Part shown: piece after piece, positions 1-56,042 of the stretch
Layout: every line of letters begins with the position of its first letter
Position numbering within the stretch: position 1 is the first letter of the stretch
Source: a virus
Taxonomy: Duplodnaviria; Caudoviricetes
Reading direction: 5' to 3' (one strand)
Virus record (IMG/VR): IMGVR_UViG_3300021961_000122
Coordinates: 1-56,042 of that record
DNA: 56,042 bases
Notes under the pieces: generated by a model
What the model saw: the letters and a program-made list of their open reading frames with translations, nothing else
Told to the model about the DNA's origin: nothing
Databases searched by the model: none
Position numbers and translations under genes: made by a program

Positions 1-137
1 GGCTCAATGGAAGATGGGAATTCATCTCCAGCACCAGCATTACGTGTTTCGTAAACAATGTTGTGGTGATCCAACCACGTTTTCAAATATGCGGGCCGGT
101 CAGGAGTTTGATGCTGAAGTATCAGTACGGGTTTCAC
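1..137 (-). CDS. Class I glutamine amidotransferase-like protein, N-terminal part (runs off the window)
   Basis: Not in the ORF track. GTG at 137 translates as MKPVLILQHQTPDRPAYLKTWLDHHNIVYETRNAGAGDEFPSSIE, matching the GATase1 'VLILQH...P..L..WL' N-terminus. Starts 2 nt after the upstream stop. Confidence 0.6.
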   Translation of the reverse strand, partial: MKPVLILQHQTPDRPAYLKTWLDHHNIVYETRNAGAGDEFPSSIE

Positions 138-139
138 GG

Positions 140-538
140 CTATCGTGGATAACCCTTAAACGGTTTCACGGGACTGTTTTTTTGTATCCAATCGGCTTCG
201 TGGCTTCTATTGTCAGTAAGTTTTTTAATACGGCCCGCGCCAACCATTTTTGCAGCCGAATTAACAATGGCTAATTCTTCATCTGTGTAAGTGGCCAGAA
301 GTGGGTCTCCAGCAGTAGCACCAGCAGGATCTGTAGGATAATCTGGAGCGCCTGCCATAGCAATGCCAAAGCGCCATTGTGTGTAAGGGCTGCCGCCTTG
401 CTTGTTTTGACTTAAATCGGGCAAGCTGATCAAACCCTTTAGTGCAGAACGCTGCGACTTGGGCATTTTTTTACCAGATGCTGGAACATCAGCGGCACTG
501 CCGTATGTGGTTTCTGTAATAAATTCTCGTGCTCTCAT
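140..538 (-). CDS. Putative internal head protein (starts MRAREFITE); paralog of 1706..2086
   Basis: Start re-placed to the ATG at 538, which forms a TAATG overlap with the upstream stop. C-terminal SHE.D.....SPVK.F.GY.R is shared with 1706..2086. Confidence 0.6.
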   Translation of the reverse strand: MRAREFITETTYGSAADVPASGKKMPKSQRSALKGLISLPDLSQNKQGGSPYTQWRFGIAMAGAPDYPTDPAGATAGDPLLATYTDEELAIVNSAAKMVGAGRIKKLTDNRSHEADWIQKNSPVKPFKGYPR

Positions 539-828
539 TAACAGTTCCAACGCTTACGTGCTTTGCATATTGCTTTGTCAGGTGTTTTAGAACAGTCAAT
601 ATTGTGCATTTTCTTTTGGCCTGCAGATCTAGCGCAATAACTTGATCTGCGTTTGGCATCTTTACTGCCTTTTTTTAGTTTACTGGGTTTTGTAGTTACA
701 GCAGTTTTTAGTTTGCTACCAGGATGTTCGCGACGATAAGCAGCAACGGCCTTTTTACTCATGCCATCAGTTTTGTCTTTTTTATTAACCTTTTGCCAAT
801 CTTCAGTAACGAATTCACTTGCTCGCAT
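538..828 (-). CDS. Small basic putative internal head protein (starts MRASEFVTE; DUF6321-like)
   Basis: Lys/Arg-rich. The GMSKKAVAAYRR...KRRSSYCARS.G...KARKRWNC pattern recalls DUF6321. Translationally coupled on both sides. Confidence 0.6.
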   Translation of the reverse strand: MRASEFVTEDWQKVNKKDKTDGMSKKAVAAYRREHPGSKLKTAVTTKPSKLKKGSKDAKRRSSYCARSAGQKKMHNIDCSKTPDKAICKARKRWNC

Positions 829-1703
829 TATAAATCCTTTAACTTCATATGGCCAAACGGTGGGTCACCTTTGGTGTTTTGCCATAGTTCTCTATTGCCC
901 AGTATTTCAACCCATACATTATTATTAGGCTGATTCAATCCCCAGAAATCAAACTTTACATGACTACTTACAGGACGGCAGTATAGCGTTTTTTCTTTTG
1001 GTACGCACAACTGCTGGCTAGTAGTTCTATATTTGTTTGCCTCAGTACTGGTTCTCATTATATTTAGCTGCGGATGATTGATATACACTTGACATAATCC
1101 ATCAACTAGATCTTCAGGTTTAGTTGCGTTTTCTACAACTGCTTGAGCTTGCAAAAATCTTGCTTCGCTGCTGATACGATCTAGAACTTCTTGTTTGTTT
1201 TTTGACGAGCGTTGAAATCCTGACCAGGGCATCCATAAGCCGTGATTGGTTCTTACTACAATTTCATCATTGGGTATTTTTTTAACATAGTATCTGTAGG
1301 GGCGAGTGCCATCTTGATCAGATGCTTCTATTAGATACATGGTGTTTTGATCAAACACCATAGTGCATCCCACTAACTTGTGCTTGAGCAATAGTTTGAC
1401 TGCATTTTTAACATTACTTTGCAACAATGCTTCAGCAATAATTTTGCCGTCGGGACTGTTTTTTGTTTTTCCTGCTGTAACGTCTGGTTCATCGTCAAAC
1501 ACATCTAAGCTGGTGTTTAATATGCTGATACCATTGCTGTTGATGCCTTCCATATAGCCAGTGACCAAGTCATGCATCATCATACGACCCACGCCGTCTT
1601 TTTCTTGTTCAATGAAATCTAATTCAGGTGTGTATTTGCGGTCGCGGTTCTTAGCACCAGCCCACCCTGTTCCCGGGAAGTATTTGGCGACTATTATGCA
1701 CAT
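828..1703 (-). CDS. Ntn-hydrolase-fold protein (NRDE/C45-like, N-terminal Cys nucleophile)
   Basis: Begins MC; contains KNRDR, EGINS.G and RTNH motifs typical of Ntn hydrolases. Confidence 0.55.
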   Translation of the reverse strand: MCIIVAKYFPGTGWAGAKNRDRKYTPELDFIEQEKDGVGRMMMHDLVTGYMEGINSNGISILNTSLDVFDDEPDVTAGKTKNSPDGKIIAEALLQSNVKNAVKLLLKHKLVGCTMVFDQNTMYLIEASDQDGTRPYRYYVKKIPNDEIVVRTNHGLWMPWSGFQRSSKNKQEVLDRISSEARFLQAQAVVENATKPEDLVDGLCQVYINHPQLNIMRTSTEANKYRTTSQQLCVPKEKTLYCRPVSSHVKFDFWGLNQPNNNVWVEILGNRELWQNTKGDPPFGHMKLKDL

Positions 1704-1705
1704 GG

Positions 1706-2086
1706 CTATCTAGCGTAACCGCGGAATGATTTTACAGGACTAACCGTATTGGTATCATCAGTTTCGTGGCTGCCGTTACCAATTTTATCGCCGGGATTCA
1801 TGTCTAGTTTTTTCATGATGGCCAGCAATTTTTTGCGATCGTGTTCAGTATAAGCACTGAAAATAGGTACGTTGCCAAAGAAATTGATATCGTCGGCATC
1901 TTCAAGTTCTTCTAAATCCATGCCAGCAAGCACAGCCACACGATAGTGATCATAATAACGTCCCCAGTATGTGTCTGATTTAGATTCGGGACCAATCAGG
2001 CCAGGGTGTGCCCGCTCGAATTCATGGCGAGCGTGAGCCCTGTGAGTCCTACGTTGGCCCTCAGTAATGAATTCGCTTGCTCTCAT
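1706..2086 (-). CDS. Putative internal head protein (starts MRASEFITE); paralog of 140..538
   Basis: Capsid-targeting-like N-terminus. AYT..D/E and the C-terminal SHETD..NTVSPVKSFRGYAR are shared with 140..538. Confidence 0.6.
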   Translation of the reverse strand: MRASEFITEGQRRTHRAHARHEFERAHPGLIGPESKSDTYWGRYYDHYRVAVLAGMDLEELEDADDINFFGNVPIFSAYTEHDRKKLLAIMKKLDMNPGDKIGNGSHETDDTNTVSPVKSFRGYAR

Positions 2087-2096
2087 AATTTATAAA

Positions 2097-3878
2097 TTAT
2101 GATTTGCCAAACTGTTTGTATAAGTCGAACAACTTACGCTCAAGTTCGACACTTTCTTCCATGCTAACTTGTCTACGCAACTGACTTGCAATAACAGGTG
2201 TAGTTGTTTGACCAGTTGACTTAGGCTTGTTTAGGCCGCCTGCAATAGTCTGAGTCATAAACTCAGTGTCTTGTACTTCAACGTTAGGCGAGTTAGCAAG
2301 GTCTTCTTCTACAGCTTCGCAACCACACGCACTTTCGCCGCATACTGGGCATGATGCGTTGTCGGCAGCAGGTGCTTCAGCAGAACCAATGCCAGCATAG
2401 CGTAGTAGATCAGCTAGTTTTTCAGCATCTTCATCAGTAGCGTTAATAGTAAGACTTTTCTGGTTGCCACCATTGGGACCTTGACCTACATGAAAGTCAA
2501 AATTCATCGACTCAGTGATTAACTGCTCTAGCTTTGAATCTAGTTCTTCATAAACACCTTTACCAAACTTGATTCCACCTTTGGATTTCTTTGGTTTATC
2601 TTCCTCGGGTGTGGCTTCTTTTTCGGCGCCTTCTTCTTTAACTTTCTCAGGCAAGCCTTTGTGCTTGGTCTTGGCAAAGTCTTCGGCGTCTTTCTTTTTC
2701 ATATCCTTAGCAACTTTGGCCACTTCCTTACTGGCAGGTTTTTCACCTTTTTGTGCAGCATGAACCATGCCCATAAAGCGTTGTTGCTTTTTGCTAACTG
2801 CTTTTTCGTCTAATTCTTCTTCGCCATCTTTTTCAGACTTGATATAGTCACGAGCTGTATCTAAATAATCAACAGCTTTAGTGATTTTTGCCTGTACCCA
2901 TTCTGGCAAGTTTTCATCCGAAGCCAAAATACTACGCAACTCTTCGGCTGCATCTTTGGCCTGCGACAAATCTTGCTTGGCCATTCCGGCTTCGTCATCA
3001 TACTCGTCGTCTTCGCGAGTCATTAGTTTAGAACGACCAGACGGTCCTTTGGCACCCATCTTACCGCCAGTTCCTTTTGGACGACCACGACCACGTTTTT
3101 CACCGTCAGCTGATGGTTCTTCATCAGCACCAACGCTAATGCCATCGGGACGCACACGGCGTGTAACTTTCATGCCAGTAGCTGTTTTTTCAATGTCGTG
3201 TTTATGGCCGGCCATCTTGTCGCCGGTTTTTAGTTTGGAAATATCTTGGCGGCGTTTTTCAACGCTCTTCTCCATGTCGTCCCAACCTTCTTCAACATCA
3301 TCATGTTCGATTTCGCGAACTTTATTAAGAGCATTACGCATAGCGTCAGCAGCTACGTCGCCTAACATTTCGTCAACTTCTTTTTTAGCACCGGCAATTT
3401 TGTCAGCAAAAGTAATTTTGTCTTTGGGCTCAGCCAATGCGGCAAAACTTTTTTCTTTGTCGCTCATGCCTTCTTCTTTGACAGGATACGTCTTACCGTC
3501 AACACTAAACGAATCTTTGTGTTGAGATTTAGCCTTGGCTAACTCTCCAGAAAACTCATTACCTTCTTCCATATCACCTTCAGCCATGCCTTCCTTTGCT
3601 ACATTTTGAGCAAATTGTGCCATGTGACGGAGATGTGCGTCCTTGCTGTGTGTGGCTTTTTCAATTTTGGCCTTAGGAATTTTTTCACCTTGTGGCACAT
3701 GCAATGCACGATGCAAGCCGCCTTTATTTTTTTCAACACCGGTCTTTTGAATCCACTTTTCACTATCTTCGACAATCTTTTTGAATTCACTTGTTTTGGC
3801 CTGTTCAACCGGCTGCGATTGTTCTTGTTCTTTTGCCAGCTCGGCAAATTTTTTATTTAGGTTGTAGAAAAAACTCAT
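2097..3878 (-). CDS. Large charged modular head-associated/internal protein with DUF3008-like and AT-hook-like segments
   Basis: Start re-placed to MSFFYNL at 3878 (GAGGA upstream). KAVSKKQQRFMG...KHKGLPEKV is DUF3008-like; KRGRGRPKG is AT-hook-like; many [ILV]xE sites. Confidence 0.55.
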   Translation of the reverse strand: MSFFYNLNKKFAELAKEQEQSQPVEQAKTSEFKKIVEDSEKWIQKTGVEKNKGGLHRALHVPQGEKIPKAKIEKATHSKDAHLRHMAQFAQNVAKEGMAEGDMEEGNEFSGELAKAKSQHKDSFSVDGKTYPVKEEGMSDKEKSFAALAEPKDKITFADKIAGAKKEVDEMLGDVAADAMRNALNKVREIEHDDVEEGWDDMEKSVEKRRQDISKLKTGDKMAGHKHDIEKTATGMKVTRRVRPDGISVGADEEPSADGEKRGRGRPKGTGGKMGAKGPSGRSKLMTREDDEYDDEAGMAKQDLSQAKDAAEELRSILASDENLPEWVQAKITKAVDYLDTARDYIKSEKDGEEELDEKAVSKKQQRFMGMVHAAQKGEKPASKEVAKVAKDMKKKDAEDFAKTKHKGLPEKVKEEGAEKEATPEEDKPKKSKGGIKFGKGVYEELDSKLEQLITESMNFDFHVGQGPNGGNQKSLTINATDEDAEKLADLLRYAGIGSAEAPAADNASCPVCGESACGCEAVEEDLANSPNVEVQDTEFMTQTIAGGLNKPKSTGQTTTPVIASQLRRQVSMEESVELERKLFDLYKQFGKS

Positions 3879-3882
3879 TGTA

Positions 3883-4488
3883 TTATCCTCTTGGGTTGTA
3901 ACCAGTTGCTGGCTTCGGTGGTCTCTTGACCTTTGACATGGGACTTGTATTTCCCATAGGTAAACTGTTAGTGGTAACAGCAGGTGGTGTCTTACCACCG
4001 GCTACAGTGAAATCACTGCGATATGCATTTTTCAATACTGCGTGATCATCAGGTGCAGCAGAGTAATCTTTGCTTAGGGCTTTTTGTTCAGCATCGGGAG
4101 CAGGATAAGGAGACTTCAACAGATCCTTGTTTTGTGCTGCCATGTCAGCATTTAATTTGTCATTGCTGTCTTCGTAAGGCACAGTGAGCATACGCACACG
4201 ATTAGGATCCAAGCCCAATAGCTGTGCTATTTGACGAATCTGCGGCTCAATAGCTGGATAGCGAAACTCTACATCAACGTGTGTGCAGCTTTCGTTGTTA
4301 ATTTCTGGAAAGTCCGCTAACCGTGCCATTACTGGTGTGGTCTTGGGCGAAGAAATTTTAACAACGTCAAACTGTTGAAGTTTTTCTTCAAGAGCTCGAA
4401 CAAAGTCTTTAGGAGCATCACCGGCAATTTTAATGCGGTAATTGTATACTCGCTCATTTTCTAACAAATATTCTCTGAAATGTTTCAT
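3883..4488 (-). CDS. Hypothetical virion protein (starts MKHFREYLLE)
   Basis: 201-aa ORF with a TAAATA motif at 4506-4511 and an N-terminus like a capsid-targeting sequence. Confidence 0.55.
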   Translation of the reverse strand: MKHFREYLLENERVYNYRIKIAGDAPKDFVRALEEKLQQFDVVKISSPKTTPVMARLADFPEINNESCTHVDVEFRYPAIEPQIRQIAQLLGLDPNRVRMLTVPYEDSNDKLNADMAAQNKDLLKSPYPAPDAEQKALSKDYSAAPDDHAVLKNAYRSDFTVAGGKTPPAVTTNSLPMGNTSPMSKVKRPPKPATGYNPRG

Positions 4489-4508
4489 GATTAATCCCTA
4501 TACAATAT

Positions 4509-5012
4509 TTATGCTTGTTTACTTTTTTGGTCCCGAGCGCCGATTAGCCGTTCAAGCAAATCGTTGCGACTTAACACCTGCCCTTCGGCAGTTTCAATTA
4601 TTTCAACAGAGTCATCCTTACTGTTGACTTTTTCCTTGTCAAGATCCAGCTTGGCTTTTTGCAACTGTAGCTGAATCATTTTTAATTTCTTGTTCATTTT
4701 AGCTGTTTTAGCTGTTAGTGCGTGTCCTAACATTGTGCCGGCTACAGCAAATATTTCACTGGCATAGCGACTGTCTACTTGCATGCCCAGGTCCATCAAA
4801 TCGTTGAATGTGTCAGTAGCTTTTGTAGCCAGCTCATCCATTTCACCATCGCTTGATTCCAGTCCTCGCACAGACGGTAATGCAGCATCAATTTTGTCTA
4901 TAGTACTGTCAATTTCAGCTATAGCCTGCTTGGTTTCATCAATTGAAACCACGGGTTCATCTGAGTCCGCTGTACTTGGAGGCAGGTCGAATAGTTCTTC
5001 TAATTTGCGCAT
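4509..5012 (-). CDS. Helical protein, possibly terminase small subunit (gp16-like)
   Basis: 167 aa, coiled-coil. The DSRYASEIF...KLKMIQLQLQK layout resembles T4-like TerS, and it lies next to gp4. Function tentative. Confidence 0.4.
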   Translation of the reverse strand: MRKLEELFDLPPSTADSDEPVVSIDETKQAIAEIDSTIDKIDAALPSVRGLESSDGEMDELATKATDTFNDLMDLGMQVDSRYASEIFAVAGTMLGHALTAKTAKMNKKLKMIQLQLQKAKLDLDKEKVNSKDDSVEIIETAEGQVLSRNDLLERLIGARDQKSKQA

Positions 5013-5045
5013 ACTGTATTTACCGTATTAACGGCTCAGGTGAGC

Positions 5046-5477
5046 TTAATTTTTACCGTTCTTGAACATATCGTGCTCATTTATAACACGAAAGGTTAGA
5101 CCGTTGCGTTTGCACCACTTGGTGGCCGCATCCCACTTGCTGTAGTTAATAGCCACGACCATACGATCTCGATTGCTCATTTTGCTTTCAATAATGCTTT
5201 GTTTTTTGGGCTTGATTTCAATCAACTCAGCAACCAGGGTATTCTGGCGTGTTTTGTATGTGATCAAAAAATCCGGAACATAAATGCTTTGCTTGCCAGT
5301 TACTGGATTGCGATAGGGTATTTGTATAGATTCACTTGCCCACTGCATAACGTGTTCGTTGTTGTCCAGGAATCGCATAAACGCCAATTCCCAACCTGAA
5401 CGATAGCGGGGAATACCCTTGCCTACATACTTGGCGGGGTTTTTAACGGTGTAGGCGCCTTGTGCAAACTTGCTCAT
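5046..5477 (-). CDS. gp4: Head completion nuclease (T4 gp4 / TnsA-like PD-(D/E)xK)
   Basis: YRSGWELAFMRFLD...WASE...IPY...YVPDF...IEIKP...KW.AA..WC motifs. Confidence 0.85.
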   Translation of the reverse strand: MSKFAQGAYTVKNPAKYVGKGIPRYRSGWELAFMRFLDNNEHVMQWASESIQIPYRNPVTGKQSIYVPDFLITYKTRQNTLVAELIEIKPKKQSIIESKMSNRDRMVVAINYSKWDAATKWCKRNGLTFRVINEHDMFKNGKN

Positions 5478-5836
5478 GCTCGGACATTACGGGCGGGATA
5501 GTAGTTGGGTTGTATTGGGGTTGATACTCCCAACAATGTACTATTGCTACGCAAGTCATTGAGATAATAAGCAATAGTTATATCTAACTCTGCGGGACCC
5601 GATGCTGTTTGTATCTGCTCAAGCAATGACATAGCCGATATGCCTTGCTGGTTGGCCACTCGGAATATGGCGGTAGTAAAGTTTGTAGCCGCAGACTCTG
5701 TGGTGTAGATCGATTTAAAATAAGAAAGTACAGCGTCCCACTCATTAACTGGAACTACAGACTCAAAGCCATAGAAATCGTCAAACACACGAACAGTGAG
5801 ATCAACGTTGTAGTTTGGAGCATTAATGGTGCTCAT
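5474..5836 (-). CDS. Hypothetical virion/baseplate protein
   Basis: 120-aa ORF coupled by ATGA overlaps within the tail operon. Confidence 0.55.
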   Translation of the reverse strand: MSTINAPNYNVDLTVRVFDDFYGFESVVPVNEWDAVLSYFKSIYTTESAATNFTTAIFRVANQQGISAMSLLEQIQTASGPAELDITIAYYLNDLRSNSTLLGVSTPIQPNYYPARNVRA

Positions 5837-6963
5837 TCAGTTTTTCCTTTGGGCGAAGTGGGAAATAACATACTGTTAGCAGAATTGGCTGCATTACGCA
5901 TTGCGCCAGGCAAGCTGTTTCGTAGTACATCCTGCTTTATAGTCTTAGCATCATTTCTAACAAGATCACCAATTGAATTTTTCTTCAATGTAGCGTTGAC
6001 GTTGAGAGCTTTTTGTACGCCACCAATAACATTAACCAAGCTGCCTTGGCCGCTTGCCAATGCTTGAATATCTTCCATAATACCCACGCCAGCATCCAAC
6101 AAGCCACCTTGCCCCAGGACAGTAGCCTGACTTCCGGGGCGAGCCAACGAACTTCTAATTTGATCGTAACGATTGGGATCAGCAAATCCTGTTACATTAG
6201 TATCTGGACGTGATGCACCAATTGCACCTGAATAATACTTAACAGTTTCATAGCGTATGGTAACTGTGTGCGTCATTATCTCGCCACCTTGACTGTAGTC
6301 ATAAGTGTCATGACGCCAGTCAGTGATCATAGGATTGATTAACACATAAGCAGCAAACTTGTGTTGATTCAAGCCATAAATTTTAATATCTTTAAAGAAT
6401 TTTGGCTTTCCAGATTGACTAAATGTACCATCAGAGTATGATTCGCCTGCATAGCCCCAATCGTTTACAAAGCGATCGTCATTATAAGTGTCGCTGTTAT
6501 TGTAACTAAAACCAGTTGGAGTGGTTGCTTGATTACCGCTGGTTCCACTGGTATTGGGTATACCTTCGTATTTGTTTACGGGATCTTTGTAATAGTAATT
6601 AAAGTATTGATACCATAAATTACGTATCAAATCGCCGCCGTCGTCATTAAAAGTAATTTGTACAGGCTGATATTCAATTTTGCTTTGAACCAGTCGTTTA
6701 CGATTGTATTGATTTAGTGTGTCAACTGAAATTTGATAACTTGGCAAATCAATTGTTTTTACTGACAGGCCGATACTGGGTATAGCATCAGTATCCAATG
6801 ATGGTATAGCAGCGGTATTTAAATTAAAATATGTGTGATATAAAAACTTGAGTCTAGGAGCAAGTTCGTATCCATTCGTACGAAAGGTTTTATCAGCGTG
6901 GTCATAATCCCTTAACCCGTTATCGCCAATAAAACCTTTTAGGAAGTCTTGCCCAAAACTCAT
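5833..6963 (-). CDS. Tail-tube-fold protein (gp54/gp48-like baseplate-tube junction)
   Basis: VKTIDLPSY...QYNRKR....KIEYQPVQITF.DD tube-like pattern, directly downstream of gp19. Confidence 0.6.
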   Translation of the reverse strand: MSFGQDFLKGFIGDNGLRDYDHADKTFRTNGYELAPRLKFLYHTYFNLNTAAIPSLDTDAIPSIGLSVKTIDLPSYQISVDTLNQYNRKRLVQSKIEYQPVQITFNDDGGDLIRNLWYQYFNYYYKDPVNKYEGIPNTSGTSGNQATTPTGFSYNNSDTYNDDRFVNDWGYAGESYSDGTFSQSGKPKFFKDIKIYGLNQHKFAAYVLINPMITDWRHDTYDYSQGGEIMTHTVTIRYETVKYYSGAIGASRPDTNVTGFADPNRYDQIRSSLARPGSQATVLGQGGLLDAGVGIMEDIQALASGQGSLVNVIGGVQKALNVNATLKKNSIGDLVRNDAKTIKQDVLRNSLPGAMRNAANSANSMLFPTSPKGKTE

Positions 6964-7607
6964 TAGACGCCAGTAGTTACGCCAGTAGCAACGTCTCCTG
7001 CACGACCAACTAACGTTCCTGCTGTACCAACACCACTGCCAATAATCTGATTAGCGTTGTCGAAAGTGATGTTCAAAGCAATGGTCATTGCTTCGCTTGT
7101 GCCATAATTGGCATCGCCGTAGTTTACTGATTTTAGATAGCAACCATACAACTCCCACGATTCGAGCACAATTGGCTCTACTGCACCATTACCACCATCT
7201 AACACTTCAAACTTGGTGATAAACTTGTAGTCAATACCAGCAGAAGCAGACGCCATTTCCATGAAGTCTAATTGTTTCTGTAGTTGTTCGCCAACTAGTT
7301 TCTGTACATTTGCACCAGCGTCATCACGCAAGTTGCATGTAACATCAGCCCATGTGTGCTTGCCAGCCATTTTAATTGTTGAGTTATAAATTGGCAAATC
7401 AATTTGTGCAAATTCAACACTGGGACGAGTAAAATCAATTACTTGCTTAGTTAATTCTGTTACAGGTGCTGCATTGTTTGCGGCTCCAAAATTCTCAAAC
7501 ATCACTCTAAAGCGATATTTGAGTTTGGGCATCAACACGCCCTGCGTTGAAGCACTTTGGTCACTGGCCAAAGGAACTGTCATTCTACTTAGCGATGATA
7601 CGGCCAT
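6963..7607 (-). CDS. gp19: Tail tube protein
   Basis: PKLKYRFRV...RPSV...KMAGKHTW...W.LYGC......YG...Y......I...I.FDNA; follows the sheath gene. Confidence 0.85.
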   Translation of the reverse strand: MAVSSLSRMTVPLASDQSASTQGVLMPKLKYRFRVMFENFGAANNAAPVTELTKQVIDFTRPSVEFAQIDLPIYNSTIKMAGKHTWADVTCNLRDDAGANVQKLVGEQLQKQLDFMEMASASAGIDYKFITKFEVLDGGNGAVEPIVLESWELYGCYLKSVNYGDANYGTSEAMTIALNITFDNANQIIGSGVGTAGTLVGRAGDVATGVTTGV

Positions 7608-7629
7608 TTGCTATTCTCCTATATACTGT

Positions 7630-7635
7630 TATTTA
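7630..7635 (-). promoter_or_regulatory. Late promoter (TAAATA) for the tail tube gene
   Basis: gcaTAAATAac on the minus strand, between the sheath terminator and the gp19 SD (AGGAG). Confidence 0.6.
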
Positions 7636-7653
7636 TGCTAGTTGAGTCTGGTC

Positions 7654-7675
7654 AAAAAAGGAGTGTTTCCACTCC
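7654..7675 (-). terminator. Intrinsic terminator after the tail sheath gene
   Basis: Minus strand reads GGAGTG-GAAA-CACTCC-TTTTTT. Confidence 0.7.
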
Positions 7676-7678
7676 CTT

Positions 7679-10600
7679 TTAAACTGCTCCTCCAGCAATT
7701 TCTCCTGTGTTCTTAATACGAACTGGAATGTAGATAAACTCAACAGCCTTAACTGGCTCAATAGCGATATCAACATACAATTCATTGCGATCAATACGTG
7801 CTGGTGTGTTGTTAGTCAGGTCACAAACAACCAAATAGTCATACAAAGCACGTTTGGCCACCAAGTCAATCATCAAGCCATCGATAGCGTTCTTGATTTG
7901 ATTGCGGGTAATTTGATCATTGGGTTCAAACAAGTATTGCTTACCGATAATATCCAATCGTCCACGAATAAATGCCACCAAGCGTGCCACGTTAATGCGG
8001 TCCATTGCGGTGGTAAGCGTTGTGGATGTCTTGTTACCAAAGTTAGTAATACCAACACCAGGAATAAACGTAATTGGGTTGATAGAATTTTCATACAATA
8101 CATCACGCAATCCTTGACGTACACCTAAGGATTCAAACTCGCCAGTAGTTGAGTTGATATAACCTAATTGCAGTGCATTGTCAACTACACCACGGCGTGT
8201 TCCAGCTGGAGCAAACCAGGGGAACGATACTTCATCACTGCGAATAATTGTTCTAATCATCATGTGACTTGGTGCTGTTACTACGGCACTACCAGTTAGA
8301 TCAGTTGTTTGGCAACTGGGATAGAACACACCCATATACTCGTCAGCAGCGATTAGGCCGTCTTCAGTAGGCAAACCTAAACCGTTGTTGTTGCTGGCCC
8401 ATGTTAGAATGTCCTGTGGGTCTAAACGCAACGGAGTATCGCCAATAACAAAGCCTGTATTGGAGCGCTCGTTGTTGAGGCCAATCATGTTAGGTGCTAG
8501 CTCAGGATATCCAGGGCATGCCAACAAGTTAAATTGACGCTGTTCTTCACGAATATCAGTACTGGTGTCAATGCTTGACTTGAGTGCAGCAACAATGATT
8601 GCACGTTGAGCTTGACGTCCCATGTACGGAGCACCATTAGCCTTCAATCCGCTGGCTGTTACCCATGCATTTTTTTCTGCTGGTAATGTATCATCAGGGA
8701 ACGACTCAGCGTTAAAGTAGTTAACTTGGAAGCTCTTAACATTAAATCCTGAACGGCGTGTGTTAAACAACAGCATACCTTGGGGATATAGTGTAGATTC
8801 GGGCGCATCCAAATCTAGGTAATCACTGGTCAACAAACTGGTGATTGTGGGGAAGTCGCCGGTGATAGGATCTGTAGTTCCGTTAGGTGCCCAACGAGCG
8901 TCAGCAAACAACACACCGTTTGATGTGGTTTGATCGGTGTTGTCAAGTGGTACCCACTGATCTGTACCATTTACACTTTCCCAACGACTAATCACAGGAT
9001 AGTTTTCCAAGTCGCTAGTGTCAATCCACAAGTCACCATAGACCAATGGAGATTCAGATTCGTCAGTTTGTGTTGTTGGTGCTGTAGCACTGATAATAGG
9101 ACCAGTAGCGTTAGTTAAGCTAAGGTCGTAACCGCGAACGTCGTTGGTTACGTTTTGATAACCTTGCCATGTGCCGTTATCCTGAATCATAATGTCCACT
9201 TGATCAGTTGCACTATAGTACCATAGTGTACCATCTGTAGGATCCTGATCAGGAGCATCGTCACTGGCAGTATATGTAAATGTTGGAGCAGTTACCCAGT
9301 TGCTTAATATTAATCCGGACGGAGCTCCATTAGCATAGAATGTGCTAACTCCGCGGACGCTGGTGTTAAAGCCAGCAGCAGTAACTGGAGTTCCTGTGCC
9401 ATTAATCAAAACAATATTACCGCCAGTAGCGTGTGTCATAACAATGGCGCCTGCACTATTAGTAGTAGCACTGACATAAGGAATGTTAGCAGCACTAACT
9501 GCGGCAATAAAGTCAGCTACATCTGTACCTAGCAATTCAGCTGTAACAGTTGTTAGGTTAGCAGTACCAGGCTGTGTGGCAATAATGTCAAATGTGTTTC
9601 CTATTACAAACGGACCAGGAGTGTCAGTATCACCTGTGATTTCAGTAGCACCAGTAATAAATCTTTCAAATATTGTAATGCCGCTGGTAGTATTAAAAAG
9701 TGGATCAACTCGACCAAATGTTGATCCGGCAGGAATATTTGCGCCACCACCGCTAGGGTCTAACGCATAAATTGCATCCGGTTCAGTTAGGTATAATGGG
9801 CAGGCCTGTTGTACAAACAATCCTAGTGTAGCATTGTATTTTTTAACTGATAGTGCTGCGCCTTGATTGACTGCGGAAATCTTTTGCCATACACTGCCTG
9901 TAGGATGAGGTTGAGCTTGTGTAGAACCCCAACGTGGTGCCTGATAACTAGGTGCAGCCAAGAAAGCCGGAGCATAAGATTCACCTGCTGTCATACCTAG
10001 TGTGGTTAGCGGTGTACCAGTACCAGTGGCTAGTGTAACAGATCCACCGGCAGTAGTACCAGCAGACGAGTCGGCATAAATGTACAATCTGCCACCAATT
10101 GTAGCGGCATAAACGCCAGTAATAGCAGCATCATTGATTGCTGTAGCTACACCAGTTACTGTGTTGTTGGGGCTAGCTGGAACAGTAATTACTGATCCAT
10201 TTACAGTAAATGTGTCGGCTTCTGTTAGCGAAGTTGGAGCCAATGTACCGGCTACTGTGGGCCAAGCTGTTTTCCAATCGTCACTGCCAACCAATACCCA
10301 TGTGTTGTACAGATCAGATAGTGTTGTGGAACTGGTTTGTGTAGATGTTGGGCCGCCACGCTTGTAGTAGCCAGGATTAAATGTACTGGTAGCAGTTATA
10401 GCATAATCACCAATGCTGCCCACTGTTTGTAGTGGAACAGTTGTGGAAATTTCCAGTTGTGCTGTATCAGTAATTACAATAGGAGTTTTAACTGTAAAGG
10501 CAGCAGTGGTTTGATTCCACTCAAAAATTCCCCATTGTGAATTGGTTGTATCTAACCAGTATGTGTTATTATTGGGAGAACCAGTGGGACGTGACAACGA

Positions 10601-10963
10601 AGCTGTTAGCTCAGTTAAGTCAATGTCCGCACGTTGAACATAAACACGGTTACTAGCACCCAACGCTGAATAAGCAGCCAATAATCCATATTCGTTTAAT
10701 TCGTAACCGTTGATAGGAGTACCAGCGGTTGTTTTATAGAAGAATGGGTTGCCAAATGTAGCGGCTAAATCACGCTGACTTGTAATTAAATATACTCTGT
10801 TGGCGTTGGCAGCAAGTGTTCCGGGTGCTACGCCTACTCCGGCTGCACTGGCCTTGTTCTGAGCTGTTGCCAATAGAATGTATGGTACTGAGTTGGTAGC
10901 AGCAGGGATGTATTGACTTTCGTCAATGATCGTTACTTCTACGCCTGGAGATGTTAATGCCAT
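7679..10963 (-). CDS. gp18: Tail sheath protein (enlarged, 1094 aa)
   Basis: N-terminal LTSPGVEVTIIDES; C-terminal WFAPAG..RG, INPI, DRINVARL, FEPND..TR, NNTP.RIDRNE, P.KAVEFI. Confidence 0.95.
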   Translation of the reverse strand: MALTSPGVEVTIIDESQYIPAATNSVPYILLATAQNKASAAGVGVAPGTLAANANRVYLITSQRDLAATFGNPFFYKTTAGTPINGYELNEYGLLAAYSALGASNRVYVQRADIDLTELTASLSRPTGSPNNNTYWLDTTNSQWGIFEWNQTTAAFTVKTPIVITDTAQLEISTTVPLQTVGSIGDYAITATSTFNPGYYKRGGPTSTQTSSTTLSDLYNTWVLVGSDDWKTAWPTVAGTLAPTSLTEADTFTVNGSVITVPASPNNTVTGVATAINDAAITGVYAATIGGRLYIYADSSAGTTAGGSVTLATGTGTPLTTLGMTAGESYAPAFLAAPSYQAPRWGSTQAQPHPTGSVWQKISAVNQGAALSVKKYNATLGLFVQQACPLYLTEPDAIYALDPSGGGANIPAGSTFGRVDPLFNTTSGITIFERFITGATEITGDTDTPGPFVIGNTFDIIATQPGTANLTTVTAELLGTDVADFIAAVSAANIPYVSATTNSAGAIVMTHATGGNIVLINGTGTPVTAAGFNTSVRGVSTFYANGAPSGLILSNWVTAPTFTYTASDDAPDQDPTDGTLWYYSATDQVDIMIQDNGTWQGYQNVTNDVRGYDLSLTNATGPIISATAPTTQTDESESPLVYGDLWIDTSDLENYPVISRWESVNGTDQWVPLDNTDQTTSNGVLFADARWAPNGTTDPITGDFPTITSLLTSDYLDLDAPESTLYPQGMLLFNTRRSGFNVKSFQVNYFNAESFPDDTLPAEKNAWVTASGLKANGAPYMGRQAQRAIIVAALKSSIDTSTDIREEQRQFNLLACPGYPELAPNMIGLNNERSNTGFVIGDTPLRLDPQDILTWASNNNGLGLPTEDGLIAADEYMGVFYPSCQTTDLTGSAVVTAPSHMMIRTIIRSDEVSFPWFAPAGTRRGVVDNALQLGYINSTTGEFESLGVRQGLRDVLYENSINPITFIPGVGITNFGNKTSTTLTTAMDRINVARLVAFIRGRLDIIGKQYLFEPNDQITRNQIKNAIDGLMIDLVAKRALYDYLVVCDLTNNTPARIDRNELYVDIAIEPVKAVEFIYIPVRIKNTGEIAGGAV

Positions 10964-10989
10964 GGTATGGTCCTTTTCCTAGTTGCTAA

Positions 10990-10995
10990 TATTTA
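10990..10995 (-). promoter_or_regulatory. Late promoter (TAAATA) for the sheath gene
   Basis: gcTAAATAtt upstream of the AGGA SD of gp18. Confidence 0.6.
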
Positions 10996-11048
10996 GCACC
11001 TAATAACAAAAACCAGTATTATGTTGCCCTTTGGCAAAGGTTTTTTGG

Positions 11049-11054
11049 TAAATA
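11049..11054 (+). promoter_or_regulatory. Late promoter (TAAATA) 4 nt before the ATG at 11059
   Basis: ggTAAATAaaccATG. Confidence 0.55.
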
Positions 11055-11058
11055 AACC

Positions 11059-11406
11059 ATGAAAAGACCTATTTGCACCGCTTGTAGTCAACGACCGTGT
11101 GCTGTTAACTACTATCGTGACGGTATAGCACACTATAGAACACGCTGTGACGCTTGTATAAAGAAAAAACGTCGTATTAAACCAGCAGTGGCTCGTTGGC
11201 AAGCGGCAGGCTATAAGAAAAAAACCACATGCGATCGATGTGGTTTTAAATCCAAGTACTCGGCTCAGACGCTAGTGTATCATGTTGATGGCAACTTACA
11301 CAACACCAACATAAACAATTTAAGAACTGTATGTTTAAATTGTACCGTAGAAATCAATCGGCTGGATTCGCTATGGACTCCTGGTGACTTACTACCAGAC
11401 TTGTAG
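11059..11406 (+). CDS. Zn-finger HNH endonuclease-like protein
   Basis: CxxC pairs (CTAC, CDAC, CDRC) and VYHVDGN..N....NL..VCLNC. Opposite orientation to its neighbours. Confidence 0.7.
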   Translation: MKRPICTACSQRPCAVNYYRDGIAHYRTRCDACIKKKRRIKPAVARWQAAGYKKKTTCDRCGFKSKYSAQTLVYHVDGNLHNTNINNLRTVCLNCTVEINRLDSLWTPGDLLPDL

Positions 11407-12016
11407 CTTGATTACACAACTCATCTATTGTGCCGTTGTTGTCAAGTATAGCATCAAACTTAGTGCCAATCCACGCTGTTTCGCTGGCATGAATTTTTAA
11501 TTTTTTAAGGCGCTCTGTGCCCACCGACCATCCAATTGTTTTTGGACCAGCGTTGGCATTTATTGCATACTGATACCAGTCAGGTTCGGGTCCCCGCACC
11601 ACACGCACTACCATGCCTCCAGCATTTTTAATGGCTGCGATTTCGTTGGGAAAGCGGCAGTCAGTGATCACTATGTTGTCTTGGCTATTGCGAAGTTTAT
11701 TTTCCAGAGAGGCAACCCAAATGTCATCGTGAAAGCCTTCTCTACACACTTCTGTGCCCCACAGTTGTAGCATCAATCGTGGTGTTAAATTAGGCATGTT
11801 AAGGCGTTTAGCCCACCATGTATCCACTTTTTCTCGCCAGGCTCGTGATTGCTTGGTACGACCTTCGAGCAACGTTCGATCCCATCCAAAAATCTGTGCT
11901 ACTGCGTCTTTAAGACTGCCGGCAAAACTTTCCCGTCTAAATTCATGAACATTTACTAAAAAATCAGCAACAGTATCCTTGCCTGTGCCAATAAAGCCTA
12001 CTAATCCAATAATCAT
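11354..12016 (-). CDS. gp1: Deoxynucleoside monophosphate kinase (T4 gp1-like)
   Basis: IIGLVG..G.GKDT P-loop, SFA..LKD, TPR..LQ..GTE..R, ITDCRF.NE, H.SE. Confidence 0.9.
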   Translation of the reverse strand: MIIGLVGFIGTGKDTVADFLVNVHEFRRESFAGSLKDAVAQIFGWDRTLLEGRTKQSRAWREKVDTWWAKRLNMPNLTPRLMLQLWGTEVCREGFHDDIWVASLENKLRNSQDNIVITDCRFPNEIAAIKNAGGMVVRVVRGPEPDWYQYAINANAGPKTIGWSVGTERLKKLKIHASETAWIGTKFDAILDNNGTIDELCNQATSLVVSHQESIANPAD

Positions 12017-12023
12017 ATTATCC

Positions 12024-13085
12024 TCATTTGTCTACAGTGGGTGCCAGTTGTTCTGGGAGAGCTTGAATATTAAATTGATCAATTAGTTTTTTTAATACAT
12101 TTTCAGATTCTTGTGCTTGTTCTACAGCACGACGGAAGTTGTGTTCAATCTTCTGCTTAATCTGTTCAGTATTGGGCATTTCCTGCAGCCAAAATCTAGT
12201 GTTATTTACAATGCTATCAAGGCGTTGTTCACCATTTAGAATCATATCGTATGGTTCTAATAAATGCTCGTCGAATGTTTCATATCCTTCGCTACGTAGG
12301 AAAGCTAAACTTCCGGGCTGGCTAGCCATAATCCAAGGAATTCTGTTGAGCAAACTGATGTAGGTTTTTTCGCCTATCATATAATTAAAAGGAGCATGAG
12401 GTAGTGTGTTACCATACACTGATTCGGATATTACACGAAAACGATTGTTAGAAAACAATGTTACATCGTATGGAATGCCACCGTAATGAAATGACCCTCC
12501 TCTTTTAATCATGTTAATATTATCAGGATTGCGTTCCCAACTATCTAACTTGGATACTAGTTCAGCGTCGGGCACTTCGGGAATCAGTTCTCTAATAGCA
12601 TCTAGATTGTTCTTGTTATACCAAAAACTCCAGCAGCATTGATCTAACAATCTTGCTTGTTCTAATTTCCATAGCAATCGTACACGATGTTCCCGATCGG
12701 GTTTGCCAGTTAAAAACAAAAACTGCGACGAGTTAGCATTCCACGCAGGGTTAACAGTACTGCTCTTTTTGTTTATAATTTCGTTGTAGCTTCGCCATAA
12801 CTGAAAATTTATAAATTCAACACAGTCAGCACGAATGCCCGACAAGTCTTGTATTTTATAAAACGTATTAAGAACTAGTACAGTAGTAACACCACGCAAC
12901 CGCAAAGCATCAAATATGTAATTAAAACCGTCTTTTTTATCGGGAATAGTAAAATAGTCAGTAGCCATTAAACAGAACAACACCGATGCTTGGCGTCGCT
13001 CAATTTTTTTTATGGCATCTTGTAAGTATTCTTCAATAGCATTAGGAAATGCTCCTTCTAATGATATGAACACAGCCCGATTCAT
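12024..13085 (-). CDS. GT-B/GT10-like glycosyltransferase-family phage protein
   Basis: VISES...GEKTY.....IPW.....PGSL..LR..GYETF......YD pattern, shared with 13140..14105 and 36977..38131. Confidence 0.5.
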   Translation of the reverse strand: MNRAVFISLEGAFPNAIEEYLQDAIKKIERRQASVLFCLMATDYFTIPDKKDGFNYIFDALRLRGVTTVLVLNTFYKIQDLSGIRADCVEFINFQLWRSYNEIINKKSSTVNPAWNANSSQFLFLTGKPDREHRVRLLWKLEQARLLDQCCWSFWYNKNNLDAIRELIPEVPDAELVSKLDSWERNPDNINMIKRGGSFHYGGIPYDVTLFSNNRFRVISESVYGNTLPHAPFNYMIGEKTYISLLNRIPWIMASQPGSLAFLRSEGYETFDEHLLEPYDMILNGEQRLDSIVNNTRFWLQEMPNTEQIKQKIEHNFRRAVEQAQESENVLKKLIDQFNIQALPEQLAPTVDK

Positions 13086-13128
13086 ATCAGTTCCTTTACA
13101 TTCAAGTGTCTTGGCATCAATTGTAGCA
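13082..13128. repeat. Direct repeat copy A (duplicate of the exonuclease 3' end)
   Basis: 43/47 nt identical to 14160-14206 by manual alignment. Confidence 0.9.
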
Positions 13129-13139
13129 TGTGATTTACA

Positions 13140-14105
13140 TTACGCATTATACTGTTTTTTCATTAAAGATTTAAAATTTGATTTGTTGTGTTGACCAATT
13201 GTATACATTTCGTTAATCAATGCTTGTTTATTGGGACTGGTGTATAGTGCTTGAAGAGAGTTGATAATTGATCTTGTACGCAATGCTGGTGTTGATTCGT
13301 TGTCGTAGCTTTCGTCGATTATGCTGTTAAATGTCTTAAAGCCCATGTCGCGAATGCGTTGTAGGCTATGTTGTCCTGCTGCCAATAAAAACGGTTTGCC
13401 GGTGAACAAACATTTTCCCAGTTTTTCAGTAAACCACCAACTATTATATGCGTGTGTTTCAGGAACAACTTCTATATAAAAATTTGGAGCAATGGCACCA
13501 TAATGTTTTATTGAATTTTCCCAGCCGTTCATCCCAGTTACATTATTAGATTTTAAAGTCAAGTCAATATTAAATGTGTGAGTTTTTAACCAATTTATTT
13601 CAGACTCGTATAAATTATCAGTATTTTTATAAAAATTGATCACTTGGTTTATATCAAAATGATGTATCAAATATGTATCGTTTGTAAAGGCTTTTTCTAA
13701 TTCATAAAGCATTCGTAATCTTGCTGTAGAAAATCTACCAATTGTACATCCTACAAACGCAGCATTGTTTTCCGGTAAAAATGTAGCACTTGTATCATAG
13801 TGGTTTGTATTCCAAAACATGCTGAGTTGACGCTTTGATGTATTAAATCGAGAGTCAATTATGTTGGATTGAGTTTCAAAATAAATTTTGTCATAAGGAA
13901 TATTGTATGCATCACATAAATGTATAAAGAAATCTACTACACCCAACAATGTTAAATTTTCACCATCGGTTGCTTTTATTATAACACGCTGATTTGTGTA
14001 GTAGTTACTAAAAATATCCTGTAGCAATTCTCGATCATCTAAGGAAAATTGACTGCCATAGACTCGACCATTGATGCGTATTGTATCATTAATAATTTGT
14101 ATCAT
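13140..14105 (-). CDS. GT-B/GT10-like glycosyltransferase-family phage protein (AT-rich)
   Basis: IEVVPET....FTEKLGK....KPF......SL..IR.MGFKTF...IDESYD. Confidence 0.55.
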   Translation of the reverse strand: MIQIINDTIRINGRVYGSQFSLDDRELLQDIFSNYYTNQRVIIKATDGENLTLLGVVDFFIHLCDAYNIPYDKIYFETQSNIIDSRFNTSKRQLSMFWNTNHYDTSATFLPENNAAFVGCTIGRFSTARLRMLYELEKAFTNDTYLIHHFDINQVINFYKNTDNLYESEINWLKTHTFNIDLTLKSNNVTGMNGWENSIKHYGAIAPNFYIEVVPETHAYNSWWFTEKLGKCLFTGKPFLLAAGQHSLQRIRDMGFKTFNSIIDESYDNESTPALRTRSIINSLQALYTSPNKQALINEMYTIGQHNKSNFKSLMKKQYNA

Positions 14106-14159
14106 AATGTATAGTATTGCTCTACACTCGCTTACTAACGATCACGCTAGTGCCAATAA

Positions 14160-14206
14160 TCATACCAGTTCCTTTACATTCAAGTGTCTTAGTGTCAATT
14201 GTAGCA
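14160..14206. repeat. Direct repeat copy B (3' end of the exonuclease gene)
   Basis: tcataccagttcctttacattcaagtgtcttagtgtcaattgtagca; matches 13082-13128. Confidence 0.9.
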
Positions 14207-14684
14207 AATCAATTTGCCTACGGCAGTCTTCGAGTGCGTGATGGCTTGTGGGAGGTTTGGGCATTTCGGGCCACAGCCCAAACACCGTGCGGCTGTCGCG
14301 AACAGCATAAAACTGCCAAGGTAGTGCTTTGCCGTAACTCTTATATGCATGCTCAAGAATGTTCATGTCATACGTGGGACCTTGCGCCCAGATACGTTTG
14401 CTTTGCCATATTAGCTTGCCCAACTCATCCAGTGCTTGATCAAGTGGGATACGACCTTCTTCACCAAATGCTTCGTCTTTAGCAGCCAGCGGTTGAGTTG
14501 CCCACCAATCAATAGTGCCTTGCTCAACATTGCGGTCTGTTTGACTTTCTAGTTCAATGCGAGCATAGTAAAAGCGGTCGTAATAGCCGTGGCCCAGGGG
14601 GTCAAAACTTTGTGCTGCTATGGTTAGAATAGTAGTGTCAGGACCAGTACCTAGTCCCTCAAGATCAATCATCAAATCGGCCAT
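14160..14684 (-). CDS. DEDDh 3'-5' exonuclease (DexA / RNase AS-like)
   Basis: MIDLE, T..WW, WAQGP.YD..IL, RDSRT, HHAL.D motifs. Confidence 0.8.
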   Translation of the reverse strand: MADLMIDLEGLGTGPDTTILTIAAQSFDPLGHGYYDRFYYARIELESQTDRNVEQGTIDWWATQPLAAKDEAFGEEGRIPLDQALDELGKLIWQSKRIWAQGPTYDMNILEHAYKSYGKALPWQFYAVRDSRTVFGLWPEMPKPPTSHHALEDCRRQIDLLQLTLRHLNVKELV

Positions 14685-14690
14685 ACACGT

Positions 14691-14719
14691 AGTATAGCAG
14701 AAATACTGATATTTGCCTA
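14691..14719 (-). promoter_or_regulatory. Sigma70-type promoter for the exonuclease gene, probably leaderless
   Basis: TAGGCA-17 nt-TATACT with TG extension, 6 nt before the ATG at 14684. Confidence 0.5.
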
Positions 14720-15004
14720 GCGATATTTGTTCAAACGGCGAATCAAACGGCTGGCTGTATTGATTTTTTTGGATCGAGCAGCACGTCGGGCAGCCGGTTT
14801 GCCGGTTCGAGCACGAGTTCTTTTCATACGCTCTCTGGCGGCAATATCTGGGGGATCACTACAGTCCGCAGGAGTAGGCACTACCCGACCGCGGCGAGTG
14901 CCGCTGGTACAACGCCATTTTAGGACAGGAACACCACCACGAGTAGAGGTTTTTTTGCGTGTCCAAACCATTTTGTGTTCGGTAACAAACTCACTAGCTC
15001 GCAT
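14717..15004 (-). CDS. Small Arg-rich putative internal protein (starts MRASEFVTE)
   Basis: ATG at 15004 overlaps the gp13 stop (TAATG). Very basic sequence. Confidence 0.6.
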   Translation of the reverse strand: MRASEFVTEHKMVWTRKKTSTRGGVPVLKWRCTSGTRRGRVVPTPADCSDPPDIAARERMKRTRARTGKPAARRAARSKKINTASRLIRRLNKYR

Positions 15005-15774
15005 TAGCCAATTACCCACGACAGTGGTTGCGATCCATCAACATAGTTTTTAAGATCGTTAACCAGTGATTCCATTTGTGCTTGCCCTTCGGCTTTCATT
15101 GCGGCACCATTTAGTGTGGAGCCACCTTGCGGGCCAGCAATTGACGCAAATTTTTCCCGTGCTTCACCAATGATCATTTTACAGTTAGCAACCATAAAGT
15201 CGCGAATCCATTGGGAAATTTGAAAGTCTTTTAGCAGGTTAAATTCAGGTTTTAGGTTATAAGACCAAAGCAAAACATTTTCACCTGAGCCATTAGGATC
15301 ACGAATTAGTTGTAGTTTTTTGGTTACTGGATTCCAAGTAAAGTTTATATAACCACCAAACATTCGCGCGGCTAACTCTACATATTGGCTATAGAAATCG
15401 TAAGTAGCAAGGCCGCCCGATACGTTAAAGTTCATTAGATACACGCTCATTTGTGCTTGAGCAAATGGGTCAAAGTTTGTCGCAAACGGGCCTTGTGAGT
15501 TGCCAAATGTTCGACGGAATATTTGTTTAACTTGTACAATTTCTTGGGGCAAATCGTAGACGGAAACGCCATCAACCAGCTCTAGAAAACTATAGCTTTC
15601 TTCATAAGCATTTTGCGCACGTTGGCGATAAACACCAATAGTCCGTTGGTAAGCTGCTTCGTAGTGTTCAGCATCCAGCTCAAGATCAATGATTTGTGCG
15701 CCCAGTTGTAGGCGTACATACTCAATGAGATTTTGCTTTAGTGTATTGAGACTGGTTTCAACTTCAATGGCCAT
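15004..15774 (-). CDS. gp13: Neck/head-tail adaptor protein
   Basis: L..YVRLQLG...IDLEL...H.....; W.RD...A..K..IG..R.KF....GP.GG..LNG. Confidence 0.8.
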   Translation of the reverse strand: MAIEVETSLNTLKQNLIEYVRLQLGAQIIDLELDAEHYEAAYQRTIGVYRQRAQNAYEESYSFLELVDGVSVYDLPQEIVQVKQIFRRTFGNSQGPFATNFDPFAQAQMSVYLMNFNVSGGLATYDFYSQYVELAARMFGGYINFTWNPVTKKLQLIRDPNGSGENVLLWSYNLKPEFNLLKDFQISQWIRDFMVANCKMIIGEAREKFASIAGPQGGSTLNGAAMKAEGQAQMESLVNDLKNYVDGSQPLSWVIG

Positions 15775-15794
15775 GTAGGAACTCCGTTCCTAGT

Positions 15795-15800
15795 TATTTA
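15795..15800 (-). promoter_or_regulatory. Late promoter (TAAATA) for gp13
   Basis: ggTAAATAac overlapping the upstream stop, followed by the GGAG SD. Confidence 0.55.
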
Positions 15801-16940
15801 CCAAGATTTGACGATGATCAAGTTCTCTGTGCCACGTCCGTTAAATGCTGTTTCAGTGGTAGTTAAATCTTTGAAGATTTTTCTTGCGGCTGGCTTGCCT
15901 GCGGCGGCCATTGCTTTTACAATTTCAGACGGCTTCCGTACAGTCTTTTGTTGGCTTTCGGTAGTGGAAAATCCAATGATGCTGTTATTTTTTACAGTAA
16001 ATGTTCCCACATGCGAGTCTGCTACTACATGTATGAGCTTTCGCTTTTTAGTGTCATACAACCATGCTTCGCCTTTGTCCACCAAGCTGGATGGGGGTAA
16101 ACTTTTAAGTTTAAGATCAGCAAACTCAACTTGATGCTTGAACTTGGCCGCACGTTTTTCGGGCGTAATGGCCTTGACCTTGCGTGGCTTGCGTTCAACC
16201 TTTTTAATCTGAACATAAGCATTACAGTCATTGATCACTGTTTCGCAAAACTTGATCATGTTTCGAAGTTGGCTTTTGGTAAGATGACGATACGCTTCGT
16301 TTAGATCTTTGTCTTTGCCGTCAACAGCCGCTTCAAGCTCGGGCAGTTTTCGTTGCCAAATACTCGAAATGTCCTTGATCATTTGTGGCACAATGTTCAT
16401 ACCGCGAATTGTAGCGATGGGTTTGTAGTTAGGGCTCATTTTAGCGCCTTGCTCCATAAACTCATCAAACATGCCTTCCAGTTCGCCGGCACACTCGCCC
16501 ACTTTTTCACGCAGGCGATCTTGGATAGTGACTTTTACAGCCGCAACAGCATCGTGGTCAACTGCTACCACTTCCTGCTGTTTTGATCCAAGGATTTCGG
16601 CCAGCATGTTATCAAACTTGATAATTTCGCTTTCGGTAAGTTCCAAGCCTACCATGGTCATACGGCACAACCAAGCAGTGGTCAAGCGAATATTGCTATC
16701 GCTTACACCGCGCAGGCGGCGCACATCGTTTTTGCGTCCGTGGTGTTCCAAGTAAGCCAGGATCATGTCGCGAGCATCTTTTTTACCGTAGAAGTAGTTG
16801 TACCAATTAAATGCTGCCGACAATCGGCCTGCTCGTTGTTCATGTTCAGGTTGAACATGCCATTCAGGCTCGTGGCCCATAAATTTGGTGTCGTTGCTAC
16901 GGGGGTTAAGTGGCTTGATACGAGCCAGTGCTGCCTTCAT
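15798..16940 (-). CDS. Hypothetical protein, early/middle-type expression
   Basis: 380-aa ORF with an AGGAG SD and a consensus sigma70 promoter. No recognised motif. Confidence 0.7.
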   Translation of the reverse strand: MKAALARIKPLNPRSNDTKFMGHEPEWHVQPEHEQRAGRLSAAFNWYNYFYGKKDARDMILAYLEHHGRKNDVRRLRGVSDSNIRLTTAWLCRMTMVGLELTESEIIKFDNMLAEILGSKQQEVVAVDHDAVAAVKVTIQDRLREKVGECAGELEGMFDEFMEQGAKMSPNYKPIATIRGMNIVPQMIKDISSIWQRKLPELEAAVDGKDKDLNEAYRHLTKSQLRNMIKFCETVINDCNAYVQIKKVERKPRKVKAITPEKRAAKFKHQVEFADLKLKSLPPSSLVDKGEAWLYDTKKRKLIHVVADSHVGTFTVKNNSIIGFSTTESQQKTVRKPSEIVKAMAAAGKPAARKIFKDLTTTETAFNGRGTENLIIVKSW

Positions 16941-16970
16941 GTAATTCTCCTATTTGCTAATTACTGTGTA

Positions 16971-16999
16971 ATTATAGCATAATTGGATTTATTGGTCAA
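16971..16999 (-). promoter_or_regulatory. Near-consensus sigma70 promoter
   Basis: TTGACC-17 nt-TATAAT with extended -10 TGn. Confidence 0.8.
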
Positions 17000-17016
17000 G
17001 TACCAAAAAATGCTGC

Positions 17017-17022
17017 TAAATA
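17017..17022 (+). promoter_or_regulatory. Late promoter (TAAATA) 7 nt before the gp14 ATG
   Basis: gcTAAATAacatactATG, with no SD. Confidence 0.6.
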
Positions 17023-17029
17023 ACATACT

Positions 17030-18355
17030 ATGCCCCGTTTAAGTCTATATAGGCCCAATAAAACTGCTGATTATAAGTTTTTAGATAGAACTATATCTGA
17101 AATGTATACAGTTGGCGGATTGGATATTTTCATACACAAATATCTCGGCCCCTCTACAGGTGATCCTGGAGATGCAGATGCTACATTACCAGTATATGAT
17201 ACTGAAAATCCCCTGTTTATTGAAGACCTATTATTATTAGAAAATAGAGATCGTAAATATGATCCGAATGTATATGTTCAACGCGGAGTATATCGAGTAT
17301 CGGATATTGATTTTGATTTAACTCAATTTGGGTTATTTTTAAATAATGATACATTGTTTATTACATTTCATTATAATGATATGATCGATACTATCGGGCG
17401 TAAACTCATGTCCGGTGATGTAATTGAAGTTCCTAATTTAAAAGATTATCATCCATTAGATACCAGTATTGTTAAAGCATTACCCAAGTGGTATGTGATA
17501 CAAGATGCGGCCTTTGCGTCTGAAGGATTTAGTCAAACTTGGCTACCGCACTTGTGGCGGGTCAAGGCCACTCCAATGGTCAATGCTCAAGAATACAACA
17601 GCATTACCAAAGAACCATTTGAGCCCAACAACATTTGGGATCCGGGCAATTTATATCCCGCAGGCACCGTAGTCAACAATGGCGACAAGTTTTATGTGGC
17701 TACCACAGAAGTTCCTCCGGGAACACCTATAACTGATACCAACTATTGGACAGAAAAAACGCCCGATACTATTGGGGGCAAAACTTCTACACGCACCAAA
17801 GATTTAGAAATCAATGATGCTATCCTAACACAAGCGGCTGTTGAAGTGCCGCTAACAGGGTATGATACTGTCAAGTTTTATATTCTGCCCACTGCCGAAG
17901 ATGGACAGCCCTTAGCGGCTGGCCTAACTGCTGACCAAACACCACCAACTGTGGATGGCACCCAAGGTGGTCAAGGAACTACACCGCGGTCCGATGGCTA
18001 TACTGTTGGCTACCTAACTGGGGATGGTGTTGCACCAAACGGCTTACCTATAACAGCAGGTGTTGGATTCCCACAAAACCCCGCGCCTGGCGATTATGCG
18101 CTACGGTTAGACTACTTTCCCAACCGACTGTTCCGTTTCAACGGTGCATCGTGGATCAAAATTGAAGATAGTGTTCGTACCAAACCAGTATTTGAACCTG
18201 CTACTGGCTACGATGAAACTACATATAAGAATTCTTCTCTGCGTGCCAGCTTTGTCAACAACAGAGAAACAGTACAGACTAGCGACCGTGGGCCTATTCC
18301 CAGTCGTCAAAGTCTCAGCGATATACTCAAACCCGACGTGGATAACGGCGGCTAA
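17030..18355 (+). CDS. gp14: Neck/head closure protein with C-terminal extension
   Basis: E....GG....I.KY, FDLTQFGLF...DTL.ITF, GD.I..P motifs; lies before gp15. Confidence 0.7.
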   Translation: MPRLSLYRPNKTADYKFLDRTISEMYTVGGLDIFIHKYLGPSTGDPGDADATLPVYDTENPLFIEDLLLLENRDRKYDPNVYVQRGVYRVSDIDFDLTQFGLFLNNDTLFITFHYNDMIDTIGRKLMSGDVIEVPNLKDYHPLDTSIVKALPKWYVIQDAAFASEGFSQTWLPHLWRVKATPMVNAQEYNSITKEPFEPNNIWDPGNLYPAGTVVNNGDKFYVATTEVPPGTPITDTNYWTEKTPDTIGGKTSTRTKDLEINDAILTQAAVEVPLTGYDTVKFYILPTAEDGQPLAAGLTADQTPPTVDGTQGGQGTTPRSDGYTVGYLTGDGVAPNGLPITAGVGFPQNPAPGDYALRLDYFPNRLFRFNGASWIKIEDSVRTKPVFEPATGYDETTYKNSSLRASFVNNRETVQTSDRGPIPSRQSLSDILKPDVDNGG

Positions 18356-18361
18356 ACAAAC

Positions 18362-19774
18362 ATGGCAACAGAACCATCCAACACCAACCCATTTTTCTTT
18401 TATGATGAACAAATCCGTCGGTTCCTCCTACAGTTCACACGGATTTTTTCAAACTTTCAAGTGGAGTATGGCAGAAACGAAGAAGGCACAGCACATACAC
18501 TAGTCCGTGTGCCAATCCGTTATGGTGATTCAAGTCGCCAAGTACAAACTATTATACAAAATAATTCAGCCAACTTCATGACATCTGTGCCCATGATGTC
18601 ATTTTATATTTCGGGACTGGACTATGATCGCCCGCGAATGCAAGAGCCTTATTTTGTTAGCAAAATAGCCGTGCGCCAACGCACGTTTGACGACAGCACA
18701 CAAACTTACGAAACCACACAAGGCAATGCGTTTACCATTGAACGACTGATGCCAGTGCCATACAAACTAACATTAAAGTTAGACATATGGACATCAAATA
18801 CCAATCAAAAGTTTCAACTGATTGAACAAATTGCGGTTCTATTCAATCCAGCATTAGAAATACAAAGCACAGACAACTATATTGACTGGACCAGTTTAAG
18901 TGTTGTACAATTAGAATCAACACAATGGACTTCTCGTTCAGTGCCAGTTGGAACTAATGACGCAATAGATGTAACAACAATGACATTTTCCCTGCCTATA
19001 TGGATCAGCAGTCCCGCAAAAGTTAAAAAGCTGGGCGTGGTAGAACGCATTATTGCCAGCATTTATGATGCTAATGGTGACGCGGCTAACGCGGTGTTGG
19101 ACAATGATCTGCTGTTGGGTACACGAATGGTTATTACACCGTGGGATTATCAAACACTACTAATTGGTAATAAACTACAGGCTCTGCGTCCCAGTGCTGT
19201 TATTGATGAGCCTAATTCCAGTTTAGCACCACCTGACTCCCCGCAGAGCAATTTGCTATGGACAGCACTAATAGGTGCTTATGGTGTGCTGCGTCCGGGC
19301 ATTAGTCAAGTATTTTTAGAGCAAACAGATGGTACAGAAGTTGCAGGTACTGTAGCATATGACCCAAGTGATGATAGATTTTTGCTATTCACCATTGATG
19401 AAGATACTAAACCACAAAACACTCTGGCACCAGTAAGGTCTGTTATTGACCCGTTGCGCAGTGGACCCGGTGCTGGATTGCCCGCAGCAGCCGAAGGACA
19501 ACGATATTTGCTTACTGAGGCCACTGGCAGTTGGGCCGGCAATGCTGAAGCATGGCGAGGTACAGCTGGGCAGCCGTTGGTTGCCAATGCCAATGACATT
19601 ATTGAATACGCAAGTGGTTGGTGGCAAGTAGTATTTGACAACACCTCAAGCCCCGACAATGCCCAATATGTAACCAACATTACTACCAGCATCCAATACA
19701 AGTGGACTGGTGACATGTGGGTTAAGAGTTATCAAGGCCTTTATCCCGGCGGAAAGTGGCGGATAGTTTTGTGA
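18362..19774 (+). CDS. gp15: Tail sheath stabiliser/terminator with C-terminal extension
   Basis: FFYD.QIRR...QF..IFS, VPI.YG, PVPY.L...L.IW, Q..EQI...FNP motifs. Confidence 0.85.
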   Translation: MATEPSNTNPFFFYDEQIRRFLLQFTRIFSNFQVEYGRNEEGTAHTLVRVPIRYGDSSRQVQTIIQNNSANFMTSVPMMSFYISGLDYDRPRMQEPYFVSKIAVRQRTFDDSTQTYETTQGNAFTIERLMPVPYKLTLKLDIWTSNTNQKFQLIEQIAVLFNPALEIQSTDNYIDWTSLSVVQLESTQWTSRSVPVGTNDAIDVTTMTFSLPIWISSPAKVKKLGVVERIIASIYDANGDAANAVLDNDLLLGTRMVITPWDYQTLLIGNKLQALRPSAVIDEPNSSLAPPDSPQSNLLWTALIGAYGVLRPGISQVFLEQTDGTEVAGTVAYDPSDDRFLLFTIDEDTKPQNTLAPVRSVIDPLRSGPGAGLPAAAEGQRYLLTEATGSWAGNAEAWRGTAGQPLVANANDIIEYASGWWQVVFDNTSSPDNAQYVTNITTSIQYKWTGDMWVKSYQGLYPGGKWRIVL

Positions 19775-20187
19775 TGGCAGTGGGCGTTTGGTTCTACAGC
19801 GTTAGCACCCAGCGATACTTGTATCTATTACGCAACGACACACGTCATCCTGATTCGTGGGGCCTGCCCGGAGGCAAAGTTGATTCACACGAAAGCCTTA
19901 TGGAAGCAATGACTCGCGAGTGCGAAGAAGAATTGGGTATGATGCCTGAATACATAAAATTGGTTCCCATAGAAAAATTCACCAGCGCCGACGGTGGTTT
20001 TTCTTATCACACGTTTTTTTGCAGCGTAGCCGATGAATTTACTCCACGGTTAAACAACGAGCACATTGGTTGGGCGTGGATTGCCAGTGGCACGTGGCCC
20101 AAGCCCATGCATCCGGGACTATGGTCAACTGTGAATTTTGATGCTGTGCGCGGTAAGATGTCAACTATCGAAAACAGTATTACCTAA
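19774..20187 (+). CDS. Nudix hydrolase
   Basis: Nudix box WGLPGGKVDSHESLMEAMTRECEEELG. The ATG at 19774 overlaps the gp15 TGA. Confidence 0.85.
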   Translation: MAVGVWFYSVSTQRYLYLLRNDTRHPDSWGLPGGKVDSHESLMEAMTRECEEELGMMPEYIKLVPIEKFTSADGGFSYHTFFCSVADEFTPRLNNEHIGWAWIASGTWPKPMHPGLWSTVNFDAVRGKMSTIENSIT

Positions 20188-20848
20188 CGTCACATTGGGT
20201 AACAAAAGTTCGAAAATCTACACATTCAACATTGGGGTGTTTGCGCCACTCTACAGGCATAAGGGTTTTTTCCCCGACTAATACAAACTTAACTGTGTCA
20301 AATGCCCCAATAACAGAGTTTACATGCGCTTTCCATTCGCTTACAGTACCAGTGGCAAGATTGTTATAACCTAACATGTAAATTTCTTTGTGCCCATCAA
20401 ACGCAGCCAACCATAAAATAAGTGCTTCCAGTGCCATGAGCGTGTTGTAAGGTATAAGATAAAACTGCCCGGGATTGACCAAACAGTTCCGCGTGGTAGT
20501 GTAAACAATGTTGTCATCAGAGTAGCGGCGGTCAAGTATGTCTTTGAGTATGTCTTTGTTGATTTCTACAGCAAAGTCCAGGCGCATTTCTTTTGTTATG
20601 GATCCAAGGCCGTATGTTTGTAGTTTTTTTGAGCCTAACAACCCACCTTTGTGTCGCTGTAAGCGTGTATAATCAAAACGATACTTGTCAACATTGCTGG
20701 CAATACAAGCAGCGCGGCCACTGATATGTTGGTTGTCAATAGGATTGTCAACCCACTCGCGATTTTGCGTCTTTACGCCACCGCTCCATTTGCTTTCAGT
20801 GATAACAAACTCGCCTTCGTAGTCACTACGATACTGTGCTTTGATCAT
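20180..20848 (-). CDS. Maf/GT29-like fold protein (degenerate paralog of 34322..34909)
   Basis: LAAFDGHKEIYMLGY and RAACIAS patterns parallel the 34322..34909 protein. Confidence 0.45.
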   Translation of the reverse strand: MIKAQYRSDYEGEFVITESKWSGGVKTQNREWVDNPIDNQHISGRAACIASNVDKYRFDYTRLQRHKGGLLGSKKLQTYGLGSITKEMRLDFAVEINKDILKDILDRRYSDDNIVYTTTRNCLVNPGQFYLIPYNTLMALEALILWLAAFDGHKEIYMLGYNNLATGTVSEWKAHVNSVIGAFDTVKFVLVGEKTLMPVEWRKHPNVECVDFRTFVTQCDVR

Positions 20849-22608
20849 TATAGTACTAATACTTCAATAATCTTGCCATCGCCGCTACTATTTTCTAGGG
20901 CAATAGCAAAAGTGTTATCAACACCAGCTGGCTGTTGTGCAGATGCGCACCATGCTTCGCCATTATTTCCTGCTACCAGTCTGTCACCTTTGCTAATTGT
21001 ACCACTTACCTTGCAAGGTACACGACCTTTTAAAGCAATGTATGTACCTCCAGCCAAATCCATATTCATCATGAACGCTGGTTTTGTAGAAACTACACCA
21101 ATAGCACGTTGCCCAGATTGAGCAGCAGTGACTTCTTTTTCTCCGCCAATTGCAACTACGGTACCAGCAGGATAATTCTGATCTGCTAGATATTTTTCTG
21201 CCAAGTCAGCGTATTTTGCTGAAGTAGCAACACCAACAAATGATGTGCCAGTTACTGTACTACTTGCACTGATTGCAGCAAAGTTTGCCGTACCAGTAAA
21301 CGTTGGGCTTGCGCTCAATACAGTTGAGCCAGTACCTGTGCTTGTTGTTGTGCCAGTCCCGCCATATGCGACAGCAACTGTAGTAGCATTCCAAGTACCA
21401 CCAGTTAATGTACCAACTGATGTGATATTGGTTTGTGCTGCTGTGGCCAATGTACCAGTGATATTAGTACCACTTACGTTACCAGCACTTACGTTACCTG
21501 TAACTGCCAATGATGTTAGTGTACCAACACTTGTAATGTTAGCTTGTGCAGCGCCACTTACTGTGGCAGCATAACCAGTTGTGTTTTGGTTCAATGTAGC
21601 AACACGAGCAGCCGCAATAGTGCCTGAACTGATATTACTACCATTTAAGTTAGTTAAACTTGCACCTGAACCAGTAAACAATGTTGCTGAAACATTACCA
21701 GCAGCTACGTTGCCAGTAACAGTTAAACTACCTAATGTACCAACTGATGTGACATTTGGCTGTGCTGCTGTGGCCAATGTACCAGTGATATTAGTACCAC
21801 TTACGTTACCAGCACTTACGTTACCAGTAGCGCTAATTAAACCAGTTGTTAAAATATTACCACCAGAAATATTACCAGAAAGGTCAATACCAGTACCAGT
21901 TTCAGTAACTACAGGTGCACTGTTAACAGTAAGTCCTGTTTCGGTTGCGCCTACTGTAATGCTACCCATGTGTATAGTGCTGTTTGACAGCCAAAGATCG
22001 TTCCAACGCAAGCTGGTTGATCCCAAATCATAAGTTACATTGGCTGTTGGCAAAAGAGCGCCGGCAGATGATACACCAGCAGAACTAACAATACCTAAAG
22101 TGACAATGTTACCACCAGTAACGTTGCCAGTGGCACTTATGGCCCCTGTGGTTAAAATATCAGTACTTACGGTACCACTTGAGAGATAATTAGCTACCTG
22201 AGTATTTCCATAAGCGCCACCACCACTGTTTGGCTCAAATGTTAAAGCTGTTGTACCAATATCAATTGGGTTGTTGGTTGTTAATTTCCATTGTGTGTCA
22301 GCATAGGTAGTACCTTCGGTGACCATAACAATCATACCAGCTTGAACTTCGCCGTCTTGATCGCTGTCGCTGGTGCGTACCCAAGTACCGTCAGAACCCA
22401 CGCCCAGCACTGATACTTTGTAAATGCCGTTTTCACTGCCAGTTGTTTGGCCAGTTACTAAAACTCGATCGCCTGTGGACAGCGAAACACCGTCAACACT
22501 AGCAGGTGCACCCCCAACTAGTGTGACATTAGAAACAGTGATTACACGAGTAGCTTGTTTATAATCAATGTCAAATATTTGCGAGGCACGTGGTTTGGTT
22601 AATCCCAT
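20848..22608 (-). CDS. Tail fibre/spike protein with C-terminal intramolecular-chaperone-like domain
   Basis: G/T/N-rich repeats; AKYADLAEKY...GVVST.P..MMN...IALKGRVPCKV.G.I.KGD.L (peptidase G2/IMC-like). Confidence 0.75.
   Translation of the reverse strand: MGLTKPRASQIFDIDYKQATRVITVSNVTLVGGAPASVDGVSLSTGDRVLVTGQTTGSENGIYKVSVLGVGSDGTWVRTSDSDQDGEVQAGMIVMVTEGTTYADTQWKLTTNNPIDIGTTALTFEPNSGGGAYGNTQVANYLSSGTVSTDILTTGAISATGNVTGGNIVTLGIVSSAGVSSAGALLPTANVTYDLGSTSLRWNDLWLSNSTIHMGSITVGATETGLTVNSAPVVTETGTGIDLSGNISGGNILTTGLISATGNVSAGNVSGTNITGTLATAAQPNVTSVGTLGSLTVTGNVAAGNVSATLFTGSGASLTNLNGSNISSGTIAAARVATLNQNTTGYAATVSGAAQANITSVGTLTSLAVTGNVSAGNVSGTNITGTLATAAQTNITSVGTLTGGTWNATTVAVAYGGTGTTTSTGTGSTVLSASPTFTGTANFAAISASSTVTGTSFVGVATSAKYADLAEKYLADQNYPAGTVVAIGGEKEVTAAQSGQRAIGVVSTKPAFMMNMDLAGGTYIALKGRVPCKVSGTISKGDRLVAGNNGEAWCASAQQPAGVDNTFAIALENSSGDGKIIEVLVL
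21434..21825. repeat. 65-nt exact direct repeat within the fibre gene (21434-21498 and 21761-21825)
   Basis: tgtgctgctgtggccaatgtaccagtgatattagtaccacttacgttaccagcacttacgttacc occurs twice. Confidence 0.85.
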
Positions 22609-22629
22609 AGTTTTTCCGTTTGTTCGCTA

Positions 22630-22635
22630 TATTTA
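22630..22635 (-). promoter_or_regulatory. Late promoter (TAAATA)
   Basis: ggcTAAATAt just downstream of the terminator. Confidence 0.55.
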
Positions 22636-22638
22636 GCC

Positions 22639-22666
22639 AAAAGAATAGGACCGAAGTCCTATTCTT
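22639..22666 (-). terminator. Intrinsic terminator with TTCG loop
   Basis: Minus strand reads AAGAATAGGAC-TTCG-GTCCTATTCTT-TT. A second hairpin lies at 22673-22696. Confidence 0.8.
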
Positions 22667-22702
22667 AGGAGCATACTGGCAGTTGCCCGCCAGTATACGT
22701 TT

Positions 22703-25700
22703 TTAGAAGCGTCCTACGACAACTTCAATTACGCCTGCACCTTCATGGTCAGCTAGAGCTTTACCAATAATTGTACCAGGTTTGGGGTTAGCTTCAGCAC
22801 GGGCTGCACCGTTACCGGCAGCAACCATCAAGTCACCTTTACGTACTGTTCCAACTACCTTACATGGTACACGACCAGTAAACGCTACAGTAACTACGTG
22901 AGCAGCAGCTAATTCACTGTTCATGGTGTAAGCAGGATGTGTAGAAACTACACCAGCAACACGCGAGCACATGTCGTGATCGCAAACAGTAACTTCAGCA
23001 CTACCACCAAACTCAACCACTGTACCAGGTTCGTAACTTGCGTCACCTGCATAGTTCTCTGCCAAGTCAGCGTATTGAGCCGATGTTGCCACACCAATGA
23101 ATGATGTACCAGTTACTGTACCACTTGCACTGATTGCGCCTGTAACATTCAAACCACCTGTATGGAATACGCCAACATTATTGGTTCCACCAATTGTAAC
23201 GTTAGCATTGCCACCAGCTGACTGAATGTCAATTGTGGTTGTACCGTTTTGGATGCGATCGCCTAGAATGTTTCCACTCAATGTAGCGTTACCAGTAACT
23301 GTTAAGTCACCAGCAATTTCAACACCAGTACCGTATATGGTAGCAACTGTAGTGCCATTAACATTAGCACGGATGTTACCATTACTAGCAATAACTGCCA
23401 AGCTACTTGTGCCATTAGCAATAGTTGTTGTGTCAACTGAAGCTGAGTCAATTGTAGCAGGTGTAGTGCCATCATTTTCAAAGAATCCGATTTGTCCACC
23501 GGTGTCTTTAATCTTGATACTGCCCAACGAAATAGTGTTACCAGCTAGATACAACTGATTCCAACGTAGTGTGTCAGAACCAAGGTTGTATGTTACATTG
23601 GCCACTGGAAGTATGTTACCTGTGATATCAACATTGCCACCTGTGGGTGTCGAAACTTTAGCAGTTGCACCACTATTCTGAATAGCAGAAACAGTAGTTG
23701 TTGTTGTCAAGATGCGGCAGTCAATAACGTCGCCGATAGCCGGAGCTTCAGTGAATGTTATTGTTGTGCCAGAAACAGCATACGCAGTTACTGGAATCTG
23801 TTGAACACCGTTGATAGCAACGATTGTACCGGCTGTTGTGGATTCTTGGCTGAGCGTAAACGCTACAGTAGAACCATCACCACTGAACTGATCATCTGTG
23901 ATAACTGTGATTTCTTGCTGACCAACTGGAGTCCACTCACTGTTAGTGTCAAACACCTCCATGGAGTTGATCTCACTGTTGAAACGCAACATACCTGTTA
24001 CACCAGTTGGACGCTGTGATGTGTTACCAACAGGAGCTAGGAACGATGTTGTAGCATTCAGCGCAAGTACAGCACCTGTAGTTTGTGTAGCACTACCGAT
24101 ACTAACTGACTCTGTGCCAGCATCAACAAAGAAGATGTTTGCAGTTGTGTCACCGTTAACAGCAAAGTTAACATCGCCGAGTGCGCCATTGATTGTAACT
24201 ACACCGTTTAGGCCAGTAATGTCATCAGCTTGTACAACAATGTTACCAAATGTACCAGAACCAGCTGTAGAAATATTACCACCTGTAATGTTACCAGTAG
24301 CACTCATTGTACCACTTGTAGCAACGTTACCCACTGTAGCAGTACCAGTTGAGCTAATTGTACCACCTGTAGCCAAGTTACCACCAGTGATTGTGTTGCT
24401 AGATGTAATAGTACCTGTAGCACTTACTGTACCAGCTGTAGCGACGTTACCACCAGTAATAGTGCCAGTAGCACTCATTGTACCACCAGAGTTAACAGCG
24501 GTAGCACCAGTTACTGTACCAGTTACACTAACACTACTACCTTCGATAGCACCAGATGTAATTAAATTGCCACCTGTTACATTACCTGTAGCACTTACAG
24601 TACCGGCTGTAGCAACATTACCAACTGTTGCAGTACCTGTTGAACTGATTGTACCACCAGTTGCTAAGTTACCACCTGTAATTGTGCTAGTAGCACTTAC
24701 TACGCCACCAGTTAGAACATTACCACCTGTTACATTACCTGTAGCACTTACAGTACCACCTGTAGCAACATTACCAAATGTACCTGTGCCAGTAGCACTT
24801 ACAGTACCACCTGTAGCCAAATTGCCACCAGTGATTGTAGCATCAGATGTGATTGTACCAGTAGAACTGATTGTACCACCTGTAGCCAAATTGCCACCAG
24901 TGATTGTGTTGCTAGATGTAATAGTACCTGTAGCACTTACTGTACCACCTGTAGCAACGTTGCCACCAGTAATAGTGCCAGTAGCACTCATTGTACTTGT
25001 AGAATTAACAACGCCACCTGTTACTGTACCGGTTGTAGAAATAAATCCAGAACCAGCATTAACATTACCTAACGTAGCAGTTCCTGTTGAACTTACAGTA
25101 CCAGCAGTAGCTAAGTTACCACCAGTAATTGTGCCAGTAGCACTTACAGTACCACCTGTAGCAACGTTACCTAGTGTGGCTGTACCAGTAGAACTGATTG
25201 TACCACCTGTAGCCAAATTGCCACCAGTGATTGTACCAGTTGTACTTAGACTTGTACCAGTCGCATCACCAATGTTAGGTGTTGTCAATTGAGCACTGTC
25301 TTTAACAACAACAGCATCACCAACAATAGCAGTTGTGATGTTGTCAACGTTAACGCTGAATGTTGTGCCTGTTAAGTCTAGACCAGCACCAGCAGTATAT
25401 TGACCAGCACCCGAGAACTGTTGGAATGTGATGTCTGTAGAACCAACTGTTACTGGAGAATCTGTTGTACATACCCAACCTGTATCAGCATTTGTTGTGC
25501 CTGTTTCAATGAATGTAAACGCACCAGGGAATTCACCACTTGGCGAGCCATTATCCATATCTGTTGCACGAGTCAACACAAACGCAGCAGCAATGCCACC
25601 TGGATTGGTAACAACATAGATACCGTTATGAGGAGCGTTTCCACCTGTTTCGTTCTTAATCAACACGCGAGCGCCTGTTGTGGGGCTTACGCCATCCATT

Positions 25701-28700
25701 GTCAATGCGCCAACACTATTAGCAGTAATTGTAGCACCTACACCCGCTGTACCGTTGGAGTATGTGTTTGATGGCAATGCACTAGTTGTAGCAGATACGC
25801 AACTGGCTTTGATATCAAGACCTTGCGCAACTGAGTCAACATAGAACTTGGTAGCAGCATCTTGTGCGTTAACTGGATCAGCAACATTAGTAATGTTGGT
25901 TGAACTAGCACTAACACTTGTACCAGCCAATGTAATTACACCAGCGGATGTAATAGATACTGTGGAACCTTGAACATTTGTAGTATTAACATTACCAGCA
26001 CTAACATTACCTGTAGCACTCATTGAGCCACTGGTTAGAACGTTACCGCCTGTTACATTACCTGTAGCACTTACTTCGCCAGTAGTGTAAACATTACCAA
26101 ATGTACCGTTACCAGTAGCACTTACTGTACCAGTTGTAGCAACGTTACCAACTGTAGCAGTACCAGTAGAACTGATTGTACCGCCTGTAGCAAGATTACC
26201 ACCAGTGATTGTGCCAGTAGCACTCATTGTAGTTGTGGAGTTAACGCCTGCACCTGTTACAGTACCACCAGCACTTACTGTACCAGCAGTAGATACGTTA
26301 CCAACTGTAGCAGTACCAGTAGAACTTAATGTACCACCAGAAACAACAGCAGTAGCACCTGTTACTGTACCAGTTACACTTACATTTGCACCAGTGATAT
26401 TGCCAGCAGTAGCAACATTACCAAAAGTACCTGTACCAGTAGCACTTACTGTACCAGCAGTAGCAATATTACCACCTGTGATTGTACCAACAGCACTCAT
26501 TGTGGTTGTGGAGTTAACAACGCCACCTGTTACTGTACCAGTTGTAGAAATAGCACCAGAACCAGCGTCTAAACTAGTAACTGTGGCTGCACCACCAGTT
26601 ACTGTACCAGCAGTAGACAAGTTACCACCTGTGATTGTACCAGTAGCACTCATTGTATCACCGGAATTAACAGCAGTACCACCTGTTACTGTACCAGTTG
26701 TAGAAATAAATCCAGTACTTGCAACATTACCTAGTGTTGCTGTACCTGTTGAACTGATTGTACCACCGGTTGCTAAGTTACCACCAGTAATAGTACCAGC
26801 AGCACTCATTGTTGTGCCTGAGTTAACAGTACCACCTGTGATTGTACTGGTAGCACTTACTATGCCGCCAGTTAGAACATTACCACCTGTTACATTACCT
26901 GTAGCACTTACAGTACCGGCTGTAGCAACGTTACCAAAAGTACCTGTGCCAGTAGCACTCATTGTACTTGTAGAGTTAACACCACCACCTGTGATTGTGC
27001 TTGTAGCACTTACTGTACCAGCAGTAGCAACGTTACCTAGTGTGGCTGTACCAGTAGAACTGATTGTACCACCTGTGGCCAAATTGCCACCAGTGATTGT
27101 GTTGTCAGATGTAATAGTACCTGTAGCACTTACTGTACCAGCAGTAGCAATATTACCACCTGTGATTGTACCAACAGCACTCATTGTGGTTGTGGAGTTA
27201 ACACCTGCACCAGTTACAGTAGTTGTAGCACTTATTGCACCGGTAGAGTTAACAGTACCACCTGTTACTGTACCACTTGTGGACATAAATCCGGTACTAG
27301 CAATATTGCCACCAGTAATTGTACCAGTTGTACTTAAAGTTTGACTTGTGGTATTTCCAGTTAAACTAATGTCGTGTAGTACAGCACCAGTTTTAACTAC
27401 AACAGCGTCAGCAACAATAGCAGTTGTGACATCGTCAACGTTAACACTGAATGTTGTACCTGTTAGAGCCAAGCCGTCGCCAGCAGTATACTGACCAGCA
27501 CCCGAGAACTGTGTCCAAATAATAGGATCAGTGCCGATTGTGCTTACGTCTTCAGTTTGTACCCAACCAGTGTCGCCTTGTGTTGTACCGTTTTGTACGA
27601 ACACAAATGTACCAGAGTTGATTTCAAGCGGTTGATCAGCGTCTGTGGAACGTGTCAGTGTTGTGGAGTTGGTGTATACATAGATACCGTTTTGTACATT
27701 ATTTGCCTGATTCTTAACCAAAACACGGCGACCAACAGTAGCAATCGAAGCACCGTCAATGCTGGTATATGTACCAGTTGTAGTCAGTGTAGCACCTACG
27801 CCAGCAGTACCGTTGTTGTATGTAACTGTACCACCTGAAGCTGCATCTAGCGTGCCTGTTGTGGCTGCATAAACAGCAGTTTTAATAATTAGACCTTGTG
27901 CAACTGAGTCAACATACGCTTTGGTAGCAGCGTCTTGTGCGTTAACTGGATCAGCCAAGTTAATGATATTAACGTTTCCAAGACTGACATTACCAGGAGC
28001 AGTCAATGTGATTGCGCCAGCTGATTCAAGTGTAAGACTTGGAGAACCATAGATGTAATCAGTTAAAACGTTTCCAGCACTAACATTACCAGTTGTAGCA
28101 ATGCTACCAGAACCAGCACTTAAATTGCCACCTGTTACATTACCTGTAGCACTTACTACGCCAGTAGTTAGTAGGTTAGCACCAGTTACATTACCACCAG
28201 CACTTACTGTACCGCTAGTAGATACATTACCTAATGTGGCTGTACCAGTTGAACTGAGTGTACCACCAGAAACAACAGCAGTAGCACCTGTTACTGTGCC
28301 AGTTACACTAACACTTGCACCTGTGATAGCACCACTTGTAACCAAATTACCACCGGTAATTGTACTTGTGGCACTGATTGTGCCTTCTGTGTCAATATTG
28401 CCGCCAGTAATATTACCAGTAGCACTAACTGCACCATTTGAATTAACAGTACCACCTGTTACTGTACCAGTTGTAGAAATAAATCCAGTACTTGCGACGT
28501 TACCTAGTGTAGCTGTGCCAGTAGAACTTACAGTACCACCTGTAGCTAAATTACCACCAGTAACTGTGCCAGTAGCACTTACAGTACCAGCAGTAGCAAC
28601 ATTACCACCTGTGATAGTACCAACAGCACTCATTGTGGTTGTGGAGTTAACAGCACCGCCTGTGACTGTGCCAGTAGCACTTACAGTACCACCTGTAGCA

Positions 28701-31700
28701 ACATTACCAACAGTGGCTGTGCCTACAGCACTCATTGTACCACCTGAGTTAACAGCAGTATCACCTGTTACTGTACCAGTTGTAGAAATAAATCCAGTAC
28801 TAGCAACGTTACCGAGTGTAGCTGTGCCAGTAGAACTGATTGCACCAGCAGTTGTTAAGTTACCACCTGTTACATTACCAGTAGCACTTACTGTGCCACC
28901 TGTAGCAACATTACCACCTGTGATAGTGCCAGCAGCACTCATTGTGGTTGTGGAGTTAACAGCACCGCCTGTAACTGTGCCTGTGGCACTCATTAAACCA
29001 GCAGTTAGAACATTACCACCAGTTACGTTACCTGTAGCACTTACAGTACCACCTGTTGCGACGTTACCAACAGTGGCTGTACCTACAGCACTCATTGTGC
29101 CGCCTGAGTTAACAGCAGTATCGCCTGTTACTGTACCAGTTGTAGAAATAAATCCACTACTAGCAACGTTACCCAATGTAGCTGTGCCAGTAGAACTGAT
29201 TGCCCCAGCAGTTGTTAAGTTACCGCCTGATACGTTGCCTGTGGCATTTACTGTACCACCTGTTGACACGTTACCAAAAGTACCTGTACCAGTAGCACTT
29301 ACAGTACCACCTGTAGCCAAATTGCCACCAGTAACTGTGCCAGTAGCACTCATTAAACCAGCAGTTAGAACATTACCACCAGTTACGTTACCTGTAGCAC
29401 TTACAGTACCACCTGTAGCCACGTTACCCAATGTGGCTGTACCTGTAGCACTTACTGTGCCGCCGGTAGCCAAGTTGCCACCAGTGATTGTGCCTGTCGA
29501 ACTTACAGTACCACCTGTGGCTAAATTGCCAGCAGTGGCTGTACCAGTTAGGCTTAAACTTGTACCTGTAGCAGTTCCAATGTTAGGATTGGTCAATTGA
29601 GCGCCATCTTTAACAACAACAGCATCGCCAACAATAGCAGTTGTAACGTTGTCAACGTTAACACTGAATACTGTACCTGTTAGATCTAGGCCGTCGCCTG
29701 CTGTGTATTGACCAGCACCTGAGAATTGTGTCCAGTTAATAGCTGTTACACCAATTGTACCACCCGAATCGGATGTACATACCCAGCCTGTGTCAGCGTA
29801 TGTGGAACCTTGTTCAACGAATGTAAACGCACCAGGAACTTGGGCCCACGTATCCATATCAGAAGAACGTGTCCAAGCACCAGAAGCTACATCATAGATA
29901 CCGTTATCTGCGGCGTTGGTTTGATTTTTAACCAAAACACGATCGCCAGCAATCAATGTTGTAACACCGTCAATGGTTTGTATACCACTGAGTGTGATGT
30001 TAGTTGTAGTGGCTGCAACTACAGATGCTTTTAGGTCAAGACCTTGAGCAACTGAATCAACATAACCTTTGTTGGCAGCGTCTGTATCGGTTGTAGGTGT
30101 AGCAACATTAGTAATACGAGAACTACTTACATCAACTGTACCTGTACCGTTGGGTACTAACACAACACTGGAATCAACGCCTTGTGCTGTGATTGTAACA
30201 CCAGTGGAACCAAACATAAAGCCTGTATTAAGATTGCCGCCCGAAATGTTACCAGTAGCACTCATCAAGCCAGTAGTTAGGAAGTTTGCACCAGTTACAT
30301 TACCTGTAGCACTTACTACGCCAGCAGTTAGAACATTACCACCAGTAACATTACCAGTAGCACTTACAGTACCAGCTGTAGCCACGTTACCTAGTGTGGC
30401 TGTACCTGTAGAACTTAATGTGCCACCAGAAACAACAGCAGTAGCACCTGTTACTGTACCAGTTACACTAACACTACTACCTGTAATAGCACCAGATGTA
30501 ATTAAATTGCCACCAGTTACGTTACCTGTAGCACTTACACTACCGCCTGTGGCTAAATTACCAACAGTGGCTGTACCTGTAGCACTTACTGTACCACCTG
30601 TAGCCAAATTGCCACCTGTTACTGTGCCGGTAGCACTTACTGTACCACCTGTGGCTAAATTACCAACAGTAGCAGTACCTGTAGCACTTACTGTGCCACC
30701 AGTAGCAACATTACCAAATGTACCTGTGCCAGTAGCACTTACAGTACCACCAGTTGCCAAGTTACCGCCTGTGATTGTATTGTCAGATGTAATTGTACCA
30801 GTAGCACTCATTGTGCCGCCAGTAGCAACATTACCAAATGTACCTGTACCAGTAGCACTTACTGTACCAGTTGTAGCAACATTACCAACAGTAGCAGTTC
30901 CGGTTGCACTTACAGTACCACCTGTAGCCAAATTGCCACCAGTGATTGTGCCAGTAGCACTTACTGTACCACCTGTGGCTACGTTACCAACAGTGGCTGT
31001 ACCAGTTGAACTTAATGTACCGTTGGACGCTAGGTTGCCGGCAGTAACTGTGCCTGTAACATTCAAAGGACTAGTTACATTGCCTGTTAAACTTAGTGTG
31101 CCGGCACCTAAATTGCCGCTGATTGTAACATCGTCGTTCAAGCTAACTTGAATGTTTGCTTGTACGTTACTAATTGCGGGGAAAACAGTTAATGTTATGT
31201 TGGTGTCGCCTTCATAACCAATGGTATCACCAGCTTCAATTGCTGCACTATCAACGCCGTCGGTAATAGTAAAGCCAGCGGCACTGACTGCGCTGTCTAC
31301 GTAATCTTTGGTAGCTGCATCTTGAGCACTAACTGGATCGGCAACGTTGCCTAACCTGTTAAGACCAAAGTCTAATGTAGATGATGCGGCTACATTAATG
31401 CCGCTAACGTTACTGGCACCAGTGACACGTAGATCACCTGTTACTTCAGAATTTAATACTTTTACACTAGCGTAACTGTCAATTGTAACAGTTGTGTTAG
31501 TTTCAGTAGTGCTTGTAAATACTGTTACAAACAAACCTTGACTTTCATCCCATACAAACGCTACGTTTGTTGATGTACCACGTTGACCTAGAAAACCAAT
31601 GTCAACTGCTGGTGCACCTGTTTGTGTTGACGCTAACAAAATAACCGGATCTTCAATGGTTGTAATGTTAGTGTCAATTGCGGTGGTATTACCTTGAACT

Positions 31701-31846
31701 GTTAAGTTACCGGTAATCGTTAAGTTAGATCCATAAACTAGATTGTTAGCGATTTTGCCTGCGCTAATCGAATAATCTTGTAACTTTGTGCTACCAACAA
31801 TGGTTGCATCAGTTATCTGATTATTCTTAATTCTGGTTACAGCCAT
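22703..31846 (-). CDS. Giant (3047 aa) repeat-rich tail fibre/appendage protein
   Basis: Long arrays of GN[LV]ATGGT[VI]S[AS]TG repeats; three globular modules (DAA[TN]K.YVDSVAQGL...RVL.KN...NGIY...FSGAGQYTAG); C-terminal AQYADLAE chaperone-like domain. Confidence 0.85.
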   Translation of the reverse strand: MAVTRIKNNQITDATIVGSTKLQDYSISAGKIANNLVYGSNLTITGNLTVQGNTTAIDTNITTIEDPVILLASTQTGAPAVDIGFLGQRGTSTNVAFVWDESQGLFVTVFTSTTETNTTVTIDSYASVKVLNSEVTGDLRVTGASNVSGINVAASSTLDFGLNRLGNVADPVSAQDAATKDYVDSAVSAAGFTITDGVDSAAIEAGDTIGYEGDTNITLTVFPAISNVQANIQVSLNDDVTISGNLGAGTLSLTGNVTSPLNVTGTVTAGNLASNGTLSSTGTATVGNVATGGTVSATGTITGGNLATGGTVSATGTATVGNVATTGTVSATGTGTFGNVATGGTMSATGTITSDNTITGGNLATGGTVSATGTGTFGNVATGGTVSATGTATVGNLATGGTVSATGTVTGGNLATGGTVSATGTATVGNLATGGSVSATGNVTGGNLITSGAITGSSVSVTGTVTGATAVVSGGTLSSTGTATLGNVATAGTVSATGNVTGGNVLTAGVVSATGNVTGANFLTTGLMSATGNISGGNLNTGFMFGSTGVTITAQGVDSSVVLVPNGTGTVDVSSSRITNVATPTTDTDAANKGYVDSVAQGLDLKASVVAATTTNITLSGIQTIDGVTTLIAGDRVLVKNQTNAADNGIYDVASGAWTRSSDMDTWAQVPGAFTFVEQGSTYADTGWVCTSDSGGTIGVTAINWTQFSGAGQYTAGDGLDLTGTVFSVNVDNVTTAIVGDAVVVKDGAQLTNPNIGTATGTSLSLTGTATAGNLATGGTVSSTGTITGGNLATGGTVSATGTATLGNVATGGTVSATGNVTGGNVLTAGLMSATGTVTGGNLATGGTVSATGTGTFGNVSTGGTVNATGNVSGGNLTTAGAISSTGTATLGNVASSGFISTTGTVTGDTAVNSGGTMSAVGTATVGNVATGGTVSATGNVTGGNVLTAGLMSATGTVTGGAVNSTTTMSAAGTITGGNVATGGTVSATGNVTGGNLTTAGAISSTGTATLGNVASTGFISTTGTVTGDTAVNSGGTMSAVGTATVGNVATGGTVSATGTVTGGAVNSTTTMSAVGTITGGNVATAGTVSATGTVTGGNLATGGTVSSTGTATLGNVASTGFISTTGTVTGGTVNSNGAVSATGNITGGNIDTEGTISATSTITGGNLVTSGAITGASVSVTGTVTGATAVVSGGTLSSTGTATLGNVSTSGTVSAGGNVTGANLLTTGVVSATGNVTGGNLSAGSGSIATTGNVSAGNVLTDYIYGSPSLTLESAGAITLTAPGNVSLGNVNIINLADPVNAQDAATKAYVDSVAQGLIIKTAVYAATTGTLDAASGGTVTYNNGTAGVGATLTTTGTYTSIDGASIATVGRRVLVKNQANNVQNGIYVYTNSTTLTRSTDADQPLEINSGTFVFVQNGTTQGDTGWVQTEDVSTIGTDPIIWTQFSGAGQYTAGDGLALTGTTFSVNVDDVTTAIVADAVVVKTGAVLHDISLTGNTTSQTLSTTGTITGGNIASTGFMSTSGTVTGGTVNSTGAISATTTVTGAGVNSTTTMSAVGTITGGNIATAGTVSATGTITSDNTITGGNLATGGTISSTGTATLGNVATAGTVSATSTITGGGVNSTSTMSATGTGTFGNVATAGTVSATGNVTGGNVLTGGIVSATSTITGGTVNSGTTMSAAGTITGGNLATGGTISSTGTATLGNVASTGFISTTGTVTGGTAVNSGDTMSATGTITGGNLSTAGTVTGGAATVTSLDAGSGAISTTGTVTGGVVNSTTTMSAVGTITGGNIATAGTVSATGTGTFGNVATAGNITGANVSVTGTVTGATAVVSGGTLSSTGTATVGNVSTAGTVSAGGTVTGAGVNSTTTMSATGTITGGNLATGGTISSTGTATVGNVATTGTVSATGNGTFGNVYTTGEVSATGNVTGGNVLTSGSMSATGNVSAGNVNTTNVQGSTVSITSAGVITLAGTSVSASSTNITNVADPVNAQDAATKFYVDSVAQGLDIKASCVSATTSALPSNTYSNGTAGVGATITANSVGALTMDGVSPTTGARVLIKNETGGNAPHNGIYVVTNPGGIAAAFVLTRATDMDNGSPSGEFPGAFTFIETGTTNADTGWVCTTDSPVTVGSTDITFQQFSGAGQYTAGAGLDLTGTTFSVNVDNITTAIVGDAVVVKDSAQLTTPNIGDATGTSLSTTGTITGGNLATGGTISSTGTATLGNVATGGTVSATGTITGGNLATAGTVSSTGTATLGNVNAGSGFISTTGTVTGGVVNSTSTMSATGTITGGNVATGGTVSATGTITSSNTITGGNLATGGTISSTGTITSDATITGGNLATGGTVSATGTGTFGNVATGGTVSATGNVTGGNVLTGGVVSATSTITGGNLATGGTISSTGTATVGNVATAGTVSATGNVTGGNLITSGAIEGSSVSVTGTVTGATAVNSGGTMSATGTITGGNVATAGTVSATGTITSSNTITGGNLATGGTISSTGTATVGNVATSGTMSATGNITGGNISTAGSGTFGNIVVQADDITGLNGVVTINGALGDVNFAVNGDTTANIFFVDAGTESVSIGSATQTTGAVLALNATTSFLAPVGNTSQRPTGVTGMLRFNSEINSMEVFDTNSEWTPVGQQEITVITDDQFSGDGSTVAFTLSQESTTAGTIVAINGVQQIPVTAYAVSGTTITFTEAPAIGDVIDCRILTTTTTVSAIQNSGATAKVSTPTGGNVDITGNILPVANVTYNLGSDTLRWNQLYLAGNTISLGSIKIKDTGGQIGFFENDGTTPATIDSASVDTTTIANGTSSLAVIASNGNIRANVNGTTVATIYGTGVEIAGDLTVTGNATLSGNILGDRIQNGTTTIDIQSAGGNANVTIGGTNNVGVFHTGGLNVTGAISASGTVTGTSFIGVATSAQYADLAENYAGDASYEPGTVVEFGGSAEVTVCDHDMCSRVAGVVSTHPAYTMNSELAAAHVVTVAFTGRVPCKVVGTVRKGDLMVAAGNGAARAEANPKPGTIIGKALADHEGAGVIEVVVGRF

Positions 31847-31917
31847 ATCATGACTCCTGTTTTATACGTTTTTTTCATGCACGATACCCATTATCATGCA
31901 GTCTGTACTACTGAACG

Positions 31918-31923
31918 TATTTA
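31918..31923 (-). promoter_or_regulatory. Late promoter (TAAATA) for the giant fibre gene
   Basis: ggTAAATAc, then a leader hairpin TGCATGATA-ATGGG-TATCGTGCA and an AGGAG SD. Confidence 0.55.
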
Positions 31924-31975
31924 CCAAAAGTCGTAGGAAAACAACACTGGGTAGTTTATTTCTCAGTGTTGGAAA

Positions 31976-32968
31976 TTAAGTTGTAATATTGCTGCCGATG
32001 GCCACTTGCTTCCAAGCACCACCACTGTAAACTGCCAGGCATGGTGTGCCAGAAGCGCCGTCTGAGACATAAATCATCTGTCCCGACGCTACGTTAGTTA
32101 ACCCATTAGCCTGGCTTACTGTGTATGTAGGCAATTGAAGGCTATGGGCAGCACTGATATCCAATATGTTGGTATTGGTCACCTGTGCTACTACTGTGCT
32201 ATTTATTTCAAAATCAATATTTCCAGCACTTGTGGTGGCAACAGAGGTGTTTCCATACACATTAGTCAGCGCAGAAACTGTGGTAATTTGTGAAATAAAG
32301 CGAACTTGTATAGTATCTGTAACAATAGGAACAGTGGTAAATGTTATCTGATTGCCAGTGACATCATAGTCAACACCGGGTGTTTGATTCACACCATTGA
32401 TGGTAACTAATATACCAGTAGCAGTAGCTTCTTGATCTAGTGTGAATACTGCATCTCCGCCGTTGCCTTCAATGGTTTGATTGGTAATAACTGTTGGAAT
32501 TGATCCAGCATTTTTCCACTCAGTGCCCGTGTATATTTCTACAAGACTAGTATCAGTATTAAAACGTAGTGTTCCAGCAATTGCAGGATTAGGACGGTCA
32601 CCGGTATCACCTACTGGTATTGAAACGCCTAGCACACCTTCAATTTGGACTATCCCTGTGCCGGTAGCATCTAACAAAATGTTGCCATTAGTTAGTGTAC
32701 TGGTAAGTGTGCTGCCTGACATGGTCAAGTTGCCCACTGTCAGTTGATTGGATGTAATGTTGGCAGTGGCACTGATGTCAGAAGCACAAATGTTGCCCGT
32801 TACATCTAAATCACAGCCCGGAGTTACAGTATTAATACCAACACGTTCGTTGGTTATGTCAAAAAATACCACTGGAACATCAATGGCCGTGTCAGAAATT
32901 GCCAGATTTGCACCATCTCTTAATAGATTGTCGTACAACATCTGTCCTGCAATTTTACTAATAGCCAT
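31976..32968 (-). CDS. Virion structural protein (fibre/baseplate-associated)
   Basis: P.G.T..RP....G.LRFN...E.Y.G..W and G.G....FTL...V.INGV.Q.P..DY domains, shared with the giant fibre. Confidence 0.65.
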   Translation of the reverse strand: MAISKIAGQMLYDNLLRDGANLAISDTAIDVPVVFFDITNERVGINTVTPGCDLDVTGNICASDISATANITSNQLTVGNLTMSGSTLTSTLTNGNILLDATGTGIVQIEGVLGVSIPVGDTGDRPNPAIAGTLRFNTDTSLVEIYTGTEWKNAGSIPTVITNQTIEGNGGDAVFTLDQEATATGILVTINGVNQTPGVDYDVTGNQITFTTVPIVTDTIQVRFISQITTVSALTNVYGNTSVATTSAGNIDFEINSTVVAQVTNTNILDISAAHSLQLPTYTVSQANGLTNVASGQMIYVSDGASGTPCLAVYSGGAWKQVAIGSNITT

Positions 32969-32997
32969 CAGTTTCCCCTAGTAGGGTATTTAGTCAT

Positions 32998-33396
32998 TTA
33001 ACTAGTGCTGTGAATTACGTTCACTGGAATGTCATTGGGTGGTGCACTGGTAAATGTAATGTCAAATCCACCATTGACTGTGTAATTGGTGACGGGTATT
33101 TGATAAACGCTGCCCACAAACACAATAATTTGTTCTGCTGAACTTTCTGCTTCGGACATGGTGAATATTGTGGTAACGCCGTTGCCCACAAAACTGTCAA
33201 CTGTGTAGGATACTGCACCACCTTGCGCAAGAGTAACCCAAATAGTTCCGTTAAAGTACTCTACACTTACAGTATCTGTGTTAAATCTAAACTGTCCAAA
33301 TACAGGTGCTGGGGGGCGTGTAGCCGAAGTGCCAGAAGGCATAACCACCGATGTAGTTCCGGATTCTAATCGACGATTCTTTGCCCAGTTTCCCAT
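32998..33396 (-). CDS. Small virion structural protein
   Basis: Same two domains (PSGTSATRP...FRFN; FVGNG.TT.FT...Q.P...Y). Confidence 0.65.
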   Translation of the reverse strand: MGNWAKNRRLESGTTSVVMPSGTSATRPPAPVFGQFRFNTDTVSVEYFNGTIWVTLAQGGAVSYTVDSFVGNGVTTIFTMSEAESSAEQIIVFVGSVYQIPVTNYTVNGGFDITFTSAPPNDIPVNVIHSTS

Positions 33397-33397
33397 G

Positions 33398-33706
33398 TTA
33401 GACGCTGATTGAGCTCACTGTTACTGTAACAGAATCTGCTACGTTAGCGTCTGCTATAACAAGATCTCCGTTGTCAAGAATAAGTTTTTCTGTTGATATC
33501 ACGTAAGTTTCGTTGGCTGTTAGTTCAAGAGCCGAGTATATGGTATTGTCATCATCTGACGCTCCGCCATTGTTTACATAAACATTGGTAGAAACAGTAC
33601 CAGCTGTTGTGTTGCAAAGATACAACACTGTGATAGCTTGTTGACCAGCCGCAGTGAATACAGTTGTTGGACTAGTGGTGCTTAATCTAGTGTTAGTGAT
33701 TGCCAT
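33398..33706 (-). CDS. Small beta-rich virion protein
   Basis: 102-aa ORF with an AGGA SD, inside the structural operon. Confidence 0.6.
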   Translation of the reverse strand: MAITNTRLSTTSPTTVFTAAGQQAITVLYLCNTTAGTVSTNVYVNNGGASDDDNTIYSALELTANETYVISTEKLILDNGDLVIADANVADSVTVTVSSISV

Positions 33707-33715
33707 GTTTGTTCC

Positions 33716-34321
33716 TTAAAATATAATGCCGAACACAATTGCTTTGGCTCTGCTGACCAACTCGTCGTTGACAGTGGGACTGATAACGTAAACGCCAGTG
33801 CCCCCCGCTCCTTCGGCTTTGTTGTATAGTGCCGCTACATTAGGTGTAGCGGCGGGTGTTGACACTATGTTAGCCAACACCAGTTGTCCTGTGATATTTA
33901 CTTTGGCATTTCCAGCATCAAATGTAAATGCCGCGTCGCCTGAAAATGTTCCGCTGCCATTGTACTGTACTGAATTGAAGGGCAGGCCAGGATTGATGCC
34001 GCCAGTTGAAATGGGTACGTAAGGTGTTACGGGGCCACCATCAGCATCCACAGCAGGACTAATTTCCCAATCACCCGAAACGGTGTTAAAACGCAAGCCA
34101 GCCCATGTGGTTAGTGATTTTTGTGCAACCAGGCCCATGCTTTGTAAAGCACCATTGTTGTCGTAAGCAACTGTAATAAACGGATCAGTAACACGGAGCT
34201 CAGTAGAATCAATATAGGTAATGTTGCCAATTACATTTAAATTGGCATTAACAGTCATGGTACCCAGACCATCTGCTACGGTAATAGTATAATCGTCGCT
34301 GGTGTTTTTTACGGTGGCCAT
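33716..34321 (-). CDS. Virion structural protein
   Basis: L.V.GN.T.ID.T...V.DP.I motif, shared with the giant fibre N-terminus. Confidence 0.6.
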   Translation of the reverse strand: MATVKNTSDDYTITVADGLGTMTVNANLNVIGNITYIDSTELRVTDPFITVAYDNNGALQSMGLVAQKSLTTWAGLRFNTVSGDWEISPAVDADGGPVTPYVPISTGGINPGLPFNSVQYNGSGTFSGDAAFTFDAGNAKVNITGQLVLANIVSTPAATPNVAALYNKAEGAGGTGVYVISPTVNDELVSRAKAIVFGIIF

Positions 34322-34909
34322 TTATAGATCCTTTTGCTTATTTATCCGCATTTGAAAGGTTGGCAAATCCTCGTGAGCCAGGTTTGATATTGATTCCAGT
34401 TCGGGCAGTCGTGCTGTAGTGGCACCGCAAACGCGGATAAATTGTGTTTGGCGAAATTCTTTTGCGATTTTTACCAGTTGTCGCATCCAATTGCCTGTGT
34501 AAGTGGGCGCTGATCCAGCAGGTTTGTAAAATTCAGTGCTTTGGTATATGTTGTTAAACTGATTGTACTTGTTTGGGCCCATGTCAAATCCCAACAGGTA
34601 AATTCTCTCTTGTTGATCTAGTGCCGCTAAAGCCACCGCAATCGGGCCTGAACTGTAGCCATAGTAAGGTTCGGGCACACGTTGGGCGCCTAACCCTTCA
34701 ACAGGCTTCCGAGTGTAAAACACATGCTGGTTAGCGTATCCGCTGGCTTGTATTGCTTTGGAAATACCTGGATCAGTTGCCACAAGAACATCGGGTATAA
34801 AGTCGCGGTAAAGAGCATTGCACCCGTAGATTTTACCTAGTGTTTGAATATGTTCTAACGGTAATCCACGTCGGCTGACGCCATTGCCCAGTACAAATGC
34901 TATAGTCAT
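34322..34909 (-). CDS. Maf/MptE/GT29-like fold protein (possible glycosyltransferase)
   Basis: FVLGNG.SR, YGCNA.YR...PD.LV..D, SSG..A, IYLLGFD motifs. Confidence 0.55.
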   Translation of the reverse strand: MTIAFVLGNGVSRRGLPLEHIQTLGKIYGCNALYRDFIPDVLVATDPGISKAIQASGYANQHVFYTRKPVEGLGAQRVPEPYYGYSSGPIAVALAALDQQERIYLLGFDMGPNKYNQFNNIYQSTEFYKPAGSAPTYTGNWMRQLVKIAKEFRQTQFIRVCGATTARLPELESISNLAHEDLPTFQMRINKQKDL

Positions 34910-34942
34910 AAAAAATCCCCACGGTATTTAACGGTGGGGATT
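34910..34942 (-). terminator. Terminator-like hairpin whose loop contains a TAAATA late promoter
   Basis: Minus strand reads AATCCCCAC-cgtTAAATAcc-GTGGGGATT-TTTT-ATG. Confidence 0.65.
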
Positions 34943-34954
34943 AAAGTATTAGAA

Positions 34955-35683
34955 TTAAGTGTAACTTTCCACTTGTCCCAATTGTAATGTTTGTGCAGTA
35001 CCTTGCTCAGCACCCGAACGTACAACAGTACCTTCGTCACTAAAGAAGTTAGCAGCAAATTTTACATCATTAACAACTTCAGCTTCAGTATATCCGGGAC
35101 CACCAGTGTAGTCAAGTGCAAACTTGTTGGTTAGCTTGCTAATGCGGATATCACTGGAATCGCCAGGACTCATTGTGATGTTCATATAACCCGAAGACAA
35201 AGCACCGTCAGCAGCATCTTGTAAAACGCACTGGCCAACTTCAAAAGCTGTACCAGTAGTACCACCAGCAGAAGCAGCAGTTACATAGAAAACTGTGCCA
35301 GCAGCAGCACCAGCAGGTGCTCCCATTGATTGCCAGTCTGTATTACCTACAGTAGCAATCATCATAGAAGTACCAACCACTGCATTTGCAGGATCAATAG
35401 CAGCGTTAGTTGCTACCAAGTACTTACGGCTGCCTTTCTGACGAATAATATGTCCGTCAGCATCACCAGAAAACGAGTTTGCAATGTTTACGCGAACTTT
35501 AACTTGGGGGAATGTAGTGCTGGTAGCAGGTGAATCTATACCGCCGACTACGCCCAAGAATTCGGTTTCACTGGCGACATAGCCTGTGGGTAACACTGGA
35601 TTGGTCAACGAACCCCAGTTGGGATAGCCGACGTCAGTGTCAACGGAATTGTTGTATTTTTGTATTTTTAATGGTCTGCCCAT
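34955..35683 (-). CDS. Probable abundant virion protein (possibly capsid decoration)
   Basis: Strong AAGGAGG SD, its own late promoter and terminator, Gly/Ala/Thr-rich. Confidence 0.6.
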   Translation of the reverse strand: MGRPLKIQKYNNSVDTDVGYPNWGSLTNPVLPTGYVASETEFLGVVGGIDSPATSTTFPQVKVRVNIANSFSGDADGHIIRQKGSRKYLVATNAAIDPANAVVGTSMMIATVGNTDWQSMGAPAGAAAGTVFYVTAASAGGTTGTAFEVGQCVLQDAADGALSSGYMNITMSPGDSSDIRISKLTNKFALDYTGGPGYTEAEVVNDVKFAANFFSDEGTVVRSGAEQGTAQTLQLGQVESYT

Positions 35684-35710
35684 TTTGTTTCCTCCTTAAA
35701 GAAGTCCAAT

Positions 35711-35775
35711 GCGAGTTCTAGTCGCTACGCGGCTGGTGTGCCGCATAAAACGCAGTATTGCGTTATGTTTATTTA
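35711..35775 (-). promoter_or_regulatory. Late promoter followed by a three-hairpin structured 5' leader
   Basis: TAAATA at 35770-35775; stems AACGCA/TGCGTT, ATGCGGC/GCCGCGT and GCGA/TCGC. Confidence 0.55.
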
Positions 35776-35823
35776 TGCGAATCAGTATTTTTACCTGTGT
35801 TCAAATAGGATGTAAATATTGCC

Positions 35824-36987
35824 ATGGACACTACTGAATTTTTCATTGCCCAAGGCAACACCTTTAGAGAACAACACCAACCCGAATTGGCGCTACAGCA
35901 GTATATGCGTGCTATGGTCAAGGACCGAAACTCCTCTAGTGCCTTCAACAATTACGGCAATGTGCTTCGTGAATTGGGTGATCCTTGGGGCTCTATACCT
36001 TTTCACCAGCGTTCCATACAGTTAGATCCGGCCAATGTTACACACCAATTTAATCTTTCAGTGGCTTACTTGTTGAGCGGGGACTTTGCTCGTGGTTGGC
36101 CGCAGTATGAAGCACGGCACAATTTTGAGCATCTTAAAGGCACGCTGCCCAACTATCCGTGGCCGTGGTGGAATGGAACTGACGATCTAAAAGGCAAACG
36201 GTTTCTTGTCCGAGGTGAGCAAGGGCACGGGGATATTATACAGTTTGTGCGCTATGTACAAAACTTGAAAAATCTTGGTGCCAGTGTTACCGTACAAGTA
36301 ACTGATCCACTGGTTGGAATTATACAATCCAGCCCACTGGGACAAGGTGTACAGGTTCTTCGCTATGACCAAGAACCAGGTGGGCCATTTGACTATTGGT
36401 TGCCCATGATGAGCATTCCGGGACGCATCAATGTTCGAGTGGAGAACTTGCCCACTGTCATACAATATCTACAACCTGATCAGCAGTTGGTCAACAACTG
36501 GCGGAGGAACCTTGGCATTAAAAATCGTCTTCGCGTGGGTTTTGCGTGGAGCGGGCGGCGGGACAGCTGGATCAATCAGCACAAAAGCATGCCGTTTGAA
36601 TCCATTGTGAGTCTTATCAAGCGTAATCCCACTTATGACTGGTACAACTTGCAAGTGGACTGCACCGGAGAAGAGCTTGAAGAATTAAACCGCTTGGGTG
36701 TTCACAGTTATCCTGGTGGCTTGATTACATTTGCTGATACTGCGGCACTGATGACTCACCTTGATGTGATTGTAACAGTAGATACTGCCACTGCACATCT
36801 AGCAGCCGCACTAGGGCGTCCCACTTGGATCATGCTCAACAACTATGGACTTTGCTGGCGTTGGCTGCTTAATCGTGATGACACACCTTGGTATGCTACA
36901 GCGCGATTATTTCGTCAACCCACCATGGGACAGTGGGAACCAGTGCTGGATCGAATTGACCGTAACTTAAAACTGTTTAAGATTTAA
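35824..36987 (+). CDS. TPR-domain GT9-like glycosyltransferase
   Basis: N-terminal TPRs; EQG.GD.IQF.RY, RVG.AW.G, DTAAL...LD...TVDT..AHLA.ALG.P.W, WY...RLFRQ. TAAATA lies 5 nt before the ATG. Confidence 0.85.
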   Translation: MDTTEFFIAQGNTFREQHQPELALQQYMRAMVKDRNSSSAFNNYGNVLRELGDPWGSIPFHQRSIQLDPANVTHQFNLSVAYLLSGDFARGWPQYEARHNFEHLKGTLPNYPWPWWNGTDDLKGKRFLVRGEQGHGDIIQFVRYVQNLKNLGASVTVQVTDPLVGIIQSSPLGQGVQVLRYDQEPGGPFDYWLPMMSIPGRINVRVENLPTVIQYLQPDQQLVNNWRRNLGIKNRLRVGFAWSGRRDSWINQHKSMPFESIVSLIKRNPTYDWYNLQVDCTGEELEELNRLGVHSYPGGLITFADTAALMTHLDVIVTVDTATAHLAAALGRPTWIMLNNYGLCWRWLLNRDDTPWYATARLFRQPTMGQWEPVLDRIDRNLKLFKI

Positions 36988-38131
36988 CGTTTCTTATTTG
37001 TTTTGCCATCAGGTTAGCAAAGTCTGTACTGTGAAAATGCTCTTTATTTTTAAGAAGTCGCGGGGCAAATGATTCGTGTGCCCTTAAAATATCTTGTTCA
37101 GCAGAAGGCGATAGCAACAAGCGATCTAAAAATTCCACAATCATACGAATTCGAGTTTTATGATCAGGTTCTTGGTCCCATGTACGCCATGGAATATAGT
37201 CAGAAAACATGTCTAATCCCATGTCTTCAAAAAATTTAGTTATCCCTATAGGTCCAACTATTATGGGTATTTGGTAGGCCATAAATGGTTTTGCTGTTTT
37301 TTCAGACAGTCCAATGCCATCAGTTAAGCTAGTTTCTGTTACAAGATTTATAGCGTATTCACTATATATCGGGCTGTCTATACTGGAACTTCCGCCAAAC
37401 CACATTCGATCTGGTCCAGTTGTTATCCGATCGTTGGGCAAACGTATAGGTAATAGATGCCCATAAGAAGCAGCAGATTCGCGTTCCTCTAATGATAGAT
37501 ACCTTTTTATTGAAAACATATCAAGTCGTTCTTGAAAACTAATGCTCGAATTGTATCCTGTTATAGCATGAAAACTGTATCCAATACGATTAAACCAAGA
37601 TTTTCCAGCCAGCAAAGAAAATAGATAAATCCTGTGCCACGTGGCATTCATGTTTAACGACATTAGTGTTCGAGTTTTTTTCACAAATGGTATATCGTAC
37701 ACAGTTATATTTGGAATCCAAGATAGCAGCAAATGTTTTTGGGAAACCACATATTCTTCGATTAATTTTTGACTGATAATCCACAAAATCCAGGAAAAAA
37801 ATATTATGTTAGGGTGTGGTTGGTAAAAGTAGGTATAGTCACAGACTATAAGATAAGATGTAGTTATTTGTGATAGGTCATTATGAATTTCCGCCAGTGT
37901 TAATTGTGTTTTGCGACCATCATTATCATTTATTTTTACAGGATTCCAAATGTCTAATACTATAGTTTCTACATGATTGTCAGTTACTATTGACTGAATA
38001 CGATCTAAAAATTGTTGTTGGGTTTCATAGCTTAATCCTTGAATATCTGGATCTTCAAGCAATAAAACATTTCCGGAAAAGAATTGTTCAACCCAAGGAG
38101 TAATATGCCGTGGTGTTAAAGTGTAAATCAT
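36977..38131 (-). CDS. GT-B/GT10-like glycosyltransferase-family phage protein
   Basis: INLVTET......SEKTAKPF...QIPI..G......F..MG.D.F......WD. Confidence 0.55.
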   Translation of the reverse strand: MIYTLTPRHITPWVEQFFSGNVLLLEDPDIQGLSYETQQQFLDRIQSIVTDNHVETIVLDIWNPVKINDNDGRKTQLTLAEIHNDLSQITTSYLIVCDYTYFYQPHPNIIFFSWILWIISQKLIEEYVVSQKHLLLSWIPNITVYDIPFVKKTRTLMSLNMNATWHRIYLFSLLAGKSWFNRIGYSFHAITGYNSSISFQERLDMFSIKRYLSLEERESAASYGHLLPIRLPNDRITTGPDRMWFGGSSSIDSPIYSEYAINLVTETSLTDGIGLSEKTAKPFMAYQIPIIVGPIGITKFFEDMGLDMFSDYIPWRTWDQEPDHKTRIRMIVEFLDRLLLSPSAEQDILRAHESFAPRLLKNKEHFHSTDFANLMAKQIRNVKS

Positions 38132-38262
38132 TAGCGAACTGGAACAGGTTCTTTGATTGGTGGCAGCAACGGCTTTGGTGGTTGGGGTTGATTTAGTCCT
38201 TGTGTATTCCCTACAGGACTAACAGGCTGTGGTTGACGTGAGTTTTTTATTGCGGTGATCAT
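38131..38262 (-). CDS. 43-aa Pro/Gln-rich small protein
   Basis: Not in the ORF track: MITAIKNSRQPQPVSPVGNTQGLNQPQPPKPLLPPIKEPVPVR. ATGA overlap upstream and TAATG overlap downstream. Confidence 0.5.
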   Translation of the reverse strand: MITAIKNSRQPQPVSPVGNTQGLNQPQPPKPLLPPIKEPVPVR

Positions 38263-38891
38263 GGCGCCAAAGTGATTTTAAGAGTTTTTCTTGGATAAAA
38301 TCCAAAATTAGCACTACCGTGTGGCACCGTTATATGATCCCAATAAATTACATGACCTTTCTTCCAGCTAATTGAATTATTGTTAAAAAATAAACACTGC
38401 CCCGGCATTTGATCTTCTAACATAACTAGCCATCTTTTAGCTGGAACATCTCCATTTACTTTCTTTTCTTCTTTTTTTCTATCATAATGTAATGGAAACA
38501 TATCACCAGGTCGTTGTATAGTTAATCGCATTTGAGCGTTAGTTATATTGGCTATATCCCGAAAAATAGGTGACGGTTGGACAACTGTTCTCTTAAAATC
38601 AGTTGATAAATTTGGCGTTTCAAGTTGTCGTCCTGTTTCTGAGTATAATCGATCAAATTCAGAGTCAAAAATCCACTCATGTAATTGATTTAAATCAAGA
38701 TTTTCGTAGGTTTGTGTTAGTAAAGCTGAATAATATTCGTCACGAGGAAACGCTTTATTTTCTTTAAATTCCACTCTCTGTTGTTCAACCCAATGGTTGA
38801 CAGCATCTACTAAGTCAGTATCCGGTCCAAGAATCTCAACACCGTTGTCTTTATGATATTTTTTTGCACACCATTCAAACCATTTTTTCAT
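38259..38891 (-). CDS. 2OG-Fe(II) dioxygenase (Asp/Asn beta-hydroxylase-like)
   Basis: PG...PLHYD (HxD), W..G...W....PHGSAN.G..PR..L.IT. Confidence 0.7.
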   Translation of the reverse strand: MKKWFEWCAKKYHKDNGVEILGPDTDLVDAVNHWVEQQRVEFKENKAFPRDEYYSALLTQTYENLDLNQLHEWIFDSEFDRLYSETGRQLETPNLSTDFKRTVVQPSPIFRDIANITNAQMRLTIQRPGDMFPLHYDRKKEEKKVNGDVPAKRWLVMLEDQMPGQCLFFNNNSISWKKGHVIYWDHITVPHGSANFGFYPRKTLKITLAP

Positions 38892-38942
38892 AATATAGTT
38901 TTGCGTTTTACTTAATTATACAGCAAGTGCTAATTGGATAAT

Positions 38943-39686
38943 TTATTTATTGGTAGCGCAGTTGACGCCGTGCCAACGGGCGTAGCCATTGACTGCTACC
39001 AGTTTGTTGCAGTGGGGGCACAGTTTCTTTTCACGCTTTTTACCTGTAGTTGCTTCTATTTTTTTTCTAATAGTTTCTTCACTTTGCTTGCGGCCTGTAG
39101 CTTTGGCGGACATTTTAGCAAGTGTTTCTTCTGAATGAGTTCTGCCATACATACCATTTCCTTCACCTTTGCGTAATACAGATAGTTTTGCTTTATGTTC
39201 TTTAGACAATGGTGGTTTCTTTTTGCCTTTGGTATTCGCTACTAACTTAGCGTGTTGTTCAGGTGTTAGTTTATTACCTAGATTCTTTTGTCGTATTTTT
39301 TCTCTTGCTTCAGGTGTATGTGTTTTTCCAAAAAAACCATTTCCTTTGCCTTTTAGTTTTATGCTTTGTAATTCAGCATACTCTTCTTTAAGAGTAGCAT
39401 ACACTCTTGATGTAATTTTAGTTTTATATCGCGTTTGATTTTGATTTTCAGCTTTCATCATCCATAATGCTTTGAGTAACTGATGGCGTTCTTTACCGTA
39501 ATAGATCTTGGTTAGTAACCAGTGACATATAAAATGTTCTCGCAATGTTACATTAGTTAAATTGCTTGCGTCATCAGTACCGCCCAGACATTTAGGAATA
39601 ATATGATGAGATTCTGTTCGCTCATCAGTACTTCGAATTTGTCCGCGAGTGGTAATATCTTTATACCATTTTTCATACTTGTTCAT
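38943..39686 (-). CDS. Free-standing HNH homing endonuclease with NUMOD3 repeats
   Basis: Start MNKYEKWY at 39686. E.HHIIPKCLGG.D...NL..LT.REHF..H.LL; repeated G..H[TS].E...K[IM]; C-terminal CPHC. Confidence 0.85.
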   Translation of the reverse strand: MNKYEKWYKDITTRGQIRSTDERTESHHIIPKCLGGTDDASNLTNVTLREHFICHWLLTKIYYGKERHQLLKALWMMKAENQNQTRYKTKITSRVYATLKEEYAELQSIKLKGKGNGFFGKTHTPEAREKIRQKNLGNKLTPEQHAKLVANTKGKKKPPLSKEHKAKLSVLRKGEGNGMYGRTHSEETLAKMSAKATGRKQSEETIRKKIEATTGKKREKKLCPHCNKLVAVNGYARWHGVNCATNK

Positions 39687-39691
39687 ATGTT

Positions 39692-39740
39692 TATTTATGT
39701 TAGTTAGTTCAACAATAGCATATTTAGATACAATAGTCAA
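39692..39740 (-). promoter_or_regulatory. Sigma70-like promoter plus late promoter for the HNH gene
   Basis: TTGACT-17 nt-TATTGT (39712-39740) and TAAATA (39692-39697), the latter 5 nt before the ATG. Confidence 0.5.
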
Positions 39741-39741
39741 C

Positions 39742-39768
39742 AAAAAAGGCACTCGAAAGTGCCTTTTT
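39742..39768 (-). terminator. Intrinsic terminator after the major capsid gene (TTCG loop, possibly bidirectional)
   Basis: Minus strand reads AAAAAGGCACT-TTCG-AGTGCCTTTTTT. Confidence 0.85.
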
Positions 39769-39801
39769 GTTCCTTCCCATCCCTGAGAAAAGAAAAACGG
39801 A

Positions 39802-41010
39802 TCAGCTGAACGAGAGGTTCTGGACAGCGATTTCTCCGACATAGTCAGCAGCATTACCAAAACTGCTGGCCGTGTTGGTGAGCTCGACGAAGCCATAACG
39901 CGTCATAAAGCTGACGACTGGTTCGAATGTCGAAGGATCAAGAACAACACCACTGCTCATCAATGGAATGTAGGGGCAGTAGAATGCAGCAGCATCAGCT
40001 TCGGAGGAGCCTTTGTAGCCAACCAATACTGGCGAGCTGTCATTGGCGTAGCTGTTTACAAACACACGCATAGCGCCATTTAGTGTACCAACAAACTTGG
40101 TGTTTGTGGGTGCTTCAAATGTGCCTTCTGTTGTGCGAGCAAAAGCGGAAGTTGTAGCAGATTGCAGAACTGTCAACGAAGCTGGAGAAACAACAGCCCA
40201 GTTACCAGCGCCACGACGTGTACGCTGAGCGATCAAGTTAGCAACACGATTGATTAGAACAGCTAGAGCAGCGTGTTCGTCACCAACGAATGTAGCAGTA
40301 CCGGATACAGTAGCTTGGTTGTATGTGTACTCTGTAGCAGCCAACGAGCTCAAGCTCAACAAGATCTCTTGGTCAATCTCAGCTGTAATCTCTTGTGCGA
40401 GAGCAGCCATGATTTCAGCTTCAACGTCAATGCCATGCATGGCTTGTGCGTCTTGAGCCGATTCAAATGTCCAACGAGCTTGTAGCTTACGTGTTTTGGC
40501 TTCAACAGCTTGTTTCAGAATCTGAACACTAACTGTCTTACCGCCGTTACCTTCCATGGATGCTGTAGAAGCACCTTGATAGTTGGAAGTTGTTGTAGCG
40601 CCATTGTTAGCAGCAGCAGGACTCGAAGAGTATGCTGTAGCAATTGTGAATGGGCTCAATGCTTCTTGACCAGCAGCAACCGATGTAGCAGCAGCCGAGT
40701 TGTCAGTTAAAGCACTAGCGTAACGTACACGTAGAGTGTGAATTTGACCAACGGGACCTGTCATGGGCTGTACGCCTACCAACTCGTTAGCAATAACGGT
40801 GGGCATAACACGTCGAATCACTGGCAGAATCACACGGTTTAGTGTGGCAATGTTGCCGGATGCTGTAGAACCAGCACTGGCGTTTTCTTTCAAGTACTTG
40901 CGTGTATTCTCAAGAATAACGTTCATACTGTTGCGCTTGGAACCACTTAGACCTTCAAGTAGTGCTTCCTTGGTCTCGTCCCAGCGACCTTCTAATAATT
41001 GTTGTGACAT
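39802..41010 (-). CDS. gp23: Major capsid protein
   Basis: IRRVMP..IA..LVGVQPMTGP.GQI, AKTRKL.A.WT.E.AQD....HG.D.E.E, GYKG..E.DA..FY.PY.PL, F.P...FMTRYG. Confidence 0.97.
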   Translation of the reverse strand: MSQQLLEGRWDETKEALLEGLSGSKRNSMNVILENTRKYLKENASAGSTASGNIATLNRVILPVIRRVMPTVIANELVGVQPMTGPVGQIHTLRVRYASALTDNSAAATSVAAGQEALSPFTIATAYSSSPAAANNGATTTSNYQGASTASMEGNGGKTVSVQILKQAVEAKTRKLQARWTFESAQDAQAMHGIDVEAEIMAALAQEITAEIDQEILLSLSSLAATEYTYNQATVSGTATFVGDEHAALAVLINRVANLIAQRTRRGAGNWAVVSPASLTVLQSATTSAFARTTEGTFEAPTNTKFVGTLNGAMRVFVNSYANDSSPVLVGYKGSSEADAAAFYCPYIPLMSSGVVLDPSTFEPVVSFMTRYGFVELTNTASSFGNAADYVGEIAVQNLSFS

Positions 41011-41028
41011 TTAATGTCTCCTTTTAAA

Positions 41029-42129
41029 TTAATTTAACCCGGCCAGTCGCTTGATGTCGATTACATTGCTGGTTTCAGCAGTTTCTTCATCATAATGGCT
41101 ACGGGTAGATTTATCGCCAGTGACTTCGGACACGGATTCTGTAATCACTTTTTGGGCTTTTACAGAGCGGTCTGTTAGAACAGCTGGAAGATACTTTTCG
41201 AATGCGCCTTTCAGACGGGATGTCTGTACGCTTTCGAGTAAACTACTCATGACTTCGGCTTTTTCCTTGTTTAATGGTGCCAGCAAATCGTCCATAATGC
41301 GCTTGCGCTCATTGGATTCTTTGATCATGCGTATTTCACGCTCTTTTGACTCGTTAAGAACTTTTGCTTTCTTAACAAGGTCGATGGCTTCAGCCAACTT
41401 AGCATCTTTTTGTGCAATAGTGTCGTGTAATTTACGTACTTCGGCTTTCTCGTTGAGATGCGTAGCACCAAATTCTGCGGCATATGCTTCAAAAATACGA
41501 CGGCCAAAATTGTTCTCGCGAGCAACTTTGATGTCTTCATGCAATTGACTGAGTTCAGCTTTAAGATGTTGGCTTACAGCTTGACTCATTTTCTTGGCCG
41601 ATTCTGTTACGAAACGACTTTTCAATGATTCTAATTGGCCACGGGCTTCACGTACTAAACGAACCTTGGTCTCTACGACGTCACGTTTGTCAGCAGCGAA
41701 TTCTTGTATTTCGCGGGCCAATGCATGCACAATAAAGCCTTCGAGTTTTTCGAGACCTTCATTGTGCTGCTTCCGATCCTTGCGCAATTCACCAATTTCT
41801 TCGGCTAATTTAGAAACCATAAAGTTGTTAAACTTAGTGGCGCTTTCTTTCATTTTGCTTTGGAACTTGACGCGATCTTCGGCCAATGCTTGCTTTTCAG
41901 CAGCTACGGCTTGAATCTCTGCGGTAAGACCATCTGTTACCATACGATCTAGGGCTTCCACCATCACTGTCTTATCATGCTCATAGCGTTGTGCAAACTC
42001 TTCGCGTAGTTCTGCACGTACTTGTTCACGAGCTTCTGTCATCTTGGCTTCCCAAGCTTCAGAGATCTCCTGGCGAGTTTCCTCGGTGATCAAATCGCTA
42101 TCTAGTAACGGTTTAATAGCATCTAGCAT
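41029..42129 (-). CDS. gp22: Prohead core scaffolding protein
   Basis: Long coiled coil between the protease and MCP genes; IFEA[YF] motif. Confidence 0.8.
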   Translation of the reverse strand: MLDAIKPLLDSDLITEETRQEISEAWEAKMTEAREQVRAELREEFAQRYEHDKTVMVEALDRMVTDGLTAEIQAVAAEKQALAEDRVKFQSKMKESATKFNNFMVSKLAEEIGELRKDRKQHNEGLEKLEGFIVHALAREIQEFAADKRDVVETKVRLVREARGQLESLKSRFVTESAKKMSQAVSQHLKAELSQLHEDIKVARENNFGRRIFEAYAAEFGATHLNEKAEVRKLHDTIAQKDAKLAEAIDLVKKAKVLNESKEREIRMIKESNERKRIMDDLLAPLNKEKAEVMSSLLESVQTSRLKGAFEKYLPAVLTDRSVKAQKVITESVSEVTGDKSTRSHYDEETAETSNVIDIKRLAGLN

Positions 42130-42131
42130 GC

Positions 42132-42779
42132 TTATTCCTCCCTAATTTTAAGATCCTTGATCAGCTTTACTACTTCGCTTCTCAAGTATCTTTGTACCTT
42201 GTTGTCCGCACCGGCTTCCCTTGCTACTTCTAACAATCTATGTCCGTACTTCATATTCATGAGTCCTTCGTAAATTGCTGTGGGATAAGCATTTGGAGCA
42301 CTGGGTTGTGCAACTACATCTACAGTGACAATTTCAAAATCACTGACATGTCCTGTTCGGTCGTCGACATTTCCGGATCCACGACTTGAAACACCTAATT
42401 TAACACCGCTGTCCAACATGGTTTTAACCAGTTGTCCCATGGGTGTTGGTAATATTCTTAATTTTCCATAACCTATTGCGCCATCACACCACATTTTATC
42501 AATGTTGTGGCTAACACGATCTAAGTTAATTTTGAGATCATCGGGATGATCTACTTCGCCTAATACCGAGTTACCATTTTCAAGTTGTTCGTTGATAGTG
42601 GCTACCGCTTTTCGTATTTCATGGGCGGGATATATTCTTTCATTGGCATTACGCTTATCGCCTTCAATGCAAATTCCTTGCATATAAAGGGTCTTACCAG
42701 AACCATCGGCAGCTTCCTCCGACAGCACTTTTACTTGTGCCTGGTGGAAGCTGAGATGTTCTTGTAGATAACGAGCCAT
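42132..42779 (-). CDS. gp21: Prohead protease
   Basis: N.N.R.YP, LGE.DHP, I.L.RVSH, TPMG, GVSSRG.G, D.V..PSAP.A. Confidence 0.95.
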   Translation of the reverse strand: MARYLQEHLSFHQAQVKVLSEEAADGSGKTLYMQGICIEGDKRNANERIYPAHEIRKAVATINEQLENGNSVLGEVDHPDDLKINLDRVSHNIDKMWCDGAIGYGKLRILPTPMGQLVKTMLDSGVKLGVSSRGSGNVDDRTGHVSDFEIVTVDVVAQPSAPNAYPTAIYEGLMNMKYGHRLLEVAREAGADNKVQRYLRSEVVKLIKDLKIREE

Positions 42780-42785
42780 ATTCTA

Positions 42786-43565
42786 TTATACCGGAGATTT
42801 AGCATTTACACCAGCAGCTTGTGTTGTCACAGGCTTAGGTGCGGGACCTTGCTTGGGGCTAGTTGTCATACCCATGTCTTTTACAGACGGAGCAGGACGG
42901 CCTTGAGCTGTGTCACCAGTCATTTTAACGGGACTAGCTGCCATACCTTTGGCACCACTGTTAGCAGCAACAGTAGACTTGCTGTTTGTACCAGCAGGCT
43001 CAGACGTTACTGGCTTGGGAGCAGCTTTAAGGTCAACGTTTTCCATCATACCCATTTCAGGCATAATTTCTTCTGTGTCGTCAACTTCAACAGCATCACC
43101 ACCAGCGTCCATGTCAAACTCTTCTTCGTCACTGGCCATTTCGTCGCCGCCCATCATGGCTTCAAATTCAGCCATTAGTTCGTCTAACTTGTCTTCTAGG
43201 TCAACTACGCGGTCTTCGAGGTCTTCCTCTTCGTCTTCAGCGTCGTCCATGTCAGCGCCGAGTTCATCAGCAGCGTCCATTTCTTCGTCGCTTTCTTCGC
43301 CTTCGCTCATGCCTTCTTCTTCAGTTTCCACATCAGTAATAAGGTCATCAGCAGCGTCGCCGTCATTCATGCTTTCGTCGACTTTGTCTTCATCAGACAT
43401 GTCATCTTCTTCAGCAACAGCTTCTTCAGAAACTTCTTCTTCGGCCATTAGGTTTTCATAAATTTCGCGAGATTTCTCAACTACGATTTCATGAAATAGC
43501 TCTTTGGCCTTTTCGGGTTGATCGTTAATTACGTATTCAATTAACTGTTCAAATTGTGATGTCAT
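42786..43565 (-). CDS. Acidic prohead core protein (gp67-like)
   Basis: Very acidic; A...F..I..EK; lies between the portal and protease genes. Confidence 0.6.
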   Translation of the reverse strand: MTSQFEQLIEYVINDQPEKAKELFHEIVVEKSREIYENLMAEEEVSEEAVAEEDDMSDEDKVDESMNDGDAADDLITDVETEEEGMSEGEESDEEMDAADELGADMDDAEDEEEDLEDRVVDLEDKLDELMAEFEAMMGGDEMASDEEEFDMDAGGDAVEVDDTEEIMPEMGMMENVDLKAAPKPVTSEPAGTNSKSTVAANSGAKGMAASPVKMTGDTAQGRPAPSVKDMGMTTSPKQGPAPKPVTTQAAGVNAKSPV

Positions 43566-43663
43566 AATTTTTCCTCCAGAGGTTATGGCTCATGTTATTA
43601 CTTACACAAAAAGAATAAACTTAGCACATTTAAGCCCCAAAATTGGGCTTTTTGAGGCAAAAA

Positions 43664-43885
43664 TTAAAGATTTGCTGGTTGAGCAGGAGGAGCGTACTGT
43701 TTCCGAATATCTTTGAGCTTTTCTTTATACTCATAATTTCTAACATCTTGCATTTGACGTAGCTTGGAAAGCTGCTTGAGTGTCAAACGAGTTTTGCGGA
43801 GTTGTCCGCGTTGGGGCTGACTGTTGTCTTGAGCAACATCTTGATAACCTTCGGGTTGACGCTGGAACAGTTCAGTTAGGATCAT
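43664..43885 (-). CDS. Small protein downstream of the portal gene (gp67/gp68 position)
   Basis: 73 aa, RKTRLTL.QL.KLR; TAAATA lies 5 nt before the ATG. Confidence 0.6.
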   Translation of the reverse strand: MILTELFQRQPEGYQDVAQDNSQPQRGQLRKTRLTLKQLSKLRQMQDVRNYEYKEKLKDIRKQYAPPAQPANL

Positions 43886-43893
43886 ACGGTTAT

Positions 43894-45717
43894 TTATGCT
43901 GTCGGGGGCGGAGGAACGGCACCGGGTGCTACAGGTATGCTGCCCGGAGCGGATGTTGGCCCGATACCACCAATATCCGGAGAGCCTTCAGGTGGCAATG
44001 CAGACAACTCGTCCCCAGTTTCAATGTCGCTTTCCATGCCAGCAGGCGTAATACCGATACTTCGCAAGTCTTGTCCTTGTGTGGTTTCAAGGTTGGGCTG
44101 ATCGCGTTCTTCTTTCCACAACTTGGAGTTTTCAGTGATTTCTTCTTCACTCAGTCCCAAATAACGCTGCATTAGAAAACGCTTGCTCATATAGGGCAAC
44201 TGCTCTAGTTGCGCAAAAGTACCTACACGGCCGGTGTCCATTTCAGCTTGACGATAGCTGGCAAAGTTTTGCGGGGGACCCAGTGTAATGTCAAACAAGC
44301 TGTTGTCAATGTTAAAACCGCGCCATTTCATAAACATCTTAAACTCGTCGTCGAGTTTTTGTATAATCAGTCGCTGTAGACGTTCGCAGTACTGGTTGAA
44401 ACGATACTCCTGAATAAGGGCTGTGCCTACTTTTCCGTCGTTTAATGCACGGTCTGAGTCGTCGGGACCAGTGGGCAAATAGCTGGAAGGCACACGCAAA
44501 CCACGGGCCATTTTGTTGTTAAAATACTTCAAATCGTCAATTTCGCCCAGTCCAGTACCGCCGGGTAGTGTGTCTACAGAGCTGCCGCGACCGTCGGAAG
44601 TTTGGGGGAAGAAGTAGTCTTCGTTGATGCTTAGTGGGTTGTAAGCAGCGTCCATCATGTTAGCGCCACCGCCTGATACAGTGGGGATACGGCGTTGGTG
44701 CATTTCGTTCTTTACTCGCTCCACAAAAGCCATTGCCATGTGGCTGGGCATGTTGCCCACGTCAATCTTAAACACACGCCGCTCCGGTGCACGACTTACA
44801 CGATAAATCAACACTGAATCTTCTAGCAGTTCTTTCTGCTTGTAAACTTTGAAGATGTTTTCTAAAATACTTTGTCCAAAGGGCCAGAAAAAGTCTAAGC
44901 CTTCATTCAAGCTCAAATGCACCACGTGTTTAGCATCAATAGTGGTTTCATTCATAGCTTGTGTGAAGCGGCTGTTGCCTTGTGTGCCACCATAACCGCC
45001 GCCACCACCCCCATTGGGCGCTGTATAATTGTTTTGTCCCACAGAGCCAGTAGCACGGCTTACATAGTAATCAGCAGTGGTTTTGGGAGCAATGCTTAAA
45101 TTTTGAAAATTGGGGTTGATGTCACGGATAACATACTGCTCGGGACGCTTGCCTTCGCTTTCGTTTACAATTACACGGCTGACTTTGACCATGTCAACCC
45201 AGTACATTTCAAATGTTTCGGGGTCGCGCACAAACACTTGATCGCCATACTTGATAGTATTCCGAAACAGTTTGAACATCCGCTGATCAAGTTTGTTTAA
45301 TTTGGTCCACTGTTGCAGTTGTTTTTTGATAATTTCCACTTCGTGATCAGTGGGTTTATCTTTAAATTGTATGTCAAAGGGTGTGTTATTATCTTCGTTG
45401 TTTTGTGTGCTAAACTCAGCAATAATGTCTAAACATGCGTTAATTTCTGAATCCATGTCCATGTTTTCATATTGATTATAGCGTTCAATACGATTAGGAT
45501 GGCCCGAATACACTTCGGGTAGTCGACTGGCATAGTTGCGAAAGGCAAAATCATTAGCGGTAGACGTGCTGCCCGAGCCGTTTTGACGACCATAGCCCGG
45601 AAGGCCGTTGGCATTGTTTCCGGATATAGGGCTGAGTTGTCCATTTACGGAACCGTCGGCAACTTTGAAATATTTTCTCCAGCCTCGGCCGTTTCTACTG
45701 TTGGTTGGTTCAGCCAT
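43894..45717 (-). CDS. gp20: Portal protein
   Basis: LLED..LIYR..RAPERRVF.IDVGNMP, EDYFFP....GRG..V.TLPGG..LG.I.D..YF. Confidence 0.97.
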   Translation of the reverse strand: MAEPTNSRNGRGWRKYFKVADGSVNGQLSPISGNNANGLPGYGRQNGSGSTSTANDFAFRNYASRLPEVYSGHPNRIERYNQYENMDMDSEINACLDIIAEFSTQNNEDNNTPFDIQFKDKPTDHEVEIIKKQLQQWTKLNKLDQRMFKLFRNTIKYGDQVFVRDPETFEMYWVDMVKVSRVIVNESEGKRPEQYVIRDINPNFQNLSIAPKTTADYYVSRATGSVGQNNYTAPNGGGGGGYGGTQGNSRFTQAMNETTIDAKHVVHLSLNEGLDFFWPFGQSILENIFKVYKQKELLEDSVLIYRVSRAPERRVFKIDVGNMPSHMAMAFVERVKNEMHQRRIPTVSGGGANMMDAAYNPLSINEDYFFPQTSDGRGSSVDTLPGGTGLGEIDDLKYFNNKMARGLRVPSSYLPTGPDDSDRALNDGKVGTALIQEYRFNQYCERLQRLIIQKLDDEFKMFMKWRGFNIDNSLFDITLGPPQNFASYRQAEMDTGRVGTFAQLEQLPYMSKRFLMQRYLGLSEEEITENSKLWKEERDQPNLETTQGQDLRSIGITPAGMESDIETGDELSALPPEGSPDIGGIGPTSAPGSIPVAPGAVPPPPTA

Positions 45718-45740
45718 TAGATGTTTCCTTTAACATACAG

Positions 45741-45746
45741 TATTTA
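45741..45746 (-). promoter_or_regulatory. Late promoter (TAAATA) for the portal gene
   Basis: cggTAAATAc upstream of the AAGGA SD. Confidence 0.6.
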
Positions 45747-45751
45747 CCGCA

Positions 45752-47758
45752 TTACTGTGCGTACTGTAAAATCTTCTGGGACACATTCAGCTGATTTTGC
45801 ATCACACGCACAATGTCATCTAAGCGGGACAGTTGTGCTGACATCAAGCCCATTTGCTGTTCAGCGCCCACAAACTCCACTGGAATAGTACGACCATCGG
45901 GTAGTGGTACCACAGCTTCAGTGCCGTGTAGTGTGGTTTCGTATCCTTCTTCGGGACCAGAAGCAATGCCACCAAATTTATATCCTTCACTGGGTCTGCC
46001 TGCACTAGTTGGGCTAGAGTTAAGTAACTTATCTAAACGTTTTTGTGCTGATTGCAATTCAGTGCTTATATACAAACGGCGATCTGACTTTTCGTCACGT
46101 GGAATACGACTTAATTCTCGAGTTAAACCTGCAATATCATCTTGTGCAAGTGTAATTTGATCTTGTAAGGATGTTGGTGCTCTAGGTACTGCTGTTCCAA
46201 CTGCTCTAGGCGCTGCTGCTTTAGGCGCTGCTGTTCCAACTGCTCTAGGCGCTGCACCAACAAATTCAGATGGGGCAGTATACGCTCCTGTGCCACCGGA
46301 TAGTGCTGCTGCTCCACGCTCTTGAACTGTAACACCCATTGCTTGGGCAGCTTTTTTAAATCCTTCTATAACTGTATCGGTTCCGCTGGCCAACGCTTTC
46401 ATAGCATTGGTAACTGGTACAATACCAGCATTCAATAAGTCATTTAGTGTGTCACGTGAGCGACGCTGTGCATCGCGTAAATCAGTTTGTGATTTAGTTG
46501 ATTCGTCGGTTATATCTTGATTTCTTTCAGCCGCTTTCTCACGTTCATCATATGAGCCCAGTTCGCTCATACTTTTCAATTTTATCAAGTCTTGAATACG
46601 TATAAACGACTGATTGTTTGCTCCAATTTTACCTAGATCTTTTGAAAATCCATTGAGCGCAGCATTGGAGTCTTTAAATAGTGCTGCAAAAAATTCAGTT
46701 TCGGTAAAAAATTGTTTACCAGCAACCGCAGCGGCATTAGGTAATGTTAACAACAGTTTTGATGCTTCTGGTGTGTCCAATGTACCCGACAAAATATTCA
46801 AAAATCCCTTGCGAACTTCTGGTGCTTGTTTATCAAGCATCTGCTGAACGTTATTCAACGTTTTTAACTGAGCTTCGGCGGCTTTATCACCCATTGCAGC
46901 ACGTTGTTGCAATTCAGTTTGAAGAGCAGCAAAACGCTCTTCTTCCATTGCACTTTCACGAGCAGCTTCTTGCTCACGTCTAGTTTGACCCGTAAGTTTG
47001 GTTATTAAATCTACTTCTCTAATGTAAGCTGCTGTAGATTTTGTTAGTTCTTCAGTAGTCATTCGCTGACGGCCGCCCGTCAACTGTTGCATTTTTATAA
47101 AACTAGCAATACCTTCATTGATACCATCAACACCAATGCCCATTTCACGGAATTGGCGTCCGATATCACTGCGTTGTATTTGATTGGCTACATTAGCAAA
47201 TTCAGTAACACCACTGTTAACCGTTTTGCCAAACAGCGCAAATGTTTTTGCATTTTCATTAACAATAGTGTTAAACTTAGCTAATCCTTCGGCAGTTGCA
47301 GCGAGATTGAGATTCTTTAAATTAGCATAAACACCTTGAAGACCTTCGGCACCTGTAGCACCAGCACGAGACATTTGTTCGTAAGCATCGTACAAAGCAT
47401 CTGCTTGCTGATTTACTGCTTTAACATAGCCAACTACCGCTTGACCGGCAAGTCCAAATGCTTTACCAAGAGGACCTAATGTGCTACTTACAGTAGATAC
47501 AGTATCAGCTAATGCGTCAAGACTTTCATTAAATACCGAACTACCAACAACACCTTGGTTTAGCTGTTTGCCTAAATTAATAGCCGCGTTTCCAAGGCCT
47601 TTAAAATCTTTAGTTAAAGTTGCTGTAAAATCTCTTACGCCAACTTTGGCATCTACAAAGGCTTTGGTTGTTTCGGGCGTTGCTTGACCCAAGCGACGTA
47701 GCTCGTCGTAATACCGATTGGATATTTCTTCTTGTTCTTCGGGAGTATAATCAGCCAT
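45752..47758 (-). CDS. Tape-measure-like/baseplate hub protein (gp29-like)
   Basis: Long helical A/Q/L-rich protein with C-terminal GGI..GP..GY...LHG.EAVVPL. A full TATAAATA lies upstream at 47795-47802 on the minus strand. Confidence 0.65.
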   Translation of the reverse strand: MADYTPEEQEEISNRYYDELRRLGQATPETTKAFVDAKVGVRDFTATLTKDFKGLGNAAINLGKQLNQGVVGSSVFNESLDALADTVSTVSSTLGPLGKAFGLAGQAVVGYVKAVNQQADALYDAYEQMSRAGATGAEGLQGVYANLKNLNLAATAEGLAKFNTIVNENAKTFALFGKTVNSGVTEFANVANQIQRSDIGRQFREMGIGVDGINEGIASFIKMQQLTGGRQRMTTEELTKSTAAYIREVDLITKLTGQTRREQEAARESAMEEERFAALQTELQQRAAMGDKAAEAQLKTLNNVQQMLDKQAPEVRKGFLNILSGTLDTPEASKLLLTLPNAAAVAGKQFFTETEFFAALFKDSNAALNGFSKDLGKIGANNQSFIRIQDLIKLKSMSELGSYDEREKAAERNQDITDESTKSQTDLRDAQRRSRDTLNDLLNAGIVPVTNAMKALASGTDTVIEGFKKAAQAMGVTVQERGAAALSGGTGAYTAPSEFVGAAPRAVGTAAPKAAAPRAVGTAVPRAPTSLQDQITLAQDDIAGLTRELSRIPRDEKSDRRLYISTELQSAQKRLDKLLNSSPTSAGRPSEGYKFGGIASGPEEGYETTLHGTEAVVPLPDGRTIPVEFVGAEQQMGLMSAQLSRLDDIVRVMQNQLNVSQKILQYAQ
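46189..46255. repeat. 28-nt direct repeat (39-nt period) encoding AAPRAVGTA
   Basis: ctgctgttccaactgctctaggcgctgc at 46189-46216 and 46228-46255. Confidence 0.85.
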
Positions 47759-47814
47759 AATTTTATTTGCCCAGGTGATTTTTTGCCATAATTATATTTA
47801 TACAGGAAAATTTC

Positions 47815-48651
47815 ATGCCAAATAACCCTTTAGCACAATACTTTAGGCAGCCGTCAATTTATGTCAAGTTGCCTAGCGGCGGGAAATACTATCCCGAAAC
47901 AGCTATAGACATGCCGGCTAACGGCGAGCTGCCAGTTTATCCAATGACTGCCATTGACGAAATTACCTATCGAACGCCAGACGCACTATTCAACGGCAAT
48001 GCAACAGTTAATGTTATCAAAAGTTGTATTCCTGCTATACAGGATCCGTGGTCTATTCCAGCAATGGATGTAGACACAATACTAGTTGCTATACGCATTG
48101 CCAGTTATGGGCACAATATGGAAATTTCAACTACTTGTCCGCACTGTCAAAACGAAGCTGATTACGGACTTGACCTAAGAACAGTATTGGGACAGATGCG
48201 AGCACCTGATTACTCTAAATCAGTACACGACGGTGATCTTGAGATTTACTTTAAGCCCATGACTTATAAAAATCTTAATGACAATAATCAACGTCAATTT
48301 GATGAGCAAAAACTTATTCAAGTGCTGCCCGACACTGACATGCCTGATGAACAGCGTATGTCAGCACTAAGCGAAGCGCTGGTAAAAATTACCAATATAA
48401 CTGTAGGTGCTATTGCACAAAGTATCGCCGCAGTAAAAACACCTTCAGCAGTGGTTAGCGAGCCCGAGTATATTGAAGACATGTTAAAGCATTGTGATCG
48501 TCGACTGTTCAACAAGATACGTGATCACATTATCAACACCAAATCACAAGGTGAAATACAGCCAATGAAACTCAAGTGTGCTGCCTGCTCAAAAGAATAT
48601 CAGCAAGCAATTACACTTGACATGACAAGTTTTTTCGCGGACGCCTCTTAG
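47815..48651 (+). CDS. gp26: Baseplate hub assembly protein (gp26-like)
   Basis: LPS.G, MT..DE, D...IL..IR.ASYG, CPHC and C..C, ending ...FF. Confidence 0.75.
   Translation: MPNNPLAQYFRQPSIYVKLPSGGKYYPETAIDMPANGELPVYPMTAIDEITYRTPDALFNGNATVNVIKSCIPAIQDPWSIPAMDVDTILVAIRIASYGHNMEISTTCPHCQNEADYGLDLRTVLGQMRAPDYSKSVHDGDLEIYFKPMTYKNLNDNNQRQFDEQKLIQVLPDTDMPDEQRMSALSEALVKITNITVGAIAQSIAAVKTPSAVVSEPEYIEDMLKHCDRRLFNKIRDHIINTKSQGEIQPMKLKCAACSKEYQQAITLDMTSFFADAS
48630..48636 (+). other. Predicted -1 ribosomal frameshift site T TTT TTC
   Basis: In-frame slippery heptamer 5 codons before the stop. The -1 frame is open into 48654..48866. Confidence 0.6.
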
Positions 48652-48653
48652 TC

Positions 48654-48866
48654 TTGAACTCTGATCAAATTTCCAAGTGGGTTGATCAGATGGAAAAAGA
48701 AGTTAAAGAAATCAAGCAAGAGGCGCTCAAAATGGTTTGGTATATGCGGGGCGGATTATCATACGAAGCAGCACTTAATCTCAGTCCCGATGAGCGTGCG
48801 TCAATATCAAAAATTATCAAAGATAACTTAGAAACCACAAAAAAGAGCGGCCTTCCTTTCTTTTAA
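48654..48866 (+). CDS. gp51-like baseplate/tail assembly chaperone C-terminal part (probably reached by frameshift)
   Basis: W.MRG..SY..A..LS..ER..I pattern. Only a TTG start without SD (an alternative ATG exists at 48690). Confidence 0.6.
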   Translation: MNSDQISKWVDQMEKEVKEIKQEALKMVWYMRGGLSYEAALNLSPDERASISKIIKDNLETTKKSGLPFF

Positions 48867-48868
48867 AA

Positions 48869-49372
48869 ATGTTAGATTTAGAAACAGTAAAACAAGACAT
48901 ACTGGCTTGGTCTGAAAACTTTGTGGAAGTTCCACACCCAGCACTAGGAGGCTGGCCACCTTGTCCTTTTGCACGCCGCGCACGTTTGTCGGGCACAGTT
49001 CAAGTGGTAGTAGGCAGTGATCCTTACTACGATTTAAAAAGTCGAGCACGGCATGGTATGGGCGCATATGAAGTTATTGTTTATGCGTATGATCCTGTGG
49101 AGCACCCTTATGAGCGTTTTCATCGTGCGTTAGAAGATGCTAACACTGAATTTTTATTGCCAAATGATTTATTGGCGCTTGAAGATCACCCCACAGACGT
49201 AGAGTTAGTCAATGGTGTTTGCATGAACCAAGGTAAGTATGCACTGGCATTGGTACAACGTTTAAGCAAGTTAAATGACAGTGCAGCACAAATGGCTGCC
49301 AAAGGCTTTTATCATACCTGGCCCGAAGAATACTTAAAAACGCTGTTTCACAATCGGAAGGATCCGAGATGA
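48869..49372 (+). CDS. DUF1415-like protein
   Basis: W...FVE.......PPCPFAR, EDHP and L.QRL..L motifs. Confidence 0.45.
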   Translation: MLDLETVKQDILAWSENFVEVPHPALGGWPPCPFARRARLSGTVQVVVGSDPYYDLKSRARHGMGAYEVIVYAYDPVEHPYERFHRALEDANTEFLLPNDLLALEDHPTDVELVNGVCMNQGKYALALVQRLSKLNDSAAQMAAKGFYHTWPEEYLKTLFHNRKDPR

Positions 49373-49800
49373 CTTACCAATTTGCTCGCATTGATCTTGC
49401 TAGAACCACTTATGAAGAGAGTTGTGATTGGTATTACATCACCAAGCCTGACATTGATCAACTGAATGAAATTTACAAAAGATACTGCATCTACAAGCAT
49501 TTTGCCAGTGTTATGCCTATCTTTGAATATCGTTATCGTGCGCCAATGACTGATGTAATTGGTTATCGGCATGGGGGAGAGTTAGTGGCGTTTAGTTTAA
49601 TTGAACGCTATGACAACAAGAACGCATTGTGCGCTCAGTTTGCTTGGGATTATCGAACACCAAGATTACGGCTTGGTATCGAAAGTTTGCAAACTGAGTG
49701 TGCAATTTATCGCAAGCGGGGCTTTGACTACTTGTACTTAGATCAGGCACACTTGTACAAACAAAGCATGCAAGGCTTTGAAATATTAGGACCACTATAA
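49369..49800 (+). CDS. Aminoacyl-tRNA-protein transferase (ATE1/Bpt C-terminal-like) GNAT protein
   Basis: G.LVAFS........A....WDY....LRLG..SL..E......G..YLYL.....YK matches the ATE_C pattern. Confidence 0.6.
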   Translation: MTYQFARIDLARTTYEESCDWYYITKPDIDQLNEIYKRYCIYKHFASVMPIFEYRYRAPMTDVIGYRHGGELVAFSLIERYDNKNALCAQFAWDYRTPRLRLGIESLQTECAIYRKRGFDYLYLDQAHLYKQSMQGFEILGPL

Positions 49801-49801
49801 C

Positions 49802-50938
49802 ATGTATTCAGTTTATCAACATTGGGACCCTTTAAAAGTATGCGTAGTAGGACGCAGTTATCCTCCTGAGTTTTATTCTTGGATTGCCGTACCACACGTA
49901 AGAGAGTTATTTGAACGTATTGCTATTGAAACAGAAGAAGACTATCAAAATATTATTAAAAAACTAGAAGAATTTGGTGTAGAAGTATTAAGACCAGACT
50001 TGCCTGAAGAAACATTTTTAGATGGTAGATTTGTACAACCACCAATGACTCCTAGAGATTATACAATTATGATTGGAGAGAATTTTTTTAGCAACTATTT
50101 GATTCGTGACTTTGGACATTTTTACTGGAATTTTAAGCAAGAAGATTGGCCATGGTGTAATTCAGAAGAGGACTTATACATTTTACCTAAAGATATTCAA
50201 GTTAGTTGTCAAGAAGCATATAAACTGTATGATTTATATACTAAGTCTGTTAATTGTTACGATAAAATATTGCAGCATATTAAGGACCAAGGTAACAAAT
50301 TATTTACAGAAAATAGTTTTAGTCAGACTAACGGTGCAATGGTAACAAGAATAGGTAAAGATTTGTATTTTGGTACAAACAGAAACATTCAAGATATAAC
50401 TGAATATAAAAAATTAATCAACAACAAGTTTACTACCACTCGAAATCACATTGTTAATACCAATGGTCACAGTGACGGAACATACTGCCCAGTTTGTCCT
50501 GGATTGATTATAAGTTTAAATGACGTACCAACATACCAAGATACTTTCCCAGGTTGGGAAGTGGTATACTTACCTGGACAAAGTTGGGATGCTGTAAAAC
50601 CATTTTTGAATCTTAAAATGAAAAATGCTGGTAAGTGGTGGATACCAGGATTTGAACACGATCAATCAGTAATCGACTTAGTCGAAACATGGTTGGGTCA
50701 TTGGACTGGCTACGTTGAAGAAACTGTATTTGATGTTAACATGCTAATCATTGACCCTAAAAATGTTATAGTATTCAATTACAACAAACAGGTATTTGAT
50801 GCATTAGAACGTTATGGCATTACCCCACACATTGTACCATTTCGACATAGATATTTTTGGGATGGTGGTATACATTGCATAACAAGCGATCTAGATAGAG
50901 AAGGTACAATGCAAGATTATTTTCCAGAAAGAGGTTAA
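49802..50938 (+). CDS. Amidinotransferase (glycine/inosamine-phosphate amidinotransferase family)
   Basis: WDPLK..VVG, PRD, GHSDG, VNML, GGIHCIT.D..R; the catalytic Asp/His/Cys-type motifs are present. Confidence 0.85.
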   Translation: MYSVYQHWDPLKVCVVGRSYPPEFYSWIAVPHVRELFERIAIETEEDYQNIIKKLEEFGVEVLRPDLPEETFLDGRFVQPPMTPRDYTIMIGENFFSNYLIRDFGHFYWNFKQEDWPWCNSEEDLYILPKDIQVSCQEAYKLYDLYTKSVNCYDKILQHIKDQGNKLFTENSFSQTNGAMVTRIGKDLYFGTNRNIQDITEYKKLINNKFTTTRNHIVNTNGHSDGTYCPVCPGLIISLNDVPTYQDTFPGWEVVYLPGQSWDAVKPFLNLKMKNAGKWWIPGFEHDQSVIDLVETWLGHWTGYVEETVFDVNMLIIDPKNVIVFNYNKQVFDALERYGITPHIVPFRHRYFWDGGIHCITSDLDREGTMQDYFPERG

Positions 50939-50939
50939 C

Positions 50940-51275
50940 ATGGCAGACTTATATACAATTTGGGCAAACAAAGAAGGCAATATTACTGACTTAGAATGGG
51001 TCAACGGAATGAAAAGTTTCTTTGATCATTTAATCTCCGAAGGCAAAATGGAAAGTTATCGCATCACTCGTTGTAAAATGGGATTCCGATCAATTGCTGA
51101 CATGCCGGAATTTATGATTTTGATGGAGTTCAAAAACATGGGTCAAATGGATGAAGCATTCCGCCGTGTTGCTCCACTTGAAGGCGAACTTGAAGTTAAG
51201 CACAAATCATTCAATCAGTTTGTTGCCGGAGACATTCAGCACGCACTTTTTAGGGACTGGCCCGACCAGTTATGA
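50940..51275 (+). CDS. Dimeric alpha/beta-barrel-like protein (DUF6614-like)
   Basis: YRITR.K.GF......EF.I..EF....Q.D.AF, ALFRDWPD. Confidence 0.45.
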   Translation: MADLYTIWANKEGNITDLEWVNGMKSFFDHLISEGKMESYRITRCKMGFRSIADMPEFMILMEFKNMGQMDEAFRRVAPLEGELEVKHKSFNQFVAGDIQHALFRDWPDQL

Positions 51276-51820
51276 ACGATATTATACTATTGGCGCTGGC
51301 TGAAGAAGCGCCTGGTTTGTCTCAGTATGGTAATGTATTTTTTACGGGTGTAGGCAAAGTAAATGCCGCAATGACTACAGCAGAGTTAATCGAACGCCAC
51401 AAACCTAAACGAGTTATTAATTTTGGTACAGCAGGTGGTATTACTGTGGGCACCGGCTTACACTTAGTATCACGCTATGTTCAACGTGATATGGTCTGTT
51501 GCGAATTGGGCAGCAAACCCGGTCAAACACCCTTTGAAGATTTAGGTGTAGTGTTAGACTTAGGCGGAGATGGATTAACTTGTAGTACAGGTGACAACTT
51601 TGTTACTAATCCAGAGTTAGAAATACCCGCTGACATAGTAGATATGGAAGCATACGCAATCGCAAAGACATGCTATCGAAAAGGCGTTGAATTTGTTTGT
51701 TATAAATTTGTAAGCGATAGTGCTAATGAACATTCATATCGTGATTGGCGTGAAATGGTATCAGCGGGAGAATCACTGTACATCGAAAAACTAAAAGAGT
51801 ATGATATAATCATACTTTAA
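51272..51820 (+). CDS. mtnN: MTA/SAH nucleosidase (PNP_UDP_1 family)
   Basis: GVGKVNAA, INFGTAGG, TGD.FV, VDME..AIA, K.VSD.A. Confidence 0.85.
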   Translation: MNDIILLALAEEAPGLSQYGNVFFTGVGKVNAAMTTAELIERHKPKRVINFGTAGGITVGTGLHLVSRYVQRDMVCCELGSKPGQTPFEDLGVVLDLGGDGLTCSTGDNFVTNPELEIPADIVDMEAYAIAKTCYRKGVEFVCYKFVSDSANEHSYRDWREMVSAGESLYIEKLKEYDIIIL

Positions 51821-52213
51821 GATCTCTGCGAGATCTATTGATTTCGCTGCGCTCATCAATTTTTGTTTTCTTAGTATTATCTAGATTACGCAGTCATAAT
51901 TCACCGTAAGCACGGTGAATTGGTTCTACAGCATTATCTGAGTGTAGCAGCCTTTATTATCAAGAGATTGTAGATTCTACGCAGAGGCGGTTGACCGGTA
52001 CCCCTTACTCTAGCTTCACATATCAACGGAACCCTAGTGACCCCATAATAAATCGAAGTCCTATAAGCATGGGTTGTATCTTTTTCACAGAGCCCAAATC
52101 GTTTGTTGCCTTAAGTTAGCATTGTTCTTTGACACCCAAGCATCCGGACCGGGTATTCCACCGTTCCTCAAAGGGGTTGAGCCATGTCACTCAACACAGA
52201 GTCGTAATTGATT
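51821..52213 (-). ncRNA. Candidate large structured ncRNA directly downstream of the GIY-YIG gene
   Basis: ~390 nt with no ORF in an otherwise gene-dense genome; several hairpins and crossing long-range complementarities. Strand inferred from the upstream gene. Confidence 0.55.
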
Positions 52214-52642
52214 TTAAAGTTTGTTTTTAATGTGATTACCGTGTACTTTTACACTGATTATCCCATTGTAATAATCGTCTGATTCTAATACTTTTCTATT
52301 GAACTGTTCACGAGCTTCAATGTATGAACACGCCGCTTTTGAACTGCAATAGTATAGTATTTCTCTGGAGAAATTTTCGGTGCCTAGTTTTAAGATGTCA
52401 GCTGCCAGTTCAAGACTTGAACCATAATACTCACGCCAATCGCTGTCGATTCGAGTGCGTATTCGCTTTTTCTTTTTGATGCCGTTCTTTTGTTTTACTA
52501 CTTTTACTGTGGTTTTTGAGAACTTTGCTAATTTTTTGCCTATGTACTTGCGTCCGGAGAGATTATTAGTGATTAAGTATACAAATCCAACACATTCTTC
52601 GGGTAGTGTCTCAACTGGAGTGTCTTGATAGTACCATGTCAT
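52214..52642 (-). CDS. Compact GIY-YIG nuclease-domain protein
   Basis: GFVYLITN..SGRKYIGKK, W..YYGSS, E...QF, YYN. Has a basic insert and no NUMOD tail. Confidence 0.75.
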   Translation of the reverse strand: MTWYYQDTPVETLPEECVGFVYLITNNLSGRKYIGKKLAKFSKTTVKVVKQKNGIKKKKRIRTRIDSDWREYYGSSLELAADILKLGTENFSREILYYCSSKAACSYIEAREQFNRKVLESDDYYNGIISVKVHGNHIKNKL

Positions 52643-52686
52643 GTGTTGTATTCAATTGTGTGCCTTTTGCTGTGTAGTTATATCAA

Positions 52687-53697
52687 TTACCAGGCGGTGG
52701 CATAATTTTTGTCAACCACTAAACTTTTACATTTAGTTTGACATTCTTGCCACCGAAATGTTTGAAATTCTGTGTTCCAAAACTGATCTGCTAACACGCT
52801 GGTTAAAGATTTATTGTTTAAATTGAAATTTTCTGCTATTTGTTGCCAGTCTGAGTTGTGATTGTATCTGTTTGCTACCCAGCAGCAAGGAAATAGCCTG
52901 CCACGAGCATCAATATACAACCCTTTGTTACCTATTTCGCATAAGGGTGTAATACCATCACGAGATTTAATTGTTTTGTATAATTCAATATTAGTAGGAG
53001 AAATTTTGTCTTCTCCCCCGCGCTTAGTTAAAATGTCTATTTCTCTCTCAAAACGATAGGTACTACTGATAAATCGAATGCTAGGTTCCAGTGGGTCATT
53101 TGCCCCATAGCTAGGATAAACACTGCCAAATTTGGTACTTTTTGTTAGTTGAAAAACGTCTACACCTAATTGACGAGCTTGATTTCTCATATTGTCAATT
53201 TGATTTTCATTAAACTTAAATGCAATTGCTGCCCAAGTAATTTTACAATCTGAATGCTCCCTTACTGTTTTTATTCCTAGCATAATGCTGTCATAGTCGC
53301 TATTAACACGGTATAAATTGTTTGACTCATTATTATATCCGTCAATGCTAAAGTGTATGCTATCATTGGCGTCTAACGATTCGGCTAGTTCTTTCCACCA
53401 AGCCTCCTTTTTATGACTTCCATTAGTAACAATTACAATTTCAACAGGTTTAACACTTTTGATATATTGTATAACTGGAATTAAATCATGGGCATAAATT
53501 GGATCGCCGTCATCACCACAGAAGGTAATTTTTTCCAAATTGGTTAGTATAAATTCTGGTGTAAAATTTCGTTTAAAAAAATCTAAATCTAATTCAGTAT
53601 TAACTAATCCATTAGGTACTTCTTGCCGCGCACATCTAGGGCAAGCAAGAGTACACTTACTTGAAATTTCAATATGAAAATGCCAAGTTGCTAACAT
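52687..53697 (-). CDS. Radical SAM protein with Twitch/SPASM-like C-terminal domain
   Basis: CTLACPRC, CG..GDP, TNG, FSIDG, C...LYIDA.G...PCCW...C...C. Confidence 0.9.
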   Translation of the reverse strand: MLATWHFHIEISSKCTLACPRCARQEVPNGLVNTELDLDFFKRNFTPEFILTNLEKITFCGDDGDPIYAHDLIPVIQYIKSVKPVEIVIVTNGSHKKEAWWKELAESLDANDSIHFSIDGYNNESNNLYRVNSDYDSIMLGIKTVREHSDCKITWAAIAFKFNENQIDNMRNQARQLGVDVFQLTKSTKFGSVYPSYGANDPLEPSIRFISSTYRFEREIDILTKRGGEDKISPTNIELYKTIKSRDGITPLCEIGNKGLYIDARGRLFPCCWVANRYNHNSDWQQIAENFNLNNKSLTSVLADQFWNTEFQTFRWQECQTKCKSLVVDKNYATAW

Positions 53698-54554
53698 AAT
53701 TGACTATTTCTCTGCCATTGATTAGTAAAGCTAGTTTTGTTTTTATTAGTTGAACAAGTAGCTTTGCAAACTGGATTGGGTGTATCTGTTTTCCATGACT
53801 GCTTTATTTCAACGAAATTGTGCTCAAAGTTTGATTGTCTAGATCCTAACCAGCAGCAAGGGCTGACATTCCCTCGAGCATCAATGTACATACTTTTTTC
53901 TTCTAAAATGTAGCACTTAATTTTACCAGATTTAACTGTAGCCGACTGCCACCCAATCGGAAATTCTAGTCGATTGGTAAATCCACGCTTGCTAACCTTA
54001 GCACGAAACCATGTAAATCCCATATCGCGTGCTAGTTGTTCACATGCATCAACTTGATGTTGATTATGTTTGTATACCAACATATCCCAGTGTGCTGACC
54101 CGCCTGCTGATATGTATGCTTCGACATTGGCCATTAGTTTACGCCAATCAGAGTTGACTCGATAAACAGGATTAGTATCTTCTAAACCATCAATGCTGAA
54201 TACTACATAGTCTCGTGGCTGATTAAACATCTTGCCTAATTCGTTCCACCAAAATGTATTTTGTAGTGCTCCATTGGTGTTCATTCCTAATGTTATGTTA
54301 GGATTAACTTGGCGGAAATATCTATAGATGTCTAGCGTATATTTGCCCGCAGCTGGATCACCATAATTGCCGCACATGAACATCTTGTCAAGACCAGCAA
54401 TTGTTTTGTCAGAAAAATGCTTCTGTATTTGACTTAGTCTTAAATGATGTTTTAATTCTTTTTTAAATTCTGGATCAGTTTCTCGAGCACACAACGGACA
54501 AGCTAGTTGACAAACATCAGTTGGCTCTACGTGTAATACTTTTATTTTACGCAT
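53691..54554 (-). CDS. Radical SAM protein with Twitch/SPASM-like C-terminal domain (tandem paralog)
   Basis: Start MRKIKVLHVE at 54554; CQLACPLC, CGNYGDP, TNG, FSIDG, PCCW. Confidence 0.9.
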   Translation of the reverse strand: MRKIKVLHVEPTDVCQLACPLCARETDPEFKKELKHHLRLSQIQKHFSDKTIAGLDKMFMCGNYGDPAAGKYTLDIYRYFRQVNPNITLGMNTNGALQNTFWWNELGKMFNQPRDYVVFSIDGLEDTNPVYRVNSDWRKLMANVEAYISAGGSAHWDMLVYKHNQHQVDACEQLARDMGFTWFRAKVSKRGFTNRLEFPIGWQSATVKSGKIKCYILEEKSMYIDARGNVSPCCWLGSRQSNFEHNFVEIKQSWKTDTPNPVCKATCSTNKNKTSFTNQWQRNSQLC

Positions 54555-56042
54555 GATCAATGTCAGTGTTGTAACTGGTAAAGCCACCTTCTTTGACCAC
54601 ACGAAGAATATTTTCAACACGCCCAGCTAACTCATCACGATGGCTAACCAACCAAATGGATTTGTGCCGTTCACGACTCATGTGCTTGAGTAGAGCCAAA
54701 CTGTTTTCAACGCCTTGTGTGTCTAGCCCCGAATCAATCATTTCATCAACAAACAGGACATTAATTGGTTGATATAAACTTTCATAAACATCACGGAATG
54801 CCCACGACATTGACAGTATCAATCGATTCCGCTCACCACGACTTAAATTGTCAAAATCAAGTTCACGGCCTAGTTCCTCAATGCTAACGGTTAAATCATT
54901 CTGAAACACCACGGTATGGGGCAGTCCAATGCGATCAAGATAGTAAGTTAATCGTGCGTTTAGATAGCTGAGATTTTGCTCAATAATCTTTTTACGAATA
55001 AACGAATCTTTGCTGGTTAGCAGTTTTAACAAAAACTCTTGATGCTCTTGAAGCCGCGTTAACCCATTTAGTGTATCGTAGTTGACTTCTTGTAGTGCCT
55101 GCGACTGCATTTCGTCAATTTGTTCACCATAAGGATCAGCTTCGCCCGATTTTGATTTGATCTGCTGCTCTAGACCAGCAAGCGTGGTTCTATGCGAAAT
55201 AGCATCTTCTTCACGATCATAATACATCTTTGGTGGTTTGCCAATATCCCCAATGGCATCGCTGGCTTCTTGCAGTTTAGTCAGCGTATCGCTGTGCAAA
55301 GCCACTTGATCTGTTGCTTCATCTAACTCTTTTTGTTTAGCAGCTAGTACAGCAGTTTGTTTAGCATCATGAAATGGTTGTCCACAAGTGTGGCAAGTGT
55401 GCGATTCAAGCGTGGCAATTTCCTTGGACAACTTGTCAGCTGATTTTTGCTCGCGTTGTAGATCTAGCTTGGCTCGACTGATTGCAGTGGCTAATTCATT
55501 AAATTCTTTTCTTTGCAAATCCCAGGACGCATGATCTTTGTGTGCTTGAATTTCGGCAGCAATGTCAATTTTTTGTAGCTCGTCTAATCCATTTTGGAGT
55601 TGATCCAGCTCTTCTTTGTGTTTGGTTACCCATAAGGTTTGTCGACGCTTTAAACTTTCAATTTGCTCTTCAATACGTTTGTTGGCCTCTTGTACAGCAC
55701 GAATGCGAAATTCTTCTTGTGTAATGCCATCTTTGGTTTCACGATTAAGTTCTTTGATACGTTCGGCACGCTCACTGAGTAGTGTAATACCCAGTAGTTG
55801 CTCAATTATAGTGCGTTGATCATTGGCCTTTAAACTTAAAAACGGTTCAGTGTAAGTGTTTAGTGCCAGAATGTGTTTGAACATGTCATGACTAAGTCCT
55901 AACACATCCTCAATTGCAGTTTGTGTTTCTCGGCTGTCACCTTGAGCATTGTCAGCAACTTCTTGCTCGTGGTTGTCAACATAAAACTTCAGTATGTTTG
56001 GCTTACGTCCACGTTCAATTCTGTAAGCGGTACTGCCTACAG
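54547..56042 (-). CDS. gp46: SbcC/Rad50-like recombination endonuclease subunit, 5'-truncated by the window edge
   Basis: Frame stays open to the edge (…YRIERGRKPN…); Zn-hook CHTC, signature LSRGE, Walker B LFVDEMID, SH switch. Confidence 0.92.
   Translation of the reverse strand, partial: VGSTAYRIERGRKPNILKFYVDNHEQEVADNAQGDSRETQTAIEDVLGLSHDMFKHILALNTYTEPFLSLKANDQRTIIEQLLGITLLSERAERIKELNRETKDGITQEEFRIRAVQEANKRIEEQIESLKRRQTLWVTKHKEELDQLQNGLDELQKIDIAAEIQAHKDHASWDLQRKEFNELATAISRAKLDLQREQKSADKLSKEIATLESHTCHTCGQPFHDAKQTAVLAAKQKELDEATDQVALHSDTLTKLQEASDAIGDIGKPPKMYYDREEDAISHRTTLAGLEQQIKSKSGEADPYGEQIDEMQSQALQEVNYDTLNGLTRLQEHQEFLLKLLTSKDSFIRKKIIEQNLSYLNARLTYYLDRIGLPHTVVFQNDLTVSIEELGRELDFDNLSRGERNRLILSMSWAFRDVYESLYQPINVLFVDEMIDSGLDTQGVENSLALLKHMSRERHKSIWLVSHRDELAGRVENILRVVKEGGFTSYNTDIDHA

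Follow-up and report, generated by a model that had tools for sequence, protein, structure and literature searches.

A conserved trio of phage genes, predicted to include a thiolate-heme protein and an ATE-like GNAT, follows the baseplate hub gene in large uncultured T4-like phages

The region downstream of the T4-type baseplate hub gene in the window, a 56,042-nucleotide stretch of phage DNA (IMG/VR record IMGVR_UViG_3300021961_000122), is a composite and not one seven-gene pathway. Its conserved core consists of the hub gene followed by genes A, B, and D, and the A-B-D trio is widespread and so far uncharacterised. Gene C, located between B and D here, is an optional insertion. Gene E, together with a SegE endonuclease gene and two radical SAM genes, makes up separate, variable cargo of an adjacent island. 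A sequence-only reading had joined A to E and the radical SAM genes into a single modification pathway; the underlying observation was confirmed, including all ORFs at the positions below and most of the family guesses, and the overall interpretation is partly supported.

47815-48651, + strand: T4-type baseplate hub gene (Pfam T4_baseplate 1.6e-17; phrog_150 'baseplate hub')
48654-48866, + strand: 70-aa ORF of unknown function between the hub gene and A, with equivalents in the same place in related loci
48869-49372, + strand: A, putative heme-type protein
49369-49800, + strand: B, ATE-like GNAT by sequence
49802-50938, + strand: C, amidinotransferase-family protein by sequence
50940-51275, + strand: D, DUF6614 protein
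51272-51820, + strand: E, MTA/SAH-type nucleosidase (PNP_UDP_1)
52214-52642, - strand: SegE-type GIY-YIG endonuclease gene (Pfam SegE_GIY-YIG 1.2e-31)
52687-53697, - strand: radical SAM enzyme 1, with a partial SPASM/twitch C-terminus (Radical_SAM 3.4e-8)
53691-54620, - strand: radical SAM enzyme 2, a paralogue of enzyme 1 (Radical_SAM 1.8e-7)

The A/B and D/E junctions are ATGA overlaps, single nucleotides separate B from C and C from D, and 2 nt separate the 70-aa ORF from A. The 70-aa ORF had no significant family match in the Pfam search. The hub gene is located upstream of A in most loci selected by B; it is the fixed upstream neighbour and probably belongs to the same transcription unit as the module. 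The sequence-only reading made no mention of the SegE gene, which separates E from the radical SAM genes.

The module closely follows the baseplate hub gene in a very large group of uncultured T4-like phages, mostly of 300-350 kb. Of the 78 phage loci retrieved with B, 76 contained A, 77 D, 12 C, and 5 E. By content, 59 of these loci were ABD, 11 ABCD, 5 ABDE, 2 BD, and 1 ABC, and A, B, and D occurred together in 75. The 80 loci fetched with C contained both A and B (41) or neither (39), and the two were never found apart. A further 80 loci, fetched with a family of long-form relatives of B from a second phage clade, had A adjacent in 70 cases and D in 50, and often B was flanked by these two genes but encoded on the other strand. 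Therefore, the linkage survives inversion and deep divergence. The gene neighbourhoods in two deeply diverged clades and in both orientations support A and B as functional partners, as had been proposed. The expected co-occurrence in related phages held for A, B, and D, whereas E and the radical SAM genes failed to show it. B was absent from every cultured phage in the collection searched.

Within the module, D shows the strongest conservation. It matches Pfam DUF6614 (7.6e-21), has 54 invariant residues across 14 sequences, and directly follows B in 70 of its 77 loci. An anti-Druantia protein of 44 aa, Druad1, is labelled DUF6614 by HHpred in the available part of a preprint (10.1101/2024.04.14.589459), which also gives it as lacking BLAST homologues; because of this and its small size, any connection with the 111-aa D is weak. 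Druad1 nevertheless bears on a distinctly unlikely alternative, according to which A to E and the radical SAM genes share no pathway and have gathered, each as an independent accessory or anti-defence gene, in a hypervariable island next to the gene of a homing endonuclease; D might then be an anti-defence protein. The coming and going of C, E, and the radical SAM genes is consistent with this alternative, as is the interval between D and gp46, which ranges from 917 to 4503 nt with differing cargo in 39 fully bracketed loci. However, the inseparability of A and B in the C-selected loci and the persistence of the trio, also across the inversion of B, would be unexpected for unrelated cargo.

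B is predicted to be a single-domain GNAT, an N-terminally truncated relative of ATE1/Bpt aminoacyl-tRNA transferases that retains only the ATE_C part. B alone matched ATE_C weakly (4.5e-4; 21.3 bits, with the cut-off at 25), 19 of the 30 members of its family matched ATE_C, and no other GNAT family was matched. The profile of the B family (A1) aligned with that of the long-form relatives (A4) with an hhalign probability of 99.9% (E 1.4e-34). Nine of ten long-form relatives passed the ATE_C cut-off, and the matches of the A4 profile were confined to ATE1 structures (E 1.1e-10). These matches bear out the earlier claim that B is similar to ATE/Bpt enzymes and is, by sequence, not a standard acetyl-CoA GNAT. 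The structure model of B (pLDDT 89) has a GNAT fold, to which acetyl-CoA GNATs are at least as close (VipF, Z 15.0) as MprF (Z 14.1) and Sba18 (Z 12.9).

In the profile alignment, klAte1 residues Ser255, Ser273, Glu277, and Tyr289 correspond to Cys88, Ser106, Glu110, and Leu122 of B, and Tyr303-Lys304 to Tyr130-Lys131; the roles of the klAte1 residues were taken from the available portion of PMC9351520. Glu110 is conserved in 26, Tyr130 in 30, and Lys131 in 28 of the 30 family members. Arginine is probably the donor amino acid of B, because the glutamate that binds the arginine side chain in ATE1 is retained. The pocket is mixed, with a leucine at position 122 as in Bpt, and the donor could accordingly be leucine or some other amino acid. 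The relationship to these transferases suggests that B would depend on tRNA. B resembles ATE1/Bpt in its GNAT core homologous to ATE_C, its Tyr-Lys active-site pair, and its arginine-pocket glutamate. It differs from them in its length (143 aa against about 235-500 aa), in lacking the ATE_N domain and the Cys4 zinc finger, in falling below the Pfam cut-off on its own, and in being phage-encoded and always paired with the heme-type protein. Without ATE_N and the zinc finger, B is therefore expected to have an acceptor site unlike that of ATE1/Bpt.

The sequence and structure model of A predict a thiolate-heme 'sandwich' protein that is a divergent relative of cytochrome P422/DUF6875 and resembles YqcI/YcgG in fold. 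A alone matched DUF6875 weakly in Pfam (0.007; 16.9 bits against a cut-off of 24.5), and similar weak matches were obtained for 26 of 29 family members. An hhalign comparison of the A family with four bona fide DUF6875 proteins gave a probability of 83.7% (E 8.1e-6) and placed Cys32 of A on the heme-ligand cysteine. Cys32, within the motif PCP[FY]AR, is the only invariant cysteine of the family. The heme-ligand cysteine of cytochrome P422 is part of an RxGxVCP motif (preprint 10.64898/2025.12.11.692455), and its counterpart in AglA, which has the same fold, is Cys44 (PMC12866846). When the model of A (pLDDT 94.7) was compared with 48,161 chains, the sole match with Z of at least 5 was AglA (9ub3; Z 7.2, rmsd 3.8, 148 residues aligned). 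A shares with P422 and YqcI/YcgG (AglA) the predicted alpha/beta sandwich with an identical order of elements, the similarity of the N-terminal 46 columns, and the position of the invariant cysteine, which suggests that A binds heme. In contrast to these proteins of about 220-270 aa, A has 167 aa and is under the Pfam cut-off; it lacks the substrate motifs SBR1-3 and the arginine and glycine of the heme motif of P422, with PPCP in place of GxVCP. Therefore, its substrate probably differs, and it is unlikely to be the one used by P422 or YqcI/YcgG. The suggestion that A supplies the missing ATE_N half of B as a partner subunit received no support from homology, with an hhalign probability of 1.5%; A is homologous to thiolate-heme enzymes instead.

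The pairing of a putative oxygenase with an ATE-like enzyme recalls the cysteine branch of the eukaryotic Arg/N-degron pathway, in which a residue is oxidised and then arginylated. We consider it unlikely, although less so than the other alternatives, that the module is directed at proteins. B would then add a tRNA-borne amino acid to the N-termini of host or phage proteins after oxidation of the N-terminal residue by A, so that ClpS/ClpAP-type proteolysis is redirected or virion proteins are marked. The strict pairing with A fits such two-step degron logic, the only detectable relatives of B are protein-modifying ATE1 enzymes whose Tyr-Lys pair and glutamate are conserved in B, and the baseplate hub gene adjoins the module. 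On the other hand, B lacks ATE_N, the domain with which klAte1 recognises the acidic N-terminal residue of the acceptor, according to the available portion of PMC9351520. In the long-form relatives, the N-terminal region is of another kind, neither matching ATE_N nor containing a conserved Cys4, the known relatives of A work on free amino acids or small molecules, and the link to the amidinotransferase is left without a role.

The sequence of C identifies it as a true member of the amidinotransferase family (pentein fold), as had been claimed. C alone gave a weak ADI match in Pfam and nothing else, and the family profile matched AGAT (9.2e-18), HsvA (2.1e-15), and StrB1 and SxtG (6.3e-13). Like these enzymes, C matches over its full length and has an invariant catalytic cysteine and histidine and two invariant substrate-binding aspartates (Cys359, His223, Asp225, and Asp86 in 35/35 sequences). 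Unlike them, it belongs to a family present in multiple copies in jumbo phages and has Asn at the third triad position, that of AGAT Asp254, in 26 of 35 sequences. C is optional at this locus: 66 of the 78 B-selected loci are without it. Four observations nevertheless tie C to the module, namely its insertion within the operon, further genomic co-occurrence of two kinds, and fusion to a DUF6614 domain. Where inserted, it occurs in the orders A-B-C-D and A-C-B-D. C-family genes were present elsewhere in all five near-complete related genomes with A-B-D and no adjacent C, and B was carried by four of five large records selected for C in other contexts; this genome-wide co-occurrence may merely reflect the shared ancestry of one phage clade. 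Proteins with a C-like N-terminal and a DUF6614 C-terminal domain form database clusters P0276 (8 members) and P0275 (16), and none of the 78 loci fetched with P0276 contained a fused C–D ORF. C is often found in unrelated contexts, beside gp32/UvsX, helicase, or epimerase/DegT genes.

To our knowledge, no ATE-type enzyme acts on nucleic acids or sugars, which argues against hypermodification, that is, the attachment of aminoacyl or guanidino groups to bases of the phage DNA, nucleotide sugars, or glycans of the virion. The locus showed no hallmark gene of DNA modification, and we regard this alternative as improbable. It draws on the genes adjoining C-family members in other phages (NAD-dependent epimerase/dehydratase, DegT-type aminotransferase, GTP cyclohydrolase I, and UDP-glucose dehydrogenase), but these sugar-gene contexts are without A, B, and D. 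It also draws on the match of C to StrB1, an amino-cyclitol amidinotransferase, and on cyanophage S-SCSM2R, whose amidinotransferase gene is near an AHBA_syn-type aminotransferase gene and a radical SAM gene in the available part of PMC12801897.

The conserved module does not include E or the two radical SAM genes, which are optional cargo. E matched PNP_UDP_1 (8.5e-18) and, below its cut-off, the NCBIfam 'nucleosidase' family (4.2e-29). Both radical SAM ORFs are above the Radical_SAM cut-off (34.3 bits for 52687-53697) and contain CX3CX2C; the first has a SPASM match (0.0012) and the second an NCBIfam twitch-domain match (2e-9), each under the cut-off. The listed GTG start of the second overlaps the gp46-like ORF, and its true start is probably the ATG at 54554. 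Nucleosidases relieve the product inhibition of radical SAM enzymes, and the sequence-only reading had built on this established biochemistry a pathway of seven genes, in which MtnN clears 5'-deoxyadenosine for two radical SAM enzymes that finish the product of A to D. The D/E overlap in the window and the radical SAM gene also shown in four of the five E-containing B-selected loci agree with it. However, E was present in none of the 80 C-selected loci, radical SAM genes occurred in 17 of 39 fully bracketed islands, and one of the two bracketed E loci had no radical SAM gene. In phage C48C1, the homologue of E (62%) adjoins the ribonucleotide reductase genes nrdAB. Both radical SAM genes are encoded on the opposite strand, beyond the SegE gene, which invariably flanks the variable island on the right (39/39 bracketed loci). 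A pathway including MtnN and both radical SAM enzymes is therefore very improbable.

Based on the family relationships, conserved residues, and co-occurrence observed, we tentatively propose, at somewhat less than even chances, that A, B, C, and D jointly form an arginine/guanidino-centred modification module acting on one substrate. B would join an amino acid from a charged tRNA to an amine acceptor. A would draw on O2 and a ferredoxin system of the host or phage to hydroxylate either this acceptor or the resulting product, in line with the reactions of its relatives P422 and YqcI/YcgG on tryptophan and guanidines. C would transfer the amidino group of free arginine to an amine, with D as its possible partner. 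The acceptor may be a small molecule, yielding an N-hydroxy or guanidino aminoacyl compound, or a protein N-terminus; both the sequence of reactions and the identity of the product are conjectural.

A known parallel is the argolaphos cluster, as far as it is described in the available portions of PMC8976061 and PMC12866846. This cluster directs the synthesis of a bacterial antibiotic and includes phosphonate genes; it is described without an amidinotransferase or a DUF6614 protein, and its GNATs are of the FemAB type (PF13480), in contrast to the ATE-type B of the phage module. The likeness is in the pairing of a tRNA-dependent GNAT that forms amide bonds (AlpF/AlpO) with a thiolate-heme hydroxylase (AglA/AlpD). 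The YqcI/YcgG N-hydroxylase of the cluster, encoded together with GNAT aminoacyl-tRNA-dependent ligases (PMC8976061), acts on amide-joined arginine (PMC8976061, PMC12866846), and A and B may be combined in a similar way.

The window, a 56-kb fragment of the IMG/VR record with an estimated completeness of 16%, carries T4-like structural genes followed by a compact gene cluster. All open reading frames (ORFs) named in an earlier, sequence-only reading of this DNA were found as described in the ORF listing of the window, together with a SegE-type GIY-YIG gene that is absent from that reading. The locus contains the following genes:

43894-45717: portal gp20, T4-like structural gene (match 1.1e-103)
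47815-48651, plus strand: baseplate hub gene, T4-like structural gene
48869-49372, plus strand: gene A, putative thiolate-heme-type protein
49369-49800, plus strand: gene B, putative ATE-type transferase
49802-50938, plus strand: gene C, putative amidinotransferase
50940-51275, plus strand: gene D, DUF6614 match
51272-51820, plus strand: gene E, predicted nucleosidase
52214-52642, minus strand: SegE-type GIY-YIG gene, between E and both radical SAM genes (Pfam 1.2e-31)
52687-53697, minus strand: first radical SAM gene
53691-54620, minus strand: second radical SAM gene

The A/B and D/E junctions are ATGA overlaps, and the B/C and C/D spacers are 1 nt long. The window contains no tRNA genes, and promoter and terminator scans of it gave results at chance level only, with a single TATAAATA present. 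No close relative of the locus was identified in the phage collection, whether by DNA searches for near and distant matches or by protein searches. The largest ORF of the window encodes 3047 residues (22703-31846, minus strand). In 2-kb segments, the G+C content dips to 0.351 at 12001-14000 and 0.375 at 38001-40000, compared with the usual 0.41-0.46, and these two segments may be acquired cargo. The best PHROG (phrog_447) and the record of the phage C48C1 label the SegE-type GIY-YIG family "NAD synthetase", apparently a mis-annotation that has been propagated.

The only Pfam match of B is ATE_C (4.5e-4, 21.3 bits), under the cut-off of 25 bits. ATE_C was matched by 19 of 30 B homologues taken from related phage loci (alignment A1; E <= 0.1), and other GNAT families by none of the 30. 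A profile search with the B family against 1.84 billion representatives returned 175 proteins at E <= 0.001; many of these have 225-268 residues, of which residues ~55-200 align with B. Nine of ten long relatives scanned were above the ATE_C gathering score, and the remaining one reached 22.4 bits. In hhalign, the short-form B family (A1) matched the long-form family (A4) with a probability of 99.9% (E 1.4e-34). The A4 profile had six matches in the PDB, all of them ATE1 arginyltransferases; the best five had E-values from 1.1e-10 to 5.2e-10, and the weakest, a human ATE1 isoform, 2.2. Because the two B families match each other and the long-form profile finds ATE1 alone in the PDB, B can be regarded as a solid homologue of ATE_C, via one intermediate family. 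The ATE_C matches and this chain of profiles bear out the earlier description of B as ATE1/Bpt-C-like.

The model of B (pLDDT 89.0) has a GNAT fold and resembles the second lobe of two-lobed acyl/aminoacyl transferases. Structural comparison by VIA gave VipF (Z 15.0, rmsd 2.6, 137 aligned), MprF (Z 14.1), FemX (Z 14.0), NMT (Z 13.9), and Sba18 (Z 12.9), and Foldseek found KlAte1 at 2.4e-5. By itself, the predicted fold does not reveal whether the donor is aminoacyl-tRNA or acyl-CoA. For klAte1, an active-site pair, Tyr303-Lys304, and an arginine-binding residue, Glu277, are described (PMC9351520). According to the alignment of the A4 profile with ATE1, the pair corresponds to Tyr130 (30/30) and Lys131 (28/30) of B, and Glu277 to Glu110, which is kept in 26 of 30 sequences of A1 and 34 of 37 of A4. 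The remaining pocket residues are Cys88, Ser/Thr106, and Leu122. Judging from these residues, the putative aminoacyl pocket of B is a blend of ATE1-like and Bpt-like, and Glu110 leans towards a basic amino acid as the donor.

The ATE_N domain of ATE1 is reported to recognise the acceptor (PMC9351520). Unlike ATE1 and Bpt, B is missing ATE_N with its acceptor pocket and Cys4 metal site, and the domain was matched neither in B nor in the ten long relatives scanned. The start of B corresponds to the strand closing the N-terminal region of the long relatives, and that region differs from ATE_N. The main rival explanation of the locus, which we regard as unlikely, is that B, related to ATE1 and carrying Glu110 but missing ATE_N, uses a protein N-terminus as its acceptor. 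The sequence-only reading had proposed that A could be the partner subunit of B; as far as homology goes, we rejected A as the missing N-terminal half, since hhalign of the A family (alignment A2) with the long-form B family gave a probability of 1.5%.

Gene A matches DUF6875 (PF21780) at 0.007 and 16.9 bits, under the cut-off of 24.5, and 26 of 29 A homologues also match this family weakly (best 6.6e-4). The ESM-feature neighbours of A are clusters labelled DUF1415 or DUF6875, and therefore the earlier description of A as "DUF1415-like with CPFA" was fair. DUF6875 was renamed cytochrome P422 in a 2025 preprint, where it is described as an enzyme that has an alpha/beta sandwich fold and binds heme through a thiolate, with the ligand cysteine within the motif RxGxVCP (10.64898/2025.12.11.692455). 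We obtained four bona fide DUF6875 genes by searching 201 genomes from the phylum to which the cyanobacterium Oscillatoria sp. PCC 10802 belongs; 4 of these genomes contain such genes. The A2 alignment matched the four proteins in hhalign with a probability of 83.7% (E 8.1e-6, 46 columns), which positioned the sole invariant cysteine of A, Cys32 in PCP[FY]AR, onto the DUF6875 heme-ligand cysteine. The invariant Cys32-Pro33 of A lies on the Cys-Pro of RxGxVCP, and the arginine and glycine of the motif are not in register (LGGWPPCP). A differs from P422 in its score under the Pfam cut-off and in the absence of the P422 substrate motifs: in a by-eye comparison, the tryptophan substrate motifs SBR1-3 were not present in A2, and a loose MxxGxY alone recalls SBR3.

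The model of A (pLDDT 94.7) had no Foldseek match at E <= 0.001. Among 48,161 chains compared by VIA, a single one reached Z >= 5, AglA (9ub3; Z 7.2, rmsd 3.8, 148 of 167 residues aligned), and the next chain had a score of 4.3. The P422 structure named by the preprint was not among the fold matches. AglA is described as a YqcI/YcgG heme enzyme with a four-stranded sandwich and Cys44 as the heme ligand, which N-hydroxylates amide-linked arginine (PMC12866846). The model of A contains the four-stranded sandwich, and the order of its secondary-structure elements agrees with the published description of AglA. The Pfam family YqcI_YcgG (PF08892) had no match anywhere in the window, and searches of PDB sequences with the profiles A1, A2, and A5 gave nothing meaningful. 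Because of the DUF6875 alignment, the fold match to AglA, and the order of elements, A is most likely a miniature member of the thiolate-heme superfamily and presumably binds heme. A search for fused forms of A gave one protein alone (P0271, 465 aa), with a C-terminal A-type domain and an N-terminal part of ~295 residues without a Pfam match; since only one such sequence is known from the search, on a contig of 1.9 kb, it may be a gene-calling artefact. The bacterial neighbourhoods of distant A relatives contained nothing informative, and the ESM Atlas had no structure for A or D.

The composition of related loci separates a conserved unit from optional genes. Of 139 stretches matched by C, 137 were confirmed and 80 loci were kept. 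Both A and B are present in 41 of these loci, 34 of them with D as well, and the other 39 have C alone or as paralogue pairs. A and B are never apart in this set, and E is present in none of the 80. With B as the query, 583 of 598 stretches were confirmed; the 78 new loci analysed, with L005 and L008 left out, have the compositions ABD (59), ABCD (11), ABDE (5), BD (2), and ABC (1), and D follows B within 100 nt in 70 of 77. Loci of the long-form B family (530 of 600 stretches confirmed, 80 kept) include an adjacent A in 70 cases, D in 50, and C in 6; they occupy the syntenic place (hub, small ORF, A, B, D), often with B reversed between A and D. Based on the counts across these three sets, the conserved unit is hub–A–B–D, to which C, E, and the radical SAM genes are optional additions. 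The co-occurrence expected in the sequence-only reading holds for A, B, and D, and does not extend to E and the radical SAM genes.

Downstream of D, the interval to the gp46-like gene ranges from 917 to 4503 nt in the 39 loci in which it is complete. All 39 intervals contain the GIY-YIG gene, at an unchanged position, whereas 17 contain radical SAM genes and two contain E, one of these two lacking a radical SAM gene. The slot after D in related phages is filled by recurrent cargo proteins of 260-390 residues (clusters c10, c12, and c21 from loci L001-L080) without a Pfam match. Since two members of c10 weakly match the C profile (best 4e-6), this cluster may be a very divergent pentein paralogue.

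Protein E belongs to the PNP_UDP_1 family (65 bits, over the cut-off of 25.1) and stays under every NCBIfam equivalog cut-off (PRK05634 "nucleosidase", 101.6 vs 129; PRK05584, 68.5 vs 169). It is a predicted nucleosidase closest to MTA/SAH and futalosine nucleosidases, an assignment at the family level only; the earlier identification of E as MtnN stands for the family and falls short of the equivalog. A homologue with 62% identity is encoded in the Kyanoviridae phage C48C1, downstream of nrdA/nrdB and upstream of a SegE-like gene. Both radical SAM ORFs contain the motif CX3CX2C and pass the Radical_SAM cut-off of 29.5 (34.3 and 31.9 bits), in agreement with the two tandem genes recognised before. 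Their C-termini are partial SPASM/twitch domains, and an auxiliary-cluster domain is merely suggested because the SPASM scores (19.5 and 18.0 bits) are under the cut-off of 21.5. Cultured-phage relatives of the radical SAM proteins are few, with generic or no annotation. If the second radical SAM ORF is read from the listed GTG, 74 nt of it fall within the gp46-like ORF; a start at the ATG at 54554 (Met23), as assumed in the sequence-only reading, is more plausible. That reading placed MtnN and the radical SAM enzymes in one pathway with the other genes. The absence of E from all 80 C-fetched loci and from 37 of the 39 complete intervals, and the presence of radical SAM genes in 17 of these intervals, make a single pathway very improbable.

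Gene C has a weak ADI match only in Pfam. The profile of 35 C homologues (alignment A3) matched AGAT (9.2e-18), HsvA (2.1e-15), and StrB1 and SxtG (both 6.3e-13), and no other pentein class below E 0.7; the match to AGAT upholds the previous amidinotransferase call. Cys359, His223, Asp225, and Asp86 are invariant in all 35 sequences, 26 of which have Asn at the position aligned with Asp254 of AGAT. In AGAT, the corresponding residues are those of the catalytic Cys-His-Asp triad and the guanidino-binding Asp residues, and their numbering fits the alignment.

The order of genes around C is A-B-C-D or A-C-B-D, and C is therefore inserted within the operon in two ways. Two protein clusters, P0276 (489 aa, 8 members) and P0275 (515 aa, 16 members), begin with a domain resembling C (28-30% identical; E 4e-47 and 4e-45, respectively) and continue into a DUF6614 domain; none of the 78 IMG/VR loci fetched with P0276 contained a fused C-D ORF. 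In five large records of 300-349 kb (81-100% complete), A-B-D has no C beside it, and all five carry C-family genes elsewhere. Conversely, B was present in four of five large records picked for C in other contexts, and the fifth is 76% complete. Because of the insertion in two orders, the C-D fusion clusters, and the genome-wide co-occurrence, C is weakly linked to the A-B-D module. Evidence against the link is the lack of a fused ORF in the P0276 loci and the occurrence of C in unrelated surroundings: beside gp32/UvsX, a helicase, an epimerase accompanied by DegT and GTP cyclohydrolase I, or UDP-glucose dehydrogenase accompanied by UvdE. The genome-wide co-occurrence may be a mere reflection of one phage lineage.

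Five near-complete phage genomes of 300-349 kb (G202-G206, the records of loci L102, L103, L120, L124, and L126) each encode one to three full-length amidinotransferase-family paralogues and several weaker fragments. In other phages, genes of this family adjoin an NAD-dependent epimerase, a DegT aminotransferase, GTP cyclohydrolase I, or UDP-glucose dehydrogenase. The family may thus have expanded specifically in phages, and its acceptors could be amino sugars.

Protein D matches DUF6614 (PF20319) at 7.6e-21 and 74.7 bits, over the cut-off of 25. Its conservation is exceptional, with 54 invariant residues across 14 sequences, the matching A proteins of which are down to ~30% identity. A 44-residue anti-Druantia protein is reported to have received a DUF6614 label from HHpred (10.1101/2024.04.14.589459), which is a weak lead to the role of D.

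The collection of 50,697 phage records contains no B homologue, A-like genes in HMO-2011, CRP-345, and CRP-810 only (25-28% identity), and C-like genes in four records, including cyanophage S-SCSM2R. A "glycine amidinotransferase" was reported in the virion proteome of S-SCSM2R (PMC12801897). In IMG/VR, the B family is present in at least 583 short-form and at least 530 long-form stretches, and BFVD contains one unnamed B homologue. The chromosome of Oscillatoria sp. PCC 10802 (L242) encodes an A homologue with 54% identity (3998-4507, plus strand), adjoined on the opposite strand by a 59-residue fragment of a long-form B (4560-4736, minus strand). The pair is flanked by panB and a TPS-domain gene and may be left over from phage DNA. 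Both the Oscillatoria pair and the E relative in a Kyanoviridae phage hint at cyanobacterial hosts.

ATE1 transfers arginine from tRNA, amidinotransferases use arginine as the amidino donor, and enzymes of the AglA type add a hydroxyl to the guanidine of arginine in amide linkage. Arginine/guanidino chemistry is common to the best-studied members of the nameable families, those of B, C, and A. The argolaphos cluster is described as combining a YqcI/YcgG hydroxylase with GNAT aminoacyl-tRNA-dependent ligases (PMC8976061). Because of the shared chemistry and this pairing, we tentatively favour a module for aminoacyl transfer, oxygenation, and amidination. B would transfer an amino acid, probably arginine, from charged tRNA to an amine acceptor, either a small molecule or a protein N-terminus. 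A would oxygenate the acceptor or the product. C, where present or encoded elsewhere in the genome, would amidinate an amine, and D would act together with C. The earlier interpretation is therefore partly supported: its ATE-type transferase and amidinotransferase are retained, and the pathway shared with MtnN and radical SAM enzymes is not.

The combination in phages of an ATE-type transferase, a P422/YqcI-type heme protein, and DUF6614, as predicted from sequence, appears to be new. Uncultured jumbo T4-like phages commonly carry it, and the literature searched contained neither a description of it nor a relevant phage-encoded Bpt/ATE-type transferase. To our knowledge, enzymes diverting aminoacyl-tRNA from the ribosome are rare, and the heme-enzyme superfamily around A was recognised only in 2025. 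Should the module produce a compound or mark proteins, it would represent a novel form of phage takeover or of auxiliary chemistry and provide compact biocatalysts, a predicted heme oxygenase of 167 residues and a predicted tRNA-dependent ligase of 143 residues. DUF6614 gains a testable context. We speculate, at low probability, that B is the first viral ATE/Bpt-type transferase, obligately coupled to a mini heme oxygenase and feeding on host charged tRNA during infection. The product would be an N-hydroxylated guanidino-bearing aminoacyl antimetabolite, or an oxidise-then-aminoacylate protein mark dependent on oxygen and heme. The logic of such an antimetabolite would be comparable to that of argolaphos and pseudouridimycin. 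The protein mark, if this reading is true, would parallel, in a virus of bacteria, the Cys/Arg branch of the eukaryotic N-degron pathway.

What the first reader, a model, noticed from the sequence alone, without database searches (positions are those of the whole stretch)
51821..52642. Minimal GIY-YIG nuclease followed by a ~390-nt pseudoknotted non-coding element: candidate nuclease-ncRNA system
Seen in sequence: this is the largest ORF-free gap in the window, and it begins right after the GIY-YIG stop. Hairpins include GTTGAG/CTCAAC (52176-52195), a perfect 10-bp AATTCACCGT/ACGGTGAATT (about 51898-51921), CTACA/TGTAG, ATTGAT/ATCAAT and GATCTC/GAGATC. Long-range pairings read on the minus strand are ACCCCTT (52171-52177) with AAGGGGT (52000-52006), and GAGG-aa-CGGT (52160-52169) with ACCG-CCTC (51984-51991). 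These fall in crossing A-B-A'-B' order, i.e. a pseudoknot. The loop TTTATTAT (52045-52052) of a GACTTC/GGGGTC hairpin can pair with ATAATAAA (51953-51960), a second possible pseudoknot. The 142-aa protein has only the catalytic GIY-YIG core plus a Lys/Arg-rich insert (KTTVKVVKQKNGIKKKKRIRTR). Established: phage GIY-YIG homing endonucleases (I-TevI, Seg) carry additional C-terminal DNA-binding domains. Inference: the RNA may supply targeting or scaffolding in a ribonucleoprotein, as with IscB/omegaRNA, or may be a ribozyme. A replication origin or terminator cluster at this convergent boundary is the alternative.
Basis: partly seen in the sequence, partly recalled or inferred. Interest (0 to 1): 0.85.

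Follow-up and report, generated by a model that had tools for sequence, protein, structure and literature searches.

The report
Large structured phage RNA after nuclease gene
The gene-free stretch after a small nuclease gene in this uncultured T4-like phage encodes a large, strongly conserved folded RNA that no library describes in full, but nothing shows that it guides the nuclease.

Summary
Window 51821-52213 is the largest ORF-free stretch and lies 3' of a 142-aa GIY-YIG gene.

It is a real structured RNA on the gene's strand.
- It was found in 195 held loci.
- It is better conserved than the gene, median 82% against 76% DNA identity.
- 60 of 90 modelled pairs show compensatory changes; 0 of 500 shuffles reach this.
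Its two long-range pairings are not.

Two new points emerged.
- In 109 of 171 distinct relatives the 5' domain is the orphan Rfam motif Polynucleobacter-1. The window's own copy does not match it. The shared ~230-nt 3' module is in no Rfam family.
- Two direct-repeat heptamers flank a hairpin and change in lock-step. They are identical in 123 of 127 sequences, across 15 shared variants. This is unexplained.

The nuclease-guide reading is not supported.
- The locus order is fixed: gp46, nuclease, RNA, baseplate.
- A PD-(D/E)XK nuclease replaces GIY-YIG in 7 loci.
- Cultured-phage homologues of the nuclease lack the RNA.
- No guide-like segment exists.

Function is unknown. My best guess is a trans-acting RNA.

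The parts
52214..52642 (-). 142-aa GIY-YIG nuclease gene: catalytic domain plus a basic beta-hairpin, with no separate DNA-binding domain
   Evidence: Pfam PF19835 E 1.2e-31, profile positions 1-123 of 123. PHROG 447 E 9e-36. AlphaFold2 mean pLDDT 92.4. Best fold match is the I-TevI catalytic domain, 1ln0_B/1mk0: prob 0.99, TM 0.66 by target length, but E only 0.036.
51820..52213 (-). The whole conserved structured RNA element, about 394 nt. The true 5' and 3' ends are not determined.
   Evidence: Conserved in 195 held loci. 90-pair model: 93.2% of cells paired, 60 pairs with compensatory change, 0 of 500 shuffles as high. G-U plus U-G 194 against A-C plus C-A 53 in helices, which fixes the strand.
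52070..52203 (-). 5' domain of the window's subtype (group A): helices P2a, P1, P2, P3, P4 and P5. In most relatives a Polynucleobacter-1 motif stands here instead.
   Evidence: Helices 1-8 carry compensatory changes. No RF01718 match in the window. This subtype makes up 47 of 171 distinct elements.
52032..52067 (-). P6 hairpin. Its loop L1 (52045-52052, TTTATTAT on the RNA strand) is the 5' half of the pseudoknot.
   Evidence: Helix 9: 9 of 13 pairs with changes on both sides, 98.1% paired.
51983..52005 (-). P7 core hairpin AGGGGTACCGGTCAACCGCCTCT, the most conserved block of the family
   Evidence: Nearly invariant across the alignments. The closing pair covaries: G-C 26, A-U 7. Column pair 242/260: A-T 64, G-T 43, T-A 19. 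Served as the search pattern.
51970..51980 (-). P8 small hairpin GTAG-AAT-CTAC. Some relatives carry large insertions in its loop.
   Evidence: Helix 13: 4 of 4 pairs with changes on both sides. Insertions seen in L009 and L003.
51953..51960 (-). S2, the 3' half of the pseudoknot (ATAATAAA), which pairs with loop L1
   Evidence: Helix 10: 5 of 7 pairs with changes on both sides, 89.6% paired. Many compensatory variants, in Polynucleobacter-1-type relatives too.
51933..51942 (-). R1: CTC plus the heptamer AGATAAT, first copy of the lock-step direct repeat
   Evidence: Heptamers of R1 and R2 identical in 123 of 127 sequences. Columns 302/356 identical in 126 of 126, with about 33 inferred changes.
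51898..51921 (-). P9: perfect 10-bp hairpin between the two repeats
   Evidence: Helix 15. Stem sequences are replaced compensatorily in other subtypes.
51876..51885 (-). R2: TCT plus the heptamer AGATAAT, second copy of the lock-step direct repeat
   Evidence: R1 and R2 account for the only two matches to ATTATCTRR in the 56-kb window.
51837..51860 (-). P10 hairpin with the conserved inner loop GAGCG..AGCGAA and an inner 2-bp stem
   Evidence: Helices 16 and 17: 6 of 6 and 2 of 2 pairs with changes on both sides.
51820..51836 (.). P11 terminal hairpin. On the + strand it overlaps the last base of the convergent gene's stop codon and scores as terminator-like.
   Evidence: Helix 18: 6 of 7 pairs with changes on both sides. 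Terminator-like site on the + strand.

Best explanation
The gap encodes a large structured non-coding RNA, about 390 nt here, on the minus strand. It belongs to a family carried by an abundant clade of uncultured T4-like (Kyanoviridae-related) phages of fresh and estuarine water.

The RNA is modular.
- A shared 3' module of about 230 nt holds hairpin P6 with a loop-to-distal pseudoknot, an almost invariant core hairpin, two repeat units around a 10-bp hairpin, and two terminal hairpins.
- This module is joined to one of two alternative 5' domains. One is the window's type. The other, in most relatives, is the orphan Rfam motif Polynucleobacter-1.

The RNA sits at a fixed place, at the end of the gp46 recombination-nuclease operon. 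It is probably made from the same transcript as the small nuclease gene before it (inferred).

I read it as an RNA that works on its own, not as the nuclease's guide.

The mechanism I think most likely is inferred, at roughly one chance in three. The folded body displays two identical single-stranded heptamers (RGAURAW). These bind two copies, or two sites, of one partner nucleic acid encoded elsewhere in the phage or in the host. When the partner changes, both heptamers have to change together.
For: Shown:
- Conservation exceeds that of the neighbouring gene: median 82.2% against 75.9% DNA identity in the same 24 loci, some of them duplicates.
- RNAalifold on 33 distinct full-length copies: 42 of 63 pairs have changes on both sides.
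- My 90-pair model including the pseudoknot: 93.2% of cells paired (shuffles 81.4%, slid partners 36-44%), 60 pairs with compensatory change (shuffles 34, slid 16-29), 0 of 500 shuffles as high on all five measures.
- G-U wobbles outnumber A-C 194 to 53, which fixes the strand and argues for RNA.
- No Rfam family and no tRNA match the window. Frames carry stops in all six readings.
- Contigs from RNA libraries of 4 runs in 4 studies cover parts of the element. Two of them cross the gene-RNA junction: 52190-52344 and 52108-52652.
- Independence from GIY-YIG: fixed synteny in 163 distinct loci, with GIY-YIG upstream in 141, PDDEXK_15 in 7, neither in 4, and 11 cut off. Six of 76 pattern-found loci have a further ORF of about 1 kb between gene and RNA. 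Cultured homologues lack room for the RNA.
- Lock-step heptamers: identical in 123 of 127 sequences, 15 shared variants. Three positions are identical in 125-126 of 126, with about 33, 21 and 8 inferred changes. The flanks stay different (CTC against TCT), which argues against gene conversion.
Against: - No transcript ends are known, and no raw-read evidence exists. Contigs from RNA libraries can stem from contaminating DNA.
- No partner for the heptamers was found. A complement to a locus's own variant is no more frequent than to other variants within -450 to +250 nt (8 of 123 against 63 of 738). The same holds in 1.2 Mb of flanks. The window holds no other match.
- The RNA always follows a small nuclease gene that lacks a DNA-binding domain, and two unrelated folds share that slot. 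This could still mean a functional tie.
- P10 and P11, with the A-rich tract before them, read on the + strand as hairpins followed by a T-run. They may therefore belong to the convergent gene's terminator rather than to the RNA.
- The count of changes on the tree may be inflated by recombination.
Confidence: 0.5

Rival explanations
1. Nuclease-RNA system. The RNA binds the small nuclease encoded just upstream and supplies targeting or scaffolding. The heptamers or another segment would act as guide.
For: - The RNA begins within about 12 nt of the nuclease stop in most loci.
- RNA-library contigs bridge gene and RNA.
- GIY-YIG (142 aa) shows only a nuclease domain in Pfam. For PDDEXK_15 (170 aa) the one Pfam match covers residues 5-138.
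- The GIY-YIG carries a long basic beta-hairpin that could hold nucleic acid.
Against: - The same RNA goes with two unrelated nuclease folds, and 4 loci have neither.
- An extra ORF separates gene and RNA in 6 of 76 loci.
- Homologues in 478 cultured-phage records include Melnitz and S-SRM01, which lack the RNA.
- No hypervariable guide of fixed length was seen in the alignments (by eye).
- Protein columns do not follow the heptamer variant: the largest mutual information is 0.14 of 0.99 bit and 0.35 of 0.97 bit, with a null maximum of about 0.2.
- No paper on an RNA-guided GIY-YIG was found.
Confidence: 0.1
2. Cis-acting 3' untranslated region or boundary element. The structures stabilise or process the gp46-nuclease operon mRNA and terminate convergent transcription. 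There is no trans function.
For: - The element lies at a convergent boundary in the window and in most loci.
- A terminator-like site lies at 51820-51836 on the + strand.
- On the + strand P10 is followed by a T-rich run (read directly).
- Contigs join the gene to the RNA.
Against: - About 15 helices, a pseudoknot and long invariant unpaired stretches are far more than stabilisers or terminators need.
- The element keeps its form where the next gene runs the same way.
- The lock-step heptamers have no role in such a model.
Confidence: 0.15
3. A ribozyme, or a ligand- or protein-binding RNA, whose chemistry needs the conserved core. The two repeats would be matched donor and acceptor sites, or twin cleavage sites, around the hairpin.
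For: - Invariant unpaired nucleotides around a pseudoknotted core.
- Two identical sites flanking a hairpin.
- The size is in the range of large ribozymes (recalled).
Against: - No match to any ribozyme or intron model of Rfam in the window, at E up to 10 across 51600-52900.
- No evidence of cleavage or joining: no joints appear in the contigs laid.
Confidence: 0.1
4. A DNA-level element such as a replication origin, a recombination site or a slippage hotspot. The direct repeats around a palindrome would act as DNA.
For: - Direct repeats flanking an inverted repeat are a classic DNA slippage or recombination layout (recalled).
- The location is next to the recombination genes gp46/gp47.
Against: - The strand-specific excess of G-U over A-C (194 against 53) fits RNA on one strand, not duplex or cruciform DNA.
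- Covariation supports a loop-to-distal pseudoknot.
- There is only one copy in the record.
Confidence: 0.05

Closest known systems
Polynucleobacter-1 RNA motif (Rfam RF01718; Weinberg et al. 2010, PMC2864571, table passage seen)
   Same: In 6 of 14 relatives scanned, the 140 nt between the GIY-YIG stop and the shared 3' module score 69-119 bits against a gathering score of 37. A profile built from these six finds the domain in 109 of 171 distinct elements. The habitat matches: fresh water and estuary. It is likewise an orphan motif of unknown function.
   Different: The window's own element does not match RF01718; it carries another 5' domain. The Rfam motif covers only 141 nt. The 3' module of about 230 nt, the pseudoknot and the lock-step repeats are in no Rfam family. 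The 2010 table lists the motif as possibly cis-regulatory; here it lies 3' of a gene.
IscB/TnpB omega RNAs (OMEGA systems) and CRISPR guide RNAs
   Same: A structured RNA encoded directly 3' of a small nuclease gene, on the same strand.
   Different: There is no RuvC or HNH protein and no transposon ends. No variable guide was seen. The RNA is shared by two unrelated nucleases and is absent from most of the GIY-YIG family. The features of OMEGA systems are recalled.
Large orphan structured RNAs of phages (GOLLD, ROOL)
   Same: Large size, many helices, found in phages and metagenomes, unknown function (recalled).
   Different: No Rfam match to either. The size is about 390-450 nt. The position is a fixed one after gp46-nuclease rather than near tRNA genes (the tRNA association is recalled).
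T4 gene 60 translational bypass element
   Same: A T4-like phage. A matched triplet before and after a stable hairpin about 50 nt apart, with the first copy followed by a stop codon (UAA or UGA). The features of gene 60 are known to me from the abstracts listed and from recall.
   Different: The region lies in no reading frame, with stops in all frames. The second copy is also followed by a stop. The identity spans 7 nt. Possible mini-ORFs are not kept in frame (reading rows).
IS110 bridge RNA / seekRNA
   Same: One folded RNA with two separate single-stranded segments that must share an identical core, because the two DNA partners share it (recalled).
   Different: No IS110-type recombinase and no element ends. 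No complementary targets were found.
Free-standing GIY-YIG homing endonucleases of T4 (Seg proteins, I-TevI)
   Same: GIY-YIG catalytic domain by Pfam and by fold. T4-like phage context, next to a conserved RNA gene, as SegB sits among T4 tRNA genes (recalled).
   Different: No C-terminal DNA-binding domain. Not sporadic: present in 141 of the 152 loci that have upstream sequence. The family is widespread in Kyanoviridae.

Membership tests
Rfam RF01718 Polynucleobacter-1 RNA | Covariance-model score at or above the gathering score (37 bits) | tested here: not met
   The window has no match at gathering score over its whole length. It has none at E up to 10 over 51600-52900. Six of 14 relatives scanned do match, at 69-119 bits.
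The new RNA family defined here (shared 3' module) | Core hairpin GGTACMGG...ACCGCC, the L1-S2 pseudoknot, two RGAURAW repeats around a hairpin, and hairpins P10 and P11 | tested here: met
   The window aligns over the full profile. All helices are paired and covary across relatives.
RNA-guided nuclease systems (OMEGA or CRISPR type) | The RNA co-occurs strictly with one nuclease family | tested here: not met
   PDDEXK_15 replaces GIY-YIG in 7 loci and 4 have neither. Cultured homologues lack the RNA.
RNA-guided nuclease systems (OMEGA or CRISPR type) | A hypervariable guide segment of fixed length next to a conserved scaffold | tested here: not met
   The variable stretches differ in length, for example 7-17 nt after R1. 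The heptamers vary at only 3-4 positions. This was judged by eye in the alignments.
RNA-guided nuclease systems (OMEGA or CRISPR type) | Physical ribonucleoprotein and RNA-dependent cleavage | not testable with these tools
   This needs biochemistry.
GIY-YIG nuclease superfamily (protein) | Domain match, fold and conserved catalytic-type residues | tested here: met
   PF19835 at E 1.2e-31. Invariant Y22, Y33, R93, E109 and N126 in 19 sequences; assigning catalytic roles to them is recalled. Best fold match is the I-TevI catalytic domain (weak E of 0.036).
Free-standing homing endonuclease (Seg type) | A separate DNA-binding domain and a sporadic distribution among related genomes | tested here: not met
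   The Pfam domain covers residues 3-129 of 142. Listed homologues are 142-169 aa. The gene is present in 141 of 152 loci with upstream sequence.
Gene 60-type translational bypass | Matched take-off and landing codons inside one reading frame that continues after the gap | tested here: not met
   The matched triplets, the stop and the hairpin are present. There is no open frame before or after them.
Known ribozymes, introns, tmRNA, RNase P, tRNA | Match to the family model | tested here: not met
   cmscan of the window and of 14 relatives. ARAGORN finds 0 genes.

The most novel reading that the evidence does not exclude
The two lock-step heptamers are twin recognition segments of a bispecific RNA. 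This RNA would align two nucleic-acid partners that share an identical 7-nt core, as a bridge RNA does for its recombinase. It would serve the small nuclease encoded upstream, or the gp46/gp47 recombination machinery. That would be an RNA-programmed DNA (or RNA) transaction of a new kind in T4-like phages. A further reading that is not excluded is a matched donor/acceptor pair for a polymerase or ribosome jump over the hairpin.
Probability: 0.06. Interest if true: 0.95.

Novelty: new variant of a known kind. Interest (0 to 1): 0.62.

Why it matters
- It defines a large RNA class of about 390-450 nt, with a pseudoknot, in a very abundant group of uncultured aquatic phages. More than 8000 close protein relatives of the neighbouring gene were found, and 195 loci with the RNA were held here.
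- It shows that the orphan Rfam motif Polynucleobacter-1, catalogued in 2010 as a possible cis-regulator, is probably just one of two interchangeable 5' domains of this larger RNA.
- The parallel, identity-type covariation of two direct repeats is unusual for an RNA. It points to a partner still to be found and gives a concrete handle on function: search for what co-varies with the heptamers.
- It also corrects an attractive but unsupported reading, that of an RNA-guided GIY-YIG nuclease.

Tried and rejected
1. Decayed C-terminal domain, or a hidden gene. Stops occur in all six frames. The short 142-145-aa protein is the norm among the 120 listed relatives. Rejected.

2. Single-sequence stability. 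The z-scores are -0.95 and -1.51, which is uninformative.

3. Known RNA families. None match the window.

4. Helix between R1 (AGAU) and R2 (AUCU). No compensatory change appears (helix 14). The G-to-C changes in R1 are not compensated. Doubtful.

5. R1 pairing with UUGAG (52168-52172). Only one C-G variant exists, and the pairing is broken in L072. Not supported.

6. A partner for the heptamers in cis or in the flanks, or a variant-matched motif on either strand. None was found.

7. Mini-ORFs, read as RUG-ACY ... NNA-URA in each repeat unit. My reading of the rows shows the frame is not kept in unit 1, in-frame stops occur in unit 2, and the window lacks a start. Rejected.

8. Box C/D or kink-turn reading, and a CsrA-site reading of the repeats. 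The motifs are not conserved across the variants. The consensus motifs are recalled.

9. Covariation of the nuclease protein with the heptamer variant. None beyond background.

10. Cultured phages carrying the RNA. No blastn match for three different queries in 50,697 records.

11. Pattern CACTATCC..GGACGAAG in genome contigs. The pattern was too loose. Of the 120 stretches matched, at least 111 were stored as loci (L210 to L320 or beyond); among those, only L308 has a real Polynucleobacter-1-like hit. L308 is a 1.3-kb phage-like contig with a GIY-YIG gene and no detectable 3' module.

12. Bacterial genomes. The specific three-part pattern gave 8 hits. All are the same phage locus on contigs binned into MAGs, 6 of them labelled Bacteroidota. 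This is a weak host hint at most.

13. RNA-library contigs. Stretches of the element without cover, and the matching contig ends at 51952 in two studies, prove nothing: one is an adaptor-flanked short insert and the other is of read length.

Full report
**What is there**

The window is a 56-kb fragment of an uncultured virus record. Positions 51821-52213 form its largest stretch without an ORF of 60 aa or more: 393 nt, against 129 nt for the next.

The stretch begins directly after the stop codon of a 142-aa ORF on the minus strand (52214-52642). It ends at the stop codon of a convergent + strand gene, a 182-aa PNP_UDP_1-like protein.

The 142-aa protein matches Pfam SegE_GIY-YIG over the whole profile (E 1.2e-31) and PHROG 447. 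An AlphaFold2 model from 19 sequences is confident, with mean pLDDT 92.4. It places the Lys/Arg-rich stretch in a long beta-hairpin, residues 40-66. The best solved-structure match is the I-TevI catalytic domain: prob 0.99, TM 0.66 by target length, but E only 0.036. A sequence search of the PDB found nothing.

**Is the gap more than chance?**

On its own the sequence is unremarkable. Folding energy has z -0.95 on the minus strand and -1.51 on the plus strand. GC content equals that of the window. There is no tRNA. No Rfam family matches, either at gathering score or at E up to 10. All six frames are full of stops.

The evidence comes from relatives.
- The protein has more than 8000 close relatives. 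The 120 listed are all 142-169 aa.
- Of 80 viral loci fetched through the protein, an iterated nucleotide profile finds the downstream element in 73. It is always on the gene's strand.
- A pattern from the most conserved core, searched without reference to the protein, brought in further loci. Of the 79 examined, 76 hold the element.
- In all, 195 held loci carry it, as 171 distinct sequences.
- Against the window, the element is better conserved than the adjacent coding gene in the same 24 loci: median 82.2% against 75.9% DNA identity.

**Structure**

On 33 distinct full-length copies (alignment A1), RNAalifold predicts 63 pairs, 42 of them with changes on both sides.

I built an 18-helix, 90-pair model that includes one pseudoknot.

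| Measure | Observed | Shuffles | Slid partners |
|---|---|---|---|
| Cells paired | 93.2% | 81.4% | 36-44% |
| Pairs with compensatory change | 60 | 34 | 16-29 |
| Covariation score | 0.356 | 0.146 | 0.04-0.08 |

None of 500 shuffles reaches the observed value on any of the five measures.

In 126 distinct 3' modules aligned by sequence alone, helices hold 194 G-U or U-G cells against 53 A-C or C-A. This fixes the strand as that of the GIY-YIG gene and speaks for RNA rather than DNA.

So is its second pseudoknot, loop 52045-52052 with 51953-51960. There, 5 of 7 pairs show changes on both sides, and many compensatory variants are visible across both subtypes.

Its first pseudoknot is not supported. 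For ACCCCTT/AAGGGGT and GAGG-CGGT/ACCG-CCTC, 0 of 15 pairs show a compensatory change and the scores equal the shuffles. The same bases lie in local helices P2, P3 and P7, which do covary.

**A known piece inside the family**

I scanned 14 relatives against Rfam. In 6 of them the roughly 140 nt between the GIY-YIG stop and the shared 3' module are the Polynucleobacter-1 RNA motif (RF01718), at 69-119 bits against a gathering score of 37.

A profile built from these six finds that domain in 109 of 171 distinct elements, always 0-100 nt before the shared module. A further 47, the window among them, carry the other 5' domain. Nine have neither and 6 are cut off.

Only one paper in the library names the motif, the 2010 survey. 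I saw only its table row: RNA likely, possibly cis-regulatory, taxa Burkholderiales and fresh water/estuary. Its supplements were not available and may hold more.

Nothing in Rfam covers the shared 3' module. Three different blastn queries found the element in none of 50,697 phage records.

**Relation to the nuclease**

The locus is syntenic across 163 distinct copies: gp46 (Rad50-like), sometimes two radical-SAM/SPASM genes, a small nuclease, the RNA, then a convergent DUF6614 and/or T4-baseplate gene.

| Occupant of the nuclease slot | Loci |
|---|---|
| GIY-YIG | 141 |
| Unrelated PDDEXK_15 protein | 7 |
| Neither | 4 |
| Locus cut off upstream | 11 |

In 6 of 76 pattern-found loci, an extra ORF of about 1 kb lies between gene and RNA.

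Homologues of the GIY-YIG protein at under 60% identity occur in 478 cultured-phage records, mostly Kyanoviridae. In Melnitz the space after the gene is only about 150 nt, and in S-SRM01 about 88 nt.

I saw no fixed-length hypervariable segment in the alignments. Protein columns do not follow the RNA's variable heptamers. Literature searches found no RNA-guided GIY-YIG.

So adjacency is real, but shared ancestry of a gene order explains it. The guide or scaffold reading has no positive support. What remains in its favour is that both slot occupants are small nucleases without a recognisable DNA-binding domain.

**Expression**

Contigs from four RNA libraries of four studies cover parts of the element. 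Two contigs run across the gene-RNA junction, 52190-52344 and 52108-52652. This fits co-transcription. It is weak evidence, because such contigs give no strand, ends or level, and DNA can be present in RNA libraries.

**The unexplained feature**

Two single-stranded direct repeats flank the 10-bp hairpin P9. R1 is CTC plus a heptamer (51933-51942). R2 is TCT plus a heptamer (51876-51885).
- The heptamers, of form RGAURAW, are identical to each other in 123 of 127 sequences, across 15 shared variants.
- I built a tree from the rest of the module. Three positions are identical in 126 of 126, 125 of 126 and 126 of 126 sequences, with about 33, 21 and 8 inferred changes. Recombination may inflate these counts.
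- The flanks stay different (CTC against TCT, and +8 G against A), so gene conversion is unlikely.
- The longer unit, a helix followed by RUGAC, 5-7 nt, YYY and the heptamer, occurs twice.

This is identity-type covariation, not complementarity.
- I found no complementary partner in the element or within -450 to +250 nt.
- There is no variant-matched enrichment in 1.2 Mb of flanks.
- The window holds no other match.

The pattern also reads as a sense codon followed by UAA or UGA, in both copies, on either side of a hairpin. That recalls T4 gene 60 bypassing (abstracts listed). But there is no reading frame here, and the mini-ORFs are not conserved.

**Best reading**

This is a modular, stand-alone structured RNA of a T4-like phage clade, probably transcribed with the nuclease operon. 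Its body displays two identical heptamers to one partner that is encoded elsewhere.
- The first part, a real RNA family, is close to certain.
- Independence from the nuclease is likely.
- The bivalent-pairing mechanism is inference, at about one chance in three.

**Novelty and score**

The window's RNA is not a member of any described family. Its relatives show that a known orphan motif is one domain of the same larger RNA. I therefore rate it a new variant of a known kind, namely orphan large phage RNAs and the Polynucleobacter-1 motif.

Interest is 0.62. The RNA is large, abundant and well supported, and it carries a rare covariation pattern. The striking nuclease-guide idea is not supported, and the function remains open.

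Noticed in passing
window 35681-35765 (-): A full-length freshwater-2 RNA motif (RF02980, 71.2 bits against a gathering score of 49.9). It lies directly upstream of a Shine-Dalgarno-like AAGGAGG and an ATG, which fits a 5' leader.
   Followed up: partly
window 52687-54620 (-): Two adjacent radical-SAM/SPASM genes (336 and 309 aa) lie between gp46 and the GIY-YIG gene. They are present in only part of the related loci, sometimes in three or four copies.
   Followed up: partly
L137:2614-3126 (+), and 6 further loci: A 170-aa PDDEXK_15 nuclease (Pfam E 4.5e-24; PHROG 244, labelled RusA-like resolvase) occupies exactly the slot of the GIY-YIG gene before the RNA.
   Followed up: partly
L015:3436-4152, L016:3450-4457, L031:1512-2501, L050:3426-4571: ORFs of 238-381 aa, without a significant Pfam match, lie directly after the GIY-YIG gene. 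In L015, L016 and L031 the RNA follows them. The profile found no RNA in L050.
   Followed up: partly
L009:3429-3886 and L003:3429-3885: Insertions of about 40-55 nt in the loop of the small hairpin P8 of the RNA. In L013 and L068 a hairpin is inserted after P3.
   Followed up: no
L205 and L207 (two contigs of 148 and 183 kb in one MAG): Two different phage-like contigs, each with the full locus, are binned into one Haliscomenobacter MAG. Six of the 8 MAG hits carry Bacteroidota labels. This may hint at the host, or may be a binning artefact.
   Followed up: partly
L308 (1320 nt): A GIY-YIG gene followed by a Polynucleobacter-1-like domain. No 3' module is detectable in the 550 nt that follow.
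   Followed up: partly
window 49802-51820 (+): The convergent gene set holds a 378-aa protein with a weak arginine-deiminase-family match (E 0.0034, below cut-off), DUF6614 (111 aa) and a short 182-aa PNP_UDP_1-like phosphorylase.
   Followed up: no
phage records: In many GenBank phage records the homologues of this GIY-YIG protein are annotated 'NAD synthetase'. The same label sits on PHROG 447 and looks like a propagated misnomer.
   Followed up: no
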